This document shows positions 1 to 64,000 of a stretch of 64,000 nucleotides of DNA, one piece after another; positions within the stretch are counted from its first letter, which is position 1; every line of letters begins with the position of its first letter. A program made the position numbers and the translations under genes. The notes beneath the pieces were generated by a model. It was not told the origin of the DNA and ran no database searches. It saw only the letters and a program-made list of their open reading frames with translations. The DNA is taken from contig JBAZKN010000001.1 in NCBI GenBank assembly GCA_041650755.1, positions 70,796 through 134,795 on the forward strand. The letters are read 5' to 3'. This DNA comes from Patescibacteria group bacterium. Lineage in GTDB: Bacteria > Patescibacteriota > Patescibacteriia > UBA1558 > GWA2-36-10.

Positions 1-124
1 TCAACGCTTGTCGAAATTAGGCGCTAAAATAGAAAGAGTAGAAGATTAACAAAATAAACAGGCATGACTTTGCGTATTTTAGCAGTGGTAAAAATATAAT
101 TTGCATATTAATTTTTAAAATAAA

Positions 125-1390
125 GTGGATCAGTTTAAAACCTTCGCTAATAATCAAAGCCAAAAAAGTACTTGGGAAAAATCAGGCAGATTTTTTGTTT
201 GGGGACTTTTGGTCATTTTAGCCTTTTTCGTCGGTTTGGGAGTCGGTGTCAAACGTCAGCAGCCCGCTTTTACTTCTGAGCAGATAATTAGTCAGGCTAG
301 TGATGAACTGGCTAGCATATTTGGTCAAAATTCCGGAGTGAATATTAGTTTGTTTAAAGAAGTCTGGGACACTATCCATCAGAATTATTTCGATAAAGGC
401 CAAGTCAAAGATCAAGCTTTATTTTATGGGGCATTGGCTGGCATGGTGGATGCTTTGGGTGATCCGCATTCAGTCTTTTTTGATCCCAAGTCAACCAAAG
501 ATTTTGCCCAAGAGTTGAAAGGGTCGTTTGACGGTATTGGCGCTGAGATTGGCAGACGAGACGGCCTGTTGGTGATTGTCGCTCCTTTGTCTGGCTCGCC
601 GGCAGAAAAAGCCGGCCTCAAGGCTGGAGATAAGATATTGGCCATTGATAGCAAAGATGCCACTGAATTTTCCATTGATCAGGCAATTTCTTTGATTCGA
701 GGCAATAAGGGTACTAAAGTCACTCTGACTGTTTTATCCAACGGGGAAAATAAGACCAAAAATGTGACTATTGTGCGGGCTAAAATTGATGTGCCTAGCG
801 TGACCTATCGTTTGGAAGATAGTTTGGCCTTGATCAAGGTAAGCAATTTTAATGAAGAAACAGATGGCCAGTTTGCCAAGGTAGTACAAAAAGTTTTAGT
901 GGATAATCCCAATGGCATTATCTTGGATCTACGCAATAATCCCGGAGGATTTTTGGAAACAGCCGTGTCACTGACCAGTTATTGGCTGGAGCCAGGGCAA
1001 GTGGTAGTTAGGGAGGAGTTTGCTGATAAAAGCCTCAATCAAACCCACCAAGCCGTGCGCAAACCTAGCCTGAGCCGTTTTAAAACCATTGTTTTGGTGA
1101 ATGAGGGTTCTGCTTCAGCCAGCGAAATTTTGGCCGGGGCACTGAAAGATTATGCTTTAGCTACTTTAATTGGCCAAAAAACTTATGGCAAGGGATCGGT
1201 TCAACAACTCATTCCTTTGAGTGATCAGACTTCAGTGAAAATCACAGTGGCCAAATGGCTGACGCCAAAAGGCAACACCATAGACGGCACCGGCATTAGT
1301 CCCGATATAGAAGTTGATTTGACGGCCGATGATTATAATCAAGGGATTGATCCGCAGTTAGATAAAGCCAAGGAATTATTAAAGCAATAA
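125..1390 (+). CDS. ctpA: Carboxyl-terminal processing protease (S41 peptidase) with PDZ domain; N-terminal membrane anchor
   Basis: GTG start; TM helix (FVWGLLVILAFFVGLGVGV); PDZ segment (GLLVIVAPLSGSPAEKAGLKAGDKILAID); S41 catalytic region (VNEGSASASEILAGAL...KTYGKGSVQQ). Confidence 0.85.
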   Translation: MDQFKTFANNQSQKSTWEKSGRFFVWGLLVILAFFVGLGVGVKRQQPAFTSEQIISQASDELASIFGQNSGVNISLFKEVWDTIHQNYFDKGQVKDQALFYGALAGMVDALGDPHSVFFDPKSTKDFAQELKGSFDGIGAEIGRRDGLLVIVAPLSGSPAEKAGLKAGDKILAIDSKDATEFSIDQAISLIRGNKGTKVTLTVLSNGENKTKNVTIVRAKIDVPSVTYRLEDSLALIKVSNFNEETDGQFAKVVQKVLVDNPNGIILDLRNNPGGFLETAVSLTSYWLEPGQVVVREEFADKSLNQTHQAVRKPSLSRFKTIVLVNEGSASASEILAGALKDYALATLIGQKTYGKGSVQQLIPLSDQTSVKITVAKWLTPKGNTIDGTGISPDIEVDLTADDYNQGIDPQLDKAKELLKQ

Positions 1391-1397
1391 TATTTTT

Positions 1398-3008
1398 ATG
1401 CCCCAAACAAAATTTATCTTTATAACCGGTGGAGTTTGTTCTGGTTTGGGTAAGGGTATCGCCTCAGCATCGATTGGGGCGATATTGCGTTCAGCTGGAT
1501 TTTCTGTATTTTCCCTGAAGCTGGACCCTTATCTAAATATTGATCCTGGCACCATGAGCCCCTATCAGCACGGTGAAGTTTATGTGACTGACGATGGAGC
1601 AGAAACCGATCTAGATTTGGGGCACTATGAGAGATTCATCGATGTCAATTTGACCAAATTATCAAATTTGACCACTGGGCAGATTTATGAAAAAGTTTTG
1701 CGCGGTGAGCGTAGCGGAGCATACTTAGGCAAAACCATCCAAATAGTGCCGCATATTACCGATGAAATAAAAAATTATATAAAATTAGCCGCCCAAGAAT
1801 CGCAAGCTGAGTTTGTGCTGATAGAAATCGGCGGCACAGTCGGGGATATTGAGGGCGAGCCATATCTGGAGGCAGCTCGGCAATTTCATCATGAGATGGG
1901 CGGGCATAATGTTTTATTTGTGCATTTGACGCTTTTGCCATTTTTGCGCACCTCGGGCGAGCTCAAGACCAAACCCACGCAAATGTCAGTCAGAGAATTA
2001 TTTCATCGTGGCATACAGCCGGATATTATTTTGGCGCGTTCTGATAAGCCAGTCACCAAAGAAGCGATTGCCAAGATTGCCTTATTTGCTGATGTGGCAG
2101 AAAGTGACGTGATTCCAGCGCCGACGGTGAGGACTATCTTTGAAGTGCCGATTAATTTTGAAAATAAATATAAAATTTCTGAACGTATTTTTTCCAAATT
2201 GGATTTGCCCAAAAGAAAAACTAAGCTTGAGCAGTGGGAAAAGTTGGTCAAAAATATTATCACTAATCATAAAAAGAAATTAGCCATTGCCTTGGTTGGC
2301 AAGTATAATGAAAACCTTGATGCTTATTTGAGCGTCGTTGAGGCATTGAAATCAGCTTGCTATTTTTCCAATGTTGCTTTGGATTTGGTCTGGGTAAATG
2401 CCGCTAAGCTTGAGAAAAAAGATAAGGCCGAATTGGCCAAACTGCAGAAAGTAGCCGGCATTGTGGTGCCGGGAGGATTTGGCCACCGCGGCATAGAGGG
2501 TAAAATCATGGCAGCTAAATATGCTCGGGAACACAAAAAACCATATTTGGGTTTGTGTTTGGGGATGCAGGTGGCTACCATTGAGTTCGCTCGCCATGCC
2601 CTCAATACTTTGGACGCAAATTCTACCGAATTTAATGCCAAGACAGCCAACCCAGTCATTCATATTTTGCCTGGCCACCATGAAGCAGAAGCCAAGGGAG
2701 GCACGTTGCGCCTGGGATCGTACCCTTGCGTTTTGGATAAGGATTCTTTGAGCTTTAAGGCTTATGGCAAGCTCAGGGTAGATGAGCGCCATCGGCATCG
2801 CTATGAATTTAATATGGATTATCGCGAGCGCATGGAAACGGCCGGTTTGCGTATTGCCGGAATCTCGCCGGATAAAAGATTAGTGGAAATAATTGAAATA
2901 AAGGATCATCCGTTTTTTGTGGCTGTGCAGTTTCATCCGGAGTTCAAGTCGCGTCCCTTTAGGCCGCATCCCTTGTTTCGGGACTTCATCAAAGCATCTT
3001 TAAAATAA
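1398..3008 (+). CDS. pyrG: CTP synthase
   Basis: N-terminus FIFITGGVCSGLGKG; C-terminal glutamine amidotransferase domain with GLCLGMQ and HPEF motifs; 536 aa. Confidence 0.95.
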   Translation: MPQTKFIFITGGVCSGLGKGIASASIGAILRSAGFSVFSLKLDPYLNIDPGTMSPYQHGEVYVTDDGAETDLDLGHYERFIDVNLTKLSNLTTGQIYEKVLRGERSGAYLGKTIQIVPHITDEIKNYIKLAAQESQAEFVLIEIGGTVGDIEGEPYLEAARQFHHEMGGHNVLFVHLTLLPFLRTSGELKTKPTQMSVRELFHRGIQPDIILARSDKPVTKEAIAKIALFADVAESDVIPAPTVRTIFEVPINFENKYKISERIFSKLDLPKRKTKLEQWEKLVKNIITNHKKKLAIALVGKYNENLDAYLSVVEALKSACYFSNVALDLVWVNAAKLEKKDKAELAKLQKVAGIVVPGGFGHRGIEGKIMAAKYAREHKKPYLGLCLGMQVATIEFARHALNTLDANSTEFNAKTANPVIHILPGHHEAEAKGGTLRLGSYPCVLDKDSLSFKAYGKLRVDERHRHRYEFNMDYRERMETAGLRIAGISPDKRLVEIIEIKDHPFFVAVQFHPEFKSRPFRPHPLFRDFIKASLK

Positions 3009-3131
3009 GATCCCGCACAGGTCGCTTAGGGTATTTTTTGGATGAAATAAAAAACTATGCTATAATAAATTAACTAATAAACTAAATAAAATAAATTAAT
3101 AATTAAATTTTATATTAACAGGGCAAATAAC

Positions 3132-3893
3132 ATGAAAATAAAAAAATTAGCATTAAATTTAAAAGGCGATACATCAACTTTTATTTTGCGCATCGTTGGC
3201 GTAGTATTATTAGCAGCCGTTTTGATTATTGCAATTGTCAGGGATCGGATAGTCAACCCGCCGCAGTGGCAGGTATCGGTAGTTGGCCAGGGCAAAGTGA
3301 CCTTTGTGCCGGATATTGCCAAAATTAATCTTGGCGTCAGAGTAGACAAGGTAGATAGCGCCGAAGAAGCTTTAAAGCAGATTAATACCAGCATGGGAAA
3401 AGTAATAACAGCCGTCACAGCTTTGGGTATAGACAAAAATGATATCAATACCCAGAATTATGCTTTGTATCCCCAGTACAATAATGTTGATAATATTAGT
3501 TCGGTGATTGGTTATGGCGCCAATGAAGATTTATTGGTGACAGTCAGAGGGATAGACAAGAATAATGATTTGGTTGGCAAAGTGATTTCTGAGGCAAGTA
3601 AAGCTGGGGCTAACCAAGTAAACGGTGTCAGTTTTGAGGCCAGCAATTTGGAGGGTTTGAAGCAACAAGCCAGGATTTTGGCCATTAGCGACGCTCGCAG
3701 CAAAGCCAAACAACTCTCAAGAGTGATGGGTGTGCGTTTGGGCAAGATAGTTAGTTGGTGGGAAAATTATCCAACCCCGTACTATGATGCTAAGGGCGGT
3801 TTGGGAGTAGGCGGCGGCACCTTACCAAGCAGCATTCCGACTGGTAGCGGCGAGATCTCAATGGAGATGAATATTAGTTATCAAATTAAGTAA
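3132..3893 (+). CDS. SIMPL/DUF541 family periplasmic protein (26 kDa periplasmic immunogenic protein-like)
   Basis: N-terminal TM; VSVVGQGKVTFVPDIAKINLGV... and ARILAISDARSKAKQL match the SIMPL-domain pattern. Confidence 0.75.
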   Translation: MKIKKLALNLKGDTSTFILRIVGVVLLAAVLIIAIVRDRIVNPPQWQVSVVGQGKVTFVPDIAKINLGVRVDKVDSAEEALKQINTSMGKVITAVTALGIDKNDINTQNYALYPQYNNVDNISSVIGYGANEDLLVTVRGIDKNNDLVGKVISEASKAGANQVNGVSFEASNLEGLKQQARILAISDARSKAKQLSRVMGVRLGKIVSWWENYPTPYYDAKGGLGVGGGTLPSSIPTGSGEISMEMNISYQIK

Positions 3894-3900
3894 ATTTAAA

Positions 3901-3946
3901 AAAACCGCATTATCGCATTAGACGCGATTAAACGCGGTTTTTTTGA
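3901..3946 (+). terminator. Rho-independent terminator after the SIMPL gene
   Basis: GC hairpin aaccgc...gcggtt followed by a T7 run. Confidence 0.7.
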
Positions 3947-3958
3947 TATTTATTAATA

Positions 3959-3990
3959 TTGACAAAATTAACGAATTATGCTATTATAAT
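3959..3990 (+). promoter_or_regulatory. Sigma70-like promoter (TTGACA-17-TATTAT) in AT-rich DNA, 160 bp upstream of the GC-rich lipoprotein gene
   Basis: Near-consensus -35/-10 with 17-bp spacer, seen directly in the sequence. Confidence 0.4.
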
Positions 3991-4155
3991 ATATTCTTAT
4001 GTTCCTCACAATTTGGCTCTATTTTAAGGCAAATTAAAGCAAAACAGAGGCTAGGCAGTCTCTATAAAGATAAACAGCTGCGATGCTCGCGGCGCAGAGT
4101 CACTGGTTGCGTTCCGCTCAACCCGTTGGGTTAGAGCAGAAAGAGAGAGTGTGAG

Positions 4156-5034
4156 ATGAAGAAGAACGGTTGGTTCAAGGCATGCTTCCCTCTGATCGTG
4201 ATGCTTCTGCTCGCAAGCATCGTCCTGCTCATGCTGGGGTGCAGTCACGAGACGCAGCAGACCACGGCGCAGACCCAGATCGCTCGAGTCGACTCGATCA
4301 TCAAGGCTGCGAAAGATGAGCGGCCCCCGGCCAAGTTCAGAATCTTGGACAGGTCCGAGGCCGAGAAGAAGTTCGATCCGCGGCTGATCAAGGCGTTCAA
4401 CCGTCTAGCCACACAGGAGTTTGCTGCTTGGGAGTTGATCGAGGGTCTGCCGTTCTCTATGACCAGTGGTACGTACATTGTCGGTCAGGATAGCCTGCGT
4501 ACAATGTACTACTGGCTGGTCGATACGGTGATGGACTACAATGCCCAAGTGGGCACCTTTCAAGGCCTTGCCTTCTTGACGCCTGAAGAGTGGCATTCGG
4601 CCTATGAGCTAATGTGGGAGCTTCGGCTTCCGCGGCCGAGTTCTAGGTGCTTCACTCCCACCAGCTACGTGCAGGTGGGTGCACACAACGAGTTGGAGCA
4701 CTTTGGCAATGTTCTGTTCTTCACTGGTGAGCGATTGTACCAGGAGTTGTTCAACATCAACAACGCCTTGATTAACGCCAAGACACATGCCGACTCGTTG
4801 TCGGCGGCTCCGGATTCGCTCAAGCCGGAGCTGGTACAGAGGTACGATCTGATCAAGGATGGAACGACGGTCTATAAGGTGTTGGAGAATCATCCCGACA
4901 AGAAGTGTATCCTGGTGCACCGAGTCAGCGACAAGGAGACAAGGCTCATCTACTATGAAGACTTCCGCCGCGGGGCCAGACTTCTCGCCAAGGGTTCGCC
5001 TGACTGGGTGGAGGCGGTCTGTCGCATCTTCTGA
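4156..5034 (+). CDS. Hypothetical lipoprotein encoded on GC-rich island A
   Basis: RBS agagagagtgtgag; signal peptide plus lipobox MLGC|S; coding GC about 55% versus about 37% background; no recognisable domain. Confidence 0.65.
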   Translation: MKKNGWFKACFPLIVMLLLASIVLLMLGCSHETQQTTAQTQIARVDSIIKAAKDERPPAKFRILDRSEAEKKFDPRLIKAFNRLATQEFAAWELIEGLPFSMTSGTYIVGQDSLRTMYYWLVDTVMDYNAQVGTFQGLAFLTPEEWHSAYELMWELRLPRPSSRCFTPTSYVQVGAHNELEHFGNVLFFTGERLYQELFNINNALINAKTHADSLSAAPDSLKPELVQRYDLIKDGTTVYKVLENHPDKKCILVHRVSDKETRLIYYEDFRRGARLLAKGSPDWVEAVCRIF

Positions 5035-5054
5035 CACCAAGAGCCAACAACAAC

Positions 5055-5094
5055 GCAAAGGGGCGCTGGACCGACATAGGTCTTGAGCCCCTTT
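5055..5094 (+). terminator. Hairpin terminator after the island A gene
   Basis: aaggggc...gcccctt 7-bp stem followed by ttcatttt. Confidence 0.5.
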
Positions 5095-5120
5095 TCATTT
5101 TGCGAAAAAAGGAATTAAAG

Positions 5121-5154
5121 CGGCTCGTCCCGAGCGTAGTCGAGGGACGAGCCG
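5121..5154. terminator. Bidirectional GC-rich hairpin between convergent genes
   Basis: cggctcgtccc gagcgtagtcga gggacgagccg, an 11-bp perfect stem. Confidence 0.6.
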
Positions 5155-5169
5155 CTCAAAGCTTGTAAC

Positions 5170-6387
5170 TTATTTTTTGAGATACGCTTCCAGGCCCAAT
5201 TTAAATATATGCATAGCTGTGCGTAGTTTGTCAGCTGACAAAACATAAGCAATACGCACTTCATTTTTACCTAAACCAGGAGTGATATAAAAATCTTTCA
5301 GAGGCGATATCAGGATAGTTTGTTTTTTGTGGCTAAATTTAGTCAGCATAAAACGAATAAAATCTTCAGTGTCTTTGACCGGCAGCTTGGCCACTTGATA
5401 AAAAGCGCCGGCCGGAGTGTTGCTGACAACATTGGGGATTTTTTTGAGCGCCTGATTGACAATTTGGCTGCGTTTTTGGTAGGTGGTCTTTATTTTTTTG
5501 GTATAGGCCCTAAAATCTTTGATCAGTGGCGTACAGGCGATTTGTTCAATAGTTGGTGCCGATAGTCTGATCATAGCCAGCTTTAGAGCAGCAGACATCA
5601 TCTCCAGATTGTAGCTGGCGATTATCCCTAGTCTGGCTCCGGGGAGGGAAAACCTTTTGGACAGACTATCTATTAGTATAGTGCGCGGTCTGGCGGCAGC
5701 TTGCTGTAAAATACTTTTGGCTCGGCCGGTAAAGACAATTTCCCGGTAAGTTTCATCAGCAATAATAAAAAGATTTTTTTGCCGGGCAATCTCCACAATC
5801 ATTTTCAGCTCTTTGTCTGACCAGACTTTGCCAGTGGGATTATCAGGATTGATGATGATAATAGCTTTGGTTTTTGGAGAAATCTTTTTTAAAATTTCCG
5901 TTTTTTTCGGCAAAGCAAAATTATCAGCTAGTTGCAAAGTGATGGGCACTAGTTTTACCTGGGCCATTTTGGCAAAACCGCGATAATTGGTATATAGCGG
6001 CTCAAAAACAATAATTTCATCATTGGGGTTGGCGACTAGTAATAGAGACCAGAGTATGGCCTCGCCAGCGCCGATGGTGGGTAGAAGATTTTCTGGCTTA
6101 AAATTAAGACCATAGGCAGCATAATATTTTTGCCAAGCAGACACATGTTCGACTAGGCCGCTGGAGGGAGCATAGGGGACTTGTCCGGATTTTATTTTTT
6201 TTAGTGTCTGAAAAAATTTGGGCGGCGGTAAGATATCAGGATCGCCGATATTTATTTTTAAAACCTTGATGCCTCGTTTTTCCGCCTGTCTGACCAGAGG
6301 CAGAAATTTTCTGATCGGAGAAGCGACCAGGCTATTGGTTCTTGACGATAGTATTGGTTTAGACATATATTTTTGTAGAATAATCAT
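5170..6387 (-). CDS. Class I/II pyridoxal-phosphate aminotransferase (aspartate / LL-DAP aminotransferase-like)
   Basis: ASPIRKF N-terminal motif; PLP-lysine context SLSKRFSLPGARLG; NPDNPTG motif. The track start at 6477 runs through the upstream terminator, so the start is more likely 6387 (MIILQKYMSKP) or 6366 (MSKP). Confidence 0.85.
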   Translation of the reverse strand: MIILQKYMSKPILSSRTNSLVASPIRKFLPLVRQAEKRGIKVLKINIGDPDILPPPKFFQTLKKIKSGQVPYAPSSGLVEHVSAWQKYYAAYGLNFKPENLLPTIGAGEAILWSLLLVANPNDEIIVFEPLYTNYRGFAKMAQVKLVPITLQLADNFALPKKTEILKKISPKTKAIIIINPDNPTGKVWSDKELKMIVEIARQKNLFIIADETYREIVFTGRAKSILQQAAARPRTILIDSLSKRFSLPGARLGIIASYNLEMMSAALKLAMIRLSAPTIEQIACTPLIKDFRAYTKKIKTTYQKRSQIVNQALKKIPNVVSNTPAGAFYQVAKLPVKDTEDFIRFMLTKFSHKKQTILISPLKDFYITPGLGKNEVRIAYVLSADKLRTAMHIFKLGLEAYLKK

Positions 6388-6474
6388 AGCATTATTTATG
6401 AAAAAATAAAAACTGATAGAAAGTAAACTCATATAATGTAGCTCAGGTTCTGTTGCAGGGATAATTACATGAAA

Positions 6475-6508
6475 CAAAAAACTGCCGCGCCTAACGCGGC
6501 AGTTTTTT
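6475..6508 (-). terminator. Rho-independent terminator of the zinc-ribbon gene
   Basis: aaaaaactgccgcg cctaa cgcggcagtttttt. Confidence 0.75.
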
Positions 6509-6515
6509 ATGTAAT

Positions 6516-7103
6516 TTATTTTTTCTTTTTAGCGGCTGATTTTTTTGGAGCAGTTTTTGCCTTTTTTTCTTTAGCTGGTTTTTTCGCCTTAATCTCTTTA
6601 ACCGTTGCTATTGGCTCTGTTTTTGTTACTGAATTTTTAGGTGCCAGGATTTTTATTAACTCGTCTATTTTGGCATTTAGTTTTTTGATCTCACTCATGA
6701 CATCCCCGGAATGTTGATTTATATTGCCGCCCTTACCAAAACAGTTATTACAATAAACCGGTTTGCCGGCAGTTGGCCGAAAAGGTATTTGGCAAGTCTG
6801 ACCGCATTTATCGCAAACCGCGTCATAAATTTGTTTACCGCCTCTATCACCACCGAATTTATTTGATCTGGCATTGCCGCCATCTTGTTTACCAAAGCAG
6901 TTACTGCAATAAATTGGTCGGTCACCAGTGGGCTTGAAAGGAACTTCGCAAGCATAGCCGCATTCACTGCAGATAGCTTTGTGCATTGTTTTAGCACCAT
7001 CTCGGCCGCCGAATCTTTTTCCGCCGCCAAATGATTTATTGCCGCCAAAACCACGATTAAAGCCACCCCCTTGGCGGTTGCGGTTTCTATCAAAATTTGC
7101 CAT
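6516..7103 (-). CDS. RGG-box / tandem CxxC(N17)CxxC zinc-ribbon / Lys-rich tail protein, a putative nucleic-acid-binding protein
   Basis: N-terminus GGGFNRGFGGNKSFGGGKRFGG; two copies of C-x2-C-x4-(V/I)PF-x-P-x5-P-(I/V)-YC-x2-CF; coiled-coil segment; C-terminal AKKPAKEKKAKTAPKKSAAKKKK. Confidence 0.75.
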   Translation of the reverse strand: MANFDRNRNRQGGGFNRGFGGNKSFGGGKRFGGRDGAKTMHKAICSECGYACEVPFKPTGDRPIYCSNCFGKQDGGNARSNKFGGDRGGKQIYDAVCDKCGQTCQIPFRPTAGKPVYCNNCFGKGGNINQHSGDVMSEIKKLNAKIDELIKILAPKNSVTKTEPIATVKEIKAKKPAKEKKAKTAPKKSAAKKKK

Positions 7104-7280
7104 ATTATTATGTTTTGAGTTAATTAATGCGCAATTCGTCTAAATCTAACATACTTTGACGCAAATAGCAATTAGAGTGAATATTTATGCGAATGAAAAA
7201 TCAGGTTTTTGACTAGTTTTTGATTTCAATGATTGACATAATAGCCATAATTTAGTATTATTTTATAGTTTTTATAGTGA

Positions 7281-7354
7281 TCGGGGATCGTCTAATGGTA
7301 GGACAGCGGCCTTTGGAGCCGTGAATCTAGGTTCGACTCCTAGTCCCCGAGCCA
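7281..7354 (+). tRNA. tRNA-Gln (anticodon TTG)
   Basis: Acceptor tcgggga/tccccga with U1-A72; U8; T-arm ctagg ttcgact cctag; anticodon loop ctTTGga; discriminator G plus encoded CCA. Confidence 0.85.
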
Positions 7355-7450
7355 AGCGAACGAAGTGAGCTTGGTTCGAAACTTCAAAGGATGCTCCGCA
7401 ATAGGCGGAGCAACCTAAGATGCTGCGCAATAGCGCAGCGCCCCGAGCCA
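7355..7450 (+). repeat. Reiterated tRNA-Gln 3'-end-derived unit with hairpins, copies R1 and R2
   Basis: atgctccgcaataggcggagc at 7391-7411 and atgctgcgcaatagcgcagcgCCCCGAGCCA at 7420-7450, which ends with the same 10 nt as the tRNA 3' end tccccgagcca. Confidence 0.7.
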
Positions 7451-7530
7451 TGCACCACCCATTCTCTCGCTATCACTCAATAATTTCGGGTGCATGGCAA
7501 AGCCACTGGGGTGAAAGGATACGTAGTGCA

Positions 7531-7613
7531 TGCAATGAACCCTAGCGTAGCGCATGGTTCATTGCAACAAAAACAAAATGATATGCTGCGCAATAGCGCA
7601 GCGTCCCGAGCCA
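7531..7613 (+). repeat. Third copy of the tRNA-3'-end repeat (R3) preceded by a perfect 11-bp hairpin
   Basis: tgcaatgaacc/ggttcattgca hairpin at 7531-7566; atgctgcgcaatagcgcagcgTCCCGAGCCA at 7583-7613, 30/31 identical to R2. Confidence 0.7.
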
Positions 7614-7695
7614 ATCAGTATGAGCATATAATCAAAAAAACAGAGTTGAAATCCCTGTTTTTATTTTTTATTGATAATTATAAAAATAAAAAAAG

Positions 7696-7736
7696 AGAGG
7701 TCTGTGGATGCGTGCGGCGCATCCAGAGCAGACCTC
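7696..7736 (-). terminator. Strong nested-hairpin rho-independent terminator for the minus-strand island B gene
   Basis: agaggtctg [tggatgcg tgcg gcgcatcca] gag cagacctct, followed on the minus strand by a T-rich run. Confidence 0.7.
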
Positions 7737-7765
7737 TCGAGTTCACAGCCACCCCTCAATCACTA

Positions 7766-7792
7766 GATGAGGGTGCAGAGGAGGAGTGGCTA
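7766..7792 (+). repeat. Left copy of a direct repeat bounding GC island B
   Basis: ATGAGGGTGCAG 12/12 identical and about 21/27 over the extended match to 9945-9971. Confidence 0.55.
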
Positions 7793-8143
7793 CGGCAGGT
7801 CTCCCAGCCAGCCGTCATCGCCGTATTCGGTCTCGATGTAGATCGAGACCAGACAGAGCCAATTGAACGCCGTCCGCGCCCAGTTGAACTCCTTGGCGGT
7901 CTCGCAGTAGATGCTGTCGAACACATCGGCCTGGGCGTTCGTCGGACCGATGATCGACATCATGCTCTCGATCGCGGTGATGACAGCGGTGGCCGGCGGC
8001 GAAGCGACAGCGGGCATCATCGTCGTCAGGACGATCTCGTTCGGCTGCGGCGGCATGGTCGCGTTGTGCTGCGGCAAAGGCACGGCCATCAAGACCGTGA
8101 TCGCCAGCGTGCACAAGCCGATCAAAACGACATTCCTCTTCAT
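7790..8143 (-). CDS. Small secreted protein (signal peptide) on GC island B, hypothetical
   Basis: RBS cgaggagaggaac before ATG at 8143 (MKRNVVLIGLCTLAITVLMAVPLPQ...); about 60% GC; track ORF trimmed to this start; the long plus-strand ORF 7490..8206 is an antisense artefact. Confidence 0.6.
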   Translation of the reverse strand: MKRNVVLIGLCTLAITVLMAVPLPQHNATMPPQPNEIVLTTMMPAVASPPATAVITAIESMMSIIGPTNAQADVFDSIYCETAKEFNWARTAFNWLCLVSIYIETEYGDDGWLGDLP

Positions 8144-8231
8144 GTTCCTCTCCTCGCGTTGGTGGGGAAGCTGGACGCAAATCAAAGAACCTGGGTTACC
8201 GGCTGATAGATTCCTCCTTTCCCGAGGGACG

Positions 8232-8921
8232 TTAGCGAAACAGAGCTGTTTGCCTGGGCGCTACGATGCCTGGGTCCAGCGCGATGCTGGCGACTTGAGC
8301 GCCGAGGTATCGGCGCTCTACTAGCACCCAGACGATCTTTTTGGTTCCGTCCGGCTCTTGCGTATTGAACGCATTGTTGCTGAACTCCACCACTTGCCTG
8401 CGGCTATCGCACAAAGGCTCTCTTCCTCTTTGTTCTTGGAAGCACAGAACGCCACTGTCGCTGACAGGGATGGTCGAAGAGTCAGCGGTCGAGATGTACA
8501 GGGTGATTGTGCCTCGGCGGAAGAGAATCTTGTAGTCGTCTGGCATGGTGATGGCCAGGCGATACACTACCAGGTTGGGGTTGGTGACCAACTTGGACAG
8601 GAGATAGTCGGAGCGGGGATGCGGGGTGATAGGCTTACCATCCGGGTCAACGCCAGTCATCAATTGCTTGATACCGGCCATAGATGCTGGGACACCGCGA
8701 TCCCTGAACAACTGGTCAAGCTCTTGTATGCGCCTGTCGTACCATTGCTTGGGATCGCCCCAGCCGCTGTTCATGGTAGAGAAGATCACGTCTGGAGTCA
8801 GGCTAGGTAGCGGAGTGTAGGTGATGTCCGTCGGCCTGCCAGCGATTGCCGCTGTGTCTAGCAGTCCAAGGCCGCAAAAGACAATCAGCGACAGGATGAG
8901 GAAAGCGACTCTTCTCAACAT
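8232..8921 (-). CDS. Secreted hypothetical protein (230 aa) on GC island B
   Basis: AGGAG RBS 7 nt before ATG at 8921; signal peptide MLRRVAFLILSLIVFCGLGLLDTAAIAG; about 60% GC. Confidence 0.65.
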   Translation of the reverse strand: MLRRVAFLILSLIVFCGLGLLDTAAIAGRPTDITYTPLPSLTPDVIFSTMNSGWGDPKQWYDRRIQELDQLFRDRGVPASMAGIKQLMTGVDPDGKPITPHPRSDYLLSKLVTNPNLVVYRLAITMPDDYKILFRRGTITLYISTADSSTIPVSDSGVLCFQEQRGREPLCDSRRQVVEFSNNAFNTQEPDGTKKIVWVLVERRYLGAQVASIALDPGIVAPRQTALFR

Positions 8922-9127
8922 GTTGGTACTCCTTCTGCCCCTTTGGGGCAATGAGGGGTTGCTTTTCAAAGAACCGATTGGCTGGCTTTTGGCCGCCATT
9001 ATGTCAACTCTCGTTAACTCTTTATATAAATACTTACGTGGTTTTTTGTCAAGACTTGACCTTTTGCATAGACAAAAACCCCACTAAGTGAGGCCTTTTA
9101 TCATTATTTGGGTTATTTTCTTGGGAT

Positions 9128-9207
9128 AAGTGCCGGTTACGCCACTAGCTCTTGATTACCTATTTGGCGTCCAAAATATGGATGGTAATCAGTCATTGCC
9201 TCACTTT
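9128..9207 (+). repeat. Structured repeat copy A: conserved 5' box, variable 7-bp stem, conserved loop
   Basis: gccggttacgcCactagctcTt / GATTACC ...ggcgtcca.aata... GGTAATC / agtcattgcctca. Confidence 0.7.
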
Positions 9208-9385
9208 TAGTATATTTTATATATACACCTTTTTCAAATATTTTGCAATACATGTATCTGAAGATAAGGAGGGGCCTGCCATGAACAGATAGAGAACTAG
9301 CTGTAGGCAGGCCCGGATGCTAAGTGTCAGATTTGGCACTTAGCCATGAGGATCAGTTTGGTAAGTGGTTGGAGGTTGGGGGGGG

Positions 9386-9793
9386 TCAGCAGGAGACGGC
9401 GAAGAAAGTCTCGATGTACTCGACAAAGCGCATGACGTTGAAAGGTTTGGACCAGAAAGGCACGCGATAGAGTTCTTGCAGGTGGCGGACTTGATCGGTG
9501 TGGTGGTGTCCAGTCAGGATGACCGAACACTTCTGAGACATCTCCATGTCATAAACCAGACCACAGAGCCAGCCGCCATCCACTTCGCTGGTTTCGGCGA
9601 TGATCACATCGGGGAATGGCCTGGTGCTGGCCAAAAGCCCGATGACGTCGACTGGGTGGAGCACCATCTTGGGGCTAGTGCTGCCCTTGGGCAGCACTAT
9701 GTTGGTCAGTACTTCGTGACCATTGCCTTCAAGAGCCTGGCACAGAGCGGTGATGGTGCTGTGGTCTTTGTCAAAAATGAAGATGCGCGACAT
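9386..9793 (-). CDS. Stand-alone atypical receiver (REC)-like protein with Glu replacing the phospho-acceptor Asp
   Basis: GGAGG RBS; IFIFDKDH (acid pocket), PDVIIAETSEVDGG (Asp to Glu), SVILTGHH (conserved Thr), WSKPF (conserved Lys); GC-rich. Confidence 0.55.
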   Translation of the reverse strand: MSRIFIFDKDHSTITALCQALEGNGHEVLTNIVLPKGSTSPKMVLHPVDVIGLLASTRPFPDVIIAETSEVDGGWLCGLVYDMEMSQKCSVILTGHHHTDQVRHLQELYRVPFWSKPFNVMRFVEYIETFFAVSC

Positions 9794-9944
9794 GGTCGTT
9801 GACCTCCTAGTCCCTTTATGGACTTCCTTGTGGTGATTGATTTACCATTCCCATTTGCTGAAAATGGCCAACAAGGCTTGCCAGACATCGTTGAACTTAT
9901 TCACGATTTTCTACCTCTGGTTGATGAGTAACAAAAAGACACCC

Positions 9945-9971
9945 AATGAGGGTGCAGGAAGGAGAGTAGCC
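9945..9971 (+). repeat. Right copy of the direct repeat bounding GC island B
   Basis: ccaATGAGGGTGCAGgaaggagagtagcca. Confidence 0.55.
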
Positions 9972-9980
9972 AAAAGCCAT

Positions 9981-10053
9981 TATGCCGGTTACGCTACTAG
10001 CTCCTAATCGTTCAAGCGTCCATATACAAACGATTATTCACAGCCTCATTTTG
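9981..10053 (+). repeat. Structured repeat copy B
   Basis: tatgccggttacgctactagctcct / AATCGTT caagcgtccatataca AACGATT / attcacagcctcatttt. Confidence 0.7.
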
Positions 10054-10133
10054 ATCCTCGATATATTGAAATGAACTTTAACAAAATACACCTCCCATTT
10101 AAGAGGCGTAACCGTTAAAGTCATTTTGACTAT

Positions 10134-10203
10134 TATGCCGGTTACGCTACTAGCTCCTGACCACCCAAGCGTCCATATACAGGTGGTCATTCATAGCCTC
10201 ATT
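10134..10203 (+). repeat. Structured repeat copy C
   Basis: tatgccggttacgctactagctcc / TGACCACC caagcgtccatataca GGTGGTCA / ttcatagcctcatta. Confidence 0.7.
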
Positions 10204-10269
10204 AGTGTATTATATTGTTAACAATTAGCAATATATCATATTACCCATATTTTGTCAATAGGGGATAAA

Positions 10270-11046
10270 TTATTCGTGAAAAAAGCGATTAGCTAAAAAT
10301 ACTATTACTAAGCCAATAAAAAACCAGATTAATTGTTGTAAATAGTGTTTGCTATTTTGTTGGTGTAAGCGCGGAATAATGTCTGATAAAGAAATATAAA
10401 GAAAAGAGCCGGTAGCCAAGGCAGTCAAGGCCAATTGATGAGATGCGCTTTGGCCATAAAAGAAAGCGCTGATGCCGCCCAGGACAGCCAACATGCCGGA
10501 AATAAAGTTAAAAATCAAGGCCTTGGTACGATTAAAGCCGGCATGTAGAAGTAAACTGAAATCACCGACTTCTTGGGGTATTTCATGTAAGGCAATAGCC
10601 ACCGTGGTGATAAGCCCGATATTGGTGCCCAGCATAAAGCTGGAAGCGATTACCATACCGTCAACAAAATTATGCAGACCATCACCGATCAGGACATTGT
10701 AGCCCATGGGGTGTATATTTTTTTCACTATCATGGTGATGGTGACAGTGGTGCCAATGTAAATATTTTTCCGCTAAAATAAATAATATAATCGAGACCAA
10801 AATCCAGGCCGATACGGTTTGAAAAGCATCGTTTTGGTTTTGGGCCTGGGACATGGACATGAGTTCTGGCAAAAGCTCAAAAAATACATTGGCCAGCAAA
10901 ACGGCTGCTGCCAGAGAAATGGTAGCTTCCATGATTTTTTGCGCCTTGGCTTTCTGGCTAAAAATAAACAAGCCAGCAAAAGACAGCAAGCTGACAAATA
11001 GAGTGGCAATAATGATATTTAGTAGAGTAACCATATTTTCTAACAT
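10270..11046 (-). CDS. zupT: ZIP-family zinc transporter ZupT
   Basis: HHCHHHHD loop; HEIPQEVGDFSLLL signature; multi-TM. Confidence 0.9.
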   Translation of the reverse strand: MLENMVTLLNIIIATLFVSLLSFAGLFIFSQKAKAQKIMEATISLAAAVLLANVFFELLPELMSMSQAQNQNDAFQTVSAWILVSIILFILAEKYLHWHHCHHHHDSEKNIHPMGYNVLIGDGLHNFVDGMVIASSFMLGTNIGLITTVAIALHEIPQEVGDFSLLLHAGFNRTKALIFNFISGMLAVLGGISAFFYGQSASHQLALTALATGSFLYISLSDIIPRLHQQNSKHYLQQLIWFFIGLVIVFLANRFFHE

Positions 11047-11127
11047 TACCCAAGCATTATAACCAATGATTGAAAAAAAGTCTATTTTGTGGTATTTTTA
11101 TAACATCCTAAAATTATAATAGACATT

Positions 11128-12753
11128 ATGAGAATTGCTCCAGAAATTGCTCGACTGTACAAGAAAGTGTCCAGGATTTATGCAGAGCGAGCATATGTTG
11201 CCAGCGATGAAAATAAAAATGTTATCCAAGTAGAGGAGATAGCCAGCCACCTATCTTCTTTATATGAAAGATTGAGAAATAGTATAGATTTTAAAGAGGT
11301 CCATCTTTTGCGGCGCTATGCCATAGAGCGCAACATCAAGCGTCGTTTTGTGATGGAAATGCTCAAGCCTAATATTGCTCGCGGCTTGGTGGAAGATTTG
11401 ATCCGCTCCAAATATCTACCCAACAACGAAATTCTTGATGGCCAGATTGCCACAGTAGAAAACATTATTGCTAAATATAATAGCCTGTTTAGCGTACTTA
11501 ATGTTCAATACGAGTCAGCTAAAATACGGGAAAAAGAGTTGCATGAATATGTTGATTGGTTGATTTCTGTCGAGGCTTGTGAGATTGACATGCTTTTGAA
11601 GCCGGAAGATATAGCCGATGCCGTGATTGAAGCGATGTATCAGGAAACCAAATCGCGCGTCAAAATCAAGGGCGACGATTTGAGTATTCGGGAAAAAAAT
11701 GTTCAGCTCTATATCGCTATTCACAAGTCATTGGTCAAATCAGACGACACCATCATTTCCTATCATTTGCTTAATTTATATTTTGATCAATGGGCCAGCG
11801 CCAGCCAGGAGCTGGTTGACTTGGTGGCGCAAAATTTGCCGGCCATTTATCGGACTATCCAGCATCATCTGCGCCATCCCTATCAGCGCAAAATATACAA
11901 CGCTATTCAGGAGCCGGTAGTCACTTTCCAGGTCTTGCATGAGTTGATTATCAACAAGGGTGAAGAAATGGAAGAATTATTGGTGAACCCCGATTTATTG
12001 GAGTCTGAAGCCCAAGACTTAATCAATAAAAAATATAAAAGCTTACGTTCCAAGCTTAGCCAAAGCTCCATTAGGGCCATTATTTATATTTTCATTACCA
12101 AAGTGTTGATTGCTTTTATTTTGGAGTTTCCTTACGAGGTTTATGTCATCAAGGAAACCAACTATGTCAACTTAGCTATTAATGCCATTTTCCCGCCCAT
12201 GCTGATGTTTTTGGTGACTTTGAGCGCTCAAGTGCCGGGCAAGAAGAACACGGAAAAAATCCTCAGCAATTTATACGATACAGTGTATGATAAAGCTGAG
12301 CCGACCATTCTATGCCAGCTCAAGACTAAATTTCGCAAGAGCTTGTCTTTTCAGATTTTCTATAATTTCATGTACACCCTATTGTATATCCTAGTATTCG
12401 GCGGCGTCATTTATCTGTTAGAAAAGCTAAACTTCAATTTATTAAGCGGTGCTATCTTCTTGTTCTTCCTGACAGCTGTCAGCTTTTTTGCCGTACGCAT
12501 TCGCAATACAGCCAAAGAATTCAGGGTGACTGACAACAAAGAAGGCGTGCTGGCATTTTTGATAAACTTTTTTGCTTTGCCGATAGTCGGAGTGGGCCGC
12601 TGGATGGCCACCAAATTTAAGAAAATAAATTTGTTTGCTTTTATTTTTGATTATATTATTGAAGCGCCATTCAAGTCTTTTGTGGCTATTCTGGAGGACT
12701 GGATAGGGTTTATGAGAGAAAAGAAAGAAGAAGTCTATCATGACGACAAATAA
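11128..12753 (+). CDS. Hypothetical protein with C-terminal transmembrane region
   Basis: 541-aa ORF; soluble N-terminal part plus 4-5 predicted TM helices at the C-terminus; TATAAT 9 nt upstream suggests a leaderless or short leader. Confidence 0.55.
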   Translation: MRIAPEIARLYKKVSRIYAERAYVASDENKNVIQVEEIASHLSSLYERLRNSIDFKEVHLLRRYAIERNIKRRFVMEMLKPNIARGLVEDLIRSKYLPNNEILDGQIATVENIIAKYNSLFSVLNVQYESAKIREKELHEYVDWLISVEACEIDMLLKPEDIADAVIEAMYQETKSRVKIKGDDLSIREKNVQLYIAIHKSLVKSDDTIISYHLLNLYFDQWASASQELVDLVAQNLPAIYRTIQHHLRHPYQRKIYNAIQEPVVTFQVLHELIINKGEEMEELLVNPDLLESEAQDLINKKYKSLRSKLSQSSIRAIIYIFITKVLIAFILEFPYEVYVIKETNYVNLAINAIFPPMLMFLVTLSAQVPGKKNTEKILSNLYDTVYDKAEPTILCQLKTKFRKSLSFQIFYNFMYTLLYILVFGGVIYLLEKLNFNLLSGAIFLFFLTAVSFFAVRIRNTAKEFRVTDNKEGVLAFLINFFALPIVGVGRWMATKFKKINLFAFIFDYIIEAPFKSFVAILEDWIGFMREKKEEVYHDDK

Positions 12754-13204
12754 ACCTTTTTATTTGATCGCTCACAATATTCGCAGTTTATACAACATAG
12801 GTACGTTTTTTCGAACGGCCGATGCTTTGGGCATAGACAAGATTTTTTTGACCGGCTACTCTGGCACACCGCCGCAGTCCGGCATTGCCAAAGTTGCCTT
12901 GGGAGCAGAAAATACCGTGCCTTGGGAACAATACAAAAATATCAGTGTCCTGATCGATAAGTTAAGGGGGCGTTGCATACAGATTGTGGCTCTGGAGCTG
13001 AATAAAAAATCTATTGATATTTTTAAATTTCGGCCAAAGTTTCCTTTAGCGCTTTTGGTCGGCAATGAAGTCCGTGGCATTTCCTCGAGTTTATTAAAAC
13101 AGGCCGACAAAATAATAGCCTTACCCATGCGCGGCAAAAAAGAATCTTTAAATGTCGGCGTGGCTATGGCTGTAGCTGGATATTGTATTCGTTATAAAAA
13201 ATAA
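12740..13204 (+). CDS. SpoU/TrmH-family (SPOUT) RNA 2'-O-methyltransferase
   Basis: NIGTFFRTADALGID and LLVGNEVRGIS...LPMRGKKESLNVGVAMAVAG motifs; 14-nt overlap with the upstream gene. Confidence 0.8.
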   Translation: MTTNKPFYLIAHNIRSLYNIGTFFRTADALGIDKIFLTGYSGTPPQSGIAKVALGAENTVPWEQYKNISVLIDKLRGRCIQIVALELNKKSIDIFKFRPKFPLALLVGNEVRGISSSLLKQADKIIALPMRGKKESLNVGVAMAVAGYCIRYKK

Positions 13205-13293
13205 TTAGGCGAATGATTGAGTTTTTGCTATAATTAACTGCATGAAATGCCGCATATTATGCGAAAACTATTTCATGGGGTAAACAAAAACAA

Positions 13294-14286
13294 ATGTTAA
13301 ACAATAAAATCACCACTATTGGCGGATCAGTCTATGACATTATGTTTTATACCGATAATATTTTGCTATTGGATAACCGCCAGGATCTTTTGCGGCAGAA
13401 GCTGATTGCCTTTGAATACGGCGCCAAAATTTATGGCAAAAAGGTATATTTTGCCTTTGGCGGCGGCGGCGCCAACACAGCCATGACTTTTGCTAGCTTA
13501 GGCATCAAGACACAAATTATCACGGCCATAGGTGAGGATATGCTGGGCCGTAGTATCATGGAGCATCTAAAAAAGCACCGCATAGCCACCAAACTAGTTC
13601 AGATAAAGCCTCAAGAGCTGACGGGCATTTCTTTTGTTATCAATGTTGGTCAGGGCAGCGAACATGTCATTTTTGCCGTGCGAGGGGCCAATGATGCTAT
13701 TGACTTGACTCCGCATATTGTCAAAAAGATAAATACTCCCTGGCTATATTTGACTGCCTTGGGAATAAATTTTAAAACAAAATTAGATCATATTTTTGAA
13801 CAGGCCAGGCGTAAGAAAATAAAAGTAGCTTGGAATCCAGCTAGCCAGCAAATCGCCTTGGGTTTGGCTAGACTAAAACCTTATTTGGAAAAAACTTATG
13901 TTTTGTTGCTAAACCGCGATGAGGCGCTGGAGCTTTTGAGTAGGGGAGGTAAAAAGAAAATCAACAATAATATTAATTGGTTATTAAAAAATTTACACAA
14001 AAGCGGCCAGAAGATTACTGTCATTACTGATGGCGCTAAGGGGGCCCATGTCTATGATGGTCAGCAGGTATATTTTCGGCCGGCTACTAGGAAAAAGACC
14101 GTCAATACCACTGGTGCCGGCGATGCTTTTGGTTCTGGTTTTGTGGCTGGTCTGATAAAATATGGTAGCCGACATATCAGTAAAGCTTTGCATTTGGGTA
14201 TTATAAATAGCGGTTCGGTTGTCACCAAAATAGGCGCCCAGGCCGGCATTTTGCATAGTAAAGACTTAAGTAAGTATAAATTGTAA
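13294..14286 (+). CDS. PfkB-family carbohydrate/nucleoside kinase
   Basis: GGGGANTA and TTGAGDAFGSGFVAGL motifs. Confidence 0.8.
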   Translation: MLNNKITTIGGSVYDIMFYTDNILLLDNRQDLLRQKLIAFEYGAKIYGKKVYFAFGGGGANTAMTFASLGIKTQIITAIGEDMLGRSIMEHLKKHRIATKLVQIKPQELTGISFVINVGQGSEHVIFAVRGANDAIDLTPHIVKKINTPWLYLTALGINFKTKLDHIFEQARRKKIKVAWNPASQQIALGLARLKPYLEKTYVLLLNRDEALELLSRGGKKKINNNINWLLKNLHKSGQKITVITDGAKGAHVYDGQQVYFRPATRKKTVNTTGAGDAFGSGFVAGLIKYGSRHISKALHLGIINSGSVVTKIGAQAGILHSKDLSKYKL

Positions 14287-14287
14287 T

Positions 14288-14848
14288 ATGACAAAAACAG
14301 TCATCGCTGAAATTTCAGCTAAGCATATTCATCTTAGCCAAGAAGATTTAGCTAAACTTTTTGGTAAAAATTATAAGTTAAAAAAATTTAGAGCCTTGTC
14401 AGAACCCACGCAATTTGCGGCTAAAGAAAAAGTTTTTATTTTGGGTGCCAAAAAACATTTAAGTTTACGCATCGTTGGCCCAGCCAGAAAAAAATCCCAA
14501 GTCGAATTAGCCATGACGGATTGTATTTTCTTGGGTATCAAGCCAGCCATTCAGCTATCAGAACACGTCGCTAAAGCAACTTTGGTTATTGTCCAGGGGC
14601 CAAAGGGCAGAGTGAAGGTCCCGGCCATTGTGCCTTGGCGGCATTTGCACATCAGCTTGGCTCAAGCCAAGCTTTGGCGGCTAAGAGCCGGCCAGAGGAT
14701 TTCAGCAATTATTCCTGGCCAGCGGGCAATAGAATTCAAAAATATTATTGTTCGGCCTGGGCCATTTGTCACCCGTCTTCATCTGGACACTGATGAAGGC
14801 AATGCAGCTGGTATAAAATCAGGCACTAAAGTAAAATTATCCATTTGA
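14288..14848 (+). CDS. pduL: PduL-type phosphate acyltransferase (phosphotransacetylase/propanoyltransferase)
   Basis: SAKHIHLSQEDLAKLFG, LSEPTQFAAKEKV, WRHLHIS, RLHLDTDEGNAAG match the PduL signature. Confidence 0.8.
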   Translation: MTKTVIAEISAKHIHLSQEDLAKLFGKNYKLKKFRALSEPTQFAAKEKVFILGAKKHLSLRIVGPARKKSQVELAMTDCIFLGIKPAIQLSEHVAKATLVIVQGPKGRVKVPAIVPWRHLHISLAQAKLWRLRAGQRISAIIPGQRAIEFKNIIVRPGPFVTRLHLDTDEGNAAGIKSGTKVKLSI

Positions 14849-14849
14849 T

Positions 14850-16010
14850 ATGCACACCAAGCATCTTTTAGTTTTGAATCCAGGGTCAAGCAGCTTGCGG
14901 CTGACGGTTTTTGAAATTAAAGACAAAAATGTTGGCAGCCTGGTTTTTAATGGCATGGTCAGCGGGCAGAACGGTAAAACAGTCCTAATGTATCAGGCGC
15001 GCGGCCAAAAACAAAAAATAAATTATTCAGTTGGGCACAATTTGAAAGCCTGGTGGCAGTATATTCACGATTTGCTCAAAGATTTTGATATAGATATGGT
15101 TGGCGTCAGGGTGGTGCATGGCGGGGAACTGTATACCAGTACTTGTCGAATTGATAAGCAGTTTTTGGCTAATATTAGCCAATTTAATGTTTTAGCACCA
15201 TTGCATAATCCAGCCGCTATAGAATTAATCAAGCTAGTTCAGGCCACTTGGCCAAGAAGTAAGCTAGCCGCTAGTTTTGATACAGCTTGGTACAAAGATT
15301 TAGCGCCGGAAGTTTATCTTTATTCTTTACCTTTAAAATATTACGAAAAAAATAAAATTCGCAAATATGGTTTTCACGGGCTTAGCCATGAAGCGGCTAC
15401 TAATTTTGCTGCCAAAAAATTACGTCTGCCCTTAAATCAATTGCAAGCCATTAGCTGCCATTTGGGTGCCGGTGCCAGCCTTAGCTGGTATATCAAGGGC
15501 AAAGTCAAAGATACAACTATGGGCTTTTCGCCCAACGAAGGCCTGACTATGGCTACTAGATCGGGTGATCTGCCGTCAAGCATTGTCTTGTATTTGGCTC
15601 AAGAGCTCAAGATGTCTTTGCCGGCAATCCATAAAATGTTCAATGAACAATCCGGTCTTTTGGGCATATCCGGACTATCTGATTTGCGAGAAATACTGTT
15701 GGCTGCCGGCTATCGAGTCCAAGGGTATAAATCCAGCTTGAAATTTAGCGCTGAACAAAAAAAGAAGGCTAAACTAGCCCTAGCTATTTATATTTATGAC
15801 ATCAAGCGCTACTTGGCTTCATATATAGCCATGACGCAAAAATTGCAAGCCATAGTTTTCACCGGCACAGTAGGCGTCAATAGTCCGGTTATTAGAAAAC
15901 TTGTTTTAAAAGATTTACAAATTCCTAAAAATTGCAAAATCTTCGTTGCTCCGGAAGGAGAAATGACGATGCTTGCCCAAAAAACACTACAATGTTTGCT
16001 CAAAAAATAA
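14850..16010 (+). CDS. ackA: Acetate/propionate kinase
   Basis: LVLNPGSSSLRL; GFHGLSHEAA; VHLGAGAS-like HLGAGASLS. Confidence 0.9.
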   Translation: MHTKHLLVLNPGSSSLRLTVFEIKDKNVGSLVFNGMVSGQNGKTVLMYQARGQKQKINYSVGHNLKAWWQYIHDLLKDFDIDMVGVRVVHGGELYTSTCRIDKQFLANISQFNVLAPLHNPAAIELIKLVQATWPRSKLAASFDTAWYKDLAPEVYLYSLPLKYYEKNKIRKYGFHGLSHEAATNFAAKKLRLPLNQLQAISCHLGAGASLSWYIKGKVKDTTMGFSPNEGLTMATRSGDLPSSIVLYLAQELKMSLPAIHKMFNEQSGLLGISGLSDLREILLAAGYRVQGYKSSLKFSAEQKKKAKLALAIYIYDIKRYLASYIAMTQKLQAIVFTGTVGVNSPVIRKLVLKDLQIPKNCKIFVAPEGEMTMLAQKTLQCLLKK

Positions 16011-16522
16011 TAGAATTAGCCCAAGCGGCTACTTCTACCAACATCAATCAAAATTTACAAAATACCGAAGAGCAATTGCAAAACCTAAATGCTAATCTAG
16101 ATTTGCTCAAAGAAGAATATAATGCGGTGGCCAGCCAACCCACCAATTATTCATTTTTTGATTTGAGCAATATTTATTTTTGGTTTGTGCTAGCCGGCTT
16201 ATTGTTATTGGCTTTCGGACTTTTATTTCTATTGGCTGAATTGCAAAATAAAGAACGAAAGAATAGGGTCAAGCCCGAATTGCCAAAATTAGAACCCCTG
16301 ACCTACATCCAAAGCTCAGCTGAAGATAAGGCAGGAGAAAAAGTAGAAGCTATAAAATTTGCTCCCCAGCAAGAGATACCGGAAAAAAAGATTGAACCCA
16401 AAATTGCCTTCAAGCCGGTTGAAAAAACCGAAGCTAAAATTAAAGCAAAAAAACCAGTCCTAGCTCCAGCCAAAGAGTCCAAAAAGGGGCCGATTAAAAT
16501 AAAAGTGGAGAAGGTAAAATAA
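15992..16522 (+). CDS. Hypothetical membrane-anchored coiled-coil protein with Lys/Pro-rich tail
   Basis: Start moved to MFAQKII; still overlaps the ackA end by 19 nt; one TM (FWFVLAGLLLLAFGLLFLLA). Confidence 0.45.
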   Translation: MFAQKIIELAQAATSTNINQNLQNTEEQLQNLNANLDLLKEEYNAVASQPTNYSFFDLSNIYFWFVLAGLLLLAFGLLFLLAELQNKERKNRVKPELPKLEPLTYIQSSAEDKAGEKVEAIKFAPQQEIPEKKIEPKIAFKPVEKTEAKIKAKKPVLAPAKESKKGPIKIKVEKVK

Positions 16523-16533
16523 TTTTAATTATT

Positions 16534-16836
16534 ATGGGCACATTATCAACAAAAGTAAAGGTAGGTAGGTTTTTTCTTGGGGTAGTTATTAGTGTTATCT
16601 ATATTGGTATCACAAATTTATCTTATCGTTTTTTTAGTGGAGCATCTAGTAATTATATTTCAGTGTTGCAGATTATTATTTATTTAGCGGGAATCGTTTT
16701 TTGTGCTGTAAAAACTAAGACCGATTCACGCTACAAGTACGTTTGTTGGGGACTATTCATACCGCAAACTATTTTGTTAATTTCATTAACTTTATGGGCC
16801 CTCCTTGGTATTTATATAGCCACTAATATAAAGTGA
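16534..16836 (+). CDS. Small hypothetical membrane protein
   Basis: 100 aa with three hydrophobic helices. Confidence 0.4.
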   Translation: MGTLSTKVKVGRFFLGVVISVIYIGITNLSYRFFSGASSNYISVLQIIIYLAGIVFCAVKTKTDSRYKYVCWGLFIPQTILLISLTLWALLGIYIATNIK

Positions 16837-16936
16837 TGGAGCCTGCTTTGGTATGACGAAGATATAATTTCCCAAATTTATTAATTATTGCTACAATAAT
16901 CACGTTACACAGGCGTGATTATTTATTGATGAAAAT

Positions 16937-18643
16937 ATGTCCTATATTTGGCAAATAAAAGATAAAGCACCCAAAGAATTTTTAGATAAATTTCCTGAGC
17001 TGCCACCTATTGTGGTTCAACTTTTGTATAACCGTGAATTAAAAACTCAAGAGGCAATTGATGAATTTTTGTTGCCCGATTATAGTCAGGACGTGCACGA
17101 TCCTTTTTTATTTAAAGACATGCAGCGGGCCTGCCGGCGAATCTATGAAGCCATAACCAAGCAAGAATTAATTACCGTTTACGCTGACTACGATGCTGAT
17201 GGAGTATCGGCAGCCGTAATTTTGAAAAGTATCTTGACTGACCTGGGAGCCAAAATAAATGTTTATTTACCGCATCGTGAAAAAGAAGGCTATGGCCTAA
17301 ATTTGCCGGCTATAGAGGAAATAGCTAAAAATGGCACGCAGCTTATCATTACTTGTGATTGCGCCATCAGCAATGTAGAAGAAGTAGCCCTAGCTAATAG
17401 CCAGGGGCTTGATGTCATTATTACCGATCATCATGCCATTCCCTTGGTCCTGCCTCAAGCCTATGCTATTATTCATCCCCAATTAGCCGGCGAAACTTAT
17501 CCTTTCAAGTTTTTGGCTGGCGGTGGCGTGGCTTTTAAGCTGGCCCAAGCTTTATTGAAGCATGCGGACAATAAGTTTACCGTGAAAGATAGTGAAGTTA
17601 AAGAAAAATGGCTCTTGGATATGGTAGCCATTTCCACAGTAGCTGACATGGTGCCGCTTTTGGGAGAAAATCGTACTTTAGTAAAACATGGACTCATAGT
17701 CTTGCGGAAGACGCGGCGCGTAGGCCTGCAGTTGATGATCAAAGTGGCTGGCATCGACACGAGGGCTTTGGATGCCAATAGCATTGCTTTTTCCATAGCG
17801 CCGCGCATCAATACTGCCGGGCGCATGGATCATGCCAATCTGGCCTATTATTTGCTGACAACCACTGATCCAGAAAAAGCGACTGAAATGGCCTCAAGCC
17901 TTAATCAAAATAATATTGATCGGCAAAGAGTGACTGAACAAATTATCCGCGAGGCCAAAATGCAGGAGATTAATTTGGAAGAAAAATTATTAGTCTTCTA
18001 CAAAGCTGACTGGCCAGCTGGTTTAATAAGTTTGGCCGCTAATAGATTGTTGCGAGAATACAATCGGCCTTGTTTGGTGGTTTGCGGTCAGGGGGATAAA
18101 ATAGTTGCCTCGGCCCGCAGTTTTCCTGAATTTGATATTAATTGGGCCTTGGAAGAAAATAAAAATTTACTGGAGCGTTTTGGCGGTCATCCGCAAGCGG
18201 CTGGTTTTACTGTGCGGCAGGCAAATTATGATCAGTTATTAAAAAATCTGAAAAACCTAGCCGAGGAAAAACTGAAAAATGTTGCTTTGCAAAACAAGCT
18301 TTTGGTGGAAAAAAATATTGCCTTGAGCCAGATAAATTGGGAATTACTAGATTGGTTGAAAAAATTTGAGCCCTATGGTCAGGCTAATCCTGAACCAATT
18401 TTTTCTAGTGAAAATGTTCTGGTCAGCCAGGCACGTAAGGTTGGCAGCGATGGGCAGCATTGGAAATTAGAGCTTACCCAAGGAGAAAAAAGAATTGGCG
18501 GCATTGCTTTTGGCCAAGCGGATTTTGATTTGGCCATTGGCCACCGGGTGGATCTGGCGTATAATATCAATGTCAATGAATGGAATGGCAACCGAGAAGT
18601 TCAATTAAAAATTAAAGATTTGCGTCAGCATGATTCAAGGTAA
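16937..18643 (+). CDS. recJ: Single-stranded-DNA-specific exonuclease RecJ
   Basis: DHH motifs (YADYDADGVSAAVIL, ITDHH) and DHHA1 (GGHPQAAG). Confidence 0.9.
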   Translation: MSYIWQIKDKAPKEFLDKFPELPPIVVQLLYNRELKTQEAIDEFLLPDYSQDVHDPFLFKDMQRACRRIYEAITKQELITVYADYDADGVSAAVILKSILTDLGAKINVYLPHREKEGYGLNLPAIEEIAKNGTQLIITCDCAISNVEEVALANSQGLDVIITDHHAIPLVLPQAYAIIHPQLAGETYPFKFLAGGGVAFKLAQALLKHADNKFTVKDSEVKEKWLLDMVAISTVADMVPLLGENRTLVKHGLIVLRKTRRVGLQLMIKVAGIDTRALDANSIAFSIAPRINTAGRMDHANLAYYLLTTTDPEKATEMASSLNQNNIDRQRVTEQIIREAKMQEINLEEKLLVFYKADWPAGLISLAANRLLREYNRPCLVVCGQGDKIVASARSFPEFDINWALEENKNLLERFGGHPQAAGFTVRQANYDQLLKNLKNLAEEKLKNVALQNKLLVEKNIALSQINWELLDWLKKFEPYGQANPEPIFSSENVLVSQARKVGSDGQHWKLELTQGEKRIGGIAFGQADFDLAIGHRVDLAYNINVNEWNGNREVQLKIKDLRQHDSR

Positions 18644-19031
18644 ACTATTTACAGACGGGGGAGCGCGGGGCAATCCTGGGCCAGCGGCCATCGGGGCGGT
18701 TTTGCATATTGACGGCCAAAGCGTAGTTGAATCGTCTCATTATTTGGGCGAGGCTACCAATAATCAGGCAGAGTATGAGGCCATAATCGCTGGTTTGAAA
18801 TTGGCCCACAAAAATCAGGTAGATGTTCTGGAGTGTTATTTGGATAGCGAGCTGGTGGTCAAACAAATGCGTCAGGAATACAAGGTCAAAGATAAGGATC
18901 TACAAAAGCTATTTGTCAAAGCTTGGAATGAGACGCTGAATTTTAAAAAAATTACCTGGCACCATATTCCGCGAGAAAAAAACAAAGCAGCCGATAGATT
19001 GGTCAATCTAGCTTTAGATAAAGAAAAATAA
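18630..19031 (+). CDS. rnhA: Ribonuclease HI
   Basis: TDGGARGNPGPAAIGAV; TNNQAEYEA; DSELVVKQM. Confidence 0.9.
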   Translation: MIQGKLFTDGGARGNPGPAAIGAVLHIDGQSVVESSHYLGEATNNQAEYEAIIAGLKLAHKNQVDVLECYLDSELVVKQMRQEYKVKDKDLQKLFVKAWNETLNFKKITWHHIPREKNKAADRLVNLALDKEK

Positions 19032-19032
19032 T

Positions 19033-19362
19033 ATGAAAGAAAAAAGATTCAATCCTTTTGAGGAATCGTCAGAACAAATCCCGACTCCAGAAGAAATATT
19101 GGAGATACTTGAGCGTGTGATAAATAGAGAATTTATAGAAGTTGGTAGATATGAGGATGAAAGGGGTATTTACCGATTAGATGTTCAAACGCCCGGTGAT
19201 GAAGAGGGAGAAATGGTGGAATATATTTATACAAGAATGGGGCGCTACCCACAAAGCCAAAGTACAAACACCGAGATTAGTATAGCTTACTATAAAGATG
19301 GCATTCCTTTTTTCGGCACAATAGTGGCCAGATATATTGGTGGTAGCTGGAAGATTCTTTAA
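19033..19362 (+). CDS. Hypothetical small acidic protein
   Basis: 109-aa ORF immediately following rnhA. Confidence 0.45.
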   Translation: MKEKRFNPFEESSEQIPTPEEILEILERVINREFIEVGRYEDERGIYRLDVQTPGDEEGEMVEYIYTRMGRYPQSQSTNTEISIAYYKDGIPFFGTIVARYIGGSWKIL

Positions 19363-19424
19363 TTTTAAATTTTTAAAATAGGTAATAATATAAAAACTAC
19401 TCTGCGGAGAGTTTTTTTCTTCCC

Positions 19425-20468
19425 TTGATTTTATGCAGTAAAAATGTTATTTTAAAGACAATGCCAGTCAAATTTTTTTGGCCAATTTATGGGCACCAAG
19501 CCCAAATAAAATTTCTCCAATCGGCTATCGCCAATCAGCGCGTGGCCAATGCTTATTTGTTTTATGGGCCAAAAGGTTTGGGTAAAAAATTAACTGCCCA
19601 ATATTTTGGCGCCAGCTTATTTTGTACTAATTTGCAGGAAAAGCCCTGTGGTCGCTGTGAGCATTGTTTGCTGATCAAAAGAAAGGTTTTTCTAGACATC
19701 TTTACTTTGGGCGAGCAAGATACCGAGTTGTCAGCCGAGAATATCAGGGAATTTTTACATAGCTTGTCCATGTCGCGGGTGCATAATACTCATAAATTAG
19801 CCATTATCTATGGAGTAGAAAATATGAATTTATTTGGCGCCAATGCCATGCTTAAGATCTTGGAAGAGCCGCCCAGCCACACAACCATTCTTTTGGTGGC
19901 TGATAATATCAATCAATTGCCGGCCACTATTATTTCTCGTTGCCAGCTGATAAAATTTCAGGCTCTGGCGCGATCTGACATGGAGGCTTGGCTGAAAAAT
20001 TATGAAGAAGTCAACGAAGCAACGCGCGAAACCATTATCAATTTATCTTTTGGTCGGCCTGGCACGGCTTTGACAATGCTGGCTGATGATCTGACAACTT
20101 TTAAGAAGAATTGTAGTTTTATCATCAAGCTTTTGGCCGGCAATCAATTCAATGCTTTGCAGACCATTGAGAAGTGGTTTGAGATTTTAAAAAAAGAGAA
20201 TCCTGATGCCAAGGTTTCGGAGCTGGGCAATATGACTAAGCAATATTTGGATCTATTGGCAGTTTGCTTGCGTGATCTTTTGTGGATCAAGCTAGAGCGG
20301 CCGGTGGTCAATAGTCTTTATCAATCTGACATGCAAAAGCTAGCCGGGCAGTTCTCGGCTGACGGTTTGTTGAAAAACCTTTTGGCTATAGATGATTATA
20401 AACAAAAGATAAAATATAATGTCACGCCACAGCTAGCGTGGGAAAATTTATTTTTAAGTTTAAAATAA
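19425..20468 (+). CDS. holB: DNA polymerase III delta-prime subunit
   Basis: AYLFYGPKGLGK; ILEEPP; ISRCQ; the true start may be at 19461 (MPVKFF). Confidence 0.8.
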   Translation: MILCSKNVILKTMPVKFFWPIYGHQAQIKFLQSAIANQRVANAYLFYGPKGLGKKLTAQYFGASLFCTNLQEKPCGRCEHCLLIKRKVFLDIFTLGEQDTELSAENIREFLHSLSMSRVHNTHKLAIIYGVENMNLFGANAMLKILEEPPSHTTILLVADNINQLPATIISRCQLIKFQALARSDMEAWLKNYEEVNEATRETIINLSFGRPGTALTMLADDLTTFKKNCSFIIKLLAGNQFNALQTIEKWFEILKKENPDAKVSELGNMTKQYLDLLAVCLRDLLWIKLERPVVNSLYQSDMQKLAGQFSADGLLKNLLAIDDYKQKIKYNVTPQLAWENLFLSLK

Positions 20469-20472
20469 AAGT

Positions 20473-21597
20473 ATGCCTGGAATAAAAAAAATTTCTTTGA
20501 GCCTCATTTTCTTACCCTTGATTTTATCTGGCTGTAGCTTAGGAGTATCGCCAGCCAACAAAAATCAGGCAGCCGCTACTTTCAAAGGCGGTATGTGGCG
20601 CAGTCCTGATCTAGCTAGTCATTGGGAGCAAATAGTTAATATCTATAGTACTGGCGGCCAGCAGCTCAATTTTAATGCGGCCAATATCACCACCCTAGCT
20701 ATGGACCCATCTGACAAGGCGGCTATTTATGTGGGGACTGATGCTTATGGGATTTTTTATAGCTATGATTATGGTAAGGCCTGGCTAAATACCATACCAG
20801 CCAAAGGCACCATCAACGATATTGCCGTTGACCCCAAAGATAAGTGCACAATTTATGCAGCGATTTATAACAGTATTTACAAAAGTATCGACTGCAGCCG
20901 AACTTGGCAGCAAATTTATTTTGAGAACCGACCAAATATTTATATTACCAGCCTCAATATAAATCACGCTGAACCCAGTATAGTGTATGCCGGCAATTCC
21001 GATGGTTGGCTGATGAAAAGCAAAGATCATGGTTTTTCCTGGGATGTGATCAATCGCTTCAACAATCCAATCAGAAAAATATTTATTCAAAATCAGCTAG
21101 ACAGCAAGATTATGTATGTAGTGACTGCTACGGCCGGCATCTTCCGGTCGGCCGATGGTGGATCTGACCCCAGCGCCTGGGTAAATTTATTAAATGAAAA
21201 AGTGGCCCAGATAGATGCGCCGCAGGATGATTTAAAACCATTCAATAAATTACCCGGAGCCGCTAGTCTTTTGTCTGTTAACATTGACTATAGTGTGCCA
21301 GATGGGCTTATTTATGCCAATACTATCGGTATTTTCCGCTTGACTTATGGAGATATGTGGAAAGAGGTCCAGCTTCTGCCGCCACAGCGCAAAGAGACAG
21401 TTCGGGCAGTGGTAGTTAATTCCAAAAATACCAACGAGATTTTTTATGGCACAGCCGGCGCTTTTTATCATTCGGTTGACAATGGTGCCAATTGGAATGT
21501 CAGTAAAGTGCCAAATTCTGGCTGGCCAAATATTTTGATTTTTTCTGATGATGGAAAATATTTATATTATGGTAGCTATGCTGCCGCAAAAAAATAA
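20473..21597 (+). CDS. Lipoprotein with BNR/Asp-box repeats (sialidase/Ycf48-like beta-propeller)
   Basis: Lipobox LILSGC; repeated SxDxGxxW boxes (SYDYGKAW, SIDCSRTW, SKDHGFSW, SVDNGANW). Confidence 0.7.
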   Translation: MPGIKKISLSLIFLPLILSGCSLGVSPANKNQAAATFKGGMWRSPDLASHWEQIVNIYSTGGQQLNFNAANITTLAMDPSDKAAIYVGTDAYGIFYSYDYGKAWLNTIPAKGTINDIAVDPKDKCTIYAAIYNSIYKSIDCSRTWQQIYFENRPNIYITSLNINHAEPSIVYAGNSDGWLMKSKDHGFSWDVINRFNNPIRKIFIQNQLDSKIMYVVTATAGIFRSADGGSDPSAWVNLLNEKVAQIDAPQDDLKPFNKLPGAASLLSVNIDYSVPDGLIYANTIGIFRLTYGDMWKEVQLLPPQRKETVRAVVVNSKNTNEIFYGTAGAFYHSVDNGANWNVSKVPNSGWPNILIFSDDGKYLYYGSYAAAKK

Positions 21598-21614
21598 ACA
21601 ATTAATTTATTTAT

Positions 21615-22169
21615 ATGCATCCTTTAGTACAAAAAAATAAAGAGCAATACGAGAAAACTTTGGAGTTTTTAAAGAGTGATTTGGGATCACTGCGCACCGG
21701 TCGAGTAGCGCCCAGCGTAGTGGAAAAAATCAAAGTAGAGTCTTATGGCACTGTTTCCGAACTTTTGCAATTAGCTGCCATTCATACGCCCGAGCCGCAG
21801 ACTATTGCCATCAAGCCTTGGGATAAAAATATTGTCAAGGATATTGAGCGGGCCATTCAGTCATCGGATTTAAATGTCAATCCAGTGGTTGATGGCGACC
21901 TGATTCGTCTCAATTTTCCGCCCCTGACCGAGGAGCGTCGCAAGGATCTGGTCAAAATTTTGCATAAAAAGTTGGAGGATAGCCGAGTAACATTGCGCAG
22001 CCAACGAGAAAAGAATCGTGAAGACATTATTGCTCTGGAGAAAGCTAAAGAAATCTCGGAAGATGAAAAATTTCAGGCCCTCAAGGACTTGGATGTCATG
22101 ACTAAAGAATACAACGACAAAATAAAAGTTATTGGCGATCAAAAAGAGCAAGAAATAATGAAAGTCTAA
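21615..22169 (+). CDS. frr: Ribosome recycling factor
   Basis: 184 aa; RRF pattern ...IKVESYGTVSELLQLAAIHTPEPQTIAIKPWDKN... Confidence 0.9.
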   Translation: MHPLVQKNKEQYEKTLEFLKSDLGSLRTGRVAPSVVEKIKVESYGTVSELLQLAAIHTPEPQTIAIKPWDKNIVKDIERAIQSSDLNVNPVVDGDLIRLNFPPLTEERRKDLVKILHKKLEDSRVTLRSQREKNREDIIALEKAKEISEDEKFQALKDLDVMTKEYNDKIKVIGDQKEQEIMKV

Positions 22170-22172
22170 AAT

Positions 22173-23474
22173 ATGCTGACCATCATTACCTTTGTTTTAG
22201 TTTTAGGTGTTTTGATTTTTGTCCACGAGTTGGGCCATTTTATCAGTGCTATAAAATCAGGAGTAGAGGTAGAGGAGTTTGGTTTTGGTTATCCGCCCAG
22301 AATATTGGGAGTAAAGGTCAGCCAAAAAAAAGTTTTGCAGAAAATCGCGCAAACAGAATCAATCCAAGTAGAGGTCAGCGATGAGCAGCTTGACTCGGAA
22401 ACTGAATTAATCAAAGAAAAGGTGACCGATACTATTCGAGAGATTGACCAGCCCAAGACAATTAGGCATTGGCAATGGTTTTGGGGTAACAAACAAAAGC
22501 TGTCTGCCGATAACACCGAGGGCATTATTTATTCCATAAATTTATTGCCTCTGGGCGGCTTTGTGAAAATTACTGGTGAATCTGGTGATGCAAGCGACAA
22601 TCCACGCAGTTTTGCCAATCAAAAGCCCTGGAAAAAATCATTGATTTTATCGGCCGGGGTCCTGATGAATTTTTTATTGGCCTGGATATTGCTAGCAGTT
22701 GGTTTTTATTTCGGGTTGCCGCAGGCCATAGAAAATAATACTCCAGACAGTCAAGTAACTTATCACAATGTGGTTATTGCCGAAGTCTTGCCTAATAGTC
22801 CGGCCGCCAAACAAGGCTTGGAAATGGGTGATGAAATTTTGCAGGTTGATCAACAGCCGGTTAATAATATTGATCAGGTTTTTGACATCATAAAAAATAA
22901 TCCGGACAAAGAGTTGCTTTTTCGCATCAAGCGTCAAGCCACTGAAAGCCAGGTCGCTGTTAAACCGGAGATTTTGCCCGGCGGGCAAACACCCATGATA
23001 GGCATAGGCATGGTCAACACCGGTGTTATTCATTATGGGTTTTTTGGCAGCATTTGGCAGGGTTTGAAAACCACAGGTTTTTTAATAGTACGGGTAGCAG
23101 AAGCTTTTTATGAGCTGTTGAAAAATTTATTTAGCTCAGGCAGAGTTAGCGCCGACTTGTCTGGTCCGATAGGCGTAGCCGTTTTGACCGGCCAGGTAGC
23201 CAAGATGGGCTGGATATACTTATTGCAATTTATGGCGATTTTGTCGATAAATTTGGGTGTATTAAATATTTTGCCCATTCCGGCTTTGGATGGCGGACGT
23301 TTGCTGTTTGTTTTGATAGAAAAAATTCGCCGGCGCAGAATAAATGAAAAAGTCGAGGCTATAGTGCACAATACCGGCTTTGCTTTGTTGATGTTATTAA
23401 TTATTTTTATCACTTTCAAGGATATCGGTCGCTATGGCGCCGGAATTTGGCAAGCATTAAAGAATATTTTTTAA
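22173..23474 (+). CDS. rseP: RIP zinc metalloprotease RseP (site-2 protease, M50)
   Basis: HELGHFISA HExxH motif; PDZ domain; LDGG motif. Confidence 0.9.
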   Translation: MLTIITFVLVLGVLIFVHELGHFISAIKSGVEVEEFGFGYPPRILGVKVSQKKVLQKIAQTESIQVEVSDEQLDSETELIKEKVTDTIREIDQPKTIRHWQWFWGNKQKLSADNTEGIIYSINLLPLGGFVKITGESGDASDNPRSFANQKPWKKSLILSAGVLMNFLLAWILLAVGFYFGLPQAIENNTPDSQVTYHNVVIAEVLPNSPAAKQGLEMGDEILQVDQQPVNNIDQVFDIIKNNPDKELLFRIKRQATESQVAVKPEILPGGQTPMIGIGMVNTGVIHYGFFGSIWQGLKTTGFLIVRVAEAFYELLKNLFSSGRVSADLSGPIGVAVLTGQVAKMGWIYLLQFMAILSINLGVLNILPIPALDGGRLLFVLIEKIRRRRINEKVEAIVHNTGFALLMLLIIFITFKDIGRYGAGIWQALKNIF

Positions 23475-23480
23475 AAATTT

Positions 23481-23777
23481 ATGAAATTTATGATTGCCAA
23501 GCCAGCTGTTGCTCCCGCAAACTTTATGCGTTTTTTGGGTTATCATCCAGATCGTGGAGCGGCCAGTTTTAGTCGGCGTCTGGGAAGAAATGTTTATCCG
23601 CGCTTGCACATTTATTTAACAGAGTTGTCTGATAATAAACTGGAAATATCTTTGCACTTGGATCAAAAAAAACCGTCTTATCCGGGGCAAAGGGCGCACA
23701 GCGCTGATTATGATGGCGATATTCTGCAGCAAGAAAAAGAAAGAATTAAAACCAAATTTAGCGATTTGCCAAAATAG
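23481..23777 (+). CDS. Hypothetical protein
   Basis: 98-aa ORF upstream of mreB; no recognisable motif. Confidence 0.4.
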   Translation: MKFMIAKPAVAPANFMRFLGYHPDRGAASFSRRLGRNVYPRLHIYLTELSDNKLEISLHLDQKKPSYPGQRAHSADYDGDILQQEKERIKTKFSDLPK

Positions 23778-23801
23778 GCAAAAAATGATAAGACAAAGGT
23801 A

Positions 23802-24854
23802 ATGTTGAGGAGATTTTTCCGCAAATTTTCTAAGGATATGGGAATTGACCTGGGTACGGCCAATACTTTGGTTTATGTGCGCGATCAAGGCATTGTGATC
23901 AATGAACCCAGTGTGGTAGCAGTCAATAATCGAACAGAAAAAATTATTGCTGTCGGGGAGGATGCCAAAATAATGTTGGGCAAAACCCCAATGCATATTA
24001 CCGTGACCAAGCCTTTGGTGGACGGGGTGATTTCGGATTTTGAGGTATCAGAAAAAATGATCAAGCATTTTATTGAAAAAGTGCATCGTGAATCTATGAC
24101 TTTTGTCCCGCGACCTAGGGTGGTAGTAGCTATTCCTCTGGATGTCACCGAAGTAGAGCGTAAAGCAGTAGAAGATGCGGTCTTGCGTGCTGGTGCGGCG
24201 GAAGTCTTTTTGATTGAAGAGCCAATGGCCGCAGCTATTGGCGCTGGCTTGCCTATTCAAGAAGCGGCCGGCAGCATGATAGTGGACATTGGTGGCGGCA
24301 CTACGGAAATAGCCATTATTTCTTTGTCGGGCATTGTGTCTTGGAAATCATTGAAATTGGCCGGCGATAAACTAGATGACGCCATTATCCAATATGCCCG
24401 CGATAAATTTAATTTACTCTTGGGCCAACGGACAGCGGAAAAAATAAAAATGCAAGTTGGCTCGGTTTTACCACAAGATCAGACACTGGAGACTATTATG
24501 CGCGGTCGTGATTTATTGACCGGCTTGCCCAAAGAGGTGCATATTACCGATGCTAATATTCGCGAAGCTATTGCCAAACAAATTAAGTTGATTATTGATA
24601 ACATCAAAAATACGATTGAAACAGCGCCGCCAGAGCTAGTATCTGATTTATATGAGCGAGGCATGGTTTTGACTGGTGGCGGAGCTATGCTGCGAGGGTT
24701 GGATGAGTTGATTGCCAAAGAAACGAAAATGCCGGTTCATATTACTGATGAGCCATTGACGGCAGTGGTCAGGGGCACTGGTAAGGTTTTGGATGATCTG
24801 GAAAATTTAAAAGAAATTTTATTGCCCCCAACTCGAGATATTGGTTTGGGCTAA
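23802..24854 (+). CDS. mreB: Rod-shape-determining protein MreB
   Basis: N-terminus MLRRFFRKFSKDMGIDLGTANTLVYV parallels E. coli MreB; actin-fold motifs. Confidence 0.9.
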   Translation: MLRRFFRKFSKDMGIDLGTANTLVYVRDQGIVINEPSVVAVNNRTEKIIAVGEDAKIMLGKTPMHITVTKPLVDGVISDFEVSEKMIKHFIEKVHRESMTFVPRPRVVVAIPLDVTEVERKAVEDAVLRAGAAEVFLIEEPMAAAIGAGLPIQEAAGSMIVDIGGGTTEIAIISLSGIVSWKSLKLAGDKLDDAIIQYARDKFNLLLGQRTAEKIKMQVGSVLPQDQTLETIMRGRDLLTGLPKEVHITDANIREAIAKQIKLIIDNIKNTIETAPPELVSDLYERGMVLTGGGAMLRGLDELIAKETKMPVHITDEPLTAVVRGTGKVLDDLENLKEILLPPTRDIGLG

Positions 24855-24860
24855 AATTTT

Positions 24861-25601
24861 ATGGTGCGAAAAAACTTGAAAATTTTTGCCTGGTTATTGG
24901 CGATAATTTTATTTTTTATCTTCTTAAAACAAAGCAGATTTTTTGATTTGGGTTTTTTAGTCAGAGCCGGTTTTTTGCCCAATCAGCCAGCTAATTCTTT
25001 ATTGCAAAAGCCAGATGATATGCAGCGGGCTTACCAAGAATTATTGTCAGACAATAATCGTTTGCAGGCCTTGGCTCAAGAAAATCAGCAATTGAGAGAT
25101 CTTTTGGATTTTAAAAATCAGACTAGATATAATCTGCTGCCCGGACAATTGATTAGTCGCGATGCTGTCAATCACAATATCGTGACTATCAATTTGGGAC
25201 GCAGTCAGGGCTTAGTCGAGGGTCAGGCGGTAGTGGTTAATAAGGGTATTATGGTGGGCAAGGTAATGGAGGTGAGCAGTGATACCGCCAAAGTCAGGCT
25301 CTTGTCAGATAGTTTTAGCAAATTGACTGTCAGCGTCAGCGGCCAGCCCAATGTTTCAGGGCTATTGACCGGTTCTTTGGGCTTAGGCATGGATTTGAGC
25401 TATATCCCACAAAGTCAAGAGATAAAACAAAATGATATATTGGTTACCACCAATCTTGATCTGCTCATCCCGCCTGGATTGGTGGTGGGCAAAGTGGAAG
25501 AGGTGAAAGCGGCTGCTGAAGAATTGTTTAAACAAGCGGCGGTCACGCCTTTGGTAGACTTAAATAATCTTACCATAGTAGCAGTAATTATTTCCGGATG
25601 A
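24861..25601 (+). CDS. mreC: Rod-shape-determining protein MreC
   Basis: TM anchor plus coiled coil plus beta-domain; positioned between mreB and mreD. Confidence 0.75.
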   Translation: MVRKNLKIFAWLLAIILFFIFLKQSRFFDLGFLVRAGFLPNQPANSLLQKPDDMQRAYQELLSDNNRLQALAQENQQLRDLLDFKNQTRYNLLPGQLISRDAVNHNIVTINLGRSQGLVEGQAVVVNKGIMVGKVMEVSSDTAKVRLLSDSFSKLTVSVSGQPNVSGLLTGSLGLGMDLSYIPQSQEIKQNDILVTTNLDLLIPPGLVVGKVEEVKAAAEELFKQAAVTPLVDLNNLTIVAVIISG

Positions 25602-26098
25602 AATATTTAGTATCAGCATTTTTATTTCTATCAAGTATATATTGCTTTACGATTCTGACTTGGTCTAATAATGGTTGGCAGTTTTTGCAGCCATTTTTGA
25701 TAGTGGTTTTGTTGTTTTATTTTAATACCGAGGATGATTGGCTGCCTTATATCTTAGCCCTGATTTCTGGTCTCTATCTTGATTCGGTCGGCGGTATTTT
25801 TGGTTTGTATAGTGTCATATTTATTAGTTTGATATTTATTTTACGCACTCTGCAATTGACGGTTTTTACCGCTCGCAATATGCTGACGGTTATTTTATTG
25901 GTGGTTTTTTCTATAATTATTTTTTGGCTGATGTTCTGGTTGTTAAACTTTTTATTTGCCGGCTATGCTTACGTTTTTACCTGGTCACTACTTGGGCACA
26001 TTGCTAAAGGGGCAATAGCCAATTTATTGATTATTATTTTGGGGCATATTTTATATTATAATTTTTGGTTAAAGCTACATGAAAGACAATCCTTTTAA
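25598..26098 (+). CDS. mreD: MreD-like polytopic membrane protein
   Basis: 166 aa with 5 TM helices; 4-nt overlap with mreC; conserved gene order. Confidence 0.55.
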   Translation: MKYLVSAFLFLSSIYCFTILTWSNNGWQFLQPFLIVVLLFYFNTEDDWLPYILALISGLYLDSVGGIFGLYSVIFISLIFILRTLQLTVFTARNMLTVILLVVFSIIIFWLMFWLLNFLFAGYAYVFTWSLLGHIAKGAIANLLIIILGHILYYNFWLKLHERQSF

Positions 26099-27986
26099 AA
26101 TCCAGGAAGGCACTGTTCGAGATGGTCGCGTGGCCGAATGGCTAAAGCACCGGCAAACTGGTGATTATTTGAGCTTTGAATTTGTGCCCAAGGCGCAGGA
26201 TTTGGGTAAATTTATCTCTGATAAAAAAATTAAAATTACCTTAGTATTGTTTTTGGCAGTTTTATTTGTTCTTTTGGCGCGGGCTAGCTACCTGCAGATT
26301 ATCCAAGGAACCCATTTTCGCGGTATAGCTGAAGGAAATCGTTTGCGCAATGATGTGATTCCAGCTAATCGTGGCTTGATTTATGATCGTTTTGGCAATT
26401 TATTGGTGCGCAATGTATCCTATTTTTTCCTTTATTTAAATAAGCAAATTTTGGATAAAGACAGCGTGGCAGCTGCCGAGTTGACTGATAAGTTGCTCCC
26501 GATTTTGAAGATTTCTGCTGATGAGCTAAGCCAACGTCTGCAAGTTGCACCCCAAGACGCAGACAAGGCTTTGGTTTATGAAAATTTGCCCTATGAGTCA
26601 GCTATGCAGTTGATGGTGTTGTCGGAAAATTATCCGGCTATTCAAGTGAACTATGAACCGCGGCGGCAATATTTAGCCTCTACCGGTCTATCGCACGTTT
26701 TGGGCTATTTGGGTGTGGTCAGCCCAGAAGACTTACAAAAAAACCCCGGCTATCATTATAATGACCGCTTGGGTAAAGACGGGCTAGAAGCTGTCTATGA
26801 GTCTATTTTGAAAGGTGAAGACGGTCAGCGTCAGGTAGAAGTTGACGCCTTGTATCATGAAAAAAACATTGTCTCCATGACTGAGCCGGTAGATGGCCAG
26901 GATTTGGTTTTGACTATTGATAATAAGGCTGAAGCTAAGCTGACAGAGATTATGGAAACTCAAGCCAGAACCAACGGCAAACTAAAAATGGCCGCTGTTG
27001 TTTTGGATGCCAAAGACGGCGGAGTATTAGCTATGGTAAGTTTGCCCACTTATGATAATAATATTTTTACCACGATTTTAAATAATGATGAATATGGAAA
27101 AATTATTTATGATTCGAATACTCCTTTGCTCAATAGGGTGATTGCCGGCACTTATCCTTTGGGTTCAGTTTTTAAATTAATAGTCGGCTCGGCTGCTCTG
27201 CAGGAAAAAATTATTGATACCAGTTTTACAGTCAATAGTACCGGCGGAGTTTCGGTCAGCAGCAATTTTTTTCCCGACTGGCGATCAGGCGGACATGGTT
27301 TGACCAATATTTATTGGGCGATAGCCGATTCAGTCAATACTTTTTTTTATACTGTGGGCGGCGGTAATAATCAATGGCTAAAAATTGGCTTAGGAGTAGA
27401 CAAAATTATTGATTATGCCAAAAGATTTGGCCTAAGTAAATTGACTGGCATTGATTTATTGGGAGAGAATCCGGGATTTTTGCCCAGCAAACAATGGAAA
27501 GAAGAGAATATTAAAGAAAGATGGTATTTGGGTGATACTTATAATCTATCCATTGGTCAGGGGTATTTGCTGGCAACGCCTTTGCAGGCAGCTGTTTATA
27601 CTTCTTATTTTGCTAATTTTGGACAAGCTTTTCAGCCACATTTAGTCAAAGAAATAAAAACCAAAGATGGTGTTCAATCTATTATCCCCAAGCCAATTTT
27701 GACTAACATTGTTTCATCTGATAATTTAAATGTGATTCGTCAAGCATTGCGGCAAACTGTGATTCAGGGGACAGCAGTGAGCTTGCAGTCAGTCAGCGTG
27801 CCAGTAGCCGGCAAGACTGGTACCGCCCAATTTAATCGTAATAAATCACCACATTCTTGGTTTACTGCCTTTGCTCCCTATGACGATCCCAAAATAGTAA
27901 TGACAGTTATTGTGGAAGAGGGCGGAGACACCGGTTTGGCAGTCACTGTAGCAAGACAGTTTATGGAGTGGTATTTTTCCCAATAG
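26079..27986 (+). CDS. mrdA: Penicillin-binding protein 2 (elongasome transpeptidase)
   Basis: SVFK (SxxK), SxN, KTGTA motifs; N-terminal dimerisation domain. Confidence 0.9.
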   Translation: MKDNPFKIQEGTVRDGRVAEWLKHRQTGDYLSFEFVPKAQDLGKFISDKKIKITLVLFLAVLFVLLARASYLQIIQGTHFRGIAEGNRLRNDVIPANRGLIYDRFGNLLVRNVSYFFLYLNKQILDKDSVAAAELTDKLLPILKISADELSQRLQVAPQDADKALVYENLPYESAMQLMVLSENYPAIQVNYEPRRQYLASTGLSHVLGYLGVVSPEDLQKNPGYHYNDRLGKDGLEAVYESILKGEDGQRQVEVDALYHEKNIVSMTEPVDGQDLVLTIDNKAEAKLTEIMETQARTNGKLKMAAVVLDAKDGGVLAMVSLPTYDNNIFTTILNNDEYGKIIYDSNTPLLNRVIAGTYPLGSVFKLIVGSAALQEKIIDTSFTVNSTGGVSVSSNFFPDWRSGGHGLTNIYWAIADSVNTFFYTVGGGNNQWLKIGLGVDKIIDYAKRFGLSKLTGIDLLGENPGFLPSKQWKEENIKERWYLGDTYNLSIGQGYLLATPLQAAVYTSYFANFGQAFQPHLVKEIKTKDGVQSIIPKPILTNIVSSDNLNVIRQALRQTVIQGTAVSLQSVSVPVAGKTGTAQFNRNKSPHSWFTAFAPYDDPKIVMTVIVEEGGDTGLAVTVARQFMEWYFSQ

Positions 27987-28032
27987 TTTGTTATAGTAAA
28001 AGCAGATTTATTATTAATTTTTTGAGATAAAT

Positions 28033-28494
28033 ATGGATAAAAAAGTTTTGACTCAAGAGGGCCTAAATAATCTGAAAGCTGAACTAGAGGATTTGAAGAC
28101 CAATAAGCGTAAAGAAGTGGCCGAGCGTATTAAAATTGCCAAAGAATACGGTGATTTATCAGAAAACGCCGAATATCAAGAAGCTAAGGATCAGCAGGGG
28201 TATGTTGAGGGGCGTATTTTAGAATTAGAAGCCTTGATAAAAACAGCTATTTTAGCCGATAAGCAGGTTAATGATCACAATATTGTAGGCATTGGCTCTC
28301 ATGTTGCCGTGCAGCGCGATGGGCAGACGCTAAATTTTACTATTGTAGGTAGTACCGAAGCTGATCCGGCCAACAAAAAAATTTCCCTAGAATCACCTTT
28401 GGGTCAAGCTTTGCTTAATAAAAAAATAGGCGATGAAGTAGAAGTAAAATTGCCCGGGGGTATAGCAATATATAAAATTTTGGATATCAAATAA
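28033..28494 (+). CDS. greA: Transcription elongation factor GreA
   Basis: GDLSENAEYQEAKDQQ coiled-coil finger; 153 aa. Confidence 0.9.
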   Translation: MDKKVLTQEGLNNLKAELEDLKTNKRKEVAERIKIAKEYGDLSENAEYQEAKDQQGYVEGRILELEALIKTAILADKQVNDHNIVGIGSHVAVQRDGQTLNFTIVGSTEADPANKKISLESPLGQALLNKKIGDEVEVKLPGGIAIYKILDIK

Positions 28495-29507
28495 TGTTTA
28501 TCAAGAAAATCGGCATTGATTTAGGCACGACTTATACTCTGGTTTATATCCCTAAGCGAGGGATTGTTATCAATGAGCCGTCAGTAGTCGCTATTTCTGT
28601 GTTTGATAAAAAAGTTTTGGCAGTAGGGGATGAGGCCAAAGAAATGATTGGTCGCACGCCGGATTCTATAGTAGCTGCTCGGCCTTTGAAAAATGGAGTG
28701 ATTGCTGATTATAAAACCACGGAAAGCATGCTGCGCTATTTTATTGGCAAAGCAGTTGGCGGCATGAAGATTTTTAGACCGGAAGTAATGATTGCCGTGC
28801 CGGCCGGTATTACATCAACCGAGCGGCGAGCAGTGATTGATGCTACTTTGGCGGCTGGCGCCAAAGCAGCCTTTATTATCAAAGAGCCTATTGCGGCTGC
28901 CATTGGTGCTGATATTCCGATTGGTTCAGCTTCCGGGCACATGATCGTTGACATGGGTGGCGGCACTTCCGAGGTGGCTGTGATTTCTTTGGGTGGTATT
29001 GTGGCTAATACTTCAGTGCGTATCGGCGGTAATCGCTATGATGCGGCTATTTCCGAATTTATTAAAAAGAAATATAATTTAGCTATTGGCGAAAGAACTG
29101 CTGAAGAAATTAAAATCAAAGCTGGTTCAGCTCAGTTTTTGCCAAAAGGTGAAAAATTATATATTGACATCAAGGGCCGCGATATGATCAGTGGCCTGCC
29201 GCGCACCATCACAGTAGGCTCGGATGATGTGACAGAGGCTTTGCAAAATGAGCTGCAGGGCTTGATATCAGCCGTTAAATCTGTCTTGTATCAAACGCCG
29301 CCAGAATTATCAGCTGACATTATGGATAAGGGCATGGTTTTATCGGGCGGCACTGCTTTGTTGCGCAACATGGACAAGCTCTTGTCTCAAGCCACTGGCG
29401 TGCCAGCCTATGTGGCCGAAGATGCTTTATTGTGCGTGGCTAGAGGCACGGGTATTGCCCTAGAAAACCTAGAGTCATATAAGCGTAGCATATTATCAGC
29501 TAAATAG
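28494..29507 (+). CDS. Second MreB/Mbl-like actin homologue
   Basis: IGIDLGTTYTLVYI, DMGGGTSEVAVIS, SGGTALL motifs; paralogue of 23802..24854. Confidence 0.85.
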   Translation: MFIKKIGIDLGTTYTLVYIPKRGIVINEPSVVAISVFDKKVLAVGDEAKEMIGRTPDSIVAARPLKNGVIADYKTTESMLRYFIGKAVGGMKIFRPEVMIAVPAGITSTERRAVIDATLAAGAKAAFIIKEPIAAAIGADIPIGSASGHMIVDMGGGTSEVAVISLGGIVANTSVRIGGNRYDAAISEFIKKKYNLAIGERTAEEIKIKAGSAQFLPKGEKLYIDIKGRDMISGLPRTITVGSDDVTEALQNELQGLISAVKSVLYQTPPELSADIMDKGMVLSGGTALLRNMDKLLSQATGVPAYVAEDALLCVARGTGIALENLESYKRSILSAK

Positions 29508-29512
29508 GTTTT

Positions 29513-30610
29513 ATGGCCAAAATTGGTTTGGAAGCAAGTCGCGCTAATAGAGAACACAAGACCGGAACCGAATGGTATGCTTGGCATTTATTACAGCAGT
29601 TCAAGCAGCTTGATCACAAAAATGATTTCATAATTTATTATAATCAGACATTAGCCGGAAATTTGGGTCAAGCCCCGGCTAATTTTTATTTCAAAAAATT
29701 AGCTTGGCCGTGGAAGAAATTATGGACACAGGTGCGCTTGTCTTGGGAATTGCTTTGGCATAAGGTGGATAAATTTTTTTCCAGTAATACCGTTCCCTTT
29801 ATTGTTCGAGGCCAAGTGACAGCTACTATGCATGATTTGGGGTTTTTACGATACCCAAAACTATACCATCCTTTAGCTCGACCTTATCATCTATTGATGC
29901 ATTGGTGGGCCGCCATCAGGGCCCAAAAAATTATCGCTCCCTCGCAAGCTACCGCTGATGATATTAGGCATTATTTTCCCTATGCTAAAAATAAGATTCG
30001 AGTGATATACAATGGTTATGATGCTCAGGAGTTTACTCCCATCCCTGAGGCACAGAAGCAAGAGATTAAGGATAAATTTGATTTGCCTGATAATTTTTTG
30101 TTTTATGTTGGTCGGCTAGAGCTCAAAAAAAATATCCCCAATCTTATTCGAGCCTACAAATTATTACCTGATAAGTCTTGGCCCTTGGTTTTGGCTGGTC
30201 CGTGGGGGAAATACGGCTATAACGAAATTAAATCTTTGGTCAGCGATGAAATCAAAGACAAAATATTATTTTTGGGTTATTTGAGTCAAAAGCACTATCG
30301 CTTGTTATTGGCTGCTGCCGACTTATTTGTTTTTCCTTCAGAGTTTGAAGGTTTTGGCATACCAGTTTTGGAGGCCATGGCCTGTGGTACGCCAGTAATC
30401 TGCTCTGATTTGCCGGTTTTACGCGAAGTGGCTGGGGAGGCGGCTGCTTATTTTGATCCGGGTAGTCCAGAAGCCATGGCTAGACAATTGGCAGAAATTA
30501 TTTCTCGGCCAGATCTTAGACAGAATTTTAGCACTTTAGGTTTGCAACGAGTGAAAGATTTCTCTTGGGCCAAATGCGCCGCAGAGACTTTAAAATATAT
30601 ATTAGAATGA
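29513..30610 (+). CDS. Glycosyltransferase family 4 (GT-B)
   Basis: EGFGIPVLEAMACGTPVICSD motif. Confidence 0.85.
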   Translation: MAKIGLEASRANREHKTGTEWYAWHLLQQFKQLDHKNDFIIYYNQTLAGNLGQAPANFYFKKLAWPWKKLWTQVRLSWELLWHKVDKFFSSNTVPFIVRGQVTATMHDLGFLRYPKLYHPLARPYHLLMHWWAAIRAQKIIAPSQATADDIRHYFPYAKNKIRVIYNGYDAQEFTPIPEAQKQEIKDKFDLPDNFLFYVGRLELKKNIPNLIRAYKLLPDKSWPLVLAGPWGKYGYNEIKSLVSDEIKDKILFLGYLSQKHYRLLLAAADLFVFPSEFEGFGIPVLEAMACGTPVICSDLPVLREVAGEAAAYFDPGSPEAMARQLAEIISRPDLRQNFSTLGLQRVKDFSWAKCAAETLKYILE

Positions 30611-30627
30611 TTTAAGCAAACTAAAAA

Positions 30628-31063
30628 GGCTTAAGCTGACCCTGTAAGCCGAATTCTGTCTAGGATGATCATCTATCTAGGCCTAACATTGCTGTTAAGC
30701 TCAAGCGGTTTACCCGCCATACACCATATGGTGCATGACCTACTTAACCTTTCACCAAGTAGAGTTTGCCTCTTTTAGCTTGTCACCAAGCTAACGTGTC
30801 TAGTCATTACCAGACAATTTCACCCTTATCCACCTAGGCCGAAGCTTTGGCGGAAGGAATATTTTCTGTTGTACTTGTCCTGATCAATGGGTCACCCCTT
30901 TGATCGGTTGGCGTTACCAACTACTCTTTTATCGGTGTTCGGACTTTCCTCCCCGAACCACTCGCTTTGCTCGGGTATCAGGGCAGAACTCCTGAAATTC
31001 CCTTACGTGGTTAGCCATTTACCAGAGCAAGGCGAGTGGTTCGCGGCGATCATCTGGGCCAAT
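30628..31063 (-). ncRNA. rnpB: RNase P RNA (bacterial type A)
   Basis: Minus-strand sequence contains GGAAAGTCCGAACACC (P4), AGGGTGAAATTGTCTGGTAATGAC (P10/11 region), ACAGAATTCGGCTTACAGG (3' P4 strand), and P1 pairing of ggcttaa with ttaagcc. Confidence 0.8.
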
Positions 31064-31092
31064 TTAAGCCTATTTATTTTATACAATATTTT
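31064..31092 (-). promoter_or_regulatory. Putative rnpB promoter (TTGACA-17-TATAAA)
   Basis: Read on the minus strand immediately upstream of the rnpB 5' end. Confidence 0.4.
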
Positions 31093-31191
31093 TTATGTTT
31101 TGTCAAGAAAATAAAACATTATTAGTTTAGCACAATATTCTAACAGGGTTTACTAAATGACCATAAATTGTTATGATAAAATTAAACCGTT

Positions 31192-32580
31192 ATGAAAAAG
31201 GCTGATTTTATTATAAACATTGCCTTGGTGCCAATTGATTTTCTGTTGGTGGTTTTAGCTGCTGTGTCTGCCTATTATTTACGTTTTTCTACTCTGATAG
31301 CTGATGCTTGGCCGGTTTTGTATACCATGCCCATAAATCTGTACATGGCTATAGTCTGGCGGGTAGCTACGGCTAGCGTGATTATTTTTGCGGCGTCTGG
31401 TTTTTATACCATGCGCAATAAAAAAATCTCTAAAGAGTTCACTAAAATTATTGCCGGCGTTTCTACTTTGGTGATTTTTTTGGTGATGGCTATTTTTTTG
31501 CAACGAGAATTATTTTCTTCCCGATTTATTATTATCTTGGGCTGGTTTTTGGCTATCCTTTATTTATTTATTGCTCGCTGGCTAATTTTTTTGGTAAGAA
31601 ATTATTTTTTTCAAAAGGGCATTGGTCTGTCAGGTATTATTGTCTTAGGTGATAGTCAGAGTCGGGGGGCGCTAGTGTCAGTCTATCGTCAATTCCCAAA
31701 TCTGGGCTTTAGAATTTTAGGTGAGTTTGATAATCTGGCAACCCTAAGTGGCTCTGCACAAGTTAGAGATTGGCTAAATAAGAAACAGCTTGATACAGTC
31801 GTACAAACAGATTCATCGATCGGCAAAGACGATGCCTTGGATTTGTTGACCTGGTGCCAAGAAAATCATCTAAATTTTAATTATGTTGCCAACCTATTTC
31901 AAGCACAAAGCACTCATCTGGAGCTCAATAGCGTGGCTGGCTTGCCTTTGGTAGAGATAAAAAGTACCCCTTTGGAGGGTTGGCGCAGAGTATATAAGCG
32001 CTTGTTTGATTTAGTGGTGTCTATACTATTGATTATTATTTTATCGCCTGTGCTTTTGCTTTTGGCTATTCTGGTTGCTTTGACTTCACCGGGTCCGATG
32101 ATAGTTGGTTTAGAGCGCGTGGGAGCAAAAAATAAGATTTTTAAGATGTACAAATTTCGTTCAATGATCAAAAATGCGCATTTATTGAAGCCCGACATCT
32201 TGCGGTACAATGAAAGGCCGGATGGGCCATTGTTTAAAATGAAAAATGATCCACGGGTGACGAAATTTGGCAGATTTTTACGCCGAACTTCTTTGGACGA
32301 GCTGCCACAGCTATTCAATGTTCTCTTGGGACAGATGAGCCTGGTCGGGCCACGGCCGCATGAGCCGCAAGAAGTGTCACAATATCGGCGGGGCTACAAA
32401 AAATTGTTGGCCATTAAACCAGGTATGACTGGCATGGCTCAAGTTTCTGGGCGCTCCAACCTTCTTTTTAGTGAGGAAGCAAAGTTGGATATTTTTTATA
32501 TTGAAAACTGGTCAATTTTGCTGGATTTGATCATTCTCTTAAAAACTCCAAAAGCTTCTTTTAAACAGGCGGGTGATTAA
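31192..32580 (+). CDS. Polyprenyl-phosphate sugar phosphotransferase (WbaP/bacterial sugar transferase family)
   Basis: N-terminal TM block; C-terminal LDELPQLFNVLLGQMSLVGPRP signature. Confidence 0.9.
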   Translation: MKKADFIINIALVPIDFLLVVLAAVSAYYLRFSTLIADAWPVLYTMPINLYMAIVWRVATASVIIFAASGFYTMRNKKISKEFTKIIAGVSTLVIFLVMAIFLQRELFSSRFIIILGWFLAILYLFIARWLIFLVRNYFFQKGIGLSGIIVLGDSQSRGALVSVYRQFPNLGFRILGEFDNLATLSGSAQVRDWLNKKQLDTVVQTDSSIGKDDALDLLTWCQENHLNFNYVANLFQAQSTHLELNSVAGLPLVEIKSTPLEGWRRVYKRLFDLVVSILLIIILSPVLLLLAILVALTSPGPMIVGLERVGAKNKIFKMYKFRSMIKNAHLLKPDILRYNERPDGPLFKMKNDPRVTKFGRFLRRTSLDELPQLFNVLLGQMSLVGPRPHEPQEVSQYRRGYKKLLAIKPGMTGMAQVSGRSNLLFSEEAKLDIFYIENWSILLDLIILLKTPKASFKQAGD

Positions 32581-32587
32581 TTAGTTT

Positions 32588-33676
32588 ATGCTGAAAGTAG
32601 CTTTAGCGCATGATCACCTATATCAAGTCGGTGGCGCCGAAAGAGTTTTGGCGGCTTTATTTAGCCTTTATCCTGAAGCCCCGGTTTTTACTTTGATTAA
32701 TGATAAGCGCATTAGCCAACAATTTTTGCCCCAAGGCCGGGTGATAAGCTCTAAACTACAAAGAATTCCCAAGCCCAGCCACTGGTTTAAGTATTTTTTG
32801 ATTTTGATGCCAAAAATTTGGGAGCAAACAAATCTTAGTGATTATGATCTGGTGATCAGTTCTTCCTCGGCTTTTGTCAAAGGATTGAGAGTAGGGCCGC
32901 AGACTAAACATATCTGCTATTGCCATGCTCCGACCCGCTATCTCTGGGATGAAAAAGAAGAATACTTGGAAAATTTGCCCGAAGGTCGAATATTAAAAAG
33001 GTTTTTGCCCAAAATCCTGGGATCTTTACAGGATTGGGATTATGATAAAGCGCAAAAGGTTGATTACTTCATCGCCAATTCCAAATATATTGCTGATAAA
33101 ATTTTTAGACATTATCATCGCCGAGCCACGGTCATTTATCCGCCAATCCGCCTAGCTGATTTTTCCGTCAGTCCCCAGACCGATGAGTACTATTTGATTA
33201 TTAGTCGTTTGCGCCCTTACAAAAAAGTAGATTTAGCCATCAAGGCTTTCAATAATTTGAAGTTGCCACTCAAAATAATTGGTAGCGGTACAGAGTATCA
33301 GAGGCTAAAAAAAATAGCTCAAAGCAACATAGAGTTTTTAGGCGAACTTGATGATCAGCAGCGTAATTATTATTTGTCTCGTTGCCGGGCTTTTATCTAT
33401 CCGCAGATTGAGGACTTGGGTATTACTGCGTTGGAGGCAATGGCTTGTGGCCGGCCAGTCATCGCTTATGCTAAGGGTGGGGCACTGGAAACTGTGGTTG
33501 AAGGTTTGAGCGGCACTTTTTTTCCTGAACAGACCTGGGAATCATTAGCGCACAAGATTTTACGTTTTGACGCCAACCAATATGACCCAGAAAAGATACG
33601 TCAGCATGCCGCTCAATTTGATGAAGCAATTTTTAAACAAAAAATTTTAGACTTTGTGAAAAATTTAGGAAACTAA
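32588..33676 (+). CDS. Glycosyltransferase family 4
   Basis: LGITALEAMACGRPVIA motif. Confidence 0.85.
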   Translation: MLKVALAHDHLYQVGGAERVLAALFSLYPEAPVFTLINDKRISQQFLPQGRVISSKLQRIPKPSHWFKYFLILMPKIWEQTNLSDYDLVISSSSAFVKGLRVGPQTKHICYCHAPTRYLWDEKEEYLENLPEGRILKRFLPKILGSLQDWDYDKAQKVDYFIANSKYIADKIFRHYHRRATVIYPPIRLADFSVSPQTDEYYLIISRLRPYKKVDLAIKAFNNLKLPLKIIGSGTEYQRLKKIAQSNIEFLGELDDQQRNYYLSRCRAFIYPQIEDLGITALEAMACGRPVIAYAKGGALETVVEGLSGTFFPEQTWESLAHKILRFDANQYDPEKIRQHAAQFDEAIFKQKILDFVKNLGN

Positions 33677-33677
33677 T

Positions 33678-34811
33678 ATGAGGATCGGTGTCGATATCCG
33701 CAGTCTTAATACCAAACATCTCACGGGTGTGGGGCATTATTCGCTTCATATTTTAGAAGAGCTGGCTCGGCAGGATAAAAACAACCAATATTTTTTGCTT
33801 AGTTCTGGCTGTAAAGCAGGGGACAATCATTTTTTACCAAAGAGCGATAATTTTAATTATCATCATATCAAGCAGGCCAACAAGTGGCTGAATTTTAATT
33901 TTATTTTGGGCCGGGGGAAGGATTTTAGTATGGTTGGCGATAGGGGGGTGGATATTTTTTGGCTACCAAATATAAATTTTTTAAAAATTAATGCTAAGAC
34001 ACCGTTGATTATCACTATCCACGATCTTTCCTGGCTGCAAAATAAAGCTTTTTATGATTATAAAAGAATCTGGTGGCACAGATTAGTCGGAGTGAAAAGA
34101 TTATTACAGCGCGCCGATCACATTATTGCTGTTTCTCATAATACAAAACGCGATTTGATCCGCTTTTTTAATTTGCCGGCAGATAAGATCAGCGTGGTCT
34201 ATTCTGGGATTAGTGCTGTGGTCATGGATCAGGAGCGGGCTAAGAGGGAGCTGGCCGGATCTTCTCTGCCTGATAAATATTTTTTGTATCTTGGTACTTT
34301 GGAGCCAAGAAAAAACATTATTAGCATCATTCAGGCTTTTGCCATGTTTCATAATGATCAGCCAGATTACCACTTACTTATCGTTGGCGGCCGCGGCTGG
34401 GCTTATAAAAATATTTTGCAAGCCATCAAAGACAAACCATATATTCATTATTTAAATTATCTGAGCAGCCCCAAGAAAGACGCTTTGTATTTTTTGAGCC
34501 AAGGGCTGATTTGGCCCTCTTTTTATGAGGGTTTTGGCTTTCCGCCGCTGGAAGCTATCAGCCAGGGCGCACCGGTCATTACTAGCTACAAAAGCTCTTT
34601 ACCGGAAGTTTTGGGTCAGGCCGCTTTGTATGTTGATCCATATAATGTAGCTGATATTTATCAGGCCTTAAAATTAATTACTGACAATAGTGACTTGCGT
34701 CAACAATTATATGACTCTGGTCAAAAAATATTAAAACCTACTTGGTCAGCAACTGCGCAGGAAATGATAAAAATATTTGAAAAAATAAAAAGATATGAAA
34801 ATAGTAATTGA
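33678..34811 (+). CDS. Glycosyltransferase family 4
   Basis: EGFGFPPLEAISQGAPVI motif. Confidence 0.85.
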   Translation: MRIGVDIRSLNTKHLTGVGHYSLHILEELARQDKNNQYFLLSSGCKAGDNHFLPKSDNFNYHHIKQANKWLNFNFILGRGKDFSMVGDRGVDIFWLPNINFLKINAKTPLIITIHDLSWLQNKAFYDYKRIWWHRLVGVKRLLQRADHIIAVSHNTKRDLIRFFNLPADKISVVYSGISAVVMDQERAKRELAGSSLPDKYFLYLGTLEPRKNIISIIQAFAMFHNDQPDYHLLIVGGRGWAYKNILQAIKDKPYIHYLNYLSSPKKDALYFLSQGLIWPSFYEGFGFPPLEAISQGAPVITSYKSSLPEVLGQAALYVDPYNVADIYQALKLITDNSDLRQQLYDSGQKILKPTWSATAQEMIKIFEKIKRYENSN

Positions 34812-35907
34812 TGCCCGGATTTATGGCCCGGAGTTTGGTGGCTTGGGTCGTTACAATCAGGCTTTTTTAGAAAATTTGAGCTTGCAGGATCATCTCAACG
34901 AATATATTGTGCTCTTGCAAGAGGTCCCCAAAGATCATAACTGGCCGAGTAATTGGCAAATAAAAATTTGCACCTATCATTGGTATAGCTGGCAAGAGCA
35001 AGTATTTTTACCGCTACTGCTCAAGCGCCTGAAGCCTGATCTGGTTCACTTTACTCATTTTAATGTGCCTATATTTTATCGTGGTAAATTTATAGTCACA
35101 ATCCATGATTTGATCATGACTAAATTCCCCAGCCAAAGAGCCAGTACGTTGAATAGACTAATGTTTAAGCTGAAGCGAATCGGGTATCAACTAGCTATCA
35201 AACAAGCCGTCCTCAAAGCACAGAAGATTATTGCTGTTTCCCAGTTCACTGCTCGGGATATTAAGGAATACTTTGAGCTGACGACGCAGCAAGCCAAAAA
35301 GATAGCAGTGATTTATGAAGGGGTTTCTTTGGTGCCGGCCGAGGGTGGGGCCGTAACTAATTTGCCGAAGAAGTTTTTCTTATATGTTGGTAATACTTAT
35401 CCTCACAAAAATTTAGAGTTTTTGATTAAAACTTTCAAAGACTGGCTAAAAATTTATCCCGATTATTATTTATATTTACTGGGTAGCCGAAATTATTTTT
35501 ATAATCGTTTGGAAGCTTGGGCCAAAGATTTTATGGCTGGACAAAGCGACCGGGTAGTATTTACTGGTTTTGTGCCAGACAGTGAACTGACCCACTATTA
35601 TCAGGCAGCCACAGCCTATATTTTCCCTTCTTTGTATGAAGGTTTTGGTTTGCCCCCCTTAGAGGCCTGTGCTCATGGTTTGCCGGTTTTGGCTAGCCAA
35701 AGTAGTTGCTTGCCGGAAATTTTAGCTGAAGCTGCTCTATATTTTGATCCTAAAAATCAAACTGATTTGCTCAACAAGATGGAAATTATTGTGAAAAGCA
35801 ATGACCTGAGGGCTCGTTTAAAAGAACGCGGCCTAGAGCAGATAAAAAAATATTCTTGGCAAAAAATGGCATTTAGCATTAGAGAATTATATTTAAGTTT
35901 AAAATAA
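34795..35907 (+). CDS. Glycosyltransferase family 4
   Basis: EGFGLPPLEACAHGLPVLAS motif; 17-nt overlap with the upstream gene. Confidence 0.85.
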   Translation: MKIVIDARIYGPEFGGLGRYNQAFLENLSLQDHLNEYIVLLQEVPKDHNWPSNWQIKICTYHWYSWQEQVFLPLLLKRLKPDLVHFTHFNVPIFYRGKFIVTIHDLIMTKFPSQRASTLNRLMFKLKRIGYQLAIKQAVLKAQKIIAVSQFTARDIKEYFELTTQQAKKIAVIYEGVSLVPAEGGAVTNLPKKFFLYVGNTYPHKNLEFLIKTFKDWLKIYPDYYLYLLGSRNYFYNRLEAWAKDFMAGQSDRVVFTGFVPDSELTHYYQAATAYIFPSLYEGFGLPPLEACAHGLPVLASQSSCLPEILAEAALYFDPKNQTDLLNKMEIIVKSNDLRARLKERGLEQIKKYSWQKMAFSIRELYLSLK

Positions 35908-35959
35908 AATTATTTTGTTTTTTACAGAAAATCTGTTATAATATATAACAGAAATTTTT

Positions 35960-38443
35960 ATGACCGACCCAACAGCACAGCCAAAAAATTTGCAAGCACT
36001 GAAACAAGAATTTATTGCCGAATTAGACGAATTTTTGTTGGAAGAAAAGACAGGGGAGAAGATTTCTCAGCCTGAGTTTGATTTGGCAAGACGCCAGGCC
36101 TTAGCTGAATTAGATAGACTGATTAAGCAGGATTTGCCTTATGCAGAGCTGGCGAGCGGCATTGATAAGATAAAAAGAGAGACGACGGAAAAAAGAGAAA
36201 AACCAACTAACGATATTTCAGCAAACTTTGCTGGCGGTCAGCAATCAGCCCATTTGATAGATTTGCGGCCAGGCCAGCAGAAGCCAGCCATAGTCAAAAA
36301 ACCCTGGTCAATCAAATTGAATCGGCCGGCCAAGCAGCCCAAAAAGCAAAAAGGCCAAGCGTCAGTTGATAAGTTGGTTTTGCATTTTCCTAGTAATATA
36401 GGCGAGCAGGCAGCTGTCTCTAAGCGGCCAAAGATAGACTGGTCAGCTTTTGGCTTATCTCATGTTTTTAGTCAGGCGGCAGTTGTTGGTTTGGTGACAG
36501 CCCTGATTTTATTACCTTTGCGCGGTCTGGTTTGGCTGGGTCAGGTGCAAAAAGATAAGGATAAATTATTGGCCTTTGGTCAGCAGGGAATTTTTAGTTT
36601 TCAGGCCGGCCTTTTGTCTGCATCAGAGAATTCATATCAAAATGCCCAAATTGATTTTGAACAGGCACTGGACAATTTTCGTCAAGCCCAAGGCGTATTA
36701 AATAATTATCAGCAGTGGCTCTTAGACGTTGGCGGCCAATTACCAATTTTGGGCAAGTCTTTGTCGGTTGGTCGTAATTTACTTAGCGTAGCCAACAATG
36801 TTTCAGAGGCAGCTATGGTTTTAAATAAAAAAATTCAAGATAATGTCAAGCTGACTGATTACTTGATTTTCATCAGTCGGCAGATAGAAAGCACCTTACC
36901 ATATCTAGAGCGCGCTAGTAATGATTTGGATAAGATGAGTCTCAATAATTTGCCGGAAAATTTTCGTCCCTATTTTCAGAATTTGAAAAATGATCTGCCG
37001 GCCACCATTGATAATTTAAAGAATTTACAGCAAATTTTATCAGTGACAGGAGAATTATTGGGCCAGGACCAGGAAAAAAGGTATTTGGTTTTATTCCAAA
37101 ATAATAATGAGCTAAGGGCTACCGGTGGCTTTATTGGTAGCTATGCTGTCCTGGATGTTTACAAGGGGCAAGTAAAAAATTTGGAAATTCCCAAAGGCGG
37201 AACCTATGATTTGACAGCTGGGCAAAAGACAAAATTACGGGCGCCACAAGCCTTGAGTATTATTAATCCCAATTTTAATATTTGGGATGCGAATTGGTGG
37301 CCAGATTTTCCGACTTCAGCCAAAAAAATAACCTGGTTTTATAATAATAGCGGCGGCAGTAGTATAGACGGGGTCATTGCTATCAATGCCAGTGTTTTGC
37401 AGGAATTATTGCGTATTTACGGGCCAATTTATATGCCTGATTATAATATCACCATTGATGCTGATAATGTTTTTGCGGTTTTACAGGAGCAGGTGGAATT
37501 CAAATATGATCATGAGGCCAATACGCCCAAGGCTATCATTGCTGATTTGGTGCCGCAAGTTTTATCCCAATTATTATCGCGCACAGACAAACAAAAAGAA
37601 ACAGCCGCGTTAATGGCCAAGTTGCTGACCGATAAAGACATCCAAATTTTTGCCAGCGATCAGGTTTTGCAAAAAGAGCTCAGTAACTTTGGCTGGTCGG
37701 GAGAAATTTTGTCAACCGACAAAGATTATTTGAATGTGGTTGACACCAATATTGCCGGCGGCAAAACCAATAATGATATTTACCAGACCATAGAACACAG
37801 GGCCGAGGTCCAAGTAAACGGCGAGGTGATAGACACAGTAAAGATTACTCGTCAAAATCAAGGATCGCCTCTCAATCCTTTGGCTGGCCTGGATGGCGGC
37901 AATGTCAGCTATTTGCGCGTTTATGTGCCTCAAAGCGCGGAACTTTTGGAGGCCAATGGTTTTAGTCAATTGCCGGAAGTATTTTTACACAATCAAAATA
38001 TAAATGATCAAGTAGATCCCGATGTGGTATCAGAGGAAAATAAATTGGTTGATGCCACTTCTGGCACCGAAATCTATGAAAGTCTTAACAAAACAGTCTT
38101 TGCCAATTGGCTCACTCTCAAGCCGGGCGAGACCAAGACCGTGACTATAAAGTATAAACTGCCTTTTAAGCTTGATTTGGGAGAAAAGTTGGTCAATGAT
38201 TGGCGTCAGATATTTTTGCGAAATAGTTGGCAGTTAGACCACTATGGTTTATTGGTGCAGTCACAGAGTGGCAATCACAACAATGTTTTTAGTTCAGAAG
38301 TGATACTGCCTACCGACTGCCGAGTAGCCTGGACAGTAGCCACTGACCCAGAACAAATAATGGTCAACGATAATAGTGTTTACTATAGCGATCCCTTGGA
38401 CAAAGACCAGTATTATGGTTTTGTGGTGGCTAAACAAAAATAG
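35960..38443 (+). CDS. Large membrane-anchored DUF4012-like protein
   Basis: One TM around residue 170; conserved ELRATGGFIGSYAVLDV block. Confidence 0.55.
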   Translation: MTDPTAQPKNLQALKQEFIAELDEFLLEEKTGEKISQPEFDLARRQALAELDRLIKQDLPYAELASGIDKIKRETTEKREKPTNDISANFAGGQQSAHLIDLRPGQQKPAIVKKPWSIKLNRPAKQPKKQKGQASVDKLVLHFPSNIGEQAAVSKRPKIDWSAFGLSHVFSQAAVVGLVTALILLPLRGLVWLGQVQKDKDKLLAFGQQGIFSFQAGLLSASENSYQNAQIDFEQALDNFRQAQGVLNNYQQWLLDVGGQLPILGKSLSVGRNLLSVANNVSEAAMVLNKKIQDNVKLTDYLIFISRQIESTLPYLERASNDLDKMSLNNLPENFRPYFQNLKNDLPATIDNLKNLQQILSVTGELLGQDQEKRYLVLFQNNNELRATGGFIGSYAVLDVYKGQVKNLEIPKGGTYDLTAGQKTKLRAPQALSIINPNFNIWDANWWPDFPTSAKKITWFYNNSGGSSIDGVIAINASVLQELLRIYGPIYMPDYNITIDADNVFAVLQEQVEFKYDHEANTPKAIIADLVPQVLSQLLSRTDKQKETAALMAKLLTDKDIQIFASDQVLQKELSNFGWSGEILSTDKDYLNVVDTNIAGGKTNNDIYQTIEHRAEVQVNGEVIDTVKITRQNQGSPLNPLAGLDGGNVSYLRVYVPQSAELLEANGFSQLPEVFLHNQNINDQVDPDVVSEENKLVDATSGTEIYESLNKTVFANWLTLKPGETKTVTIKYKLPFKLDLGEKLVNDWRQIFLRNSWQLDHYGLLVQSQSGNHNNVFSSEVILPTDCRVAWTVATDPEQIMVNDNSVYYSDPLDKDQYYGFVVAKQK

Positions 38444-38445
38444 TT

Positions 38446-40041
38446 ATGTGGCAAAAGGTTTGGTATAAGATTAATAATACAGTTACCGGTGGGGCGATTT
38501 TGATCGCTTTTTTTTCACTGCTGGCAAAAATAGTTGCCCTGTTTAGAGAAAGATTGATTGCAGCTACTTTTGGTGCCAGCCAATTATCCGATATTTATTA
38601 TGCCGCTTTTCGTCTGCCAGATTTTATTTTTAATACTTTAGTACTGGGTGCTTTGACTTCAGCTTTTATTCCTATTTTTCAGAAAGTTTGGCTACAGGAT
38701 AAGAAGCGGGGGTTGAATCTGGCTAACTCGGTAATAAACTTTTTTTTGATTTTGATTGTCGTTCTGGTAATCATCGCTTTTATTTGGGCAGCGCCCATCA
38801 TATCTTGGATCACTCCTGGTTTTGGCCCTTGGGAGCTGGAGCAGACCATTAGACTAAGCCGGATCATGCTTTTGGCTACTATTTTTTTCGTAGTTTCCAA
38901 TATTTTGGGCGGCATATTAAATTCCTGGAAAAAATTTTTTAGCTTTTCCTTGGCAGCCAGTTTTTATAACTTAGGGATTATTATCGGCATTATATTTTTT
39001 TATCCCCAGGTTGGTTTAGCGGGCCTAGCTTGGGGTGTGGTGATTGGTGCGGCTATGCACGGTTTGGTGCAACTGCCCGAAGCTATAAAAAATGGCTGGC
39101 GTTATAATATAATTTTAAAGTGGGATAGCAATTTGCGTCAGATACTCAAGCTTATGGTGCCGCGAACCATTGGTCTGGCTGCCGGGCAAATAAATTTAGT
39201 GGCCGTTACCATGATTGGCTCTACTTTAACGGCTGGCAGCATTGCCATTTTTAATTTAGCTAATAATCTGCAAAGTCTGCCGGTCAGCTTGTTTGCCGTA
39301 TCTTTGGCCGTGGCGGTTTTTCCCACATTTACTCAAGCTTTCAATGAAAATAGACAGGACCTATTTGCAGCTAATTTTACCGCTAGTTTGCGTCGCATTC
39401 TTTTTTTATTGATACCACTTTCAGTTTTGTTGGTGGTTTTGCGGGCCCAGGTAGTGAGAGTCATTCTGGGCAGCGGTAATTTTAACTGGGATAATACTTA
39501 TTATACTGCCCAAACCTTGGGCTGGTTTAGTATATCTATTTTTTCCCAAGGATTGATTCCGCTTTTGGCAAGAGCTTTTTATGCTCAAGCTGACACCAAA
39601 ACACCGACTTCAGTGGGCATCATTTGTATTATTTTTAATATATTTTTATCTTGGGCTTTGGCGGTCTGGGCAAACTTGGGCGTGATTGGTTTGGCGATAG
39701 CTTTTTCCATCACCAATATTCTCAACATGCTGATCTTGTATATTATATTGCATTATCGATTGAGTAAGATCAATGATAATTTAATTTTTATTTCTTTATT
39801 AAAAATATCCTTTAATTCTTTGATTGGCGGCATGGTGGCCTATGGCGCCCTGAATTTTATGGCGCCCTTAGTCAATATGCATACTTTTCTGGGAATTTTT
39901 ACCCAAGGGTTGGTGGCAGGACTTTTGGGCTTGCTAAGCTTCCTGATTTTAAGTATATTATTCAAATTGGAAGAAGTGCAGATTGTCAAAGACATGCTGA
40001 AGCGATCATTGGCCGTATTTAAAAACGGTTCTGGTCGTTAG
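38446..40041 (+). CDS. murJ: Lipid II flippase MurJ (MOP/MVF family)
   Basis: 14 TM helices; N-terminal FRERLIAATFGASQLSDIYYAAFRLPDFIF pattern. Confidence 0.8.
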   Translation: MWQKVWYKINNTVTGGAILIAFFSLLAKIVALFRERLIAATFGASQLSDIYYAAFRLPDFIFNTLVLGALTSAFIPIFQKVWLQDKKRGLNLANSVINFFLILIVVLVIIAFIWAAPIISWITPGFGPWELEQTIRLSRIMLLATIFFVVSNILGGILNSWKKFFSFSLAASFYNLGIIIGIIFFYPQVGLAGLAWGVVIGAAMHGLVQLPEAIKNGWRYNIILKWDSNLRQILKLMVPRTIGLAAGQINLVAVTMIGSTLTAGSIAIFNLANNLQSLPVSLFAVSLAVAVFPTFTQAFNENRQDLFAANFTASLRRILFLLIPLSVLLVVLRAQVVRVILGSGNFNWDNTYYTAQTLGWFSISIFSQGLIPLLARAFYAQADTKTPTSVGIICIIFNIFLSWALAVWANLGVIGLAIAFSITNILNMLILYIILHYRLSKINDNLIFISLLKISFNSLIGGMVAYGALNFMAPLVNMHTFLGIFTQGLVAGLLGLLSFLILSILFKLEEVQIVKDMLKRSLAVFKNGSGR

Positions 40042-40069
40042 ACTTTTTCCAAGTCAAGATTTTGTTTTT

Positions 40070-41836
40070 ATGGAAAAAATTAGAAATTTTTGTATTATCG
40101 CCCATATTGATCACGGTAAATCCACCCTAGCTGATCGTATGCTGGAGCTGACTGGTACTATCACCAAGCGCCAGATGAAGGAGCAAATCCTGGATCAGAT
40201 GGATTTAGAAAGAGAGCGCGGGATTACCATCAAGCTTCAGCCGGCCCGTATGCATTGGCAAGGTTTTGTTTTGAACTTAATAGATACTCCAGGGCATGTT
40301 GATTTTACTTATGAGGTTTCGCGGTCTTTGGCGGCTGTGGAAGGAGCGATACTTTTGGTTGATGCCAGCCAGGGCGTAGAGGCCCAGACTTTAGCCAATC
40401 TATATTTAGCCATTGAACAAAATCTAGAGATTATTCCGGTCATAAATAAAATTGATTTACCGGCAGCCGATGTGCCCAAAGTCAAGCGTGAGCTGATAAA
40501 GCTCCTGGGCTGCCGGGAAGAGGAAATATTATTGGTGTCTGCTAAAACCGGCCAGGGCGTCCAGGAAGTTTTACAGGCCATTGTTCAGCGCCTGCCCCAG
40601 CCCAAAGAAACCGGCGGCGATCTGCAAGCCCTGATTTTTGATTCTACTTATGATGAGTATAGGGGCGTGGTGATTTATGTGCGCATTTTTGCCGGGCACA
40701 TAAAGCCTGCTGACAAAATCCAGTTTGTGGCTAGTCATGAGATCAGTGAAGTCCTAGAAGTCGGCTATTTTAAGCCGCAGTGGGTCAAATCAGACAGTCT
40801 AAATAATGGTGAAATTGGTTATGTTATCACCGGCATCAAAGATCTAGAAAAAGCCAAAGTTGGCGATACTCTGATTGATAAGGACGCCCACACCTTGGCT
40901 TTGCCGGGATATAAGGATGTCAAACCTATGGTTTATGCCGGCATTTTTCCCCAAGAGGGTAATGATTATAATAAATTGCGCGAAGCCATTTTAAAATTAA
41001 AGCTCAATGACGCCAGTTTAGTTTTTGAACCGGCCAGCTCTCAAGCCTTAGGTTTTGGTTTTCGGTGTGGCTTTTTGGGCTTGCTGCACTTAGAAATCTT
41101 TCAAGAAAGACTGAAGCGGGAATTCAATCTTGATTTAGTAGTGACTACTCCGACCGTAGCTTATCATTTGTATTTAAAAAATAACACTAATAAGATTTTG
41201 ACTACGCCAGCTGAAATGCCCGACCCGTCAACCATTGATTATATCGAGGAGCCATATATGAATATCGAGGTTCTGACGCCAAAAAATTATATAGGCAATC
41301 TGATGTCTTACATTGCTGAAGTAGGCGGCTTGCCCAAGGACAGCGAATATCTTGATGAACAACGGATCATTTTGCGCTATAGCATACCTTTGGCTAGTAT
41401 TCTGGTGGATTTTTATGACAAAATAAAAAGTTTATCTTCCGGTTATGCTTCTTTAAATTATGATTTTGCCGATTATCGCCGTTGTGATTTGGTTAAGATG
41501 GATATTTTGGTAGCTGAAGAGCCAGTCGAGGCTTTGACTGCTTTGGTTTATCGCGACCAGGCTCATCGCGTCGGCAAAAGCATCGTCAATAAATTAAAAG
41601 AAGTATTGCCGCGGCAACAATTTGTGATTAAGCTTCAGGCCGCTGTGGGCGGCAAGATAGTGGCCGCTGAGAGGATATCGGCTATGCGCAAAGATGTGAC
41701 GGCCAAGCTTTATGGTGGCGATGTGACGCGCAAGCGCAAGCTTTTGGAAAAGCAAAAAAAGGGCAAGAAAAAAATGGCCCACAGCGGCCGTGTAGAAATA
41801 CCCCAATCGGCTTATTTGGCTATTTTGAAACGTTAG
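40070..41836 (+). CDS. lepA: Elongation factor 4 (LepA)
   Basis: IRNFCIIAHIDHGKSTLADR G1 motif; LepA C-terminal domain; 588 aa. Confidence 0.95.
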   Translation: MEKIRNFCIIAHIDHGKSTLADRMLELTGTITKRQMKEQILDQMDLERERGITIKLQPARMHWQGFVLNLIDTPGHVDFTYEVSRSLAAVEGAILLVDASQGVEAQTLANLYLAIEQNLEIIPVINKIDLPAADVPKVKRELIKLLGCREEEILLVSAKTGQGVQEVLQAIVQRLPQPKETGGDLQALIFDSTYDEYRGVVIYVRIFAGHIKPADKIQFVASHEISEVLEVGYFKPQWVKSDSLNNGEIGYVITGIKDLEKAKVGDTLIDKDAHTLALPGYKDVKPMVYAGIFPQEGNDYNKLREAILKLKLNDASLVFEPASSQALGFGFRCGFLGLLHLEIFQERLKREFNLDLVVTTPTVAYHLYLKNNTNKILTTPAEMPDPSTIDYIEEPYMNIEVLTPKNYIGNLMSYIAEVGGLPKDSEYLDEQRIILRYSIPLASILVDFYDKIKSLSSGYASLNYDFADYRRCDLVKMDILVAEEPVEALTALVYRDQAHRVGKSIVNKLKEVLPRQQFVIKLQAAVGGKIVAAERISAMRKDVTAKLYGGDVTRKRKLLEKQKKGKKKMAHSGRVEIPQSAYLAILKR

Positions 41837-41915
41837 TAGCTGGCAGTGCCAAAGGTCCAGAGCACCATTGATAAAACTACGAAAATTCCCAGTATTACCC
41901 AAATGATTTTTTGCG

Positions 41916-42413
41916 TTGATTTTTTCATTTCTTTATCCTATGCCTAATTTTAGCAAATTTTTACCAACTGAGGAAGGTCTTGATTTGCTGATTTATCCTA
42001 AAGAAGCGGCCTACAAGCTGTATTTGTGGCTATTATTTTTACTGGTAGCTTTTTTTATGATGTATCCGCTTTGGCATTTGGGTAGGCCGGGCATATTTTT
42101 ATGGCTTACCATGACTGCGTTTATATTATTGGCGATTGCTAATCATTTTTTACGCCGTTTTAGCTACTATATATTAAGCACCAATAAACTTTGGCATGTT
42201 TTTTATATCAAGGCTGATAATATTAGGATCAGGGGGTCGATAGATAGGGGATTGATCATTGCTTTAGAAAAGTGCGGCGACCATGATATTTTGGTGCTGA
42301 CCAAACAAAATCGATATTATTTAAAAGATATAAAACAGCGCGATCAGGTTTACGCGGCATTAGTGACAAAATTAAATATAGCGGCTTACCAAAAAGACGT
42401 AAATTTGTTATAA
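41916..42413 (+). CDS. Hypothetical membrane protein (2 TM plus PH-like C-terminus)
   Basis: 165-aa ORF; hydrophobic pair at residues 35-80. Confidence 0.5.
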   Translation: MIFSFLYPMPNFSKFLPTEEGLDLLIYPKEAAYKLYLWLLFLLVAFFMMYPLWHLGRPGIFLWLTMTAFILLAIANHFLRRFSYYILSTNKLWHVFYIKADNIRIRGSIDRGLIIALEKCGDHDILVLTKQNRYYLKDIKQRDQVYAALVTKLNIAAYQKDVNLL

Positions 42414-42420
42414 TATAGCC

Positions 42421-42888
42421 ATGGATAATCCAAAAAATTTGGATCAAAATTTTATATCTAAACCTGAAAATATTACTACTCCAGATCAAGTGGATGGTTT
42501 TGAATCAGGGCCGACTTCGGCTGCCCTGGAGCAGCCTACTCCGGCTCTGGCAACCAGCGCTCCAGCTGTGCCGGATTTAGATAAAATAGCCAGCGCTCCA
42601 GCCCAGCCCACCATTGTTTTGGAAAAAGTCGAAAATATTTTAGCTCGGGACATGGACAAGGTTTTTTTGTCTATGGATCTAGCTACGCAAGCCAAATTTA
42701 AAGCCAAGGGTGAAGAAACAGCCGTAGCTATTACTAATTTATTGCAAAAAACTAAGGTTCAAGTTAGGAAAATTATTAACCTGATTGTTGATTGGTTGCG
42801 TTTGGTGCCTAGTATCAACAAATATTACCTCGAACAGGAAGCTAAGCTAAAGGCCGAAGAAATTATTCGTTTACATAAAAATCAATAA
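42421..42888 (+). CDS. Hypothetical Ala/Pro-rich protein
   Basis: 155-aa ORF directly upstream of the large ATPase gene. Confidence 0.5.
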   Translation: MDNPKNLDQNFISKPENITTPDQVDGFESGPTSAALEQPTPALATSAPAVPDLDKIASAPAQPTIVLEKVENILARDMDKVFLSMDLATQAKFKAKGEETAVAITNLLQKTKVQVRKIINLIVDWLRLVPSINKYYLEQEAKLKAEEIIRLHKNQ

Positions 42889-42897
42889 TTTATTATC

Positions 42898-45354
42898 ATG
42901 GAATTTACCGTTGAAAATATAGCTGTTGTCATTAGCCTGGTTATTATTCTTAGTATTATTTTTCCCGTGATCGCAAATTATCAAAAAAATAAGGTTGATA
43001 AGAATTTAAAATTGGACATGTTATTGATTAAAGTGCCGAAATATACCAAGCAAGAAAAAGAAGAGTTGTCCAAACAATACATTGAACAGACTTTAGGTAA
43101 AATTGAAAATTTTTTTTCTGCCCTAGCTGGCCTCAAGGCCGAACATCCTTTTTTGGGGCAAGCCAAAGAAATTTTTTCCCTAGATATTGTTTCGGTAGAT
43201 GGTTTTATAAATTTTTACGCGGCCGTGCCGCCAAAATTTAAAGACTTCTTTATTGCCCAGCTGCAGGCTGTCTATCCCAAAATTTATGTAGAAGAAGTGG
43301 TTGATTATAATATTTTTCAGCCACAAGGACAGGTCTTGGCTGGCAATTTATCTTTTGCCAATGATTTTACTTTACCCATCAAGACATATAAGACTTTTGA
43401 AAATGACCCCTTAGAGGGAATTACCAATACCTTAAGTAAGCTGACCAACGACGAATCGGCTGTTGTGCAATATGTCTTTAAATCTGCCCCCAAAAAATGG
43501 CATCAACGCGGCCGTCAACTGGCTCAAAAAATGCAAGCCGGAGCTACTTTTGCCGATGCTATTAAACAGGTTGGTGGCACTTCTTTTTTTGATAAATTGG
43601 AAAAAACAGGTAGTTTTTTTGGCAGCTTTTTTGCTACCAGTAAAAAAGAGGATGAGCAAAAAAAGAAATCCCTGGAAGTCAAACAGCCCTTGTCAGCCAT
43701 GGAACAAGAGCGGGCCAAAAGCCTAGAAGCAAAAACTTCTAAAGCTGGTTTGGATGTCAATATTCGCATCGTAGTTTCAACCAGAAGCTTGGAGCGCTCC
43801 AAGGCAGTTTTACTGGACGTTCTCAATAGCTACAATCAATATAATATTTATGAGTTTGGCAATCGTTTTCAAGCCAGTATACCGCGCCACCCGGATACTA
43901 TTATTGAGTACTTGATTTATCGACATTTTTCAAACAAGCGTAAACTTTTGCTCAACGCTGAGGAAATGGTCAGCGTGGTGCATCTGCCTTTACCGACCAC
44001 TGAAACGCCAAATATTGATTGGCTAGAAGCTGTCAAGGCGCCACCGCCCAGCAGTCTGCCCAGCGAAGGCATTATTTTGGGCAAAAGCATTTATCGTGGC
44101 AAAGAAACTTTGGTGCGCATCAAGGATGCTGATCGTCGGCGACACATGTACGAAATCGGCCAGACCGGTACTGGTAAGTCTGCCTTTATGGAAAGCTTGA
44201 TTAAACAGGATATTGAAGCTGGCAAAGGATTGTGCGTGATTGATCCGCACGGTGAATTGGTAGAAAGATGCTTAACCTATATACCAAAAGAAAGAGCCGA
44301 AGACGTGATTGTTTTTGATCCATCGGATACTGATCGGCCAGTAGCCATTAACATGTTGGAATATGATACCGATGAACAGAAGACTTTTGTGATCAACGAA
44401 ATGATCGCTATCTTTGATAAGCTTTATGATCTGAAAGCTACTGGTGGGCCGATGTTTGAGCAATATATGCGTAATGCAATGCTTTTGGTGATGGACGACA
44501 AAGATTCGGGAGCGACTTTGTTGGAAGTGCCGAGAGTCTTGTCAGATGAAGCTTACCGCAAGCACAAGTTGAGCAAGGTCAAGAACCGCTTAGTCAAAGA
44601 TTTTTGGGAAAAAGAAGCGCAAAAAGCCGGCGGTGAAGCGTCCCTAGCCAATATGGTACCCTATATCACTAGCAAGCTCACGCCTTTTATTGCCAATGAT
44701 ATCATCCGGCCGATTATTGCCCAGCAAAAAAGCGCTTTCAATTTTCGTGAAGCAATGGATAGCAAAAAGATTATCATGATCAATCTATCCAAGGGCAAAA
44801 TTGGTGACATGAATAGTAGCCTTTTGGGCATGATTATTATTGGTAAACTACTATTTGCCGCTTTGAGCAGAGCGGATTATACTGAAGAGCAACGCAATGA
44901 TTTTTATCTCTATATTGATGAGTTCCAAAATTATACTACCGATAGTATCGCTATTATTTTATCCGAAGCCAGAAAATACAAACTGAATTTAATTATCGCT
45001 CATCAGTATATCGCTCAGCTGGTAAAAAATAACGACACCAAGATTCGAGATGCTGTTTTTGGCAATGTCGGCACTATCATCGCTTATCGTCTAGGCGTAG
45101 AGGACGCAGAGGTGATTGCCAAGCAAATGGCCCCGGTGGTTACTGAATATGACCTGATCAATATGCCAAAATTTACGGCTTATATAAAATTATTGATTGA
45201 TAATGCCAATCCGCCAGCCTTTAATTTTAATCCCATTAGGCCGGAAAAAGGCAACTTTGAGCTAGCGGCGGCCATCAAACAATTGTCTCGATTAAAATAT
45301 GGCCGTGATAGAAAAACAGTAGAAGACGAGGTTCAGCAAAGGATTATCATTTAG
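42898..45354 (+). CDS. Membrane-anchored FtsK/HerA-superfamily (VirB4/VirD4/DUF87-like) P-loop ATPase, fused N-domain plus ATPase
   Basis: N-terminal TM; Walker A IGQTGTGKS followed by VIDPHGEL (DPHGE signature); Walker B YIDEFQNY; ARKYKLNLIIAHQYIAQL; FGNVGTIIAYRLG. Confidence 0.75.
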   Translation: MEFTVENIAVVISLVIILSIIFPVIANYQKNKVDKNLKLDMLLIKVPKYTKQEKEELSKQYIEQTLGKIENFFSALAGLKAEHPFLGQAKEIFSLDIVSVDGFINFYAAVPPKFKDFFIAQLQAVYPKIYVEEVVDYNIFQPQGQVLAGNLSFANDFTLPIKTYKTFENDPLEGITNTLSKLTNDESAVVQYVFKSAPKKWHQRGRQLAQKMQAGATFADAIKQVGGTSFFDKLEKTGSFFGSFFATSKKEDEQKKKSLEVKQPLSAMEQERAKSLEAKTSKAGLDVNIRIVVSTRSLERSKAVLLDVLNSYNQYNIYEFGNRFQASIPRHPDTIIEYLIYRHFSNKRKLLLNAEEMVSVVHLPLPTTETPNIDWLEAVKAPPPSSLPSEGIILGKSIYRGKETLVRIKDADRRRHMYEIGQTGTGKSAFMESLIKQDIEAGKGLCVIDPHGELVERCLTYIPKERAEDVIVFDPSDTDRPVAINMLEYDTDEQKTFVINEMIAIFDKLYDLKATGGPMFEQYMRNAMLLVMDDKDSGATLLEVPRVLSDEAYRKHKLSKVKNRLVKDFWEKEAQKAGGEASLANMVPYITSKLTPFIANDIIRPIIAQQKSAFNFREAMDSKKIIMINLSKGKIGDMNSSLLGMIIIGKLLFAALSRADYTEEQRNDFYLYIDEFQNYTTDSIAIILSEARKYKLNLIIAHQYIAQLVKNNDTKIRDAVFGNVGTIIAYRLGVEDAEVIAKQMAPVVTEYDLINMPKFTAYIKLLIDNANPPAFNFNPIRPEKGNFELAAAIKQLSRLKYGRDRKTVEDEVQQRIII

Positions 45355-45359
45355 ATATT

Positions 45360-45381
45360 TTAGCTAATATTAGCCAAAATA
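45360..45381 (+). repeat. Conserved 22-nt intergenic motif TTAGCTAATATTAGCCAAAATA, copy 1
   Basis: Identical to 63760..63781; the core is shared with 55423..55440. Confidence 0.6.
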
Positions 45382-45485
45382 ATCATATTAACAGAAAATT
45401 GCCAGGAATTTATTTTTATGATATTCTAAAATTATCCATAGATTGCTGAAAGAGCGCTGCCTAGTCTTTAAACAAAAATAAAAAA

Positions 45486-46073
45486 ATGCCAAAAACCAAA
45501 AAAATAAAAGAATTAGAATCCTTGATATATAATTTAGAGTTGGAGCTGAAAAAGACTAAACTGATTTTGGGTGAATTATCTGGCAAAAATACCAAGCAGG
45601 CATTGGATTATAGTTTAAAAGCAGCCGAGCTTGGCGCAAGCTCTCAAGATGATGAAGGTCTGGTGATCGAAGGCGTGTTTAATGGTCAGATAATGATCGG
45701 TCCAGACGGCAAGCAGTATTCTGTGCCGGCTAACTATGCTTCCAAGTCCAAACTAGTGGAAGGCGATATTTTGAAATTAACTATAGATCGTCAAGGCGCA
45801 TTTATCTATAAGCAGATAGCCCCAGTAGAAAGGACCCGCTTAGTTGGTCATTTGGTCAAAGACAAGGCTTTGGGTGAGTATGTGGTTTTGGCTGGTGACA
45901 AAATATACCGGGTCTTACTGGCCAGCATCACTTACTTTAAGGGTGAAGAGGGCGATGAAGTGGTGATTCTGGTCCCCAAGGAAGCTGATAGTATCTGGGC
46001 AGCGGTTGAAAATATTATTCGTAGCAAAGCCCGCCGTGATGCCGAAGGAGATGATCTGGGAATTAGCTTATAG
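45486..46073 (+). CDS. Hypothetical protein (N-terminal coiled coil)
   Basis: 195-aa ORF. Confidence 0.5.
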   Translation: MPKTKKIKELESLIYNLELELKKTKLILGELSGKNTKQALDYSLKAAELGASSQDDEGLVIEGVFNGQIMIGPDGKQYSVPANYASKSKLVEGDILKLTIDRQGAFIYKQIAPVERTRLVGHLVKDKALGEYVVLAGDKIYRVLLASITYFKGEEGDEVVILVPKEADSIWAAVENIIRSKARRDAEGDDLGISL

Positions 46074-46080
46074 ATTTTAG

Positions 46081-47574
46081 ATGACAGAAGTATTATATCG
46101 TAAATATCGGCCGCAGACTTTCAAGGATGTGGTTGGTCAAAAGCCGATCAAAATTACTTTAGAAAACGAAATTATCAGTGGGCGCATAGCTCATGCTTAT
46201 TTATTTGTTGGTCCGCGCGGCACTGGCAAGACTACTCTGGCCAGATTGTTTGCGCGGTCTTTAAATTGCGCTGCTAGAAAGACGGGCGAATCAGAACCTT
46301 GTAATAATTGCCAGCTCTGCCAGATGATTTTAGCCGGTCGATCCTTGGATGTGATTGAGATTGACGCCGCTTCTCATACCGGCGTTGACAATGTCCGAGA
46401 AAATATCATCAATAATGCCCAGGTGCCGCCATTCAATCGGCAGGGTTATAAAGTATTTATCATTGATGAAGTGCACATGTTGTCAAAATCAGCTTTCAAC
46501 GCTTTGTTGAAAGTTCTAGAAGAGCCCCCGCCAAGAGTAATATTTATTTTGGCCACTACCGAAGTGCACAAAGTGCCGGAGACCATCATTTCCCGTTGCC
46601 AGCGTTTTGATTTCAAAAAATTATCCCAAAATGAAATTATTACTCGTCTGGCCGAAATTGTTGAATGGGAAAAAGTAGTTGTACCAGAGTATGTTTTGGC
46701 TGATATTGCTCGTCGGGCTGACGGTGGTTTGCGTGATGCCGAATCTCTCTTGGGCCAGATAATATCGCTAAGTTCCGGCAAAGTTACTGATGAGCTGGCC
46801 TCAATTGTTTTACCGCGCAGCTATTGGCAAGAAATTGATATATTAGTCGAAGCTTTGCGGCTGCGCAATTTGTCCGCCGCCTTAAACCAGATAAACAAGC
46901 TGGTTAATGAAGGTATAGATTTGAAAAATTTCACCGATGAGATGCTTGATTATCTGCGGCAGATTTTACTTTATCAGACTATCGGCCCGAGCTTTAGCTT
47001 GGAAGTAGCGGATAACGTGTCTCAAGCCATCAAGAAACATGCACAGGATTTTGCTTTGGCCGATCTGTCTAAGCTGATTGGCATAATTTTAGATAAATTA
47101 GCTATCAAGGAATCACTCATAGACCAGCTGCCCTTGGAGTTGGCTTGCGTGGAATATTTATTAGCTCCGGCTGTACTGAAACCGCTGGCTGGTGAAGCAG
47201 TACCCACAGCTACCAAAAAAACAACAGCCGGTTTATTGAATCTAAAAGCTATTCAAGATCATTGGCCAAAGTTTATTATTTTAAGTAAAAATTTAAACCA
47301 TTCTTTATCAGCTGTTTTATTAAATAGTCATCCTTTAAGTTTGCGGGGCGAGACAGTGGTTGTGGGTTTGGAATATAATTTTCATTTGGAGCAGCTCAAT
47401 AAGCCTGCCATCAAGGAAAACCTTAGTGATATTTTATTGGAATTATTGGGCCATCGAGTTAAGTTTGATTTTACCATTGATCCGGAATATCAGATCAACC
47501 ATCAGAATTTTAAAGGACGTAATGAAAAGGAAGTAGAGGATTTGCTTGATACTTTTGGCGGCCAGGTAATATGA
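46081..47574 (+). CDS. dnaX: DNA polymerase III gamma/tau subunit
   Basis: AYLFVGPRGTGKTT; zinc module CxxC...CxxC; ISRCQ; sensor motifs. Confidence 0.9.
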   Translation: MTEVLYRKYRPQTFKDVVGQKPIKITLENEIISGRIAHAYLFVGPRGTGKTTLARLFARSLNCAARKTGESEPCNNCQLCQMILAGRSLDVIEIDAASHTGVDNVRENIINNAQVPPFNRQGYKVFIIDEVHMLSKSAFNALLKVLEEPPPRVIFILATTEVHKVPETIISRCQRFDFKKLSQNEIITRLAEIVEWEKVVVPEYVLADIARRADGGLRDAESLLGQIISLSSGKVTDELASIVLPRSYWQEIDILVEALRLRNLSAALNQINKLVNEGIDLKNFTDEMLDYLRQILLYQTIGPSFSLEVADNVSQAIKKHAQDFALADLSKLIGIILDKLAIKESLIDQLPLELACVEYLLAPAVLKPLAGEAVPTATKKTTAGLLNLKAIQDHWPKFIILSKNLNHSLSAVLLNSHPLSLRGETVVVGLEYNFHLEQLNKPAIKENLSDILLELLGHRVKFDFTIDPEYQINHQNFKGRNEKEVEDLLDTFGGQVI

Positions 47575-47626
47575 TAATTGTCAATTGACTAATTGGTAAA
47601 ATTGTAATATTCTTTTTTTGTTTTAT

Positions 47627-47700
47627 TGCCGGATCGTCTAATGGTAGGACGTCAGGTTCTGGCCCTGATAATCTAGGTTCGATTCCTAGTCCGGCAGCCA
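47627..47700 (+). tRNA. tRNA-Gln (anticodon CTG)
   Basis: Acceptor tgccgga/tccggca with U1-A72; anticodon loop ttCTGgc; T-arm ctagg ttcgatt cctag; encoded CCA. Confidence 0.85.
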
Positions 47701-47712
47701 AATTTTAATAAA

Positions 47713-48408
47713 ATGAAGTATAAGATTCAAGGAAAAAATATTAATTTGGTATTAAAAGAAGATGTTTTTTCCCCATCTATTCACGGTTCGTCAGCTTTAG
47801 CAGAAAATATAAAAGTCAATCGCGGTGAATCGGTTCTAGATCTCGGTACCGGCACGGGTATCCTAGCTATTTTAGCTGCAAAATTAGGCGGTCAGGTTAC
47901 TGCGGTGGATGTACTACCAAAAGCTGTGGCATTGGCTAAGATAAATTTTAAAAAAAATCATGTTACAATTAGATTGAAACATGGTAATTTGTTTAGGCCT
48001 GTTATCAAAAATAAATATGATGTAATTATTGCTAATATTCCGCAAGAAAATTTGTCTCCTAAAATTATAAAATCTGTGCGTAAAGAAATTTTTATAGGTA
48101 TGCATGGTGGCAAGTATGGAAACGAAATTTTATTAAACGTTTTAAAAAATGCTCCTAAACATATGCACAAACTGTCCAGATTGTATGTGGTGATTTATTC
48201 AATGAGTAATTTTAGAAAAAGCTTACAAACAATTTATAAATTATATCAAGCAAAACTTATACATTTTTATACTGGGCCAGTCAAAAATTTTATTTATGAT
48301 GATTTAGACTGGTATGAGAGTGAATCTAGAAGTGGTCGCATAAATATTTATAAAAAAGGTAATAAATATTTTGCAGATCTTTTTGTTTTTGAATTAACAT
48401 TAAAATAG
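47713..48408 (+). CDS. Class I SAM-dependent methyltransferase (MTS/HemK-like small domain)
   Basis: VLDLGTGTGILAI motif I; DVIIANIPQ motif IV. Confidence 0.7.
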   Translation: MKYKIQGKNINLVLKEDVFSPSIHGSSALAENIKVNRGESVLDLGTGTGILAILAAKLGGQVTAVDVLPKAVALAKINFKKNHVTIRLKHGNLFRPVIKNKYDVIIANIPQENLSPKIIKSVRKEIFIGMHGGKYGNEILLNVLKNAPKHMHKLSRLYVVIYSMSNFRKSLQTIYKLYQAKLIHFYTGPVKNFIYDDLDWYESESRSGRINIYKKGNKYFADLFVFELTLK

Positions 48409-48441
48409 CCTAATTTAGATTCTCGAAGCGAAGCGTAGACC

Positions 48442-48472
48442 ATGCTGAATAGCGGGGCTAGCCCCCGAGCCA
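48442..48472 (+). repeat. tRNA-Gln(TTG) 3'-end mimic repeat (R4) at the edge of GC island C
   Basis: atgctgaatagcggggCTAGCCCCCGAGCCA versus the tRNA 3' end CTAGTCCCCGAGCCA (14/15); homologous to R2/R3 at 7420-7613. Confidence 0.65.
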
Positions 48473-48513
48473 AAAAAATTTGAAGCCCCAAGTTTTATTT
48501 TTTTTATGAAAAA

Positions 48514-48545
48514 AAGTTGGCCACAAGGGGCCAACCGTCGTGAAG
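48514..48545 (-). terminator. Rho-independent terminator of the island C gene
   Basis: gttggcc acaagg ggccaac with a T-run on the minus strand. Confidence 0.65.
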
Positions 48546-48570
48546 CAAGCTAGCACAGGCAGTGTTGGAC

Positions 48571-48861
48571 CTACCAGCCATAGAGGCGCCGGTGATCCTC
48601 GGCAGCGCGCCGAGCCGCTCGTGCAGCTGCATCCTGCTCCATCATGGACCGCAGGCAGATACTCTCAACCTCGCTTTGGCGCATGGCCAAGATTTCGCCC
48701 GCATCGGGCCCGTTGAGTGCGGCCAGCTTGGCCGCCTTGGCTGATCGCTTGCGCTCCTGCGAAGCAGCTTGGCCGTGGGTCGGACCTTGGCCAAAGTGTC
48801 GATATTGTTGTCGTCTGCCACTTGGTACGTGACTTTCATCTAAGAACTTGTCTCGAGCCAT
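48571..48861 (-). CDS. Small basic Arg/Ala-rich hypothetical protein on GC island C
   Basis: GGGAGG RBS 7 nt before ATG at 48861 (MARDKFLDE...); about 62% GC; 96 aa. Confidence 0.5.
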   Translation of the reverse strand: MARDKFLDESHVPSGRRQQYRHFGQGPTHGQAASQERKRSAKAAKLAALNGPDAGEILAMRQSEVESICLRSMMEQDAAARAARRAAEDHRRLYGW

Positions 48862-48971
48862 GAGTTTCCTCCCTGGTTGGGGGACACACACTGGGGCAAA
48901 GACTATACATTATATAGCTTAATAAATAATAAAAATATTGTCAAAATCATTATTCTTGATATAATCAAACA

Positions 48972-49670
48972 ATGGACACAAATTTGAAAATTCCAGAGCA
49001 TATCGGCATTATTTTAGATGGCAACAGGCGTTGGGCAAAGAGTAGAAACTTGCCTACCTTTGAAGGCCATAGGCAAGGCTCAGAAAACATTACTACCATT
49101 GCGAATTATGCTTTTGATCGTGGCATAAAAATAATGTCTGTTTTTGCTTTTTCCGTAGAAAATTGGAAACGCAACCAAGAAGAAGTTGGTTATTTGATGG
49201 ATTTATTTAAATTGATGCTAAAGGATCAATTCAGGATTTTAGCTGATCGCGGGATTAAACTTACGGTGTCTGGTGATATTACTGCTTTTGACACAGAGTT
49301 GAGAGGGGGGATTATTGATGCTCAAAACAACACAGCCGACAATAAAAATGGTATTTTTAATGTTTGTTTGAATTATGGCGGCCGGGAGGAAATTATTCAG
49401 GCTATTAAAAAAATAATTCAAGATAAAATAAATCCAAAAGACATTGATCAAAATCTGTTCAATAAATATTTATATACTGCTGGCTTGCCCGATCCCGATT
49501 TGATTATTCGCACTTCAGGCGAACAAAGATTGTCTGGTTTTTTGACTTGGCAATCAGTCTACAGCGAATTATATTTTGTGGACAAGCATTGGCCGGATTT
49601 TTCTACTCAAGACTTTGACAAAGCCTTAGTAGAGTATAGCCGACGCCAACGGCGTTTTGGTGGGAATTAG
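48972..49670 (+). CDS. uppS: Undecaprenyl diphosphate synthase
   Basis: HIGIILDGNRRWAK; RTSGEQRLSGFLTWQ. Confidence 0.9.
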   Translation: MDTNLKIPEHIGIILDGNRRWAKSRNLPTFEGHRQGSENITTIANYAFDRGIKIMSVFAFSVENWKRNQEEVGYLMDLFKLMLKDQFRILADRGIKLTVSGDITAFDTELRGGIIDAQNNTADNKNGIFNVCLNYGGREEIIQAIKKIIQDKINPKDIDQNLFNKYLYTAGLPDPDLIIRTSGEQRLSGFLTWQSVYSELYFVDKHWPDFSTQDFDKALVEYSRRQRRFGGN

Positions 49671-49766
49671 ATATGCTAGCAAAATTCACAAAAAAAGTTT
49701 TTGGAAAAAAACTTTTTTTGTGGTATAATTTAGGCAAATAACTTATCGCTTTAAAAAAATAAAAAT

Positions 49767-51842
49767 ATGCCCAAAAAAATCATGGCTAGCAAGAAAAGCC
49801 AAAGCAAAAAATTGACAGCAAAAAACAAGGTCGCTAAACTCAATAATTATTATGGCAACACCACTTTGGCTATTGTTTTCTTTTTATTTGTCATAGCTAT
49901 TGGCGTTTTAATATTAACTAAATTACAAAGGCCATATCAGCGTCCACCAATTATCACTTTGCCCAACAATAATTTGGCCAATACTAATACCCAAGTAGCA
50001 GCCTTTTCTTCAGCAGAAGAATTTTTGAGCTATTTAGAGACAGGCAAAGATCTAGCCAGTAATATCAGTATGCCTGGCATGGGTATAGCCAAAAATAGTG
50101 CTCAAGGCAGGACAGAAGCTATGGATGTCTTGAGTGCTCCTAGCGCGGCTCCGGAAAGAGTATCCACCACCAATGTTCAAGTAGCTGGAGTTGATGAGCC
50201 GGATATAGTTAAAACTGATGGCCAGACAATATATTTTTCCCAAGAGCCCGGTTATCGGACATATTATGATTATGAAATCATGCCAATGGTGCGGGTAGGC
50301 AGCAGCATTGTGCCTCCGCAATATCAAACCGGCAAAACATCTCTTATCAAAGCTTGGCCCACTAAAGACGTAGAATTTTTGACCAAAATAGAAAAATCTG
50401 GAAACTTGCTTTTGGCTGACAATATATTAGCTATTTTTACTGGCCAAGAAATAGTGGCCTATGATGTCAGCGACCGGACTAAACCCAATAAAACCTGGAC
50501 AGCAAAATTTGATGATAATAATTATTTAGTATCAGCTAGATTGTATCAAGATAAGATATACCTGGTCAGCCAAACTTATTTAAATGATTTTAAACCGTGT
50601 CCCTTGAAGACCCTGTCAATCGACGATAAAAATATAGAAATTGCTTGTCAAGAAATTTATCACCCGGTCAGCCCCACCCAGGTGGACACTGCCTTTACTG
50701 CTATGACTATTGATATGAAATCTGGCGAAATCAACCATAAAATATCTTTTGTCGGTATGGCCAGCCAATCAGTGGTCTATATGTCAACCGGCAATTTATT
50801 CGTGACTTATCAGCAGCCCATTGATATGTTTAGCTTTTTGACTGAATTTTTCCGGGAAAAGATGGCAGATTTAGTGCCGGCTGAACTATTGGCCCGCTTA
50901 GATAAGATCAATGGCTATGATATCGGTCAAAATGCCAAGTTGACTGAATTTTATGATGTTTTCGGTAAATGGCAGAATTCTTTAGATAAAGATACTGCTT
51001 TGAAATTGGAAAATGACATGAACAACCGATTAGACGATTATTTAAAAATCAATCAAAGAAAATTATTAAATACCGGCATAGTCAAAATCGGTATAGATGA
51101 TTTTAAAATAAAAGCTACCGGCACAGTGCCTGGTACGCCCTTAAATCAATTCTCTTTGGATGAGTACCAGGATAATTTGCGCATTGCCACGACCCTGGGC
51201 AATGTGTGGCTGGGATTTACCAATAGCACTAATACTGCCAACGATGTCTATGTTTTGGATAAAAATTTGAAAATTACCGGCTCCATCCAAGACCTAGGTC
51301 TAGGAGAGCGCATTTATGCTGCTCGCTTTTTGAGCGACAAGGGATACTTGGTGACTTTTAGGCAGACTGATCCTTTTTATGTCTTAAATTTAGCTGATCC
51401 CAAAAATCCAAAATTAGCTGGTGAGCTGAAAATACCAGGCTATTCCTCTTATTTGCATCAGCTGGCCAACAACAGGATTTTGGGCATTGGCCAGGAAGGT
51501 TCTAAAGTTAAGTTGTCTTATTTTGACGTATCTGATCCAAACAAGCCAAAAGAAATCAGCAAGTACCTATTGGATGAATATTGGAGCGAAGTATCAAACA
51601 ATCACCACGCCTTTTTACAGGATGCTAAGCACCAAATATTCTTCTTGCCGGCTAGTCAAGGCGGTTATGTATTTTCTTATGATGATGACGCCTTGTCTTT
51701 AGAAAAAGCCATCAGTTTGTCCGCAGTTAAAAGAGCTATTTATTTAAATGATTATTTGTATGTTTTGTCATCTTCAGCTATCAAGGTCTATGATGAAAAC
51801 GATTGGCAAGAGGTAAAAAATCTAGATTTAGATACAGACTAA
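49767..51842 (+). CDS. Membrane-anchored secreted beta-propeller domain protein (Beta_propel-like)
   Basis: N-terminal TM; conserved C-terminal block YAARFLSDKGYLVTFRQTDPFYVLNLADPKNPKLAGELKIPGYSSYLH. Confidence 0.6.
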   Translation: MPKKIMASKKSQSKKLTAKNKVAKLNNYYGNTTLAIVFFLFVIAIGVLILTKLQRPYQRPPIITLPNNNLANTNTQVAAFSSAEEFLSYLETGKDLASNISMPGMGIAKNSAQGRTEAMDVLSAPSAAPERVSTTNVQVAGVDEPDIVKTDGQTIYFSQEPGYRTYYDYEIMPMVRVGSSIVPPQYQTGKTSLIKAWPTKDVEFLTKIEKSGNLLLADNILAIFTGQEIVAYDVSDRTKPNKTWTAKFDDNNYLVSARLYQDKIYLVSQTYLNDFKPCPLKTLSIDDKNIEIACQEIYHPVSPTQVDTAFTAMTIDMKSGEINHKISFVGMASQSVVYMSTGNLFVTYQQPIDMFSFLTEFFREKMADLVPAELLARLDKINGYDIGQNAKLTEFYDVFGKWQNSLDKDTALKLENDMNNRLDDYLKINQRKLLNTGIVKIGIDDFKIKATGTVPGTPLNQFSLDEYQDNLRIATTLGNVWLGFTNSTNTANDVYVLDKNLKITGSIQDLGLGERIYAARFLSDKGYLVTFRQTDPFYVLNLADPKNPKLAGELKIPGYSSYLHQLANNRILGIGQEGSKVKLSYFDVSDPNKPKEISKYLLDEYWSEVSNNHHAFLQDAKHQIFFLPASQGGYVFSYDDDALSLEKAISLSAVKRAIYLNDYLYVLSSSAIKVYDENDWQEVKNLDLDTD

Positions 51843-51844
51843 TT

Positions 51845-52645
51845 ATGACCGAGGCTTCATACCAGATACAAAGCCAAAAACAAAAGGACTATTATAATCA
51901 AACTGCAAAGCATTATGATCAGTGGCACGTAGATACCGGTAGTGCCGCTGTGGTTGATGCTTGGAATTTTTCTAATCTAAAAAAATTTTTAGGTAAGAAC
52001 AAAATCGATACCTGTCTAGATATTGCTTGCGGCACCGGACGCCTAAGTAATAATTTATTACAGATTGCCCGTGAAGTTTATGGCGTGGATCAATCTCAGG
52101 CTGTCCTGGATATCGCCCAAGCTAAATATCCACAACTGAAGTTAGCCTGCGCCGAGGTTGTTGATTTGCCTTATGCTGACAATTTTTTCGATTTAGTGCT
52201 GATCAATGGTTCTTTGCATCATTTTTTTGCTGTCAAAAAAACTTTGACAGAAGCTAAAAGAGTTTTGAAACCCGGTGGTTATTTTGTGCTCTTGGGCGAG
52301 CCATCTAGTCTTTATCACAAAATTTACAATCCTTTTTTCTATATTTGGCTTGTGGATAGGGCTATAAATAAGATATTTTCTTTAGTCAAAAAAAGTCCCG
52401 CCAGTTCAGAAATAGAGCCTGAGGCAGAGGCCTATCATCCGCCTCAACTAAAACAGCAATTTTTGGATAGTGGATTTATTGTCCGCCAATTTTATACTTA
52501 TGACTTTTTTCCTCGTCATGAGTCAAGAATCTGCTTAAAAATATATCGTTGGTATTTGCCCTATGAACACAAAATTTTAGCTAAGATTTGCCCATTTTTA
52601 GGCTCAGCTATACAAATTTTTGCCCAAAAACCAAAAAATGCCTAG
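51845..52645 (+). CDS. Class I SAM-dependent methyltransferase (Methyltransf_11-like)
   Basis: LDIACGTGRLS motif I; LKPGGYFVL; start moved to the ATG at 51845 just after the upstream stop. Confidence 0.8.
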   Translation: MTEASYQIQSQKQKDYYNQTAKHYDQWHVDTGSAAVVDAWNFSNLKKFLGKNKIDTCLDIACGTGRLSNNLLQIAREVYGVDQSQAVLDIAQAKYPQLKLACAEVVDLPYADNFFDLVLINGSLHHFFAVKKTLTEAKRVLKPGGYFVLLGEPSSLYHKIYNPFFYIWLVDRAINKIFSLVKKSPASSEIEPEAEAYHPPQLKQQFLDSGFIVRQFYTYDFFPRHESRICLKIYRWYLPYEHKILAKICPFLGSAIQIFAQKPKNA

Positions 52646-52746
52646 ATACTTGTCAAAATCAAAGATTATGCTACAATAGTGTGGCAAATATTGAATATTA
52701 TTTATGCTAAAGCTCTTAACTTTAGCATAAATTATTAATAAAAAAT

Positions 52747-54429
52747 ATGAATAAATATCAGTCCAGTTCTCATAAGGTTATGTCTGCCCAGAGAGTTAAG
52801 ATTACTTTTGTGGCCATTATTATTTTGGCTATTTTGGGTTGCTTGGTGGCCCTGCCAAAACCAGGCTTTATACCCAATAATAATTGGTTTAGGCAGTTTA
52901 AAATACACTTGGGCCTTGATTTGCAGGGCGGCACCCATCTGGTTTATCAAGCAGATGTATCACAAGTGCCGGATAATGAGCGTCGCGATAGAGTGGAAGC
53001 CTTGCGGGACGTGATTGAACGCCGGGTAAACGCCTATGGCGTGTCTGAACCGGTTGTCCAGACCAATTATAGCGGCGATAATTATCGTATTATTGTTGAG
53101 CTGGCCGGGGTGACCGATGTCAATCAAGCTATCAGTATTATCGACAAGACTCCTTTGCTCGAATTCAAGACACAAGGCCAGGCTCCTATTGATAATAATG
53201 ACCAGAATGCCGTTCGTGATAAAGCCAACGACATATTACAGCGAGTACTGAAGGGCGAAGACTTTGCTGAGCTAGCCAAGCAATATAGTGAGGATCCAGT
53301 TTCAGCTGCTCAAGGCGGAGATTTGCCTTGGGTGACCAAAGGCAAATTTGTCCCAGAATTTGATACAGCCATTTTTGATCAGCTAAAGACAGGCGAGGTA
53401 GATAAACAATTAGTTGAATCTCAATTTGGCTATCATATTATCAAAAAAATAGAGGAGAGAACCAATGACAGTGGCGAAAAGGAAGTCCATGCCGCCCATA
53501 TTTTGATAAAAAAAATTGACGCTGATATGGTCTGGGAGGATACTTCTTTGAGTGGCCGCAATATCAAAAAAGCCGAGTTAAGCTTTGATCAGAATACTCA
53601 AGAGCCCTTGGTCTTAATTAACTTTGATGACCAGGGTAAAGAAATTTTTGCTGATCTGACCACTGCCAACGTCGGTAAGCCAATCGCCATATTTTTGGAT
53701 GGAGTTTTACGCTCTGAGCCGGTTGTGCAAGAAGCTATTACTGACGGAAGTGCCCAGATTTCCGGAAAATTCACCATCAAAGAAGCCAAACAGCTCGTCA
53801 AAGACTTGAATTTAGGCGCCCTGCCTGTGCCAATAAAACTAGTGACTCAACAAACAGTTGGCCCTACTTTGGGGCAAGTGTCGCTAGACAAAAGTTTGAT
53901 AGCTGGCATTATTGGTTTTTTGGCAGCTGCTTTATTTATGCTCATTTTGTATCGTTTGCCGGGTATTTTAGCAGTGGTGGCCTTGGGGCTATATACTATT
54001 TTGAGTTTGAGTATTTTTGAAATTATACCAGTAACCATGACCATGGCCGGCATTGCTGGTTTTATTCTATCTATCGGCATGGCTGTGGATGCCAATATTT
54101 TAATATTTGAAAGAACCAAAGAAGAGTTATATAAAGGCAAAACTTTATGGACTGCCATTGAAGAAGGATTCAGCAGAGCTTGGCCATCAATTCGCGATTC
54201 AAATGTTTCCTCAATTATTACTTGTATAATTTTGGCTTGGTTTGGCACTTCGATTATCAGAGGTTTTGCTATTACCTTGGGGATAGGTATCTTGGTGTCC
54301 ATGTTTTCCGCCATTACCGTGACCCGCACCTTCTTGTACTTAGTTGTTAACAAAAAATTAGAAAATAAATTGAGTTGGTTTGGCGTACATATTACTAAAA
54401 CCACCGAAGAACAACAAAACCATGTATAG
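52747..54429 (+). CDS. secD: Protein translocase subunit SecD with a parvulin-like (PpiC-type PPIase) insertion
   Basis: LGLDLQGGTHLVYQAD and the SecD TM bundle; inserted segment (about 53180-53530) EDFAELAKQYSEDPVSAAQGGDLPWVTKGKFVPEFDTAIF...SQFGYHIIKKIEER...VHAAHILIKK. Confidence 0.85.
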   Translation: MNKYQSSSHKVMSAQRVKITFVAIIILAILGCLVALPKPGFIPNNNWFRQFKIHLGLDLQGGTHLVYQADVSQVPDNERRDRVEALRDVIERRVNAYGVSEPVVQTNYSGDNYRIIVELAGVTDVNQAISIIDKTPLLEFKTQGQAPIDNNDQNAVRDKANDILQRVLKGEDFAELAKQYSEDPVSAAQGGDLPWVTKGKFVPEFDTAIFDQLKTGEVDKQLVESQFGYHIIKKIEERTNDSGEKEVHAAHILIKKIDADMVWEDTSLSGRNIKKAELSFDQNTQEPLVLINFDDQGKEIFADLTTANVGKPIAIFLDGVLRSEPVVQEAITDGSAQISGKFTIKEAKQLVKDLNLGALPVPIKLVTQQTVGPTLGQVSLDKSLIAGIIGFLAAALFMLILYRLPGILAVVALGLYTILSLSIFEIIPVTMTMAGIAGFILSIGMAVDANILIFERTKEELYKGKTLWTAIEEGFSRAWPSIRDSNVSSIITCIILAWFGTSIIRGFAITLGIGILVSMFSAITVTRTFLYLVVNKKLENKLSWFGVHITKTTEEQQNHV

Positions 54430-55330
54430 AATTATTCAAAAAAAAGCGCTTTGGTTTTCCATTTCAGCTATTGTCTGCGGAGCATCTCTGTTGGCTTTAT
54501 TGATCTGGGGACTAAGGCCTGGCATTGATTTTACCGGCGGTAGCTTGCTGGAAGTTTCTTATTCTCAAGCTAGACCCGGCTTCCAGGCAGTAGAGGAAGC
54601 GCTTAAAGATGTTCAGCTCAAGGACCTCAAAATCCAGCCCAGCGGCGATAGAGACTATATCTTAAGATTTGAAAGTATTGATGAGACACAGCACCAAACT
54701 ATTTTATCCAAGCTGCAGGATATTAAGCTGGATAACATCAATGATAATAAGCTGACCGAAAATCGCTTTGAATCTATTGGGCCCACTATCGGCGTAGAGC
54801 TAAAAAATAAAGCTATCCAATCCATTATTGTGGTTTTGATCTGTATTTTACTTTATATTGCTTATGCTTTTAGAAAAGTTTCCAAACCAGTAGAATCCTG
54901 GAAATATGGCGTGGCAGCCATCATCGCTTTGCTGCACGACGTGATTGTGGTGTCTGGTGTATTTGCGATTCTCGGCTACTTTGCCGGGATAGAGATAGAT
55001 AGCTTATTTGTGACTGCTTTATTGACTGTCTTAGGTTTTTCTGTGCACGATACCATAGTAACCTTTGATCGTATTAGGGAAAATTTGTTCAGAAGTCGTA
55101 ATTATGATGATTTCGAGGACATTATCAACTCCAGTGTCAACGAAACAATCATTAGGTCTTTAAATACCTCGTTGACCACGCTTTTAGCTTTGCTGGCAAT
55201 TTATATTTTTGGCGGGGAAAGCACCAGATACTTTGTCTTGGCTCTAATTATTGGTATTATTACCGGTACCTACTCATCTATCTTTATTGCTTCACCAATT
55301 GTTTTATTGTTTAATAATAAAAATAAATAA
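54422..55330 (+). CDS. secF: Protein translocase subunit SecF
   Basis: SecF TM topology; LDFTGGSLLEVSY; start MYRIIQKK overlaps the secD stop by 8 nt. Confidence 0.85.
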   Translation: MYRIIQKKALWFSISAIVCGASLLALLIWGLRPGIDFTGGSLLEVSYSQARPGFQAVEEALKDVQLKDLKIQPSGDRDYILRFESIDETQHQTILSKLQDIKLDNINDNKLTENRFESIGPTIGVELKNKAIQSIIVVLICILLYIAYAFRKVSKPVESWKYGVAAIIALLHDVIVVSGVFAILGYFAGIEIDSLFVTALLTVLGFSVHDTIVTFDRIRENLFRSRNYDDFEDIINSSVNETIIRSLNTSLTTLLALLAIYIFGGESTRYFVLALIIGIITGTYSSIFIASPIVLLFNNKNK

Positions 55331-55368
55331 TCGCATAATATTTTTCACTTTCTGTCAAGAAAATATAT

Positions 55369-55391
55369 ATACCCCCAAAATAAAGGGGGTA
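55369..55391 (+). terminator. Rho-independent terminator after secF
   Basis: tacccccaaaataaagggggta followed by a T-containing tail. Confidence 0.6.
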
Positions 55392-55422
55392 TTCAGTTTA
55401 AAGAAAATTATTATTTTTATTT

Positions 55423-55440
55423 AATATTAGCCAAAAAATG
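55423..55440 (+). repeat. Conserved intergenic motif core AATATTAGCCAAAA, copy 2
   Basis: Shares the 14-nt core with 45360..45381 and 63760..63781. Confidence 0.5.
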
Positions 55441-55496
55441 ACATTATTTTAAACTCTATTTTGCGTTTTTTCTATTTGAGGGTTGACTTATTTTAA

Positions 55497-55550
55497 AAAA
55501 TGTGTTATTCTATGAAATGTTTAAAAAGTAAACACATTTTTAAACGTTTA
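55497..55550 (+). promoter_or_regulatory. Nested palindromic operator-like site immediately upstream of the sigma-r4/HARE-HTH gene
   Basis: aaatgtttaaaaa...tttttaaacgttt (13-nt arms, 1 mismatch) plus aaatgtgtt/aacacattt; ends 11 nt before the ATG. Confidence 0.5.
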
Positions 55551-55560
55551 AGTAAAACAT

Positions 55561-56667
55561 ATGGAATCTATATTGGATCAAGTGATTACTGCCAGACATT
55601 TGTCAAATTTGGCAAATTTTAATCCCCATCAAACCCTAGATAACATCTTGGCGGCTTTGTCAGACCGCGAACGCGAGATTATTAAGTTGCGTCATGGTTT
55701 ATCTGGTTATGAAAAAAAGACCTTGGAGGAAATTGGCCAAAAATACAAAGTCACTCGTGAAAGGGTAAGGCAGATTGAGAATACTGCTCTCAAGAAAATC
55801 ACCAAAAATTTTGATCAAACCTATCTTAAGGAAATAGAAGATATTGCCAATGGCATTTTATCTGAACATGGCGGCATGATGTCAGAAACCAATTTAATCA
55901 AAGAATTATTGACCGTGCCCGGTAATACGCCGGAGAATCAGGCAGCTATTCGCTTTATCTTAAATCAATTACTGAAAAACCGTTTTCACTTCATCAAAGA
56001 ATCCAAGGATTACCATAATTTTTGGAAAACTCCAGAGTCTTCCCAAGGTTTTTTTGAAGAAACCATTGATCATATTGCTAAATTGATCCATGGCCATGGT
56101 ACGCCATTGCCCTTAGAACATCTTTTATCAAAAATTCAACAGCATGATTTTTATAAAGATAATGATGATTTGACTGATCGAGTGATTGTCAACTTTATTT
56201 ACATCACCAAAAAACTAAAGGCCAACCCTTACGATGAGTGGGGTTTGGCAGAATGGTCAGCCATCAGTCCGCGTCGCATGAACGACAAAATTTATCTGGT
56301 CTTGAAAAAGGAAAATCGCCCCATGCACTTTACGGAAATTGCCGATATGATCAATAAAATGCAGTTTGATCAGCGTCAAGCCTATCCGGCCACCATCCAT
56401 AATGAATTGATTTTAGATGATAAGTACGTTTTGGTGGGCCGTGGTATTTATGCCTTATCAGAATGGGGCTATAAGCCGGGCGTGGTCAGCGACGTGATCG
56501 CTGAAATTTTACAAGCCAATCCACAAGGCTTAAGTAAAAAGGAGATTATTGCCGAAGTATTAAAAAAGCGCTTAATCAAAGAAACCACTATTACTTTAGC
56601 CCTGATGAACAAAGATCGTTTTATCCGCAATGAACGAGGTCGCTACACTTTGAAAACTAATGCTTAA
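55561..56667 (+). CDS. Sigma-70 region-4-like HTH protein fused to tandem HARE-HTH domains
   Basis: LSDREREIIKLRHGL...TLEEIGQKYKVTRERVRQIENTALKKI (sigma r4); later PYDEWGLAEWS and LVGRGIYALSEWGY (HARE-HTH hallmark). Confidence 0.65.
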   Translation: MESILDQVITARHLSNLANFNPHQTLDNILAALSDREREIIKLRHGLSGYEKKTLEEIGQKYKVTRERVRQIENTALKKITKNFDQTYLKEIEDIANGILSEHGGMMSETNLIKELLTVPGNTPENQAAIRFILNQLLKNRFHFIKESKDYHNFWKTPESSQGFFEETIDHIAKLIHGHGTPLPLEHLLSKIQQHDFYKDNDDLTDRVIVNFIYITKKLKANPYDEWGLAEWSAISPRRMNDKIYLVLKKENRPMHFTEIADMINKMQFDQRQAYPATIHNELILDDKYVLVGRGIYALSEWGYKPGVVSDVIAEILQANPQGLSKKEIIAEVLKKRLIKETTITLALMNKDRFIRNERGRYTLKTNA

Positions 56668-56786
56668 ATGAGATTTTATTACAAGAACAACCGGTTTCCA
56701 CTTGGGGCGGTTGTTTTTGTTTCCTACTACTTTAAAAATTTTGCAAAAAAAGGTATAATATACTGGTAGCCCATCAAAAAATAGCT

Positions 56787-58289
56787 ATGAATTTTAGCGT
56801 TGAGGTCAATAATTTTATCAATACACTACTGACTATAGGTTCTTTGCCACCGGATATAGCTTTTATTTATTTAATGACCCACTATATCTGGCCAATTTAT
56901 GTTGTCATGATTTTATGGATGGCTTATGATGTTTGGCTGACGTCTCTGCAGAATAAGTGGTTTGCTACTCACAAGTTCATCCTTTTGGCTATTGATATAC
57001 CTAAAGATACCGAACAGACACCAAAGGCTATTGAGCAACTATTTGCCACCCTATCAGGCGCTCATACGCCCATCAGTACTCGCGATAAATATGCTGGCAT
57101 GTTTCAGCTGTCATTTTCTTTTGAAATTGTCAGTATAGACGGCTATATTCAATTTTTGATTCGCACTCCCAGCCACTGGCGGGATCTGGTAGAGAGTTCC
57201 ATTTATTCACAGTATCCCGATGCAGAGATCACTGAAGTGGAGGATTATACCACTGATTTGCCGCGTAAATTTCCCGACGACAAATACAATATGTGGGGTG
57301 CGGAAATAGTTTTGGTAAATAAAGATGTTTATCCCATAAAAACTTATATTGATTTTGAAGATGCGGTTTCCGGAGAATTCAAAGATCCAATGGCCTCAAT
57401 TTTGGAAACTATGAGTAAAATACAGGCCGGTGAACAGGTCTGGGTGCAGCTGATAGTCAGACCGACTGACCACCTCTGGACTAATCGTAGCAAAGCTGAA
57501 GCCGACAAATTGGCTGGTAAAAAGGTTAAAGCACAGAAAGGTTTATTGGAAAGACTGTTTGGCCCTCTGTTTGGTTTATTTTTCCTGTCTGGCGGCGACT
57601 CTATTTTTTGGCCAACTGGCGCTGAATCCAAATCAGAAAAAAAGGCCAATGAACCAATTAGCTTGATGCTGTATATGACCCCGGGAGAGAGAATAAAGAT
57701 TGAAGCAGTAGAAAAAAAGGCATCCAAAATAGGCTTTCAATGCAAAATTCGCTTGGTCTATCTATCGCCCAAAGAGCAGTATAATCCCGGCAGGGTAGTT
57801 TCTTCGGTGTTTGGTTCGCTGAAACAGTTTAGCACCATGCATTTGAATTCTTTTAAGCCCGATGCTAAAACCAAGACCAAAATAGAGTGGATTATGGTCA
57901 AAACCAGGACCAATTGGCGCCGTACAAACCTCATTAGAGCCTATAAGAGCCGCAGCGGCATCATCGGACATGGCTATTTTATATTAAATACCGAAGAACT
58001 AGCTACTTTGTGGCACTTTCCTAGCAAATTTATTCGCACGCCTTTATTGCAAAAAACAGAGTCCAAAAAAGCCGAACCGCCAGCTTCTTTGCCTATTATG
58101 TCTGGAATTTTTGATACCCAGACCGAGCAGGCAAGCGCTGAATTACGCCAGCAGCTAAAAACAGTGCCGGAATTCAATATACCCCTGGACAATACTTATT
58201 TTGAGGAGCGCTTTGCCAAAGACAAAAGCCAGGTCAAGCCAAGACATACAAAAAACGAGCCACCGACTAATCTACCCGTTACCAAATAA
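56787..58289 (+). CDS. Membrane-anchored N-domain protein, paralogue of the N-terminal half of 42898..45354
   Basis: 2 TM at the N-terminus; FSFEIVSIDGYIQFLIRTPSHWRDLVESSIYSQYPDAEITEVEDY aligns with FSLDIVSVDGFINFYAAVPPKFKDFFIAQLQAVYPKIYVEEVVDY. Confidence 0.65.
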   Translation: MNFSVEVNNFINTLLTIGSLPPDIAFIYLMTHYIWPIYVVMILWMAYDVWLTSLQNKWFATHKFILLAIDIPKDTEQTPKAIEQLFATLSGAHTPISTRDKYAGMFQLSFSFEIVSIDGYIQFLIRTPSHWRDLVESSIYSQYPDAEITEVEDYTTDLPRKFPDDKYNMWGAEIVLVNKDVYPIKTYIDFEDAVSGEFKDPMASILETMSKIQAGEQVWVQLIVRPTDHLWTNRSKAEADKLAGKKVKAQKGLLERLFGPLFGLFFLSGGDSIFWPTGAESKSEKKANEPISLMLYMTPGERIKIEAVEKKASKIGFQCKIRLVYLSPKEQYNPGRVVSSVFGSLKQFSTMHLNSFKPDAKTKTKIEWIMVKTRTNWRRTNLIRAYKSRSGIIGHGYFILNTEELATLWHFPSKFIRTPLLQKTESKKAEPPASLPIMSGIFDTQTEQASAELRQQLKTVPEFNIPLDNTYFEERFAKDKSQVKPRHTKNEPPTNLPVTK

Positions 58290-58291
58290 AT

Positions 58292-60001
58292 ATGAATGTT
58301 AATGATATAACAACTTTTGCTGAGACTAATTTCCGTAATTCACGGGTAAAGTTTGGTATTAAGACAGACGATAGGCGCCGACATATGTATATTATCGGTA
58401 AAACTGGCATGGGTAAATCAACCTTGTTGGAAAACATGATCATTCAGGACATCCAGGCCGGCAAAGGAGTTTGCGTAGTCGATCCACATGGTGAGCTGGT
58501 TGAAAAAGTGATTGATTTTATACCACAGAACCGCATCAATGATGTAATTTATTTCAATCCCGCTGACCTTGAATACCCGATAGCCTTTAATGTGCTGGAA
58601 AGCGTCAACATCGAGCAACGCCATTTGGTAGTTTCTGGATTGATCGGTGTCTTTAAAAAGATCTGGGCTGATTCCTGGGGCCCAAGACTAGAATATGTTC
58701 TGCATCATGCAATTTCTGCTTTGCTGGAATATCCTGGCTCGACCCTTTTGGGCATTATGCGCATGCTGACGGACAAAAAGTTTCGTGAGCGGGTAGTTGA
58801 TAAAGTGACCGATCCAGTGGTAAAGGCCTTTTGGGTTGATGAATATTCTCGTTATCCAGACAATCTCAAGGCCGAAGCCATTGCTCCGATTCAAAACAAG
58901 GTAGGCCGATTTTTATCCTCTTCTTTGATTAGAAACGTCCTGGGCCAGGTCAGATCTTCCTTCTCAATGCGGGAAATTATGGATGGCAAAAAAATATTGT
59001 TACTAAATTTATCCAAAGGCAGGGTGGGCGAGGATAACTCGGCTTTACTTGGCTCCATGATGATCACCAAGATTCAGCTGGCTGCCATGAGCCGGATAGA
59101 TACCCCGGAACAGGAGCGCAATGATTTTTACCTTTATGTTGATGAATTTCAAAATTTTGCCACCCAAAGTTTTGCCAATATTCTATCAGAAGCGCGTAAG
59201 TATAGGCTGAACTTGATCATGGCCCACCAATATATTGATCAATTAAAATGGGGTAATGATGAAACGGTCAAGTCGGCAGTCTTTGGTAATGTCGGCACCA
59301 TCATTGCTTTCCGCGTTGGTGCTACTGATGCGGAATTTCTGGAAAAAGAATTTTTCCCGGTTTTTACTCAAGAAGATTTGGTCAATCTGTCTAAATACGA
59401 AATTTATCTAAAATTAATGGTTGATGGCGTAGCCACTGAGCCATTTTCAGGAGTAGGCTTGCCGCCGGTAATATTACCTGCCGAATCAATCGGCATCAAA
59501 GAAAAGGTGATCAAAGTATCCAGAGAAAGATATGCCAAGCCCCGCGAGATTATTGAAGATAAAATCGCTCGTTGGGCAGAAAATAAAGAGGGCAAAGAGC
59601 CAGAAAAAAACAGCAAAGAAGACAGAGTAAAAAAATCCAAAAAAAAAGGCGATGAGGAAAGAAAATCTGGTTCCAAAAAGCCAAAAATCAGCAAAATAAT
59701 AAATTGCACTTACTGCGGTAAAGAAGCGGAAATCAATTTTGAGCCCGATCCTACTAGGCCAGTATACTGCGATGATTGTTTGATACTGGCCAAACAAGGA
59801 AAAATTCCCTCTCCTACCAGTATCAAAATACTCAAAGAAGAGTCAGCCAGTAAAAAAGTAGATGATGATCAGACCAAAGAACAGTTTATCTCTCTATCGG
59901 AAGCAATAAAATCAAATAATCTTCATTCTGGCAAAGAAAAAAGTAAGCAAGTGGCCGAGGATGAGCATCTGCTTCAGCCAGGACAAATTGTTAAGTTTTA
60001 A
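58292..60001 (+). CDS. FtsK/HerA-superfamily (VirB4/VirD4/DUF87-like) ATPase with C-terminal Lys-rich linker and zinc ribbon
   Basis: IIGKTGMGKST Walker A; VVDPHGELVE; YVDEFQNF Walker B; ARKYRLNLIMAHQYIDQL; C-terminus CTYCGKEAEINFEPDPTRPVYCDDC. Confidence 0.75.
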   Translation: MNVNDITTFAETNFRNSRVKFGIKTDDRRRHMYIIGKTGMGKSTLLENMIIQDIQAGKGVCVVDPHGELVEKVIDFIPQNRINDVIYFNPADLEYPIAFNVLESVNIEQRHLVVSGLIGVFKKIWADSWGPRLEYVLHHAISALLEYPGSTLLGIMRMLTDKKFRERVVDKVTDPVVKAFWVDEYSRYPDNLKAEAIAPIQNKVGRFLSSSLIRNVLGQVRSSFSMREIMDGKKILLLNLSKGRVGEDNSALLGSMMITKIQLAAMSRIDTPEQERNDFYLYVDEFQNFATQSFANILSEARKYRLNLIMAHQYIDQLKWGNDETVKSAVFGNVGTIIAFRVGATDAEFLEKEFFPVFTQEDLVNLSKYEIYLKLMVDGVATEPFSGVGLPPVILPAESIGIKEKVIKVSRERYAKPREIIEDKIARWAENKEGKEPEKNSKEDRVKKSKKKGDEERKSGSKKPKISKIINCTYCGKEAEINFEPDPTRPVYCDDCLILAKQGKIPSPTSIKILKEESASKKVDDDQTKEQFISLSEAIKSNNLHSGKEKSKQVAEDEHLLQPGQIVKF

Positions 60002-60010
60002 CGCGATACC

Positions 60011-61510
60011 ATGCCATATTATCTTAAAATAAAAAAGCTGGACATATCTACCGGCCAGTCAAATATAGCCCTGCTTAACGAAAAAGAGGCCACTCATTAT
60101 GGTATCAGGGCCGGCGATAAGATAAAAATTTGTTGGCAAAAAAATCGTGTAATCGCTGAGGCTAATACTACTGCCAAAAATGTAAAGCCCGGTCAAATAG
60201 GGCTATATAAAGACATTTGGGAGCAAATAAGTATTCCGCCCAATACTATTGTTGAAGTAGAATTTTTGCAAAGATCGCAGTCTATTCAAGCCATCAAAAA
60301 ACGTCTTTTGGGTAAAAAATTAAAGTACCAAGATTTTTACCAAATATTTTCCGATATCGCCAGCGGCGTTTTGACCAGAACAGAAATTACCTATTTTGTG
60401 GCTTCCAGTTTTATTAAATCCTATACTGATCAGGAGCTTTATTATATGGTAAAAGCCATGGCGGAAACTGGTGAAATGCTCAAATTTAAAGGTATAGTGG
60501 CTGATAAACATTCAGTCGGTGGTTTGGCCGGTAATCGTACTACTATGGTGGCTGTACCTATTATAGCAGCCTTGGGGCTGACTATACCAAAGACTTCTTC
60601 CCAAGCTATTACTTCGCCGGCTGGCACAGCTAATACCATGGAAGTGCTGGCCCCAGTGGCTTTTAGCGCTGAGGCGATATACAAAATAGTCAATAAAGTT
60701 CATGCTTGTTTGGTTTGGGGCGGCGGTCTAAATTTAGCTCCGGCTGATGATAAAATCTTGGAAGTTTCTTATCCTTTATCACTAGAGCCCTATGATAAAA
60801 TGCTGGTTAGCATCATGGCTAAGAAGGTGGCTATGGGTGTGACTCATTTGGTGATTGATATGCCGGTTGGGCCAACCACCAAAATACCCAATATGACTAT
60901 TGCCAAAAATTTGGAGCGTAAATTCAAATATTTGGCTAGACGTTTTGGCATCAAAATAAAAGTAGTTATGATACATACAGAAGATCCGGTAGGCAGAGGA
61001 GTAGGCCCTGCCTTAGAGGCTCGCGATGTTTTGCGCGTGCTCCAGCAAAAAGATAATTATCCGGCTGACCTGGCCAACAAAGCTATTCATCTGGCTGGTG
61101 AGCTTTTAGAACTGACCGGCAAAGCAAAACATAGGCATGGGGCTAAAATGGCCTGGCAAACCCTAGAATCTGGAGCTGCCTGGAAAAAAATGCAGGAAAT
61201 CATCAAGGCGCAGGGCGGCAATCCAACCATTGATCCGGAGAGCATTGTCTTGGGTGCTTGTAAAAAATATTTTAATGCCAAGCATTCGGGCAAAATAATT
61301 TTTACTGATAATAAAGCCTTGAATACCGTGGCTCGTATTTTGGGCGCGCCCAGCGACCAGTTGGCCGGCGTTTATCTAAACAAAGAATACGCTGATCACG
61401 TCAAAAAAGGCGAGCGCCTATTTACGCTTTATGCCCGCAACAAAGAGCGGCTGCATTTGGCTACGGTCGCCTTAGAAAAAATGTCAATTTTCAAAATTGG
61501 CAAACAGTAA
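60011..61510 (+). CDS. AMP phosphorylase / archaeal-type thymidine-phosphorylase homologue
   Basis: Extra N-terminal domain MPYYLKIKKLDISTGQSNIALLNEKEATHYGIRAGDKIKI typical of AMPpase; KHSVGGLAGNRTTMVAVPIIAALG phosphate-binding motif. Confidence 0.8.
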   Translation: MPYYLKIKKLDISTGQSNIALLNEKEATHYGIRAGDKIKICWQKNRVIAEANTTAKNVKPGQIGLYKDIWEQISIPPNTIVEVEFLQRSQSIQAIKKRLLGKKLKYQDFYQIFSDIASGVLTRTEITYFVASSFIKSYTDQELYYMVKAMAETGEMLKFKGIVADKHSVGGLAGNRTTMVAVPIIAALGLTIPKTSSQAITSPAGTANTMEVLAPVAFSAEAIYKIVNKVHACLVWGGGLNLAPADDKILEVSYPLSLEPYDKMLVSIMAKKVAMGVTHLVIDMPVGPTTKIPNMTIAKNLERKFKYLARRFGIKIKVVMIHTEDPVGRGVGPALEARDVLRVLQQKDNYPADLANKAIHLAGELLELTGKAKHRHGAKMAWQTLESGAAWKKMQEIIKAQGGNPTIDPESIVLGACKKYFNAKHSGKIIFTDNKALNTVARILGAPSDQLAGVYLNKEYADHVKKGERLFTLYARNKERLHLATVALEKMSIFKIGKQ

Positions 61511-61531
61511 ATTTTACTAACCAAAAAATAT

Positions 61532-61927
61532 ATGACTAGAATTATTATCGCTTCTGGTCCGGTGATAGTCGAAAATAATAAGGTTCTTCTCAACCAACAT
61601 GGCGACACTGATTTTTGGAAATTTTGTGGCGGCCGCGTAGAGGATAGCGAACAAAATTTGATCACAGCCGCGCAAAGAGAAGCTAAAGAAGAAATGGGTA
61701 TTGAAATAGAAATACTGGATCCAGAGCCGTTTATTACTTATACCCACAAAGATACCGATCAAGGACGCATTGATGTATTATTGGTGCACTATTTATCTAA
61801 AAGAATAGGCGAGATAAAGCCCGGAGCTGATATCAGAGAATGGCAATGGTTTGATCTGGATAAATTACCGGCTAATTTTGGGCCAAATATCCTGCCCGCT
61901 CTAAAGCATTTTAATCTTATAAAATAA
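61532..61927 (+). CDS. NUDIX hydrolase
   Basis: Nudix box GGRVEDSEQNLITAAQREAKEEMGIE. Confidence 0.85.
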   Translation: MTRIIIASGPVIVENNKVLLNQHGDTDFWKFCGGRVEDSEQNLITAAQREAKEEMGIEIEILDPEPFITYTHKDTDQGRIDVLLVHYLSKRIGEIKPGADIREWQWFDLDKLPANFGPNILPALKHFNLIK

Positions 61928-61932
61928 AAAAG

Positions 61933-61958
61933 AAGCCCCGCGCCTGCGGAGCTTCGAT
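61933..61958. terminator. Bidirectional GC hairpin terminator at the AT/GC boundary of island D
   Basis: gaagccccgcgcctgcggagcttc flanked by an A-run on the plus strand and a T-run on the minus strand. Confidence 0.65.
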
Positions 61959-61980
61959 GTTTCTGCGCCCTAGTCTCTTC

Positions 61981-62532
61981 TTAGGCCACTTCCTGGGTGC
62001 GGTCTAGAAAAGAGACGTCGATTTCACTTGCCAAGTAAGCGAGCAGTCTGTCCAAAGCCTCTTGCCCGGCAGGGCTGTTTTCGAAAATCAGCCGAAGGCG
62101 ATGAAGCTCGGGATAGCCGACCTCTGGCCAATGCCCGTCCAGAACCGGATCGTCATCGCGATGCTCAAGATGCTTGATCAGCCACTCTAACCTCAGGTTG
62201 CTTGGCTCAGGCGGCACCAATAGATCAAGGATGCCGTATTGATGCGTCATGACCAAAGCTTCACAGTCAGCCGGCTGATCATCTTTGCCCAAAACAGTTT
62301 CTTGATAGGGCAGATTGAGCATTTTGGCAACTTCGCGCATGAAGACCAATAATTCCTCTAGCCGGCTGGGCTCAACCATCACCCTGATAAGGTCGCCTTC
62401 ATGCTTCATGATGATGAACTTCAGATGAGTGGCTTGCACCCTATCACGGATGACTGAAAAGCACCGTTCAGGAAATTCGTACTCGACAAGTATTCGACGC
62501 AGAACCATCTCGAAAACATTGCTGTCAGACAT
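61981..62532 (-). CDS. Hypothetical acidic protein on GC island D
   Basis: GGGAGG RBS; about 55% GC; 183 aa; no recognisable motif. Confidence 0.55.
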   Translation of the reverse strand: MSDSNVFEMVLRRILVEYEFPERCFSVIRDRVQATHLKFIIMKHEGDLIRVMVEPSRLEELLVFMREVAKMLNLPYQETVLGKDDQPADCEALVMTHQYGILDLLVPPEPSNLRLEWLIKHLEHRDDDPVLDGHWPEVGYPELHRLRLIFENSPAGQEALDRLLAYLASEIDVSFLDRTQEVA

Positions 62533-62687
62533 GAGTATCGCCTCCCCAGAAAGTCTGATCGAGATGGTTTCTGTCCAATGAACGTCCGTGTTGAATATAA
62601 ACTACTCTTTTTTTACATAGTCGTCAATTAATATCATTTTGACATTTTGGTGGTTTTTTATTATAGTATAAAAACTCAATAAAAAAC

Positions 62688-63737
62688 ATGAGAAATAAAG
62701 AAAAAGGCAGGATCTTGGTAGCTTTATCCGGCGGAGTAGATTCGGCGGTGGCTTTGTATTTACTAAAAAAACAAGGTTACGAGGTAGAGGCCGCTTTTAT
62801 GAAAAATTTTTCTGCTAGAGCAAATATCAAGGGCGACTGCCCCTGGAAAGAAGACCACCTAATGGCTTATCGGGTAGCCAGCCAGCTAAAAGTGCCCATT
62901 CGGACATTTAATTTTGAAAAACAATATCACCAGAAAATAGTAAGCTATATTTTTTGCTCTTACAAACAAGGGCAAACGCCAAATCCCGATGTCTTATGTA
63001 ATAATGAAATAAAATTCAAATTATTTTTAGATAAAGCTATCAAGCTTGGCTTTGATAAAATAGCTACCGGTCACTATGCTCAAATCAAACAAACAAAAAA
63101 TGTCTATCGCCTATATCGTGGCCGGGATAAAAACAAGGATCAATCCTATTTTTTGGCTGGTTTAGGCCAAGCCCAATTAGCTAAAAGTTTATTTCCCATT
63201 GGCCACTTGACTAAGCCACGGGTCAGAAGCATTGCTAAAAGGGCAAAACTCGTAAATGCTGATCGGCCAGACAGCCAAGGGATTTGCTTTATCGGCAAAA
63301 TAAATCTAAAAGATTTTCTGGCGCAAAAAATAAAACCCAAAGAGGGAAAAACTCTAAATACTAAAGGTGAATTTTTAGGCACACATCAGGGCGTTTGGTA
63401 TTATACCATCGGCCAGCGTCAAGGCTTAAATCTATCTGGCGGACCTTGGTATGTGGTAGATAAGAATGTCAAAAAAAACATATTAACCGTTGCTCGCCTT
63501 AATGAATCATCCCTATACAAAAAAACTATTAAGATAGATTCACTACACTGGTTAGGCAAAATCTATAAATTACCGCTTAGAGCTAAGGCCCAAGTTCGCT
63601 ATCGCCAGCCAGCTCAGAATGCCACTTTGTATAAGGAAAAAATTATTTTTACAGTGAGGCAAAGGGGGGTGGCTAGCGGACAAATTCTGGTTATTTATAA
63701 AAATAAAGAACTAATAGCCAGCGCTACTATAATATAA
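62688..63737 (+). CDS. mnmA: tRNA-specific 2-thiouridylase MnmA
   Basis: ILVALSGGVDSAVA PP-loop; catalytic Cys context CNNEIKF; 349 aa. Confidence 0.9.
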   Translation: MRNKEKGRILVALSGGVDSAVALYLLKKQGYEVEAAFMKNFSARANIKGDCPWKEDHLMAYRVASQLKVPIRTFNFEKQYHQKIVSYIFCSYKQGQTPNPDVLCNNEIKFKLFLDKAIKLGFDKIATGHYAQIKQTKNVYRLYRGRDKNKDQSYFLAGLGQAQLAKSLFPIGHLTKPRVRSIAKRAKLVNADRPDSQGICFIGKINLKDFLAQKIKPKEGKTLNTKGEFLGTHQGVWYYTIGQRQGLNLSGGPWYVVDKNVKKNILTVARLNESSLYKKTIKIDSLHWLGKIYKLPLRAKAQVRYRQPAQNATLYKEKIIFTVRQRGVASGQILVIYKNKELIASATII

Positions 63738-63759
63738 TTTTTTTAAATTTAAGATTTTC

Positions 63760-63781
63760 TTAGCTAATATTAGCCAAAATA
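63760..63781 (+). repeat. Conserved 22-nt intergenic motif, copy 3
   Basis: TTAGCTAATATTAGCCAAAATA, identical to copy 1. Confidence 0.6.
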
Positions 63782-63856
63782 TTGGTTATTTTTATTTTTT
63801 TGTCTTTGGGGGCTTGACAAATCTATTATTTATGTTAGCATATACAACTGCTCGGT

Positions 63857-63945
63857 ATGGGCGTAGCTCAGTCAGGATCCCGGCCGGAAAGAGCGCTGCA
63901 TTATCGGTGCAGAGGTCGCAGGTTCAAATCCTGCCGCCCATACCA
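63857..63945 (+). tRNA. Atypical 89-nt tRNA with a 13-nt palindromic D-loop insertion and nominal anticodon ATC (Asp codon GAU); isotype uncertain
   Basis: Acceptor atgggcg/cgcccat; U8; D-stem gctc/gagc enclosing agtcagg-atcccggccggaa-a; anticodon arm ctgca ttATCgg tgcag; T-arm gcagg ttcaaat cctgc; encoded CCA. Confidence 0.55.
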
Positions 63946-63972
63946 TCCGTTCTTCAAACAGACATAAGGGGA

Positions 63973-64000
63973 GCCTCCGTAGCTCAATTGGTAGAGCGCA
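63973..64000 (+). tRNA. 5' portion of a tRNA truncated by the window end
   Basis: gcctccg-ta-gctc-aattggta-gagc-gca fits acceptor/U8/D-arm geometry; the remainder lies outside the window. Confidence 0.4.

Follow-up and report, generated by a model that had tools for sequence, protein, structure and literature searches.

Small zinc modules lie among Arg/Gly- or Lys-rich disordered segments in retroviral nucleocapsid, in CNBP and in proteins of the FUS type, and these proteins act as nucleic-acid chaperones. Behind the hexameric motors of the FtsK/HerA superfamily, small modules on a flexible linker (FtsK gamma, the TraD tail, the DotL tail) select the substrate or adaptor. The C-terminal tails of TraD and DotL bind partner proteins, type IV coupling protein tails in general often bind proteins rather than nucleic acids, and TrwB/VirD4-type ATPases couple protein substrates too.

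The window, by which we mean the whole 64-kb stretch of DNA analysed here, encodes a 195-aa protein with two zinc fingers and, 51 kb away, a coupling ATPase with one finger of the same domain in its tail. The resemblance of the small protein to nucleocapsid, CNBP and FUS is one of analogy only, with no kinship in sequence or fold, as those proteins use CCHC knuckles or RanBP2-type fingers. The ATPase has in common with TrwB (of R388), VirD4 and TraD a P-loop core plus an all-alpha domain, and with TraD a C-terminal extension past the motor. Unlike these proteins, which carry a membrane anchor in the same chain, it is accompanied by a separate DUF8128 protein that has one, it bears a zinc finger in its tail and it sits in a chromosomal housekeeping setting. 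The tails of FtsK, TraD and DotL, being a winged helix or an unstructured peptide, also differ from the finger in fold.

In our literature search the domain itself was named only by a proteomics paper on Methanosarcina mazei, in which A00184 and A01980, carrying a CxxC-x17-CxxC domain by name, were detected with high confidence and found by ICP-MS to bind zinc (PMC12704099). These are short archaeal proteins for which an RG-rich head, helix and K-tail are not reported, and we liken them to the window proteins by domain name only. Our literature search returned no paper on TIGR04272, PF23477, zf_Tbcl_2, DUF8128, PF26449 or PF13451, and no Patescibacteria zinc-finger RNA-binding protein.

The CxxC-x17-CxxC domain

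A six-frame scan of the window for C..C-x17-C..C gives exactly three matches (Table 1), compared with a mean of 0.08 and a maximum of 1 in 50 base shuffles. Two lie in the 195-aa ORF and the third at the C-terminus of the 569-aa ATPase encoded by 58292..60001 (+), so that the scan and the profiles below agree with the sequence-only reading, which had quoted these two ORFs and placed the motif twice in the first and once in the second. The 195-aa protein scores 111.6 bits against TIGR04272 (cxxc_cxxc_Mbark, cut-off 36) over two stretches and 112 bits against PF23477 (zf_Tbcl_2, annotated as a "probable treble clef zinc finger", cut-off 27). With 37.0 bits the finger of the ATPase barely exceeds the first cut-off, and it reaches 39.6 bits (E 4e-10) against the second model. 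Because all three copies exceed these curated cut-offs, they can be taken as homologous, beyond merely having equal spacing. The motif is therefore an already catalogued domain of which the window proteins are new members, and both proteins are already named or domain-annotated in NCBI/JGI. At the domain level the window copies show no difference from the two models, with the same spacing, PF-x-P core and (V/I)(F/Y)C before the last CxxC. Within the domain, the finger of the ATPase tail forms a subtype that, cysteines aside, is 29% identical to the fingers of the small protein and has Thr where these have a fifth conserved Cys.

Table 1. Features of the window discussed in the text, with their positions, strand and basis.
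Feature	Position	Strand	Basis
Symmetric GC-rich hairpin, A and T runs either side	6476..6508	.	14-pair stem, 7 GC pairs
Gene of 195-aa CxxC-x17-CxxC domain-containing protein, two fingers	6516..7103	-	ORF; TIGR04272, PF23477
Lys-rich C-terminal tail, aa 154-195, ending AAKKKK	6519..6644	-	38% Lys
Conserved amphipathic helix, aa 132-153, MSEIKKLNAKIDELIKIL	6645..6710	-	AF2 helix 132-153
Finger 2 core, C97-C121, CDKCGQTCQIPFRPTAGKPVYCNNC	6741..6815	-	Motif scan, TIGR04272, PF23477
Finger 1 core, C45-C69, CSECGYACEVPFKPTGDRPIYCSNC	6897..6971	-	Motif scan, TIGR04272, PF23477
Gly/Arg/Phe-rich N-terminal region, aa 1-39, predicted disordered	6987..7103	-	pLDDT <50
Fused DUF8128-ATPase paralogue, 818 aa, without finger	42898..45354	+	PF10412
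DUF8128-like partner, 500 aa, one N-terminal hydrophobic segment	56787..58289	+	ORF
TrwB/VirD4-like coupling-ATPase core, aa 1-430	58292..59581	+	Pfam, AF2, fold search
Lys/Glu-rich disordered linker, core to finger	59582..59689	+	pLDDT <50, aa 434-465
Finger 3 core, C472-C496, CTYCGKEAEINFEPDPTRPVYCDDC, ATPase-tail subtype	59705..59779	+	Motif scan, TIGR04272, PF23477
Conserved tail motif GKIPxPSSIK, aa 503-512	59798..59827	+	Aligned tails, consensus
Conserved tail motif FISLxEAL, aa 532-540	59885..59911	+	Aligned tails; short predicted helix
Conserved C-terminal motif PGQ(V/I)(I/V)KF	59978..59998	+	Aligned tails; closes most listed tails

The predicted structures describe a module of about 35 residues that would hold a single zinc in a treble-clef-type fold. 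The models show the treble-clef arrangement, in which the zinc knuckle lies in a hairpin and the final pair of ligands at the start of a helix. Finger 1 (hairpin 41-44/51-54, helix 67-73, pLDDT 82-88) and the ATPase finger (hairpin 468-471/478-481, helix 494-501, block-mean pLDDT 75-84) both open a helix with the second CxxC, and finger 2 (hairpin 93-96/103-106, pLDDT 83-87) has no called helix in its AF2 model. The module had at first been described as a zinc ribbon, a name that does not fit, since the two-hairpin, three-stranded-sheet arrangement is absent and both the predicted fold and the Pfam class are those of a treble clef. Among PDB sequences, profile searches with the whole family and with the finger alone (the latter with the DPANN rows left out) gave no significant solved relative. 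The best matches were the zinc site of the adenylate-kinase lid (E 0.15) and RNA polymerase subunit P (E 0.011, covering the CxxCG knuckle only), while the treble clefs of the nearest fold classes (PHD, LIM, FYVE-like, E7 CR3) mostly bind proteins. Four Cys, one F and one P are invariant in the finger, residues that could serve structure alone, and the cores, whose electrostatics the sequence-only reading had proposed checking, are near neutral (the three subtypes have net charges of -1.1, +1.1 and -0.6).

The domain matches 7,125 of 1.84 billion representative proteins, and the named matches belong to Patescibacteria, to DPANN and to a few further groups of archaea. By this distribution it appears largely confined to Patescibacteria and some archaea, that is, lineage-restricted rather than generic. 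The outcome that had been named as refuting the original proposal, a generic, ubiquitous zinc-ribbon family with no enrichment on ATPase tails, is thus not what we find, because the motif is not ubiquitous and is systematic on the tail of this ATPase. Profile scores, shuffles and database distribution together rule out chance or a generic zinc motif.

The best 150 of the 7,125 representative matches, all 93-339 aa long with 2-5 fingers, include no fusion to a helicase or other ATPase of the kind the sequence-only reading had in mind, and single-copy fusions rank too low to appear among them. No further genuine architecture appeared in some 0.8 Mb of related loci (L009-L088), the extra pattern matches there being an Fpg-type finger and a spurious ORF. 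A third architecture joins zf_Tbcl to zf_Tbcl_2 through an RG-rich linker at five IMG/VR contig loci (the Pfam assignment was checked on one). The zf_Tbcl module (Pfam PF13451), absent from the window, is also a 'probable treble clef' C4 module and here follows the same construction principle as the two-finger protein, although it is a separate Pfam family with longer spacing.

The two-finger protein and its neighbourhood

The 195-aa protein is identical over its full length (100%) to an NCBI protein from a Patescibacteria MAG named "CxxC-x17-CxxC domain-containing protein". Species genomes with relatives number at least 583 and belong to Patescibacteria and DPANN archaea. Exactly two fingers are present in 118 of the 120 listed homologues, and the RG-rich head, helix and K-rich tail are conserved in the family, with DPANN versions lacking the tail. 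The head (31% Gly and 23% Arg/Lys over residues 1-39) begins with a conserved MGNFNR followed by an RG/FGG-rich stretch. In the helix, K145 is invariant and D147 and L153 are nearly so among 30 family members, and the region after the fingers averages 27% Lys and keeps the ...AKKKK ending. The early description of an RGG-type N-terminus and a Lys-rich C-terminus thus stands as to the Gly/Arg-rich head and the Lys-rich tail, but the head has few strict RGG triplets and is closer to the FGG/RG/NR type. A phage origin was rejected, with no PHROG and 7 weak matches only in 2.9 million viral contigs.

The hairpin that begins 8 nt past the stop codon is likely a two-way intrinsic terminator, judging from its stem and flanking runs, and therefore the gene looks monocistronic. 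In the window itself it is flanked by an aminotransferase and tRNA-Gln, with no ribosome- or RNA-factor neighbours. Across the family, at least one of ABC-F, DEAD-box helicase, EngB/YsxC, Csp and TypA/BipA lies within about 5 kb in 33 of 80 loci, relative to about 8 of 80 expected under a rough null that treats loci as unrelated despite their shared ancestry. The most frequent and closest neighbours are ABC-F, EngB, BipA, DEAD-box RNA helicase and Csp, and the order ABC-F, finger gene, EngB is repeated in Minisyncoccales, Paceibacterota and Saccharibacteria (L014, L026, L033). Among four further loci, Csp adjoins the gene in L007, Pif1 in L006 and both in L008. DNA-type neighbours (Pif1 helicase, SWIB, GIY-YIG) are also present at some loci, and the immediate neighbours in five DPANN loci, compared by eye, show no pattern. 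The signal toward RNA/ribosome factors is moderate. Patescibacteria keep about half of the usual ribosome-biogenesis factors, and bipA, engB, yheS and rhlE appear on the factor list of that study (PMC12641178).

The finger-tailed ATPase and its fused paralogue

The core of the ATPase matches PF10412 (E 5.8e-14 over aa 24-343) as well as PF12696, PF01935 and PF02534, and its Walker A (GKTGMGKS at aa 36) and Walker B (YLYVDE at aa 280) motifs are invariant across 54 orthologues. In the AF2 model (pTM 0.70) helices 107-217 make up the all-alpha domain, and a fold search of the PDB puts TrwB first (E 1e-10, about 418 aligned columns), followed by HerA, DotL, Cag-beta and VirB4. Its sequence contains no transmembrane or hydrophobic segment, and together these data point to a coupling ATPase that is TrwB/VirD4-like but lacks a membrane anchor of its own. 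Since the best match to the NCBIfam equivalog or subfamily models for TraD/VirD4, TIGR03743, scores 51.5 bits against a cut-off of 366, the protein is T4CP-like at the superfamily level only. The sequence-only interpretation as a whole holds in part. For nucleic-acid handling by the ATPase, TrwB/VirD4 homology gives a more direct hint than does the shared finger, whose core is approximately neutral.

Of the 120 orthologues listed, 117 are full-length and every one of these carries the finger, and in the family the 45 residues preceding it are 27% K/R and 16% D/E. In the FISLxEAL motif farther along the tail, S534, L535 and A538 are at least 90% conserved and AF2 predicts a helix at 535-543. 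The DUF8128-like gene ends 2 nt upstream of the ATPase start, its product has a hydrophobic segment at aa 24-42, and orthologous neighbours of the ATPase carry PF26449 in loci L001-L004. The remaining setting (SecD, SecF, a sigma-r4/HARE-HTH protein, an AMP-/nucleoside-phosphorylase-like gene and MnmA) accounts for its description as housekeeping. The window has 53 ORFs that reach 150 aa or more, and Pfam scans of 34 of them found no VirB4 or relaxase. Thousands of orphan VirD4-type ATPases occur in Patescibacteria, where relaxases are rare and virB4 lies near only 148 of 5,713 T4CP homologues, and in a cultured Saccharibacterium the t4cp homologue was dispensable for epibiotic growth (PMC12102498).

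The fused paralogue provides an internal control. It is 44% identical to the finger-tailed ATPase (E 1e-121), the DUF8128-like protein is 27% identical to its N-terminal half (E 4e-31), and it has its own hydrophobic segment at aa 8-26. That one paralogue fuses the DUF8128 part to the ATPase indicates that the two belong together. PF23477 is present in 0 of 120 listed homologues of the fused protein as opposed to 117 of 117 full-length split orthologues, because of which the finger can be regarded as paralogue-specific, carried by the split ATPase and not by the fused one.

Explanations for the shared finger

We infer nucleic-acid binding by the finger, and likewise its ligand, the RNA role, substrate recognition and the binding of zinc. 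The account that we consider somewhat better than even as a whole combines a catalogued finger, a small protein that is a nucleic-acid chaperone and an ATPase finger that is a recognition module. The two fingers, RG-rich head and helix/Lys tail would most likely make the small protein a nucleic-acid chaperone, probably acting on RNA in ribosome assembly or translation, in which the charged disordered segments would supply affinity and the fingers a defined grip, much as in retroviral nucleocapsid or CNBP. Both composition and neighbourhood fit such a chaperone, probably of RNA; at the outset, composition had been called typical of RNA/DNA-binding or chaperoning proteins. In the ATPase, the motor would be a soluble, TrwB/VirD4-like hexamer that the DUF8128 protein, encoded just upstream, presumably anchors to the membrane. 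Behind this motor a divergent finger would ride on the flexible Lys/Glu-rich linker, and the finger together with the three short tail motifs would most likely be a tethered substrate- or adaptor-recognition module of the split paralogue.

It is possible, if rather unlikely, that the finger is instead a protein-protein or purely structural zinc module, in which case its presence in both proteins would reflect a shared partner or domain reuse and say nothing about nucleic acid. The near-neutral cores, the mostly protein-binding character of the nearest fold classes, the partner-binding tails of TraD and DotL and the three conserved short motifs of the ATPase tail, which are typical of protein docking, are all consistent with this. 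Against it, the small-protein fingers (DPANN versions included) always lie within RG-rich and K-rich segments, zf_Tbcl is joined to the domain via an RG-rich linker in the third architecture and the neighbourhoods lean to RNA/ribosome factors. The same neighbourhoods bear on whether the shared ligand is DNA, with the small protein a histone-like nucleoid DNA binder and the ATPase finger gripping translocated DNA during relaxase-independent uptake or export. A Lys-rich tail like H1-type tails, the repeated proximity of Pif1 helicase, SWIB and GIY-YIG genes, the rarity of relaxases in Patescibacteria (PMC12102498) and an ATPase of the DNA-translocase superfamily with fold matches to TrwB, HerA and VirB4 would all suit that proposal, but the commonest and closest neighbours are ABC-F, EngB, BipA, DEAD-box RNA helicase and Csp, and we consider it unlikely.

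Hardly probable at all is a direct relation between the two proteins, in which the finger-tailed ATPase would have the small protein as its client or adaptor, the fingers recognising each other and the Lys-rich C-terminus serving as a type-IV-like export signal. While both proteins have the same domain, both families are widespread across Patescibacteria and the positively charged C-terminus of the small protein is conserved, the genes are far apart in the window, the remaining loci examined showed no gene of the other family in the vicinity, the finger subtypes have diverged to the identity given above and the DPANN versions are without the K-rich tail.

These results leave the classification of the domain unchanged. 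Both Patescibacteria and DPANN are very large groups, for the most part uncultured, in which many conserved proteins have no known function, and the chaperone reading makes the two-finger protein a candidate for an "unknown factor" in building ribosomes with half the usual helpers (PMC12641178), because it is conserved in both groups and found preferentially beside retained ribosome-assembly factors. A stronger joint reading, which we regard as very unlikely, would make the two-finger protein a lineage-specific RNA chaperone or ribosome-assembly factor of Patescibacteria and DPANN and have the ATPase finger pick RNA or RNP, possibly the small protein too, as membrane cargo. If it were true, the two-finger protein would offset lost canonical biogenesis factors in ultra-small symbionts, and there would be a symbiont-host route of nucleic-acid/RNP trafficking independent of conjugation machinery. 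At least in this lineage, the orphan VirD4-type ATPases appear to split into two paralogues, one fused to DUF8128 and the other separate and always equipped with the zinc finger and three tail motifs, and this difference offers a concrete handle on what each one recognises.

The finger family in the window

A six-frame scan of the 64 kb returned three C..C-x17-C..C matches, compared with 0.08 on average in shuffled window sequence. Two lie in a 195-aa product (hereafter the small protein) and one on the C-terminal tail of a 569-aa ATPase, and both the scan positions and the translated ORF bear out the claim of a sequence-only reading that the two proteins have a motif in common. The likeness was also said to go beyond spacing, and it does, since all three copies pass the curated cut-offs of TIGR04272 (NCBIfam "CxxC-x17-CxxC domain-containing protein") and PF23477 (Pfam zf_Tbcl_2, "probable treble clef zinc finger"), with two stretches for each model in the small protein (111.6 and 112 bits, respectively) and a single match to each in the ATPase tail (37.0 and 39.6 bits). 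It is clear that a single catalogued zinc-finger family supplies all three window copies.

Of the three copies, the one on the ATPase tail represents an old and divergent subtype. With the four cysteines set aside, it shares 29% identity with the small-protein fingers, compared with 52% between those two. It carries INF-x-PDP in place of their VPF-K/R-PTG, and Thr at the site of their invariant fifth Cys (CxxCGxxC). This fifth Cys (C52, 6951-6953; C104, 6795-6797) is kept in 100% and 99% of about 119 family members examined, and 88% of ATPase-tail fingers have Thr there. It might serve as a spare ligand or respond to redox state; oxidised cysteines are mentioned for the M. mazei proteins (PMC12704099). 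The window fingers would bind zinc, which has been measured only for those M. mazei proteins, bearing the domain by name (PMC12704099).

The motif had been called a zinc ribbon; the predicted structures indicate a treble-clef arrangement instead, with a beta-hairpin bearing the first CxxC in both small-protein fingers and the second CxxC beginning a short helix in finger 1 (no helix is called for finger 2). The same hairpin-plus-helix arrangement is modeled for the tail finger (block-mean pLDDT 75-84). PDB sequence searches found no entry with the domain, and fold searches gave weak, class-level matches only, to PHD, LIM, E7-CR3 and similar fingers.

Coordinates of features in the window and, in the last row, on viral contigs
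Feature	Position	Strand	Details
Finger 1, small protein	6897-6971	-	scan match
Finger 2, small protein	6741-6815	-	scan match
Finger 3, ATPase tail	59705-59779	+	scan match
Small-protein gene	6516-7103	-	ORF, 195 aa
Hairpin terminator, strong and symmetric	6476-6508		ends small-protein gene
ATPase gene	58292-60001	+	ORF, 569-aa P-loop protein
DUF8128-like partner gene	56787-58289	+	500 aa, directly upstream; stop 2 nt before ATPase start
Fused DUF8128-ATPase paralogue	42898-45354	+	ORF, 818 aa, no finger
c-di-GMP-II riboswitch aptamers, tandem pair	10127-10210 and 9974-10057	-	65.5 and 64.1 bits
Third c-di-GMP-II aptamer	9122-9212	-	43.3 bits, below gathering score, E 2e-7
40-nt direct repeat	7411-7450 / 7574-7613		past tRNA-Gln
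Third-architecture proteins	~2850-3280		L089, L092-L095 (IMG/VR contigs)

The two-finger protein and its gene neighborhood

The small protein, 100% identical to an NCBI protein of a Patescibacteria MAG, has a conserved mosaic build of two fingers, charged and probably disordered segments, and one helix. A search returned 592 homologues; most of the 120 listed have a length of about 200 aa, PF23477 is the sole annotation of all 120, 118 have exactly two fingers, and all organism-named proteins among them are named after Patescibacteria lineages. Mean composition over these listed homologues is 26% Gly and 22% Arg/Lys in the N-terminal region and 27% Lys past finger 2. An alignment of 30 members shows a fixed plan of MGNFNR start, RG/FGG-rich stretch, finger 1 (M-H-x-A-x-CSECG-x2-C-E-V-PF-K-P-T-G-D-R-P-V-F-C-S-x-CF), Arg-rich linker, finger 2, helix (Q-x-K-M-L-N-x-K-L-D-x-L-x-K-x-L) and a Lys-rich tail terminating in AKKKK. 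AlphaFold2 with this alignment is confident for the fingers (block-mean pLDDT 82-88) and for helix 132-153, the low-confidence remainder being that which is probably disordered. The gene looks monocistronic because of the terminator at its end.

Relatives are encoded in at least 583 genomes (scan of one genome per species), and among the matches listed they span Paceibacteria, Uhr-, Davies-, Dojka-, Falkow-, Komeili- and Saccharibacteria, Gracilibacteria, Peregrini-/Peribacteria and Microgenomates/Levybacteria, as well as DPANN archaea (Pace-, Woese-, Nano- and Undinarchaeota) and one Nitrososphaerota MAG. The DPANN versions are 86-110 aa, with two fingers joined by an RG/RN-rich linker and the helix and K tail usually missing. 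A profile of the finger alone matched 7,125 of 1.84 billion representative proteins at E <= 0.001 (3,195 at E <= 1e-10), the best 150 all having a length of 93-339 aa and 2-5 fingers. Names were attached to two of the checked multi-copy clusters, both from Thermoplasmatota MAGs. The family is thus small, concentrated in few lineages as far as named matches go, and rare in viral contigs (7 matches in 2.9 million). Many representative MAGs with the Patescibacteria-type small protein (L009, L011, L013, L019 and others) are TPA assemblies titled 'uncultured Gammaproteobacteria' or 'Pseudomonadales', titles that look unreliable. A third architecture, of about 90-115 aa, connects a PF13451 zf_Tbcl finger to a single PF23477 finger through an RG-rich linker, and is built on a principle common with the small protein.

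The small-protein gene associates with ribosome-assembly and RNA-remodeling genes. ORFs were called and clustered in 80 species loci, with recurrent clusters identified by NCBIfam. These comprise ABC-F ATPases (11 full-length members; the wider ABC cluster reaches about 20 loci), small GIY-YIG proteins (10 loci), CshA/RhlE-like DEAD-box RNA helicases (9), the ribosome-biogenesis GTPase EngB/YsxC (8, within 1 kb in 7), cold-shock proteins (Csp; 6), TypA/BipA (6, directly adjoining in all) and SWIB-domain proteins (4). Of the 80 loci, 33 contain one or more of the five translation/RNA families (ABC-F, DEAD-box, EngB/YsxC, Csp, TypA/BipA), where about 8 would be expected under a rough random-placement null that ignores shared ancestry, so that P-values are no more than indicative. 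The order ABC-F, finger gene, EngB on one strand recurs in one genome each of Minisyncoccales (L014), Paceibacterota (L026) and Saccharibacteria (L033), and among four extra loci, obtained through exact protein look-up, the gene adjoins Csp in L007, a Pif1 helicase in L006 and both in L008. The ribosome-biogenesis factors tabulated in PMC12641178 include bipA, engB, yheS (an ABC-F) and rhlE, and Patescibacteria retain only about half of the usual set (PMC12641178). In the window the neighbors, an aminotransferase gene and tRNA-Gln, are uninformative.

The window is ordinary chromosome (CTP synthase, RecJ, a PBP, MurJ, LepA, DnaX, SecDF, MnmA, RNase P RNA). An apparently acquired island of higher GC (7400-10210; 0.52-0.62 vs. 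about 0.40) separates tRNA-Gln (7281-7354) from a ZIP transporter gene; its tandem aptamers lie upstream of a 135-aa ORF (9386-9793), and the third lies upstream of a 255-aa ORF (8232-8999) with no Pfam match and an N-terminal hydrophobic stretch, a possible signal peptide or TM. At 63857-63942 Rfam matches a tRNA (57.3 bits; 86 nt against 71 model positions) that is absent from the ARAGORN calls and may have a long variable arm or be unusual in another way.

The ATPase, its partner and a finger-less paralogue

The ATPase, again 100% identical to an NCBI protein, on the same 405-kb contig of that Patescibacteria MAG, is a TrwB-like motor whose membrane partner is encoded separately. Pfam assigns it TrwB_AAD_bind (E 5.8e-14, aa 24-343), T4SS-DNA_transf, TraG-D_C and DUF87/HerA; scores for the NCBIfam TraD/VirD4 models are far under the equivalog cut-offs. 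In the AF2 model with 54 orthologues (pTM 0.70), TrwB is the best PDB fold match (E ~1e-10, about 418 aligned columns), with HerA, DotL, Cag-beta and VirB4 behind, and Walker A and B are present and invariant. Unlike canonical coupling proteins, the ATPase has no hydrophobic segment; the 500-aa partner, whose orthologues carry PF26449 (DUF8128), has one at its N-terminus. Loci L001-L004, which derive from two ATPase orthologues of 69% and 61% identity to the window ATPase, reproduce exactly the window's order of SecD, SecF, sigma-r4/HARE-HTH protein, DUF8128, ATPase. In this block (52747-60001 in the window; L001 and L003 among the related loci) SecD has a PPIase insert and the protein with sigma70 region 4 and HARE-HTH is 368 aa; SecA lies just upstream in one related locus.

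The fused paralogue provides a control. Its N-terminal half is DUF8128-like (27% identical to the 500-aa partner, E 4e-31) and the C-terminal half, an ATPase, shares 44% identity with the 569-aa ATPase (E 1e-121), in an alignment that ends where the C-terminal extension of the 569-aa protein starts; PHROG 5156 models this fused architecture, and the gene is flanked by dnaX and three small ORFs without Pfam match. Of the top 120 homologues for the 569-aa ATPase (60-81% identity), 117 carry PF23477, and the three exceptions are C-terminally truncated; of the top 120 for the fused paralogue (53-79% identity), none has it and all carry PF26449. Thus the finger is a stable, paralogue-specific accessory and no sporadic fusion. 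Many matches in the two sets agree in the length of their longest contig, a sign that the two paralogues share a contig in other genomes as well as in the window; this fits the roughly two VirD4-type homologues per Patescibacteria genome (PMC12102498). That paper, in which the words "zinc" and "zinc finger" are absent, places only 148 of 5,713 such homologues near virB4 and finds relaxases rare.

Past the core (aa 1-430), a disordered Lys/Glu-rich linker (aa 434-465, pLDDT <50) leads to the finger (aa 468-501), followed directly by a conserved GKIPxPSSIK motif and then by conserved FISLxEAL and, at or near the C-terminus, PGQ(V/I)(I/V)KF. This tethered finger-plus-motif tail is conserved and specific to one paralogue.

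Candidate roles and undescribed features

The finger had been taken as a hint that the ATPase handles nucleic acid, a suggestion that holds only in part: the finger cores are close to neutral in charge, and the finger may therefore add shape or base recognition, or bind protein instead. The family membership of the ATPase itself, a stronger and independent argument, suggests nucleic-acid or protein translocation. By analogy with the TraD tail, the DotL tail and the FtsK gamma domain, the ATPase tail is probably a substrate- or adaptor-recognition element; by analogy with nucleocapsid/CNBP-type proteins, the small protein is probably a nucleic-acid chaperone, with RNA or pre-ribosomes likelier than DNA.

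Since TIGRFAMs and Pfam already model the domain, and public records name the two proteins accordingly, no new kind of element is involved. Apparently undescribed in the literature searched are the two-finger protein's complete, conserved layout and its spread over Patescibacteria and DPANN, the bias of its gene neighborhood to ribosome-biogenesis genes, and the finding that the finger strictly accompanies one of two T4CP-like paralogues. These three points are still predictions, and useful leads.

Follow-up and report, generated by a model that had tools for sequence, protein, structure and literature searches.

The gap beside tRNA-Gln(TTG) in the window—the whole 64,000-nt stretch of Patescibacteria DNA that was analysed—probably holds two independent features side by side: a GC-rich island that is a resident, lineage-specific regulon under c-di-GMP-riboswitch control and not a tRNA insertion, and repeated tRNA ends that border two GIY-YIG element relics, both ORF-less and arranged in tandem. 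The gap is prone to rearrangement; the conserved gene block RecJ...AckA-PfkB-SpoU-ZIP adjoins it at one edge and a second conserved block, CTP synthase-L9-CtpB, at the opposite edge. The original prediction joined the tRNA-end copies and the GC-rich DNA into a single integrated island; the sequence features it described are real, but they appear to belong to two unrelated things. Related Patescibacteria contigs, labelled L004–L026, served as the comparison set, and a metagenome scan was run for the tRNA-end motif.

Copies of the tRNA end and the GIY-YIG element

The tRNA-Gln(TTG) gene occupies 7281–7354 on the forward strand with its CCA encoded (ARAGORN; Rfam tRNA, 62 bits). Its last 10 nt, CCCCGAGCCA (7345–7354), are copy 1 of a duplicated core that recurs on the same strand as CCCCGAGCCA at 7441–7450 and, with one C lost, as TCCCGAGCCA at 7604–7613. 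The motif CCCGAGCCA, repeated at 7442–7450, 7605–7613 and also 48464–48472, has four copies in 64 kb against 0.23 expected, a count reached in 0 of 100 shuffles. The hairpin GCTGCGC-AATA-GCGCAGC precedes each local tRNA-end copy (7423–7440 and 7586–7603), and the two hairpin-plus-tRNA-end units make up a 40-nt direct repeat with 88% identity; a perfect 11-bp hairpin is formed by 7531–7541/7556–7566. Coordinates and shuffles agree with what had been predicted here: the tRNA end at 7354, two nearby recurrences, each after a hairpin, and the perfect hairpin within 7531–7566.

The three tRNA-end copies all fall in the stretch that separates the tRNA from the island; on the far (ZIP) side of the island, a search for the 20-nt tRNA 3′ end at ≤5 mismatches found no match. 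Downstream of copy 3 come an A-rich spacer and a terminator, as in the tRNA-Gln trailers at empty sites (trailer comparison); an unstranded hairpin with T-runs on both sides at 7636–7662 (terminator scan; fold) is likely where the tRNA-Gln transcript terminates, and would also serve the convergent operon as a back-up terminator. Two further fragments lie elsewhere on the forward strand. A degenerate extra copy of the hairpin arm and tRNA-end core (ATGCTG-AATAGCG-...-CCCCCGAGCCA; 48440–48472) is located 740 nt 3′ of tRNA-Gln(CTG) and adjoins another small GC-rich gene, and a solo hairpin at 5120–5155 has a core (GTCCCGAGCGTAGTCGAGGGAC, 5127–5148) that matches the L008 element's P-II hairpin exactly.

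The full element, found in L020 and L024, is about 430 nt long and carries an 86–88-aa GIY-YIG gene (PF01541, E=6e-19), which has the tRNA-Gln 3′ end on one side and, on the other, a repeat of the tRNA's last 6–10 nt. It has a structured leader of about 145 nt, whose first stem begins at the CA of the tRNA's CCA, and the ORF product comprises the catalytic domain only, with no DNA-binding domain. After the ORF, the L020 element has a 27-nt arm with a 7-bp hairpin and then a copy of the last 10 tRNA nt; L024 has a 6-nt tRNA-end copy left, with the nuclease gene present and the hairpin arm absent. In both, the native tRNA trailer and terminator come after the tRNA-end copy. The two GIY-YIG proteins are 79% identical, compared with 51–71% for six housekeeping orthologues from this pair of genomes, and L020 has CTCCGAGCCA in both tRNA and copy, where other genomes have CCCCGAGCCA.

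Positions 7355–7613 of the window correspond to two tandem ORF-less relics of this element, 86 and 153 nt long, both on the forward strand. Relic 1 (7355–7440) keeps the leader loop motif CGAACGAAGTGAG (7357–7369), the 3′ arm GCTTGGTTCG, hairpin A (7393–7411), a CCTAAG stop-codon remnant (7414–7419) and hairpin B (7423–7440); it aligns with the full elements of L020 and L024 and with ORF-less copies in L004, L005, L008 and L021 (alignment A1; motif table), and nearly the same relic is present in L025 and L007. Copy 2 of the tRNA end closes relic 1 on the right and is also where relic 2 (7451–7603) inserted. Relic 2 is a complete 5′ leader with stems P-I (7447–7456/7489–7498), which starts with the GCCA of copy 2, and P-II (7531–7541/7556–7566). 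The leader of relic 2 is joined at the former start ATG (7583–7585) straight to hairpin B′ (7586–7603), the ORF being exactly deleted; aligned with the L020 and L024 leaders it shows 72% mean column identity, with its ATG on the GIY-YIG start codon (alignment A2; folds).

The genomes have in common two leader stems, a hairpin arm of 27 nt that is near-invariant, and the copy of the tRNA end. Leader, arm and core are shared in alignments A1, A2 and A3 (in A3, 27/37 columns are invariant in 9 copies), and compensatory changes are seen both in the leader stems P-I and P-II and in hairpins A and B (arm table). The metagenome scan placed the motif 3′ of tRNA-Gln(CTG) or (TTG) in L004, L005, L007 and L008, with no GC-rich island downstream; tandem copies are seen in the window and L005. 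Empty tRNA-Gln sites were found in relatives, at L019, L023 and L026. No GIY-YIG gene or gene remnant is detectable in the 64-kb window, and the link to the element therefore rests on non-coding homology to two relatives. At the level of sequence, the anatomy of the element, its homology across genomes, its presence/absence polymorphism, its tandem copies and an end copy that covaries with the tRNA are all demonstrated.

With the help of the nuclease the element would have inserted or homed into tRNA-Gln genes, a duplicated tRNA end leaving the tRNA intact, and the 86- and 153-nt relics would derive from internal deletions, one running exactly from the start ATG to the hairpin-arm ATG. The 27-nt arm is more conserved than decaying relics should be, which hints at a host or RNA function. 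The suggestion of a serial tRNA-targeting element not catalogued for this lineage survives in spirit, as GIY-YIG cassette relics, but this element is distinct from the island and involves neither a tyrosine nor a serine recombinase.

The GC-rich genes and their c-di-GMP-II riboswitches

The predicted GC jump is real, with GC content of 0.55–0.63 over 7700–9000 and 9300–9800 versus 0.41 for the window, but it forms two blocks and not one, separated by a 300-nt AT-rich spacer (9000–9300) that holds a promoter and a riboswitch. The three minus-strand island genes have GC3 values of 0.68–0.74 and AGGAG-type ribosome-binding sites. In backbone genes GC3 is near 0.40 and a Shine-Dalgarno (SD) site is hardly ever present; the original prediction had already recognized the difference in ribosome-binding sites. 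The genes encode a 135-aa receiver-like protein (9386–9793; GC3 0.71, AGGAGG site), a 229-aa exported or lipoprotein-like protein (8232–8921; GC3 0.68, AAGGAG site) and a GC-rich, SD-led 117-aa protein with a signal-peptide-like N-terminal segment (7790–8143; ORF list; NCBI WC465_00380).

Pfam searches found no domain, recombinase or other, in the island ORFs, the 117-aa and 135-aa proteins included. By eye, the receiver-like protein has Ala at the usual phospho-acceptor Asp position; its orthologues are L023_137 (70%), L020_133 (35%; weak PF00072) and L008_125 (31%), and the family has only 10 cluster representatives among 1.84 billion. The 229-aa protein has homologues encoded at the equivalent position of the operon in L024 (226 aa, E=1e-12) and L020 (201 aa, E=2e-4; BLASTP), and a word-based search of 5.8 billion proteins returned only the protein itself. 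The 117-aa protein has a weak homologue in L020_70 (29% identity, E=6e-4; BLASTP). A long GC-rich hairpin and then a minus-strand T-run at 7682–7738 (minus strand), read from the sequence and exceeding the length range of the terminator scan, terminate the operon of the 229-aa and 117-aa genes.

On the minus strand of region 7700–10260, two transcription units are gated by three c-di-GMP-II aptamers, a tandem pair 5′ of the 135-aa gene and a single aptamer 5′ of the 229-aa and 117-aa genes. The first control region (9939–10258, minus strand) comprises a promoter-like site at 10258–10230 (11/12 matches, TG-extended; promoter scan), aptamer 1 (10210–10127) with a terminator at 10110–10087, and aptamer 2 (10057–9974) with a terminator at 9955–9939; the aptamers score 65.5 and 64.1 bits with the Rfam c-di-GMP-II model, versus a gathering threshold of 53.5. 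The second (9071–9237, minus strand; promoter scan, platform) comprises a promoter-like site at 9237–9209, aptamer 3 (9212–9122), and a terminator hairpin with U-run at 9097–9071. Aptamer 3 scores 43.3 bits (E=4e-7), below gathering, and its positional orthologues in L008, L020 and L025 score 49–65 bits. A terminator lies 3′ of every aptamer in the window and in the relatives examined (L008, L020, L023, L024).

In every unit the terminator 5′ arm complements the aptamer 5′ strand (AAUGAGG/CCUCAUU in unit 2; GUGAGGC/GCCUCAC in unit 3), and because of this complementarity we infer that the units act as OFF switches, sharpened by the tandem layout. Transcripts would start at an AT-rich sigma-70-type promoter and pass two tandem aptamers, each with its own intrinsic terminator, before reaching the receiver-like gene; a second promoter would lead through the third aptamer–terminator unit to the 229-aa and 117-aa exported-protein genes. 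With ligand absent, the aptamer strand would pair with the terminator arm, blocking the terminator so that the genes are read; with c-di-GMP bound, the aptamer would be locked, the terminator would form and transcription would stop.

Island genes, riboswitches and their order are kept beside ZIP in L008, L020, L023, L024 and L025, where ZIP identity with the window is only 52–60%. The order ZIP, two aptamers, receiver-like gene, aptamer, exported-protein genes is found again in L008, L020 and L025; L023 and L024 have the tandem pair beside ZIP, and a third aptamer was not detected in them. The window proteins W_135, W_229 and W_117 match L020_133, L020_201 and L020_70 in the same order (BLASTP). 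At conserved residues, third codon positions are 55% identical in the receiver-like pair versus 49% in backbone genes. Synonymous sites of island orthologues are as saturated as those of backbone genes, and composition is therefore no mark of recent import. As a separate observation, the island genes keep GC3 near 0.7 and SD sites in SD-less, AT-rich genomes despite these saturated sites.

The 12-nt direct repeat said to bracket the island, ATGAGGGTGCAG, does exist as an exact repeat, one base from where it had been placed. Its left copy (7767–7778, forward strand) falls within a hairpin of the 117-aa gene's 3′ UTR and its right copy (9946–9957) is the 5′ arm of the riboswitch 2 terminator hairpin, so that the promoter and both tandem aptamers fall outside the supposed bracket. 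When the region was resampled with a first-order Markov model, 13% of the resamples contained an exact 12-mer direct repeat; the observed one is thus not above chance, and we rejected it as an island boundary.

Competing explanations

It is very improbable that a tyrosine or serine recombinase integrated the GC-rich genes as an islet that has since decayed or is moved in trans, with the tRNA ends as att sites and the 12-mer as boundaries. Such an islet would account for the atypical GC and SD use of the genes, for tRNA-end repeats adjoining them and for a 12-nt repeat near both ends, but there is no tRNA-end copy on the distal side, and island and repeat occur separately: the repeats are present and the island absent in L004, L005 and L021, GC-rich island genes abut the tRNA 3′ side without a repeat in L023, and the island lies across the tRNA, on its 5′ side, in L008, L024 and L025. 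The operon, moreover, is orthologous across genomes with saturated synonymous sites, no Pfam domain was found in its ORFs, and the 12-mer is a chance-level match within a riboswitch terminator. The model of integration at the tRNA is largely refuted; genes conserved in relatives without repeat-delimited boundaries, the outcome on which the original prediction was to be abandoned, are what was found, and the recombinase it invoked was not. The sharp change in composition might also suggest that GC-rich reads of another organism were joined into a low-GC contig, but we consider such a chimera next to impossible, as an independently assembled Logan contig is identical over 7422–19793, spanning both GC junctions, mixed composition recurs in four contigs from other samples (L008, L023, L024, L025) and more weakly in L020, and the promoters and riboswitches that control the GC-rich genes are of backbone type. 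No assembly chimera, a concern raised with the original prediction, was found.

An ancestral, functional tRNA-Gln trailer—a processing or stability signal or an acceptor-end mimic—could be proposed for the hairpins and tRNA-end copies, with the GIY-YIG gene of L020 and L024 a secondary intruder and no mobile-element relic present. The 37-nt unit is near-invariant across genomes that differ at 3–23% of tRNA-Gln positions, compensatory changes keep hairpins paired even in ORF-less copies, and the whole-transcript fold allows pairing between the tRNA 5′ strand and the distal copy. We nevertheless regard this as unlikely: ORF-less copies keep pieces of the nuclease leader together with CCTAAG, the context of the stop codon, the leader–arm junction of relic 2 falls exactly at the start codon, copies are in tandem in the window and L005, the empty sites are clean (tRNA, then terminator directly), L024 has a nuclease gene without the hairpin arm, and no tail partner is conserved in position. 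For the island genes, vertical residence alone does not explain the lasting high GC3 and SD sites. The coding sequences might be recent xenologous replacements, cassettes from GC-richer, SD-using relatives or an unsampled donor brought by homologous recombination into a resident riboswitch-gated slot anchored by the aptamers, ZIP and tRNA-Gln. The jumps in GC fall at the ends of coding sequences, with promoters and aptamers staying at backbone level, composition differs within a family (GC3 0.68 for W_229 versus 0.30 for L024_226), and the ZIP–CTP synthase region varies in content in every genome examined. We think this rather unlikely, however, as no donor was found for a 229-aa protein that matches only itself and a receiver-like family with so few representatives, GC-rich orthologues (W/L023, L023/L024) are as synonymously diverged as backbone genes, and several diverged genomes have the GC-rich state in common.

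Comparison with known systems

A resident regulon beside GIY-YIG element relics, the reading that we favor, can be set against several known systems. Genes under c-di-GMP-II riboswitches (RF01786) often encode exported or surface proteins, as do downstream genes here; two of the aptamers exceed the gathering threshold over the full model length, and an intrinsic terminator follows each aptamer. Different are the Patescibacteria host, the three aptamers in one locus, a receiver-like protein as first regulated gene, regulated genes that are compositional outliers with SD sites, and the putative OFF polarity. Among the papers covered by a literature search, none ties c-di-GMP-II riboswitches to Patescibacteria.

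Tyrosine-integrase tRNA islands and prophages (attL/attR) share with the element the direct repeats of a tRNA 3′ end, the regenerated tRNA, and a native trailer after the displaced end; here, in contrast, there is no integrase, 86–430 nt and not kilobases lie between repeats, and the adjacent GC-rich genes fall outside them. MITE- and REP-like repeats are likewise short, hairpin-rich, ORF-less copies from a coding parent, and one solo hairpin lies apart in the window, at 5120–5155, but the copies here have no terminal inverted repeats, are tied to the tRNA-Gln end and not dispersed, and number only one or two extra in 64 kb.

In the mitochondrial atp6 gene of Allomyces, an endonuclease ORF reportedly sits at the 3′ end, where it was inserted along with a duplicate of the gene's end. 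It counts against the proposed origin of the tRNA-end copies that GIY-YIG homing endonucleases are not known to leave 10-nt duplications. SegB of phage T4 is a free-standing GIY-YIG homing endonuclease gene in a tRNA gene cluster (PMC2330249). With these free-standing genes the element shares a GIY-YIG ORF at a conserved gene, presence/absence polymorphism, a duplicated host-gene 3′ end that leaves the gene intact, and decayed ORF-less copies. It differs in its protein, an approximately 86-aa catalytic domain of putative activity with no DNA-binding domain; in the ORF-less state of the window; in its target, the last 6–10 nt of a bacterial tRNA-Gln; and in its conserved structured leader, near-invariant 27-nt hairpin arm and tandem relics.

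Composition and predicted riboswitches of the GC-rich locus

The window has a GC content of 41%, and nearly all of its backbone genes lie on the plus strand, have a GC3 of ~0.40 and are without Shine-Dalgarno (SD) sites; the nearest relatives of its aminotransferase and ZIP transporter belong to Komeilibacteria-, Buchananbacteria- and Falkowbacteria-type genomes. A bacterial class A RNase P RNA (190 bits) lies at 30629-31003 on the minus strand, opposite to nearly all window genes. Between the tRNA-Gln(TTG) gene, found at 7281-7354 as originally predicted, and the ZIP gene is the GC-rich locus (the island, ~7700-10260); ZIP, zf_Tbcl_2 and aminotransferase genes are its neighbors. The predicted jump in composition is real, with a GC content of 0.55-0.63 over 7700-9000 and 9300-9800 against 0.41 for the window, as are the distinctive properties of its three minus-strand genes, which have AGGAG-type sites and a GC3 of 0.68-0.74 compared with ~0.40 in the backbone. 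The GC-richness is confined to coding sequences, and the island promoters and aptamers have backbone composition.

Rfam predicts three minus-strand c-di-GMP-II aptamers (RF01786), at 10210-10127 (65.5 bits), 10057-9974 (64.1 bits) and 9212-9122 (43.3 bits, E=4e-7, below the gathering threshold of 53.5 that the other two exceed). A strong promoter-like site (10258..10230) stands ahead of the tandem aptamers and another (9237..9209) ahead of aptamer 3, and each aptamer has its own terminator-like hairpin with a U-run (10110..10087, 9955..9939 and 9097..9071), all on the minus strand. The genes lie downstream of these aptamer-terminator units on the same strand, and the series therefore forms two transcription units: promoter, aptamer, terminator, aptamer, terminator and a 135-aa gene; and promoter, aptamer, terminator and 229-aa and 117-aa genes, closed by a long terminator (7738-7682). 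In every aptamer-terminator unit, the 5′ arm of the hairpin and the 5′ strand of the aptamer are mutually complementary and change together (AAUGAGG/CCUCAUU in unit 2, GUGAGGC/GCCUCAC in unit 3). This complementarity suggests an OFF logic, in which an anti-terminator would form in the ligand-free RNA and binding of c-di-GMP would lead to termination.

None of the three island ORFs matches a Pfam family at E≤0.1, recombinase families included, in line with the lack of a recombinase noted from the sequence. The 135-aa product (W_135) is tentatively called receiver-like: it has no Pfam match at this cut-off, but its orthologue L020_133, encoded in the syntenic contig L020, matches PF00072 below the cut-off (E=0.008), and two paralogues in contig L024 have precomputed PF00072 matches, one of them weak. 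By eye, the phospho-acceptor position of W_135 is Ala, not Asp. The family is tiny, with 10 cluster representatives in 1.84 billion proteins. For the 229-aa protein, a word-based protein search gave no match other than the query, and it took BLASTP against the syntenic loci to reveal weak relatives. Single-sequence structure predictions are of low confidence (pLDDT 39 for the 135-aa protein with AlphaFold, which is unusable, and 47 for the 229-aa protein).

Three other GC-rich genes without a Pfam family, at 4156-5034 (plus strand), 48571-48861 and 61981-62532 (both minus strand, with clear SD sites), are scattered amid the AT-rich, SD-less backbone (GC 0.51-0.61, GC3 0.58-0.74). Throughout the window and in four relatives (L008, L020, L023 and L024), an SD-like site no more than 20 nt from the start is almost never seen in backbone genes and nearly always in riboswitch-gated and other GC-rich genes. 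The genome seems to hold a second class of genes, distinct in composition and translation signals.

Distribution and age of the island in related genomes

Syntenic loci of relatives were fetched through homologues of the ZIP protein, which proved a useful anchor. The aminotransferase was rejected for this role: a genome-collection scan gave only distant matches (Acinetobacter, Treponema), its homologues are at most 61% identical, and the single locus fetched (P0008) is not syntenic. Two blocks are conserved, RecJ...AckA-PTAC-PfkB-SpoU-535aa-ZIP and CTP synthase-L9-CtpB, and the stretch between them differs between genomes; the content of the ZIP-CTP synthase interval (PMT_2, SurA-like, zf_Tbcl_2, peptidase M10 and a 954-aa Por_Secre_tail protein) is different in every one. 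At one syntenic place near the L9 and CtpB genes, L019 (12340-12463), L021 (12717-12930) and L026 (9008-9131) each give a weak Rfam match to Rickettsia sRNA47 (35-37 bits, well under gathering), probably a coding-sequence artefact.

Next to ZIP, L008, L020 and L025 carry the same series as the window, namely two aptamers, a receiver-like gene, an aptamer and exported-protein genes. L023 and L024 have the tandem aptamer pair with receiver-like and exported-protein genes, and no third aptamer was detected in these two. The three island proteins of the window, W_135, W_229 and W_117, match L020_133, L020_201 and L020_70 by BLASTP in conserved order, and W_135 is 70% identical to L023_137. The gated genes of all five genomes have SD sites and a higher GC content than the backbone. 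At conserved residues, W_135 and L023_137 agree in 55% of third codon positions, as against 49% for ZIP and a 541-aa gene compared between the same two genomes, and the divergence of the island orthologues is therefore old.

The original prediction placed this locus in a class of DNA integrated at the 3′ end of the tRNA and bracketed by direct repeats. A 12-mer proposed as its boundary (7767-7778 and 9946-9957) does not serve as one: 13% of Markov resamples of this stretch contain an exact 12-mer repeat, and the right copy is within the terminator hairpin that follows a riboswitch aptamer. Nor do tRNA ends bracket the island, as the copies at 7345-7354, 7441-7450 and 7604-7613 are all on the tRNA side, and nothing near 9800-10300 matches the 20-nt tRNA end with ≤5 mismatches. 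The operon is on the 5′ side of tRNA-Gln in L008, L024 and L025; in L023, as in the window, it adjoins the 3′ side, with the L023 tRNA followed by a terminator only. In L021, ZIP is directly beside tRNA-Gln, with tRNA-end repeats but no riboswitches or GC-rich genes, and L019 and L026 have neither island nor repeats. Comparing relatives across tRNA-Gln, as the prediction advised, does yield tRNA-Gln sites empty of the repeats (L019, L023 and L026); island and repeats do not come and go together, with L021 having only the latter and L023 only the former. The orientation of tRNA-Gln relative to ZIP is inverted in the window, L023, L019 and L026 compared with L008, L020, L021, L024 and L025. An assembly chimera is not indicated, since an independent Logan contig (L001) is identical over 7422-19793 and so spans both composition junctions.

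The observations behind the prediction were thus mostly right and its reading of the island wrong. The island is best described as a fast-evolving regulon that resides in this lineage, not as a recent insertion at the tRNA, and its atypical composition is old and common to orthologues in other genomes. That riboswitch-gated genes of SD-less AT-rich genomes have kept a GC3 of ~0.7 and SD sites over deep divergence is odd.

A GIY-YIG element at tRNA-Gln genes

The recurrence of the tRNA end is well founded: CCCGAGCCA has four copies in 64 kb (at 7346, 7442, 7605 and 48464) where 0.23 are expected, both copies just downstream of the tRNA are preceded by GCTGCGC-AATA-GCGCAGC, with which they make a 40-nt direct repeat, and the 11-bp hairpin at 7531-7566 is real. 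A metagenome scan with the pattern ATGCTG..AATAGCG..CCCGAGCCA gave eight matches, of which four are true (L004, L005, L007 and L008); the others (L006, L009, L010 and L011) are chance matches within coding sequence. In L004, L005 and L008, CCTAAGATGCTGNGCAATAGCGCAGCGCCCCGAGCCA lies 60-180 nt beyond a tRNA-Gln gene (anticodon CTG or TTG), the native trailer comes next, and no GC-rich island is present downstream. L007 is a short contig beginning within the element, and the repeats are also present in the syntenic loci L021 and L025.

The full anatomy is seen in two genomes. In L020, tRNA-Gln is followed by a 145-nt leader, an 86-aa GIY-YIG ORF (PF01541, E=6e-19), TAA-G, ATGCTGGGCAATAGCGCAGCG, CTCCGAGCCA and a terminator; in L024, by a homologous leader, an 88-aa GIY-YIG ORF whose stop overlaps the GAGCCA copy, and a terminator. 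The catalytic domain alone covers these 86-88-aa proteins (residues 4-74 of 86), which are without a DNA-binding domain. Both the tRNA end and the copy are CTCCGAGCCA in L020 and CCCCGAGCCA in other genomes, and the copy therefore tracks its own tRNA. Full-length copies thus occur in L020 and L024 and ORF-less ones in the window, L004, L005, L007, L008, L021 and L025; the sites of L019, L023 and L026 are empty.

No GIY-YIG ORF is found in 7355-7700 by tblastn with the L020 and L024 proteins. One alignment (A1) shows that ORF-less copies retain either the leader start (L005, L008) or the distal loop motif CGAACGAAGTGAG (window, L004, L021), together with the stop-codon context and the arm, a 27-nt stretch bearing hairpin B. 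In a second (A2), 7451-7585 corresponds to the whole leader, in which stem P-I starts with the GCCA of the preceding copy and stem P-II is the 11-bp hairpin at 7531-7566. In the downstream relic (relic 2, 7451-7603) the leader is fused to the arm at the start-codon ATG, an exact deletion of the ORF. The structure is maintained by compensatory changes between genomes in stems P-I and P-II and hairpins A and B, and downstream of the distal copy there is in every case an A-rich spacer with a terminator, as in empty sites. From this homology, the leader and arm alignments and the trailer match, we read 7355-7613 as a tandem of two gutted elements of the tRNA-Gln-specific GIY-YIG type; the second would sit within the duplicated core, or tRNA 3′-end copy, left by the first. 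The idea of an uncatalogued tRNA-targeting element was thus apparently right, but it applies to this much smaller and different piece of DNA, not to the island.

The Logan contig (SRR8542065) stops at 7422, just a single base short of hairpin B in relic 1 (7355-7440), where there is no 31-mer repeat; the population may be heterogeneous at the relic junction, which would account for this end. An Rfam search of 7355-7690 gave no credible family, and scans of viral contigs gave no match for the hairpin arm or the GIY-YIG protein; with the tRNA-Gln 3′ end only phage tRNA arrays lacking the motif were found. Two other readings were discarded. As a peptide (MLRNSAAPRA...), the arm has a single variable codon that alters the residue (R/C/G) and no synonymous variation; as a tRNA-like structure or minihelix, the hairpin and tail receive no ARAGORN call and have no position-conserved 5′ partner.

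Further traces are present in the window. Its tRNA-Gln(CTG), in the region 47627-48472, ends in CCGGCAGCCA, and those of L004 and L005 in CCCCGAGCCA. On its 3′ side are an AT-rich methyltransferase gene (47713-48408, GC 0.30, GC3 0.22, PF05175/PF06325) and then a degenerate hairpin arm and core with CCCCCGAGCCA (48440-48472). A solo 12-bp hairpin at 5120-5155 has an inner 22 nt (GTCCCGAGCGTAGTCGAGGGAC) identical to the P-II hairpin of the L008 tRNA-Gln element (4365-4386), despite a ZIP protein identity of only ~55% between the two genomes. Separately, Rfam reports a tRNA (57 bits) spanning 86 nt at 63857-63942 on the plus strand, for which ARAGORN returns nothing with the intron option on or off; by eye it has a D-loop insertion of ~11 nt and the anticodon loop TTATCGG. 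A further tRNA begins at ~63968 and is truncated by the window end.

Proposed mechanism, significance and comparison with known systems

The nuclease would have promoted insertion or homing at tRNA-Gln, and duplication of the tRNA end would keep the tRNA intact on insertion. The only hint, and an indirect one, that the element spreads on its own is that protein identity between L020 and L024 reaches 79% for the nucleases, compared with 51-71% for six housekeeping orthologues; the non-coding leader has 73% nucleotide identity in this pair, against 67% for ZIP or AckA coding DNA. The 37-nt unit is near-invariant (27 of 37 columns across nine copies), better conserved than tRNA-Gln itself (77-97% identity), which suggests that it has a function; the extreme conservation of the 27-nt arm is odd. 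To our knowledge, 10-nt duplications are not a product of GIY-YIG homing. Given this conservation, the lack of a DNA-binding domain and the absence of known 10-nt duplications, some weight therefore stays with a different account, that the 37-nt unit is a functional tRNA trailer and the nuclease gene a later invader, which we consider unlikely but worth keeping in mind. Returning to an element targeted to tRNA-Gln, a bolder version seems quite improbable to us: that the catalytic-domain-only GIY-YIG protein, the CCA-incorporating leader and the 27-nt arm could form an active tRNA-Gln-specific insertion system in which nucleic-acid structure, and not a protein DNA-binding domain, gives target recognition, with ORF-less copies being non-autonomous and kept or mobilized in trans, and arms, tRNA-Gln and aptamers additionally offering homology anchors for exchange of GC-rich SD-led cassettes among Patescibacteria.

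Here, tRNA-end repeats together with foreign composition do not mark an integrated island, which corrects the textbook inference; automated island finders would err likewise in these genomes. A compositional outlier, SD-led and with a GC3 of ~0.7, that endures over deep divergence is unexpected under simple amelioration. The three predicted c-di-GMP-II riboswitches at one locus would gate a receiver-like and exported-protein gene set that is conserved in Patescibacteria, which suggests that c-di-GMP controls surface functions of these episymbiotic ultra-small bacteria. The small GIY-YIG family tied to tRNA-Gln, with its empty, full and gutted states, is a tractable system for domain-minimal nuclease targeting. 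The literature searched contained no tRNA-linked GIY-YIG element and no c-di-GMP-II riboswitches in Patescibacteria/CPR, an absence that is not proof of novelty.

One free-standing homing endonuclease of the GIY-YIG family, T4 SegB, is encoded within a tRNA cluster (PMC2330249). The element may be likened to genes of this type, from which it differs in that the window has no ORF and all versions are without a DNA-binding domain. With tRNA-targeted integrative islands the element shares only the duplicated tRNA end. The window island resembles recombinase-type tRNA islands in its atypical composition, with a GC content of 0.55-0.56 against 0.41, but not in having an integrase, bracketing repeats or joint presence and absence. 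The riboswitches are ordinary RF01786 members, and it is their host and arrangement that are unusual.

Follow-up and report, generated by a model that had tools for sequence, protein, structure and literature searches.

Receivers that lack the phospho-acceptor Asp (aspartate-less receivers, ALRs) and receivers that lack any of the five conserved residues (pseudo-receivers, PsRs) have been surveyed in bacteria, and the most common substitutions in pseudo-receivers are the loss of the second acidic residue (DD2) and the change of the acceptor (D) from Asp to Glu (Maule et al., 2015; Bourret et al., 2025). A Glu in the acceptor position can be phosphomimetic, but it is not always activating, and the on/off control of bacterial pseudo-receivers has been called 'a mystery' (Bourret et al., 2025). 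In C. difficile, a class II c-di-GMP (c-di-GMP-II) riboswitch controls cmrRST, whose CmrT, with E53 and a DGD motif, belongs to the aspartate-less receivers. In Paraclostridium, tandem ('pseudo-cooperative') c-di-GMP-II riboswitches stand before genes of surface-anchor proteins (Sherlock et al., 2022; PMC9481103), and doublets and triplets of this class in tandem are thus already known. In the CPR/Patescibacteria, regulation and second-messenger signaling are almost unstudied.

Here, we describe a unit from a member of the Parcubacteria (CPR/Patescibacteria), located within a 64-kb stretch of DNA (the window), in which riboswitches of the c-di-GMP-II class precede the genes of a pseudo-receiver and of probable exported proteins. 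On balance, this unit is probably a chromosomal, lineage-specific c-di-GMP regulon.

By analogy, cmrRST of C. difficile is the nearest precedent. In both cases a c-di-GMP-II riboswitch lies upstream of a gene for a receiver with an acceptor Glu and a non-acidic DD2 (D-G-D there, D-K-D here), whose activity is inferred to be independent of phosphorylation and set by the level of expression. CmrT, however, carries an OmpR-type DNA-binding domain and is encoded together with a kinase and a canonical regulator, whereas here a bare receiver fold is encoded, and no histidine kinase came to light when the large ORFs of the 64-kb window were all scanned by regex and with Pfam. Furthermore, the C. difficile genes follow a single ON switch, and those described here two tandem switches predicted to be OFF; the hosts belong to the Firmicutes and the CPR, respectively, and a sequence relationship beyond the receiver fold was not detected. 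The Paraclostridium arrangement shares with this locus at least two complete class II riboswitches in series, with their own expression platforms, before exported or surface proteins, a series that is expected to sharpen the dose-response. It differs in that the gene that comes first after the two tandem switches of this locus encodes a cytoplasmic pseudo-receiver, an extra aptamer lies within the unit before the exported proteins, and the host is a CPR bacterium with a predicted OFF polarity.

With the pseudo-receivers surveyed so far, the 135-aa protein of this locus shares the loss of both D and DD2, which is the commonest substitution pattern, and the engineered PhoB D10A/D53E (PDB 2jb9), which is constitutively active, carries changes at these two positions as well. 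In contrast to known ALRs and PsRs, it escapes the Pfam model, its beta3-alpha3 loop is 2 residues shorter and without the Pro at D+4, a beta-hairpin of 16-20 residues is inserted between beta2 and alpha2, and the family carries invariant DGGWLCGL and C-terminal ..AVSC motifs. Like CheY, DivK, CpdR, PilH and the receiver of FrzS (PDB 2i6f), it is a stand-alone receiver fold without an output domain; those proteins, FrzS excepted, are phosphorylated by kinases, whereas here the acceptor is a Glu and the input would be transcriptional, via the riboswitches.

Layout of the locus

On the minus strand, two predicted riboswitches in series, each an aptamer with its terminator, are followed by a 20-codon ORF and the gene of the 135-aa receiver-fold protein, and a third predicted aptamer with its own terminator lies upstream of the two exported-protein genes (Table 1). 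A preliminary description of the locus had listed the three genes, which are real and each preceded by a Shine-Dalgarno site, but it gave lengths of 118 and 230 aa for the exported proteins where 117 and 229 aa were found (the latter from the ATG that is preceded by an RBS), and it missed the three c-di-GMP-II aptamers on the same strand. Since these riboswitches are present and had been overlooked, the unit is reframed here as a c-di-GMP regulon. As the -10 box of the second promoter-like site directly adjoins aptamer 3, this site is regarded as uncertain. ORFs on the opposite strand of the GC-rich stretch (e.g. 7490..8206, plus strand) were rejected as real genes; the minus-strand frames are preferred because RBSs, putative signal peptides, GC3 periodicity and homologues are all found on them.

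Table 1. Features of the locus, with positions counted from the first nucleotide of the window.
Feature	Position	Strand	Remarks
Putative sigma-70-like promoter	10230..10258	-	TTGACA-17-TATATT with TG; consensus match 11/12; just upstream of aptamer 1
c-di-GMP-II riboswitch aptamer 1	10127..10210	-	Rfam RF01786, 65.5 bits, E 2e-12
Intrinsic terminator 1	10079..10110	-	10-bp hairpin and U-run; follows aptamer 1
c-di-GMP-II riboswitch aptamer 2	9974..10057	-	Rfam RF01786, 64.1 bits, E 5e-12; tandem with aptamer 1
Intrinsic terminator 2	9930..9955	-	GCACCC/GGGUGU and U5; follows aptamer 2
Conserved 20-codon ORF	9842..9904	-	VNKFNDVWQALLAIFSKWEW; own RBS; unannotated; between tandem aptamers and receiver gene
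135-aa stand-alone aspartate-less pseudo-receiver	9386..9793	-	Glu67 acceptor, Lys9 at DD2, F113 at K-3, K116, C-terminal ..AVSC
GC-rich hairpin	9272..9314	-	3' of receiver gene; from folding; no clean U-tract; possibly a leaky terminator
Second promoter-like site	9209..9237	-	TTGAAA-17-TATACT; consensus match 10/12; putative
c-di-GMP-II-like aptamer 3	9122..9212	-	Rfam 43.3 bits, E 2e-7; before secreted-protein genes
Intrinsic terminator 3	9073..9094	-	GCCUCAC/GUGGGGU and U5; follows aptamer 3
229-aa probable exported protein	8232..8921	-	Putative signal peptide, helical region, beta-rich C-terminal half; fast-evolving family
117-aa probable exported protein	7790..8143	-	T/A/P-rich linker, C-terminal Cys...NW...WLC motif
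Strong intrinsic terminator closing the unit	7688..7738	-	Long GC hairpin and U7; from folding
tRNA-Gln(UUG)	7281..7354	+	Conserved distal boundary, also in L001 and L003

Aptamers of the c-di-GMP-II class

The gathering score of Rfam RF01786 is 53.5 bits, which aptamers 1 and 2 exceed and aptamer 3 does not; the latter reaches 67.1 bits with our own model R1, in whose training set it is itself included, and has positional counterparts in the related loci L006, L008/L009, L010, L012 and L014. Aptamers 1 and 2 are 85% identical over 72 nt, with compensatory changes in P2, and keep the conserved core (GA, UGAA, GGAGC and AGU.GCGUAACCGGC); together with their terminators they form a tandem within 10210-9930. 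Among 16 aptamers from six loci, the P1, P1b and P2 helices and the pseudoknot of RF01786 are present and supported by covariation: 88.8% of the cells are paired and compensatory changes occur in 20 of 24 pairs, values that none of 500 shuffles reached, with slid controls at 27-42% paired. The pseudoknot, from the loop to the 3' tail, is paired in 100% and includes two covarying pairs.

Upstream sequence could be read for 11 distinct loci, and in all of them an aptamer lies upstream of the receiver-like gene (the window, L001, L003, L006, L008/9, L010, L012, L014, L016, L019 and L020), in nine of them as a tandem pair, and L012, L014, L016, L019 and L020 had been left out of the training set of the aptamer model. 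The linkage of aptamer to receiver spans the whole small protein family, so that members with an acceptor Glu and the remote members with an acceptor Asp are alike tied to c-di-GMP-II aptamers.

Aptamers with this fold could also sense another ligand, as variants of GEMM-I sense cGAMP. A gene for c-di-GMP turnover is absent from the 64-kb window, where the scans of the large ORFs by regex and with Pfam revealed no GGDEF, EAL, HD-GYP or PilZ gene; the a3-type aptamers deviate jointly at otherwise conserved positions (UGAC/UGAU for UGAA, AGAGC for GGAGC), and in the literature searched no link between c-di-GMP riboswitches and CPR/Patescibacteria was found. A different ligand is nevertheless very improbable in our view. 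We know of no described class II variant with an alternative ligand, and aptamers 1 and 2 lie above the gathering score with core and pseudoknot kept. Furthermore, diguanylate cyclases have been reported in ultra-small groundwater MAGs.

Expression platforms and predicted polarity

Behind each aptamer of the window lies a hairpin with a U-run, linked to the aptamer by a complementary, covarying arm. For aptamer 1, the segment CGGUUACGC, just 5' of and overlapping terminator 1, is complementary to the aptamer core GCGUAACCG; the 5' arm and loop of terminator 2 (CCUCAUU) complement the 5' strand of aptamer 2 (AAUGAGG); and the 5' arm of terminator 3, GCCUCACUU, is a perfect 9-nt complement of the 5' strand of aptamer 3, AAGUGAGGC (shuffle p = 0.000). 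Complementarity was tested with Watson-Crick pairs only, G-U pairs being left out because U-tracts pair with the purine-rich aptamer strand. By this test, the 5' arm of the terminator contains a perfect complement of 6-9 nt to the aptamer's own 5' strand for 10 of 19 aptamers, eight of which reach a shuffle p <= 0.04, and across loci the aptamer strand and the terminator arm covary (GAGGC:GCCUC, GAGAC:GUCUC, GUGAGG:CCUCAC).

As the terminator arms are complementary to and covary with aptamer strands, OFF switches are predicted, and the reading that high c-di-GMP stops transcription is moderately supported. In the absence of ligand, the aptamer strand would pair with the 5' arm of the terminator, or, where the leader is of the a1 type, with a segment that begins just 5' of this arm and overlaps it, and thereby form an antiterminator, for which most aptamers would contribute the 5' strand of P1/P1b and the first aptamer of several loci its 3' core. 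Binding of c-di-GMP would lock the aptamer and let the terminator form. Two such switches in series would produce a tight and steep repression, with the receiver gene transcribed at low c-di-GMP only and the secreted proteins gated once more. When P1 is enforced in folding, the terminator forms in all three leaders. The unconstrained MFE structure is the antiterminator for the leader of aptamer 2 and already contains the terminator for those of aptamers 1 and 3, and whole-leader thermodynamic folding separates two states for aptamer 2 only.

The same architecture might instead consist of ON switches, by which high c-di-GMP would induce the pseudo-receiver and the exported (adhesin-like) proteins. 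The characterized class II switches of C. difficile are all transcriptional ON switches, driving adhesins, pili and cmrRST, exported surface proteins are the typical cargo of high c-di-GMP, and the terminators in the unconstrained structures of leaders 1 and 3 could mean that 'terminated' is the default. We regard this polarity as possible but unlikely. The terminators lie 16-27 nt past the window aptamers and share no nucleotides with them; therefore, ligand binding cannot directly disrupt them, and a bound aptamer has no evident means to block them. Moreover, the only conserved and covarying long-range complementarity is that between the aptamer strand and the 5' arm of the terminator or the segment that overlaps this arm, a pairing that the ligand-bound fold must surrender, and the folding with P1 enforced likewise argues against an ON switch.

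The receiver-fold protein

The AF2 model of the 135-aa protein (pLDDT 91.3) displays a (beta-alpha)5 topology with the elements E-H-E-H-E-H-E-H-E-H, and its best 50 Foldseek matches in the PDB are all receiver domains, at a TM of about 0.7; the best include FrzS, DivK and Spo0F, and 2jb9 appears at ranks 19 and 30. The proposal of a CheY-like receiver without an output domain is thereby borne out with a confident stand-alone receiver fold. The expected alignment to the receiver HMM failed, as Pfam Response_reg (PF00072) gave no hit to the window protein with a cutoff as loose as E<=10 and matches remote family members only (28-99 bits). The family profile matches the receiver 6xvu at E 0.0018 (HMMER), and the active site was aligned via this match and a bridging multiple alignment; hhalign against single-sequence CheY was uninformative.

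In this alignment, Glu67 corresponds to D57 of CheY, D53 of PhoB and the acceptor Asp of 6xvu, in agreement with the Glu previously placed at the phospho-acceptor position, and the conserved Lys is confirmed, with K116 aligned to K109 and K or R present across the family. The conserved Thr stands in so far as T94 aligns with T87, but the position is T, I, M or V in the family. The 'DKD acid pocket' must be revised: D8 is the first acidic residue, the second, metal-binding position is taken by K9, which aligns with D13, and D10 is not part of the pocket. The five active-site residues are thus not all kept, with DD1 (D8) retained and DD2 (K9) and D (E67) lost. As Glu67 stands at the acceptor position and Lys9 replaces the second metal-binding Asp, the protein is classed as an aspartate-less pseudo-receiver. 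Judged by its aligned residues, it falls under both the ALR and the PsR definition, although the surveys drew on receivers found by HMM, and the Pfam HMM misses this protein. Its function is probably independent of phosphorylation. More tentatively, the protein might be unphosphorylatable, with a Glu of the phosphomimetic type, and the dose set by the riboswitches might replace the input of a kinase; it might act by protein-protein contact, like single-domain response regulators; and, together with exported, fast-evolving envelope or host-contact proteins, it might constitute a low-c-di-GMP program.

Family searches recovered 14 proteins in 5.8e9 and a further 19 representatives in 1.84e9, in this lineage only; the weakest of the 19 include ordinary receivers and one spurious match of 510 aa. 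Within the family, C89 and the last residue, C135, are invariant, C77 and H26 are nearly so, and remote members likewise end in Cys. Via these conserved Cys and His residues, including the C-terminal Cys, the protein could be mainly a metal- or redox-linked factor of zinc homeostasis, with the riboswitches as a second input. Directly upstream on the same strand lie a ZIP gene (window, L003), Fur-family and ZIP genes (L006, L008) or ZnuABC (L010), and read-through co-transcription from upstream Zur/ZIP or ZnuABC genes is possible. We consider this role highly unlikely: in L001 and L020, the interval from the conserved membrane protein to the aptamers contains no zinc-transporter gene, L012 has a gene of the RNA-ligase family in the transporter position, a near-consensus promoter separates ZIP and aptamer 1, and the adjacency may simply be inherited synteny.

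Chromosomal site and codon usage

The unit is flanked on one side by a 541-aa membrane protein, to which a zinc transporter may be added, and on the other by tRNA-Gln. Receiver gene and aptamers are found at this site in every relative recovered, beside a membrane protein of 534-558 aa, past which SpoU and PfkB follow wherever the contig extends there; the exported cargo alone varies. This arrangement bears on the earlier view of the genes as foreign island cargo, by which a tRNA-Gln-adjacent, horizontally acquired element would carry a constitutive pseudo-receiver and effectors that hijack or block the signaling of its own or another cell. The unit is enriched in GC (0.52-0.57 vs. about 0.40; 0.52-0.62 vs. 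0.41 in the window) and deviates in GC3 (0.68-0.89 vs. 0.34-0.49), it adjoins the tRNA, two repeats of whose 3' end (CCCGAGCCA) lie within 260 nt, on the tRNA side only (7442, 7605), and the set of genes that separates the receiver gene from the tRNA differs among relatives. However, site and membrane protein neighbor are the same in every relative, no att repeat was found on the far side of the genes, no integrase or mobility ORF is present in 7.3-10.3 kb, the module resembles no phage, plasmid, PHROG or PADLOC entry, and the protein family was recovered in this lineage only. In addition, C-rich third codon positions are kept in these genes in all lineages, although 4-fold sites are near saturation, and a GC3/C3 bias that persists despite near-saturated synonymous sites is therefore maintained and no fresh import.

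We thus attach very little probability to an acquired island. With the site shared among relatives, the bias maintained, and mobility genes, far-side repeats and similarity to phages, plasmids or defense systems all missing, neither the 'foreign island' nor the 'regulatory hijack module' nor the 'anti-signalling device' is supported. A phage or defense island and a recently integrated tRNA island were likewise rejected as candidates.

Implications for signaling in Patescibacteria

As a probable lineage-specific c-di-GMP regulon, the module offers a testable handle on signaling in this group and a testable case in which an RNA sensor, in place of a kinase, would set the output of a receiver. 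It nominates a c-di-GMP-responsive program of an epibiotic bacterium, comprising a micro-ORF, a receiver and two exported-protein families. The three aptamers with their terminators are small enough for in vitro work and could serve as native inducible elements, which Patescibacteria genetics needs according to reviews of the field. A far-reaching extension, which we hold to be speculative and quite unlikely, is a kinase-free pathway in an ultrasmall epibiont, in which c-di-GMP, self-made or possibly host-derived, would be read by RNA only and converted into the dose of a constitutively 'on-like' stand-alone receiver with a conserved C-terminal Cys, this dose being the output that switches host-contact machinery together with rapidly diversifying exported proteins. 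If true, a riboswitch would take the place of the histidine kinase as input of a receiver domain, and the C-rich codons that precisely these genes use throughout the lineage would point to a regime of translation or expression dedicated to them.

Probable exported proteins and micro-ORF

Scans with Pfam, NCBIfam, PHROGs and PADLOC returned nothing usable for any of the three proteins, consistent with the earlier statement that the secreted proteins have no recognizable domains. When homologues of the 229-aa protein were sought by a word-indexed search, it matched itself alone, a profile built from five positional homologues gained two proteins only, and the AF2 model of the 229-aa protein (3-sequence alignment, pLDDT 64.7) had no Foldseek match in the PDB at E<=0.001 or TM>0.3. 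The 117-aa protein is 38% identical to its counterpart in L009. Both N-termini show a K/R n-region and a 15-residue hydrophobic core (Kyte-Doolittle mean about 2.8), which fits the Sec signal peptides claimed before; these are not equally clean, as a cleavage-type motif (AIA-G) is found in the 229-aa protein, whereas a clear cleavage site is missing from the 117-aa protein, whose N-terminus could be a signal anchor. Several homologues carry lipoboxes.

The co-occurrence of the three genes was confirmed, as the set recurs in relatives. The peptide of the 20-codon ORF is conserved as well, in L006 (MDKFDRALHLLVTILGKWEW) and in L008/L009 (MPKLNRALRILITIFSKLEW), although the DNA has diverged.

Riboswitch aptamers and their conservation

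The main feature absent from the preliminary description is a set of three c-di-GMP-II aptamers, two of them in tandem 5' of the gene for the 135-aa receiver-like protein and the third before the genes of two predicted exported proteins; RF01786 has no other match in the 64-kb window. When 16 aptamers of the window and of five relatives were aligned, 88.8% pairing was found for the class II secondary structure, with compensatory changes in 20 of 24 pairs. None of 500 shuffles attains these values, and shifted registers are 27-42% paired. The pseudoknot is paired in all 16 sequences and covaries at two positions.

Features of the riboswitch-controlled module (window positions)
Feature	Position	Strand	Evidence or remark
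Near-consensus promoter, 5' of aptamer 1	10258-10230	minus	consensus match
c-di-GMP-II aptamer 1	10210-10127	minus	Rfam RF01786, 65.5 bits
Terminator 1, after aptamer 1	10110-10087	minus	hairpin and U-run
c-di-GMP-II aptamer 2	10057-9974	minus	Rfam RF01786, 64.1 bits
Terminator 2, after aptamer 2	9955-9939	minus	hairpin and U-run
Predicted antiterminator complement, leader 2	9951-9945	minus	CCUCAUU
Receiver-like gene, 135 aa	9793..9386	minus	ORF and Shine-Dalgarno site
c-di-GMP-II aptamer 3	9212-9122	minus	RF01786, 43.3 bits, E 2e-7; under gathering score 53.5
Terminator 3, after aptamer 3	9094-9078	minus	hairpin and U-run
Predicted antiterminator complement, leader 3	9094-9086	minus	GCCUCACUU
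Exported-protein gene, 229 aa	8921..8232	minus	ORF and Shine-Dalgarno site
Exported-protein gene, 117 aa	8143..7790	minus	ORF and Shine-Dalgarno site
Unit-closing hairpin	7738-7688	minus	long GC hairpin and U7

The genomic contexts of relatives were taken from public assemblies, and counts refer to loci with readable upstream sequence. A class II aptamer lies 5' of the receiver-like gene at all 11 distinct loci, as a tandem pair at nine. The aptamer-bearing loci L012, L014, L016, L019 and L020 are outside the training of the covariance model, and the linkage extends to remote family members (19-39% identity), including that of L016 with Asp at the acceptor position. In the window and in the relatives' loci L006, L008/L009 and L012, the downstream exported-protein gene has a third aptamer in front of it. 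In L010 and L014 an aptamer follows the receiver gene and the contigs stop before any gene; in L001 and L003 a third aptamer is absent downstream of the receiver gene. Judged from sequence, a link between class II aptamers and expression of the module is demonstrated, and what is said below of function beyond this link, we infer.

Predicted mode of switching

The terminators start 16-27 nt beyond the aptamers, without overlap, and a ligand-bound aptamer is therefore unable to block terminator folding directly. For 10 of 19 aptamers, the terminator 5' arm holds a perfect 6-9-nt Watson-Crick complement of the 5' P1/P1b strand of its own aptamer, which varies in step with that strand (GAGGC:GCCUC, GAGAC:GUCUC, GUGAGG:CCUCAC; shuffle p <= 0.04 in eight). 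In a second design, found in first aptamers at several loci, a segment overlapping the terminator 5' arm complements the aptamer 3' core (in the window, CGGUUACGC with GCGUAACCG). When P1/P1b is enforced in folding, the terminator forms in all three window leaders, and the unconstrained minimum-energy structure of the aptamer 2 leader is the antiterminator.

In both designs, the aptamer strand would antiterminate only while free of the ligand-bound fold, and c-di-GMP would lead to termination. Because of the complementarity and the folding of the terminators with P1/P1b enforced, we predict that the switches are OFF, the opposite polarity to the characterised class II switches of Clostridioides difficile, which are ON. 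Two OFF switches in series would give tight and steep repression, an effect already suggested for tandem arrangements elsewhere. Tandem class II riboswitches on record number 59 doublets and 9 triplets, most of them upstream of Paraclostridium surface-anchor genes (Sherlock et al. 2022, PMC9481103).

A stand-alone pseudo-receiver

The preliminary description, three minus-strand genes with secreted-type N-termini in two products and a receiver-like third with Glu at the acceptor position, was largely right. The 135-aa family is very small, with 14 members among 5.8 billion proteins. Exhaustive searching of 1.84 billion representatives with the profile produced 19 matches; leaving aside a weak tail that includes ordinary receivers and a spurious match of 510 aa, all members are stand-alone proteins of 119-154 aa. 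According to NCBI, the source is a Patescibacteria MAG; Candidatus Parcubacteria is given as the label for two relatives. One relative's contig (L018, CAYRIU010000025.1) is titled 'uncultured Gammaproteobacteria bacterium'; in gene order and proteins it agrees with the Parcubacteria relatives, so an error in binning or labelling is probable.

An AlphaFold2 model built from the family alignment (pLDDT 91.3) has (beta-alpha)5 topology, and its best 50 PDB structural matches are receiver domains throughout (TM ~0.7), which bears out the proposed fold. The expected alignment of its motifs to a receiver-domain model held in part: Pfam Response_reg misses the window protein but matches remote family members, and a search with the family profile hits the receiver 6xvu (E 0.0018). 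Aligning the protein with 6xvu and, through a bridging alignment, with CheY and PhoB places Glu67 at the phospho-acceptor position (CheY D57), D8 at the first acidic position and Lys9 at the second, metal-binding one (DD2), with T94 = T87, F113 = K-3 and K116 = K109. E67, D8 and F113 do not vary within the close family, the Thr position does (T/I/M/V), and the acceptor residue among remote members is D, E or A. Of the active site read earlier from motifs, the Glu acceptor and the Lys (K116) stand, but Lys9 occupies the second acidic position and the Thr is not conserved. On this alignment, and with the terms as Bourret et al. 2025 define them, the protein counts as an aspartate-less pseudo-receiver. 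Among pseudo-receivers, DD2 loss and D-to-E are the commonest substitutions.

Further family traits are a beta-hairpin inserted between beta2 and alpha2, a beta3-alpha3 loop shortened by two residues, and an invariant DGGWLCGL motif and C-terminal Cys. In L003 (5416-5977; same as L004), an additional paralogous 123-aa receiver and a 57-aa ORF separate the tandem aptamers from the 137-aa gene. This paralogue likewise has Glu at the acceptor, carries a DGDWLC motif and weakly matches a receiver model (NCBIfam E 4e-11, well under family cut-offs); precomputed data list Pfam Response_reg for it.

The residue alignment leaves the 135-aa protein without the residues needed for phosphorylation, and constitutively active PhoB (2jb9), itself among the fold matches, has the same Glu and DD2 changes. 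Since those residues are gone and the changes are ones that activate PhoB, the abundance of the protein may itself be the signal. By analogy with single-domain regulators, it probably works through protein contact. Genes for kinases or for GGDEF, EAL, HD-GYP or PilZ proteins were not found within the 64-kb window; diguanylate cyclases have been reported from ultra-small groundwater MAGs. A possible but weak alternative links the protein to zinc homeostasis, as Cys/His residues, including the C-terminal Cys, are invariant or near-invariant in the family and Zur/ZIP or ZnuABC genes adjoin the module on the same strand.

Control of an aspartate-less receiver gene by a class II riboswitch is already known from C. 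difficile cmrRST; in its CmrT, E53 goes with a D-G-D motif, where the 135-aa protein has D-K-D. Aspartate-less receivers are common. What differs here is a bare receiver domain of an undescribed family missed by the Pfam model, the predicted OFF polarity, a third aptamer that would gate the exported proteins a second time, and a CPR bacterium as host; moreover, the whole family is riboswitch-linked. We found no literature on riboswitch-based c-di-GMP control in CPR bacteria.

Predicted exported proteins

The 229-aa and 117-aa proteins begin with a basic n-region followed by a strongly hydrophobic 15-residue core, and the former has an AIA|G motif. The middle gene could also be read as a longer ORF (255 aa, start 8999); the 229-aa reading was adopted because the ribosome-binding site, the NCBI annotation (229 aa) and the homologues all begin at the putative signal peptide. 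None of the module's three proteins has a match in Pfam, NCBIfam, PHROGs or PADLOC, and no fold can be assigned to the exported ones.

The three-gene set is conserved among relatives, so that the co-occurrence raised earlier is now observed. Positional homologues of the 229-aa protein in L009, L001, L006 and L012 are 21-25% identical, some being lipoproteins; the L009 counterpart of the 117-aa protein is 38% identical, and a Cys...NW...C motif is common to the 117-aa protein and small exported proteins of L001 and L012. The exported proteins diverge much faster than both the receiver (54-80% identity among orthologues) and neighbouring housekeeping proteins (65-76%), which fits surface or host-contact roles.

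An unannotated 20-codon ORF (VNKFNDVWQALLAIFSKWEW; 9842-9904, minus strand) with its own RBS follows terminator 2 and precedes the receiver gene. L006 and L008/L009 keep it, with conservation at the peptide but not the DNA level, and L012 may have a 26-codon counterpart.

Chromosomal site and composition

The module occupies a fixed chromosomal site. One flank has a conserved 534-558-aa membrane protein and beyond it, where contigs reach, SpoU methylase, PfkB and PTAC; a zinc-uptake gene, ZIP or ZnuABC, is often interposed between the membrane protein and the aptamers. On the other flank, the window, L001 and L003 have tRNA-Gln(UUG). Directly 5' of the aptamers, on the same strand, most relatives have a zinc-uptake gene (window 10270-11046, L003, L006, L008, L010), of ZIP, Fur-family plus ZIP, or ZnuABC type.

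The module had been read as the cargo of a foreign island, possibly a regulatory hijack or anti-signalling device. Insertion at tRNA-Gln would be consistent with the adjacent tRNA, two additional copies of its 3' end (7442, 7605) and a divergent composition (GC 0.52-0.57 in the gene region vs ~0.40 around it). However, every relative carries the module at the identical site, a far-side repeat and a mobility gene are both absent, phage, plasmid and defence similarity searches were all empty, and the GC3 excess recurs in each lineage: riboswitch-controlled genes have 0.52-0.89 and neighbouring housekeeping genes 0.18-0.49 (window 7790-9793, L001, L003, L006, L009, L010, L012). The evidence against an island is the stronger, and the island and hijack readings are not supported; what stands in their place is a conserved regulon under c-di-GMP-II riboswitches. 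Four-fold sites are about 0.4-0.5 C in the riboswitch-controlled genes, with 0.37-0.52 in all receiver orthologues, and the neighbouring SpoU gene is mostly T-rich there; identity between orthologues at these sites is 0.3-0.55, close to saturation. As the C-rich bias is present in every lineage and synonymous sites are near-saturated, the bias is maintained and does not stem from recent transfer. This maintained codon usage and the idea of a kinase-free receiver most deserve follow-up.

A 40-nt direct repeat (7411-7450 and 7574-7613, 88% identical) contains the hairpin GCUGCGCAAUAGCGCAGC; at its end stands CCCGAGCCA, which duplicates the 3' end of tRNA-Gln, and CCCGAGCCA occurs a fourth time at 48464, ~760 nt downstream of a second tRNA-Gln (47627-47700). 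These copies may be scars of old integrations. Of three other GC-rich patches, 4001-5250 holds a 292-aa lipoprotein-like ORF without family match (4156-5034, GC3 0.74), 61851-62450 a 183-aa minus-strand ORF without Pfam match, and 48401-48950 no convincing ORF. The ORFs at 42898-45354 and 58292-60001 both have VirD4/TrwB-type coupling-protein domains, and the latter also has a treble-clef zinc finger, zf_Tbcl_2, a Pfam family shared with a 195-aa Gly-rich protein (6516-7103).
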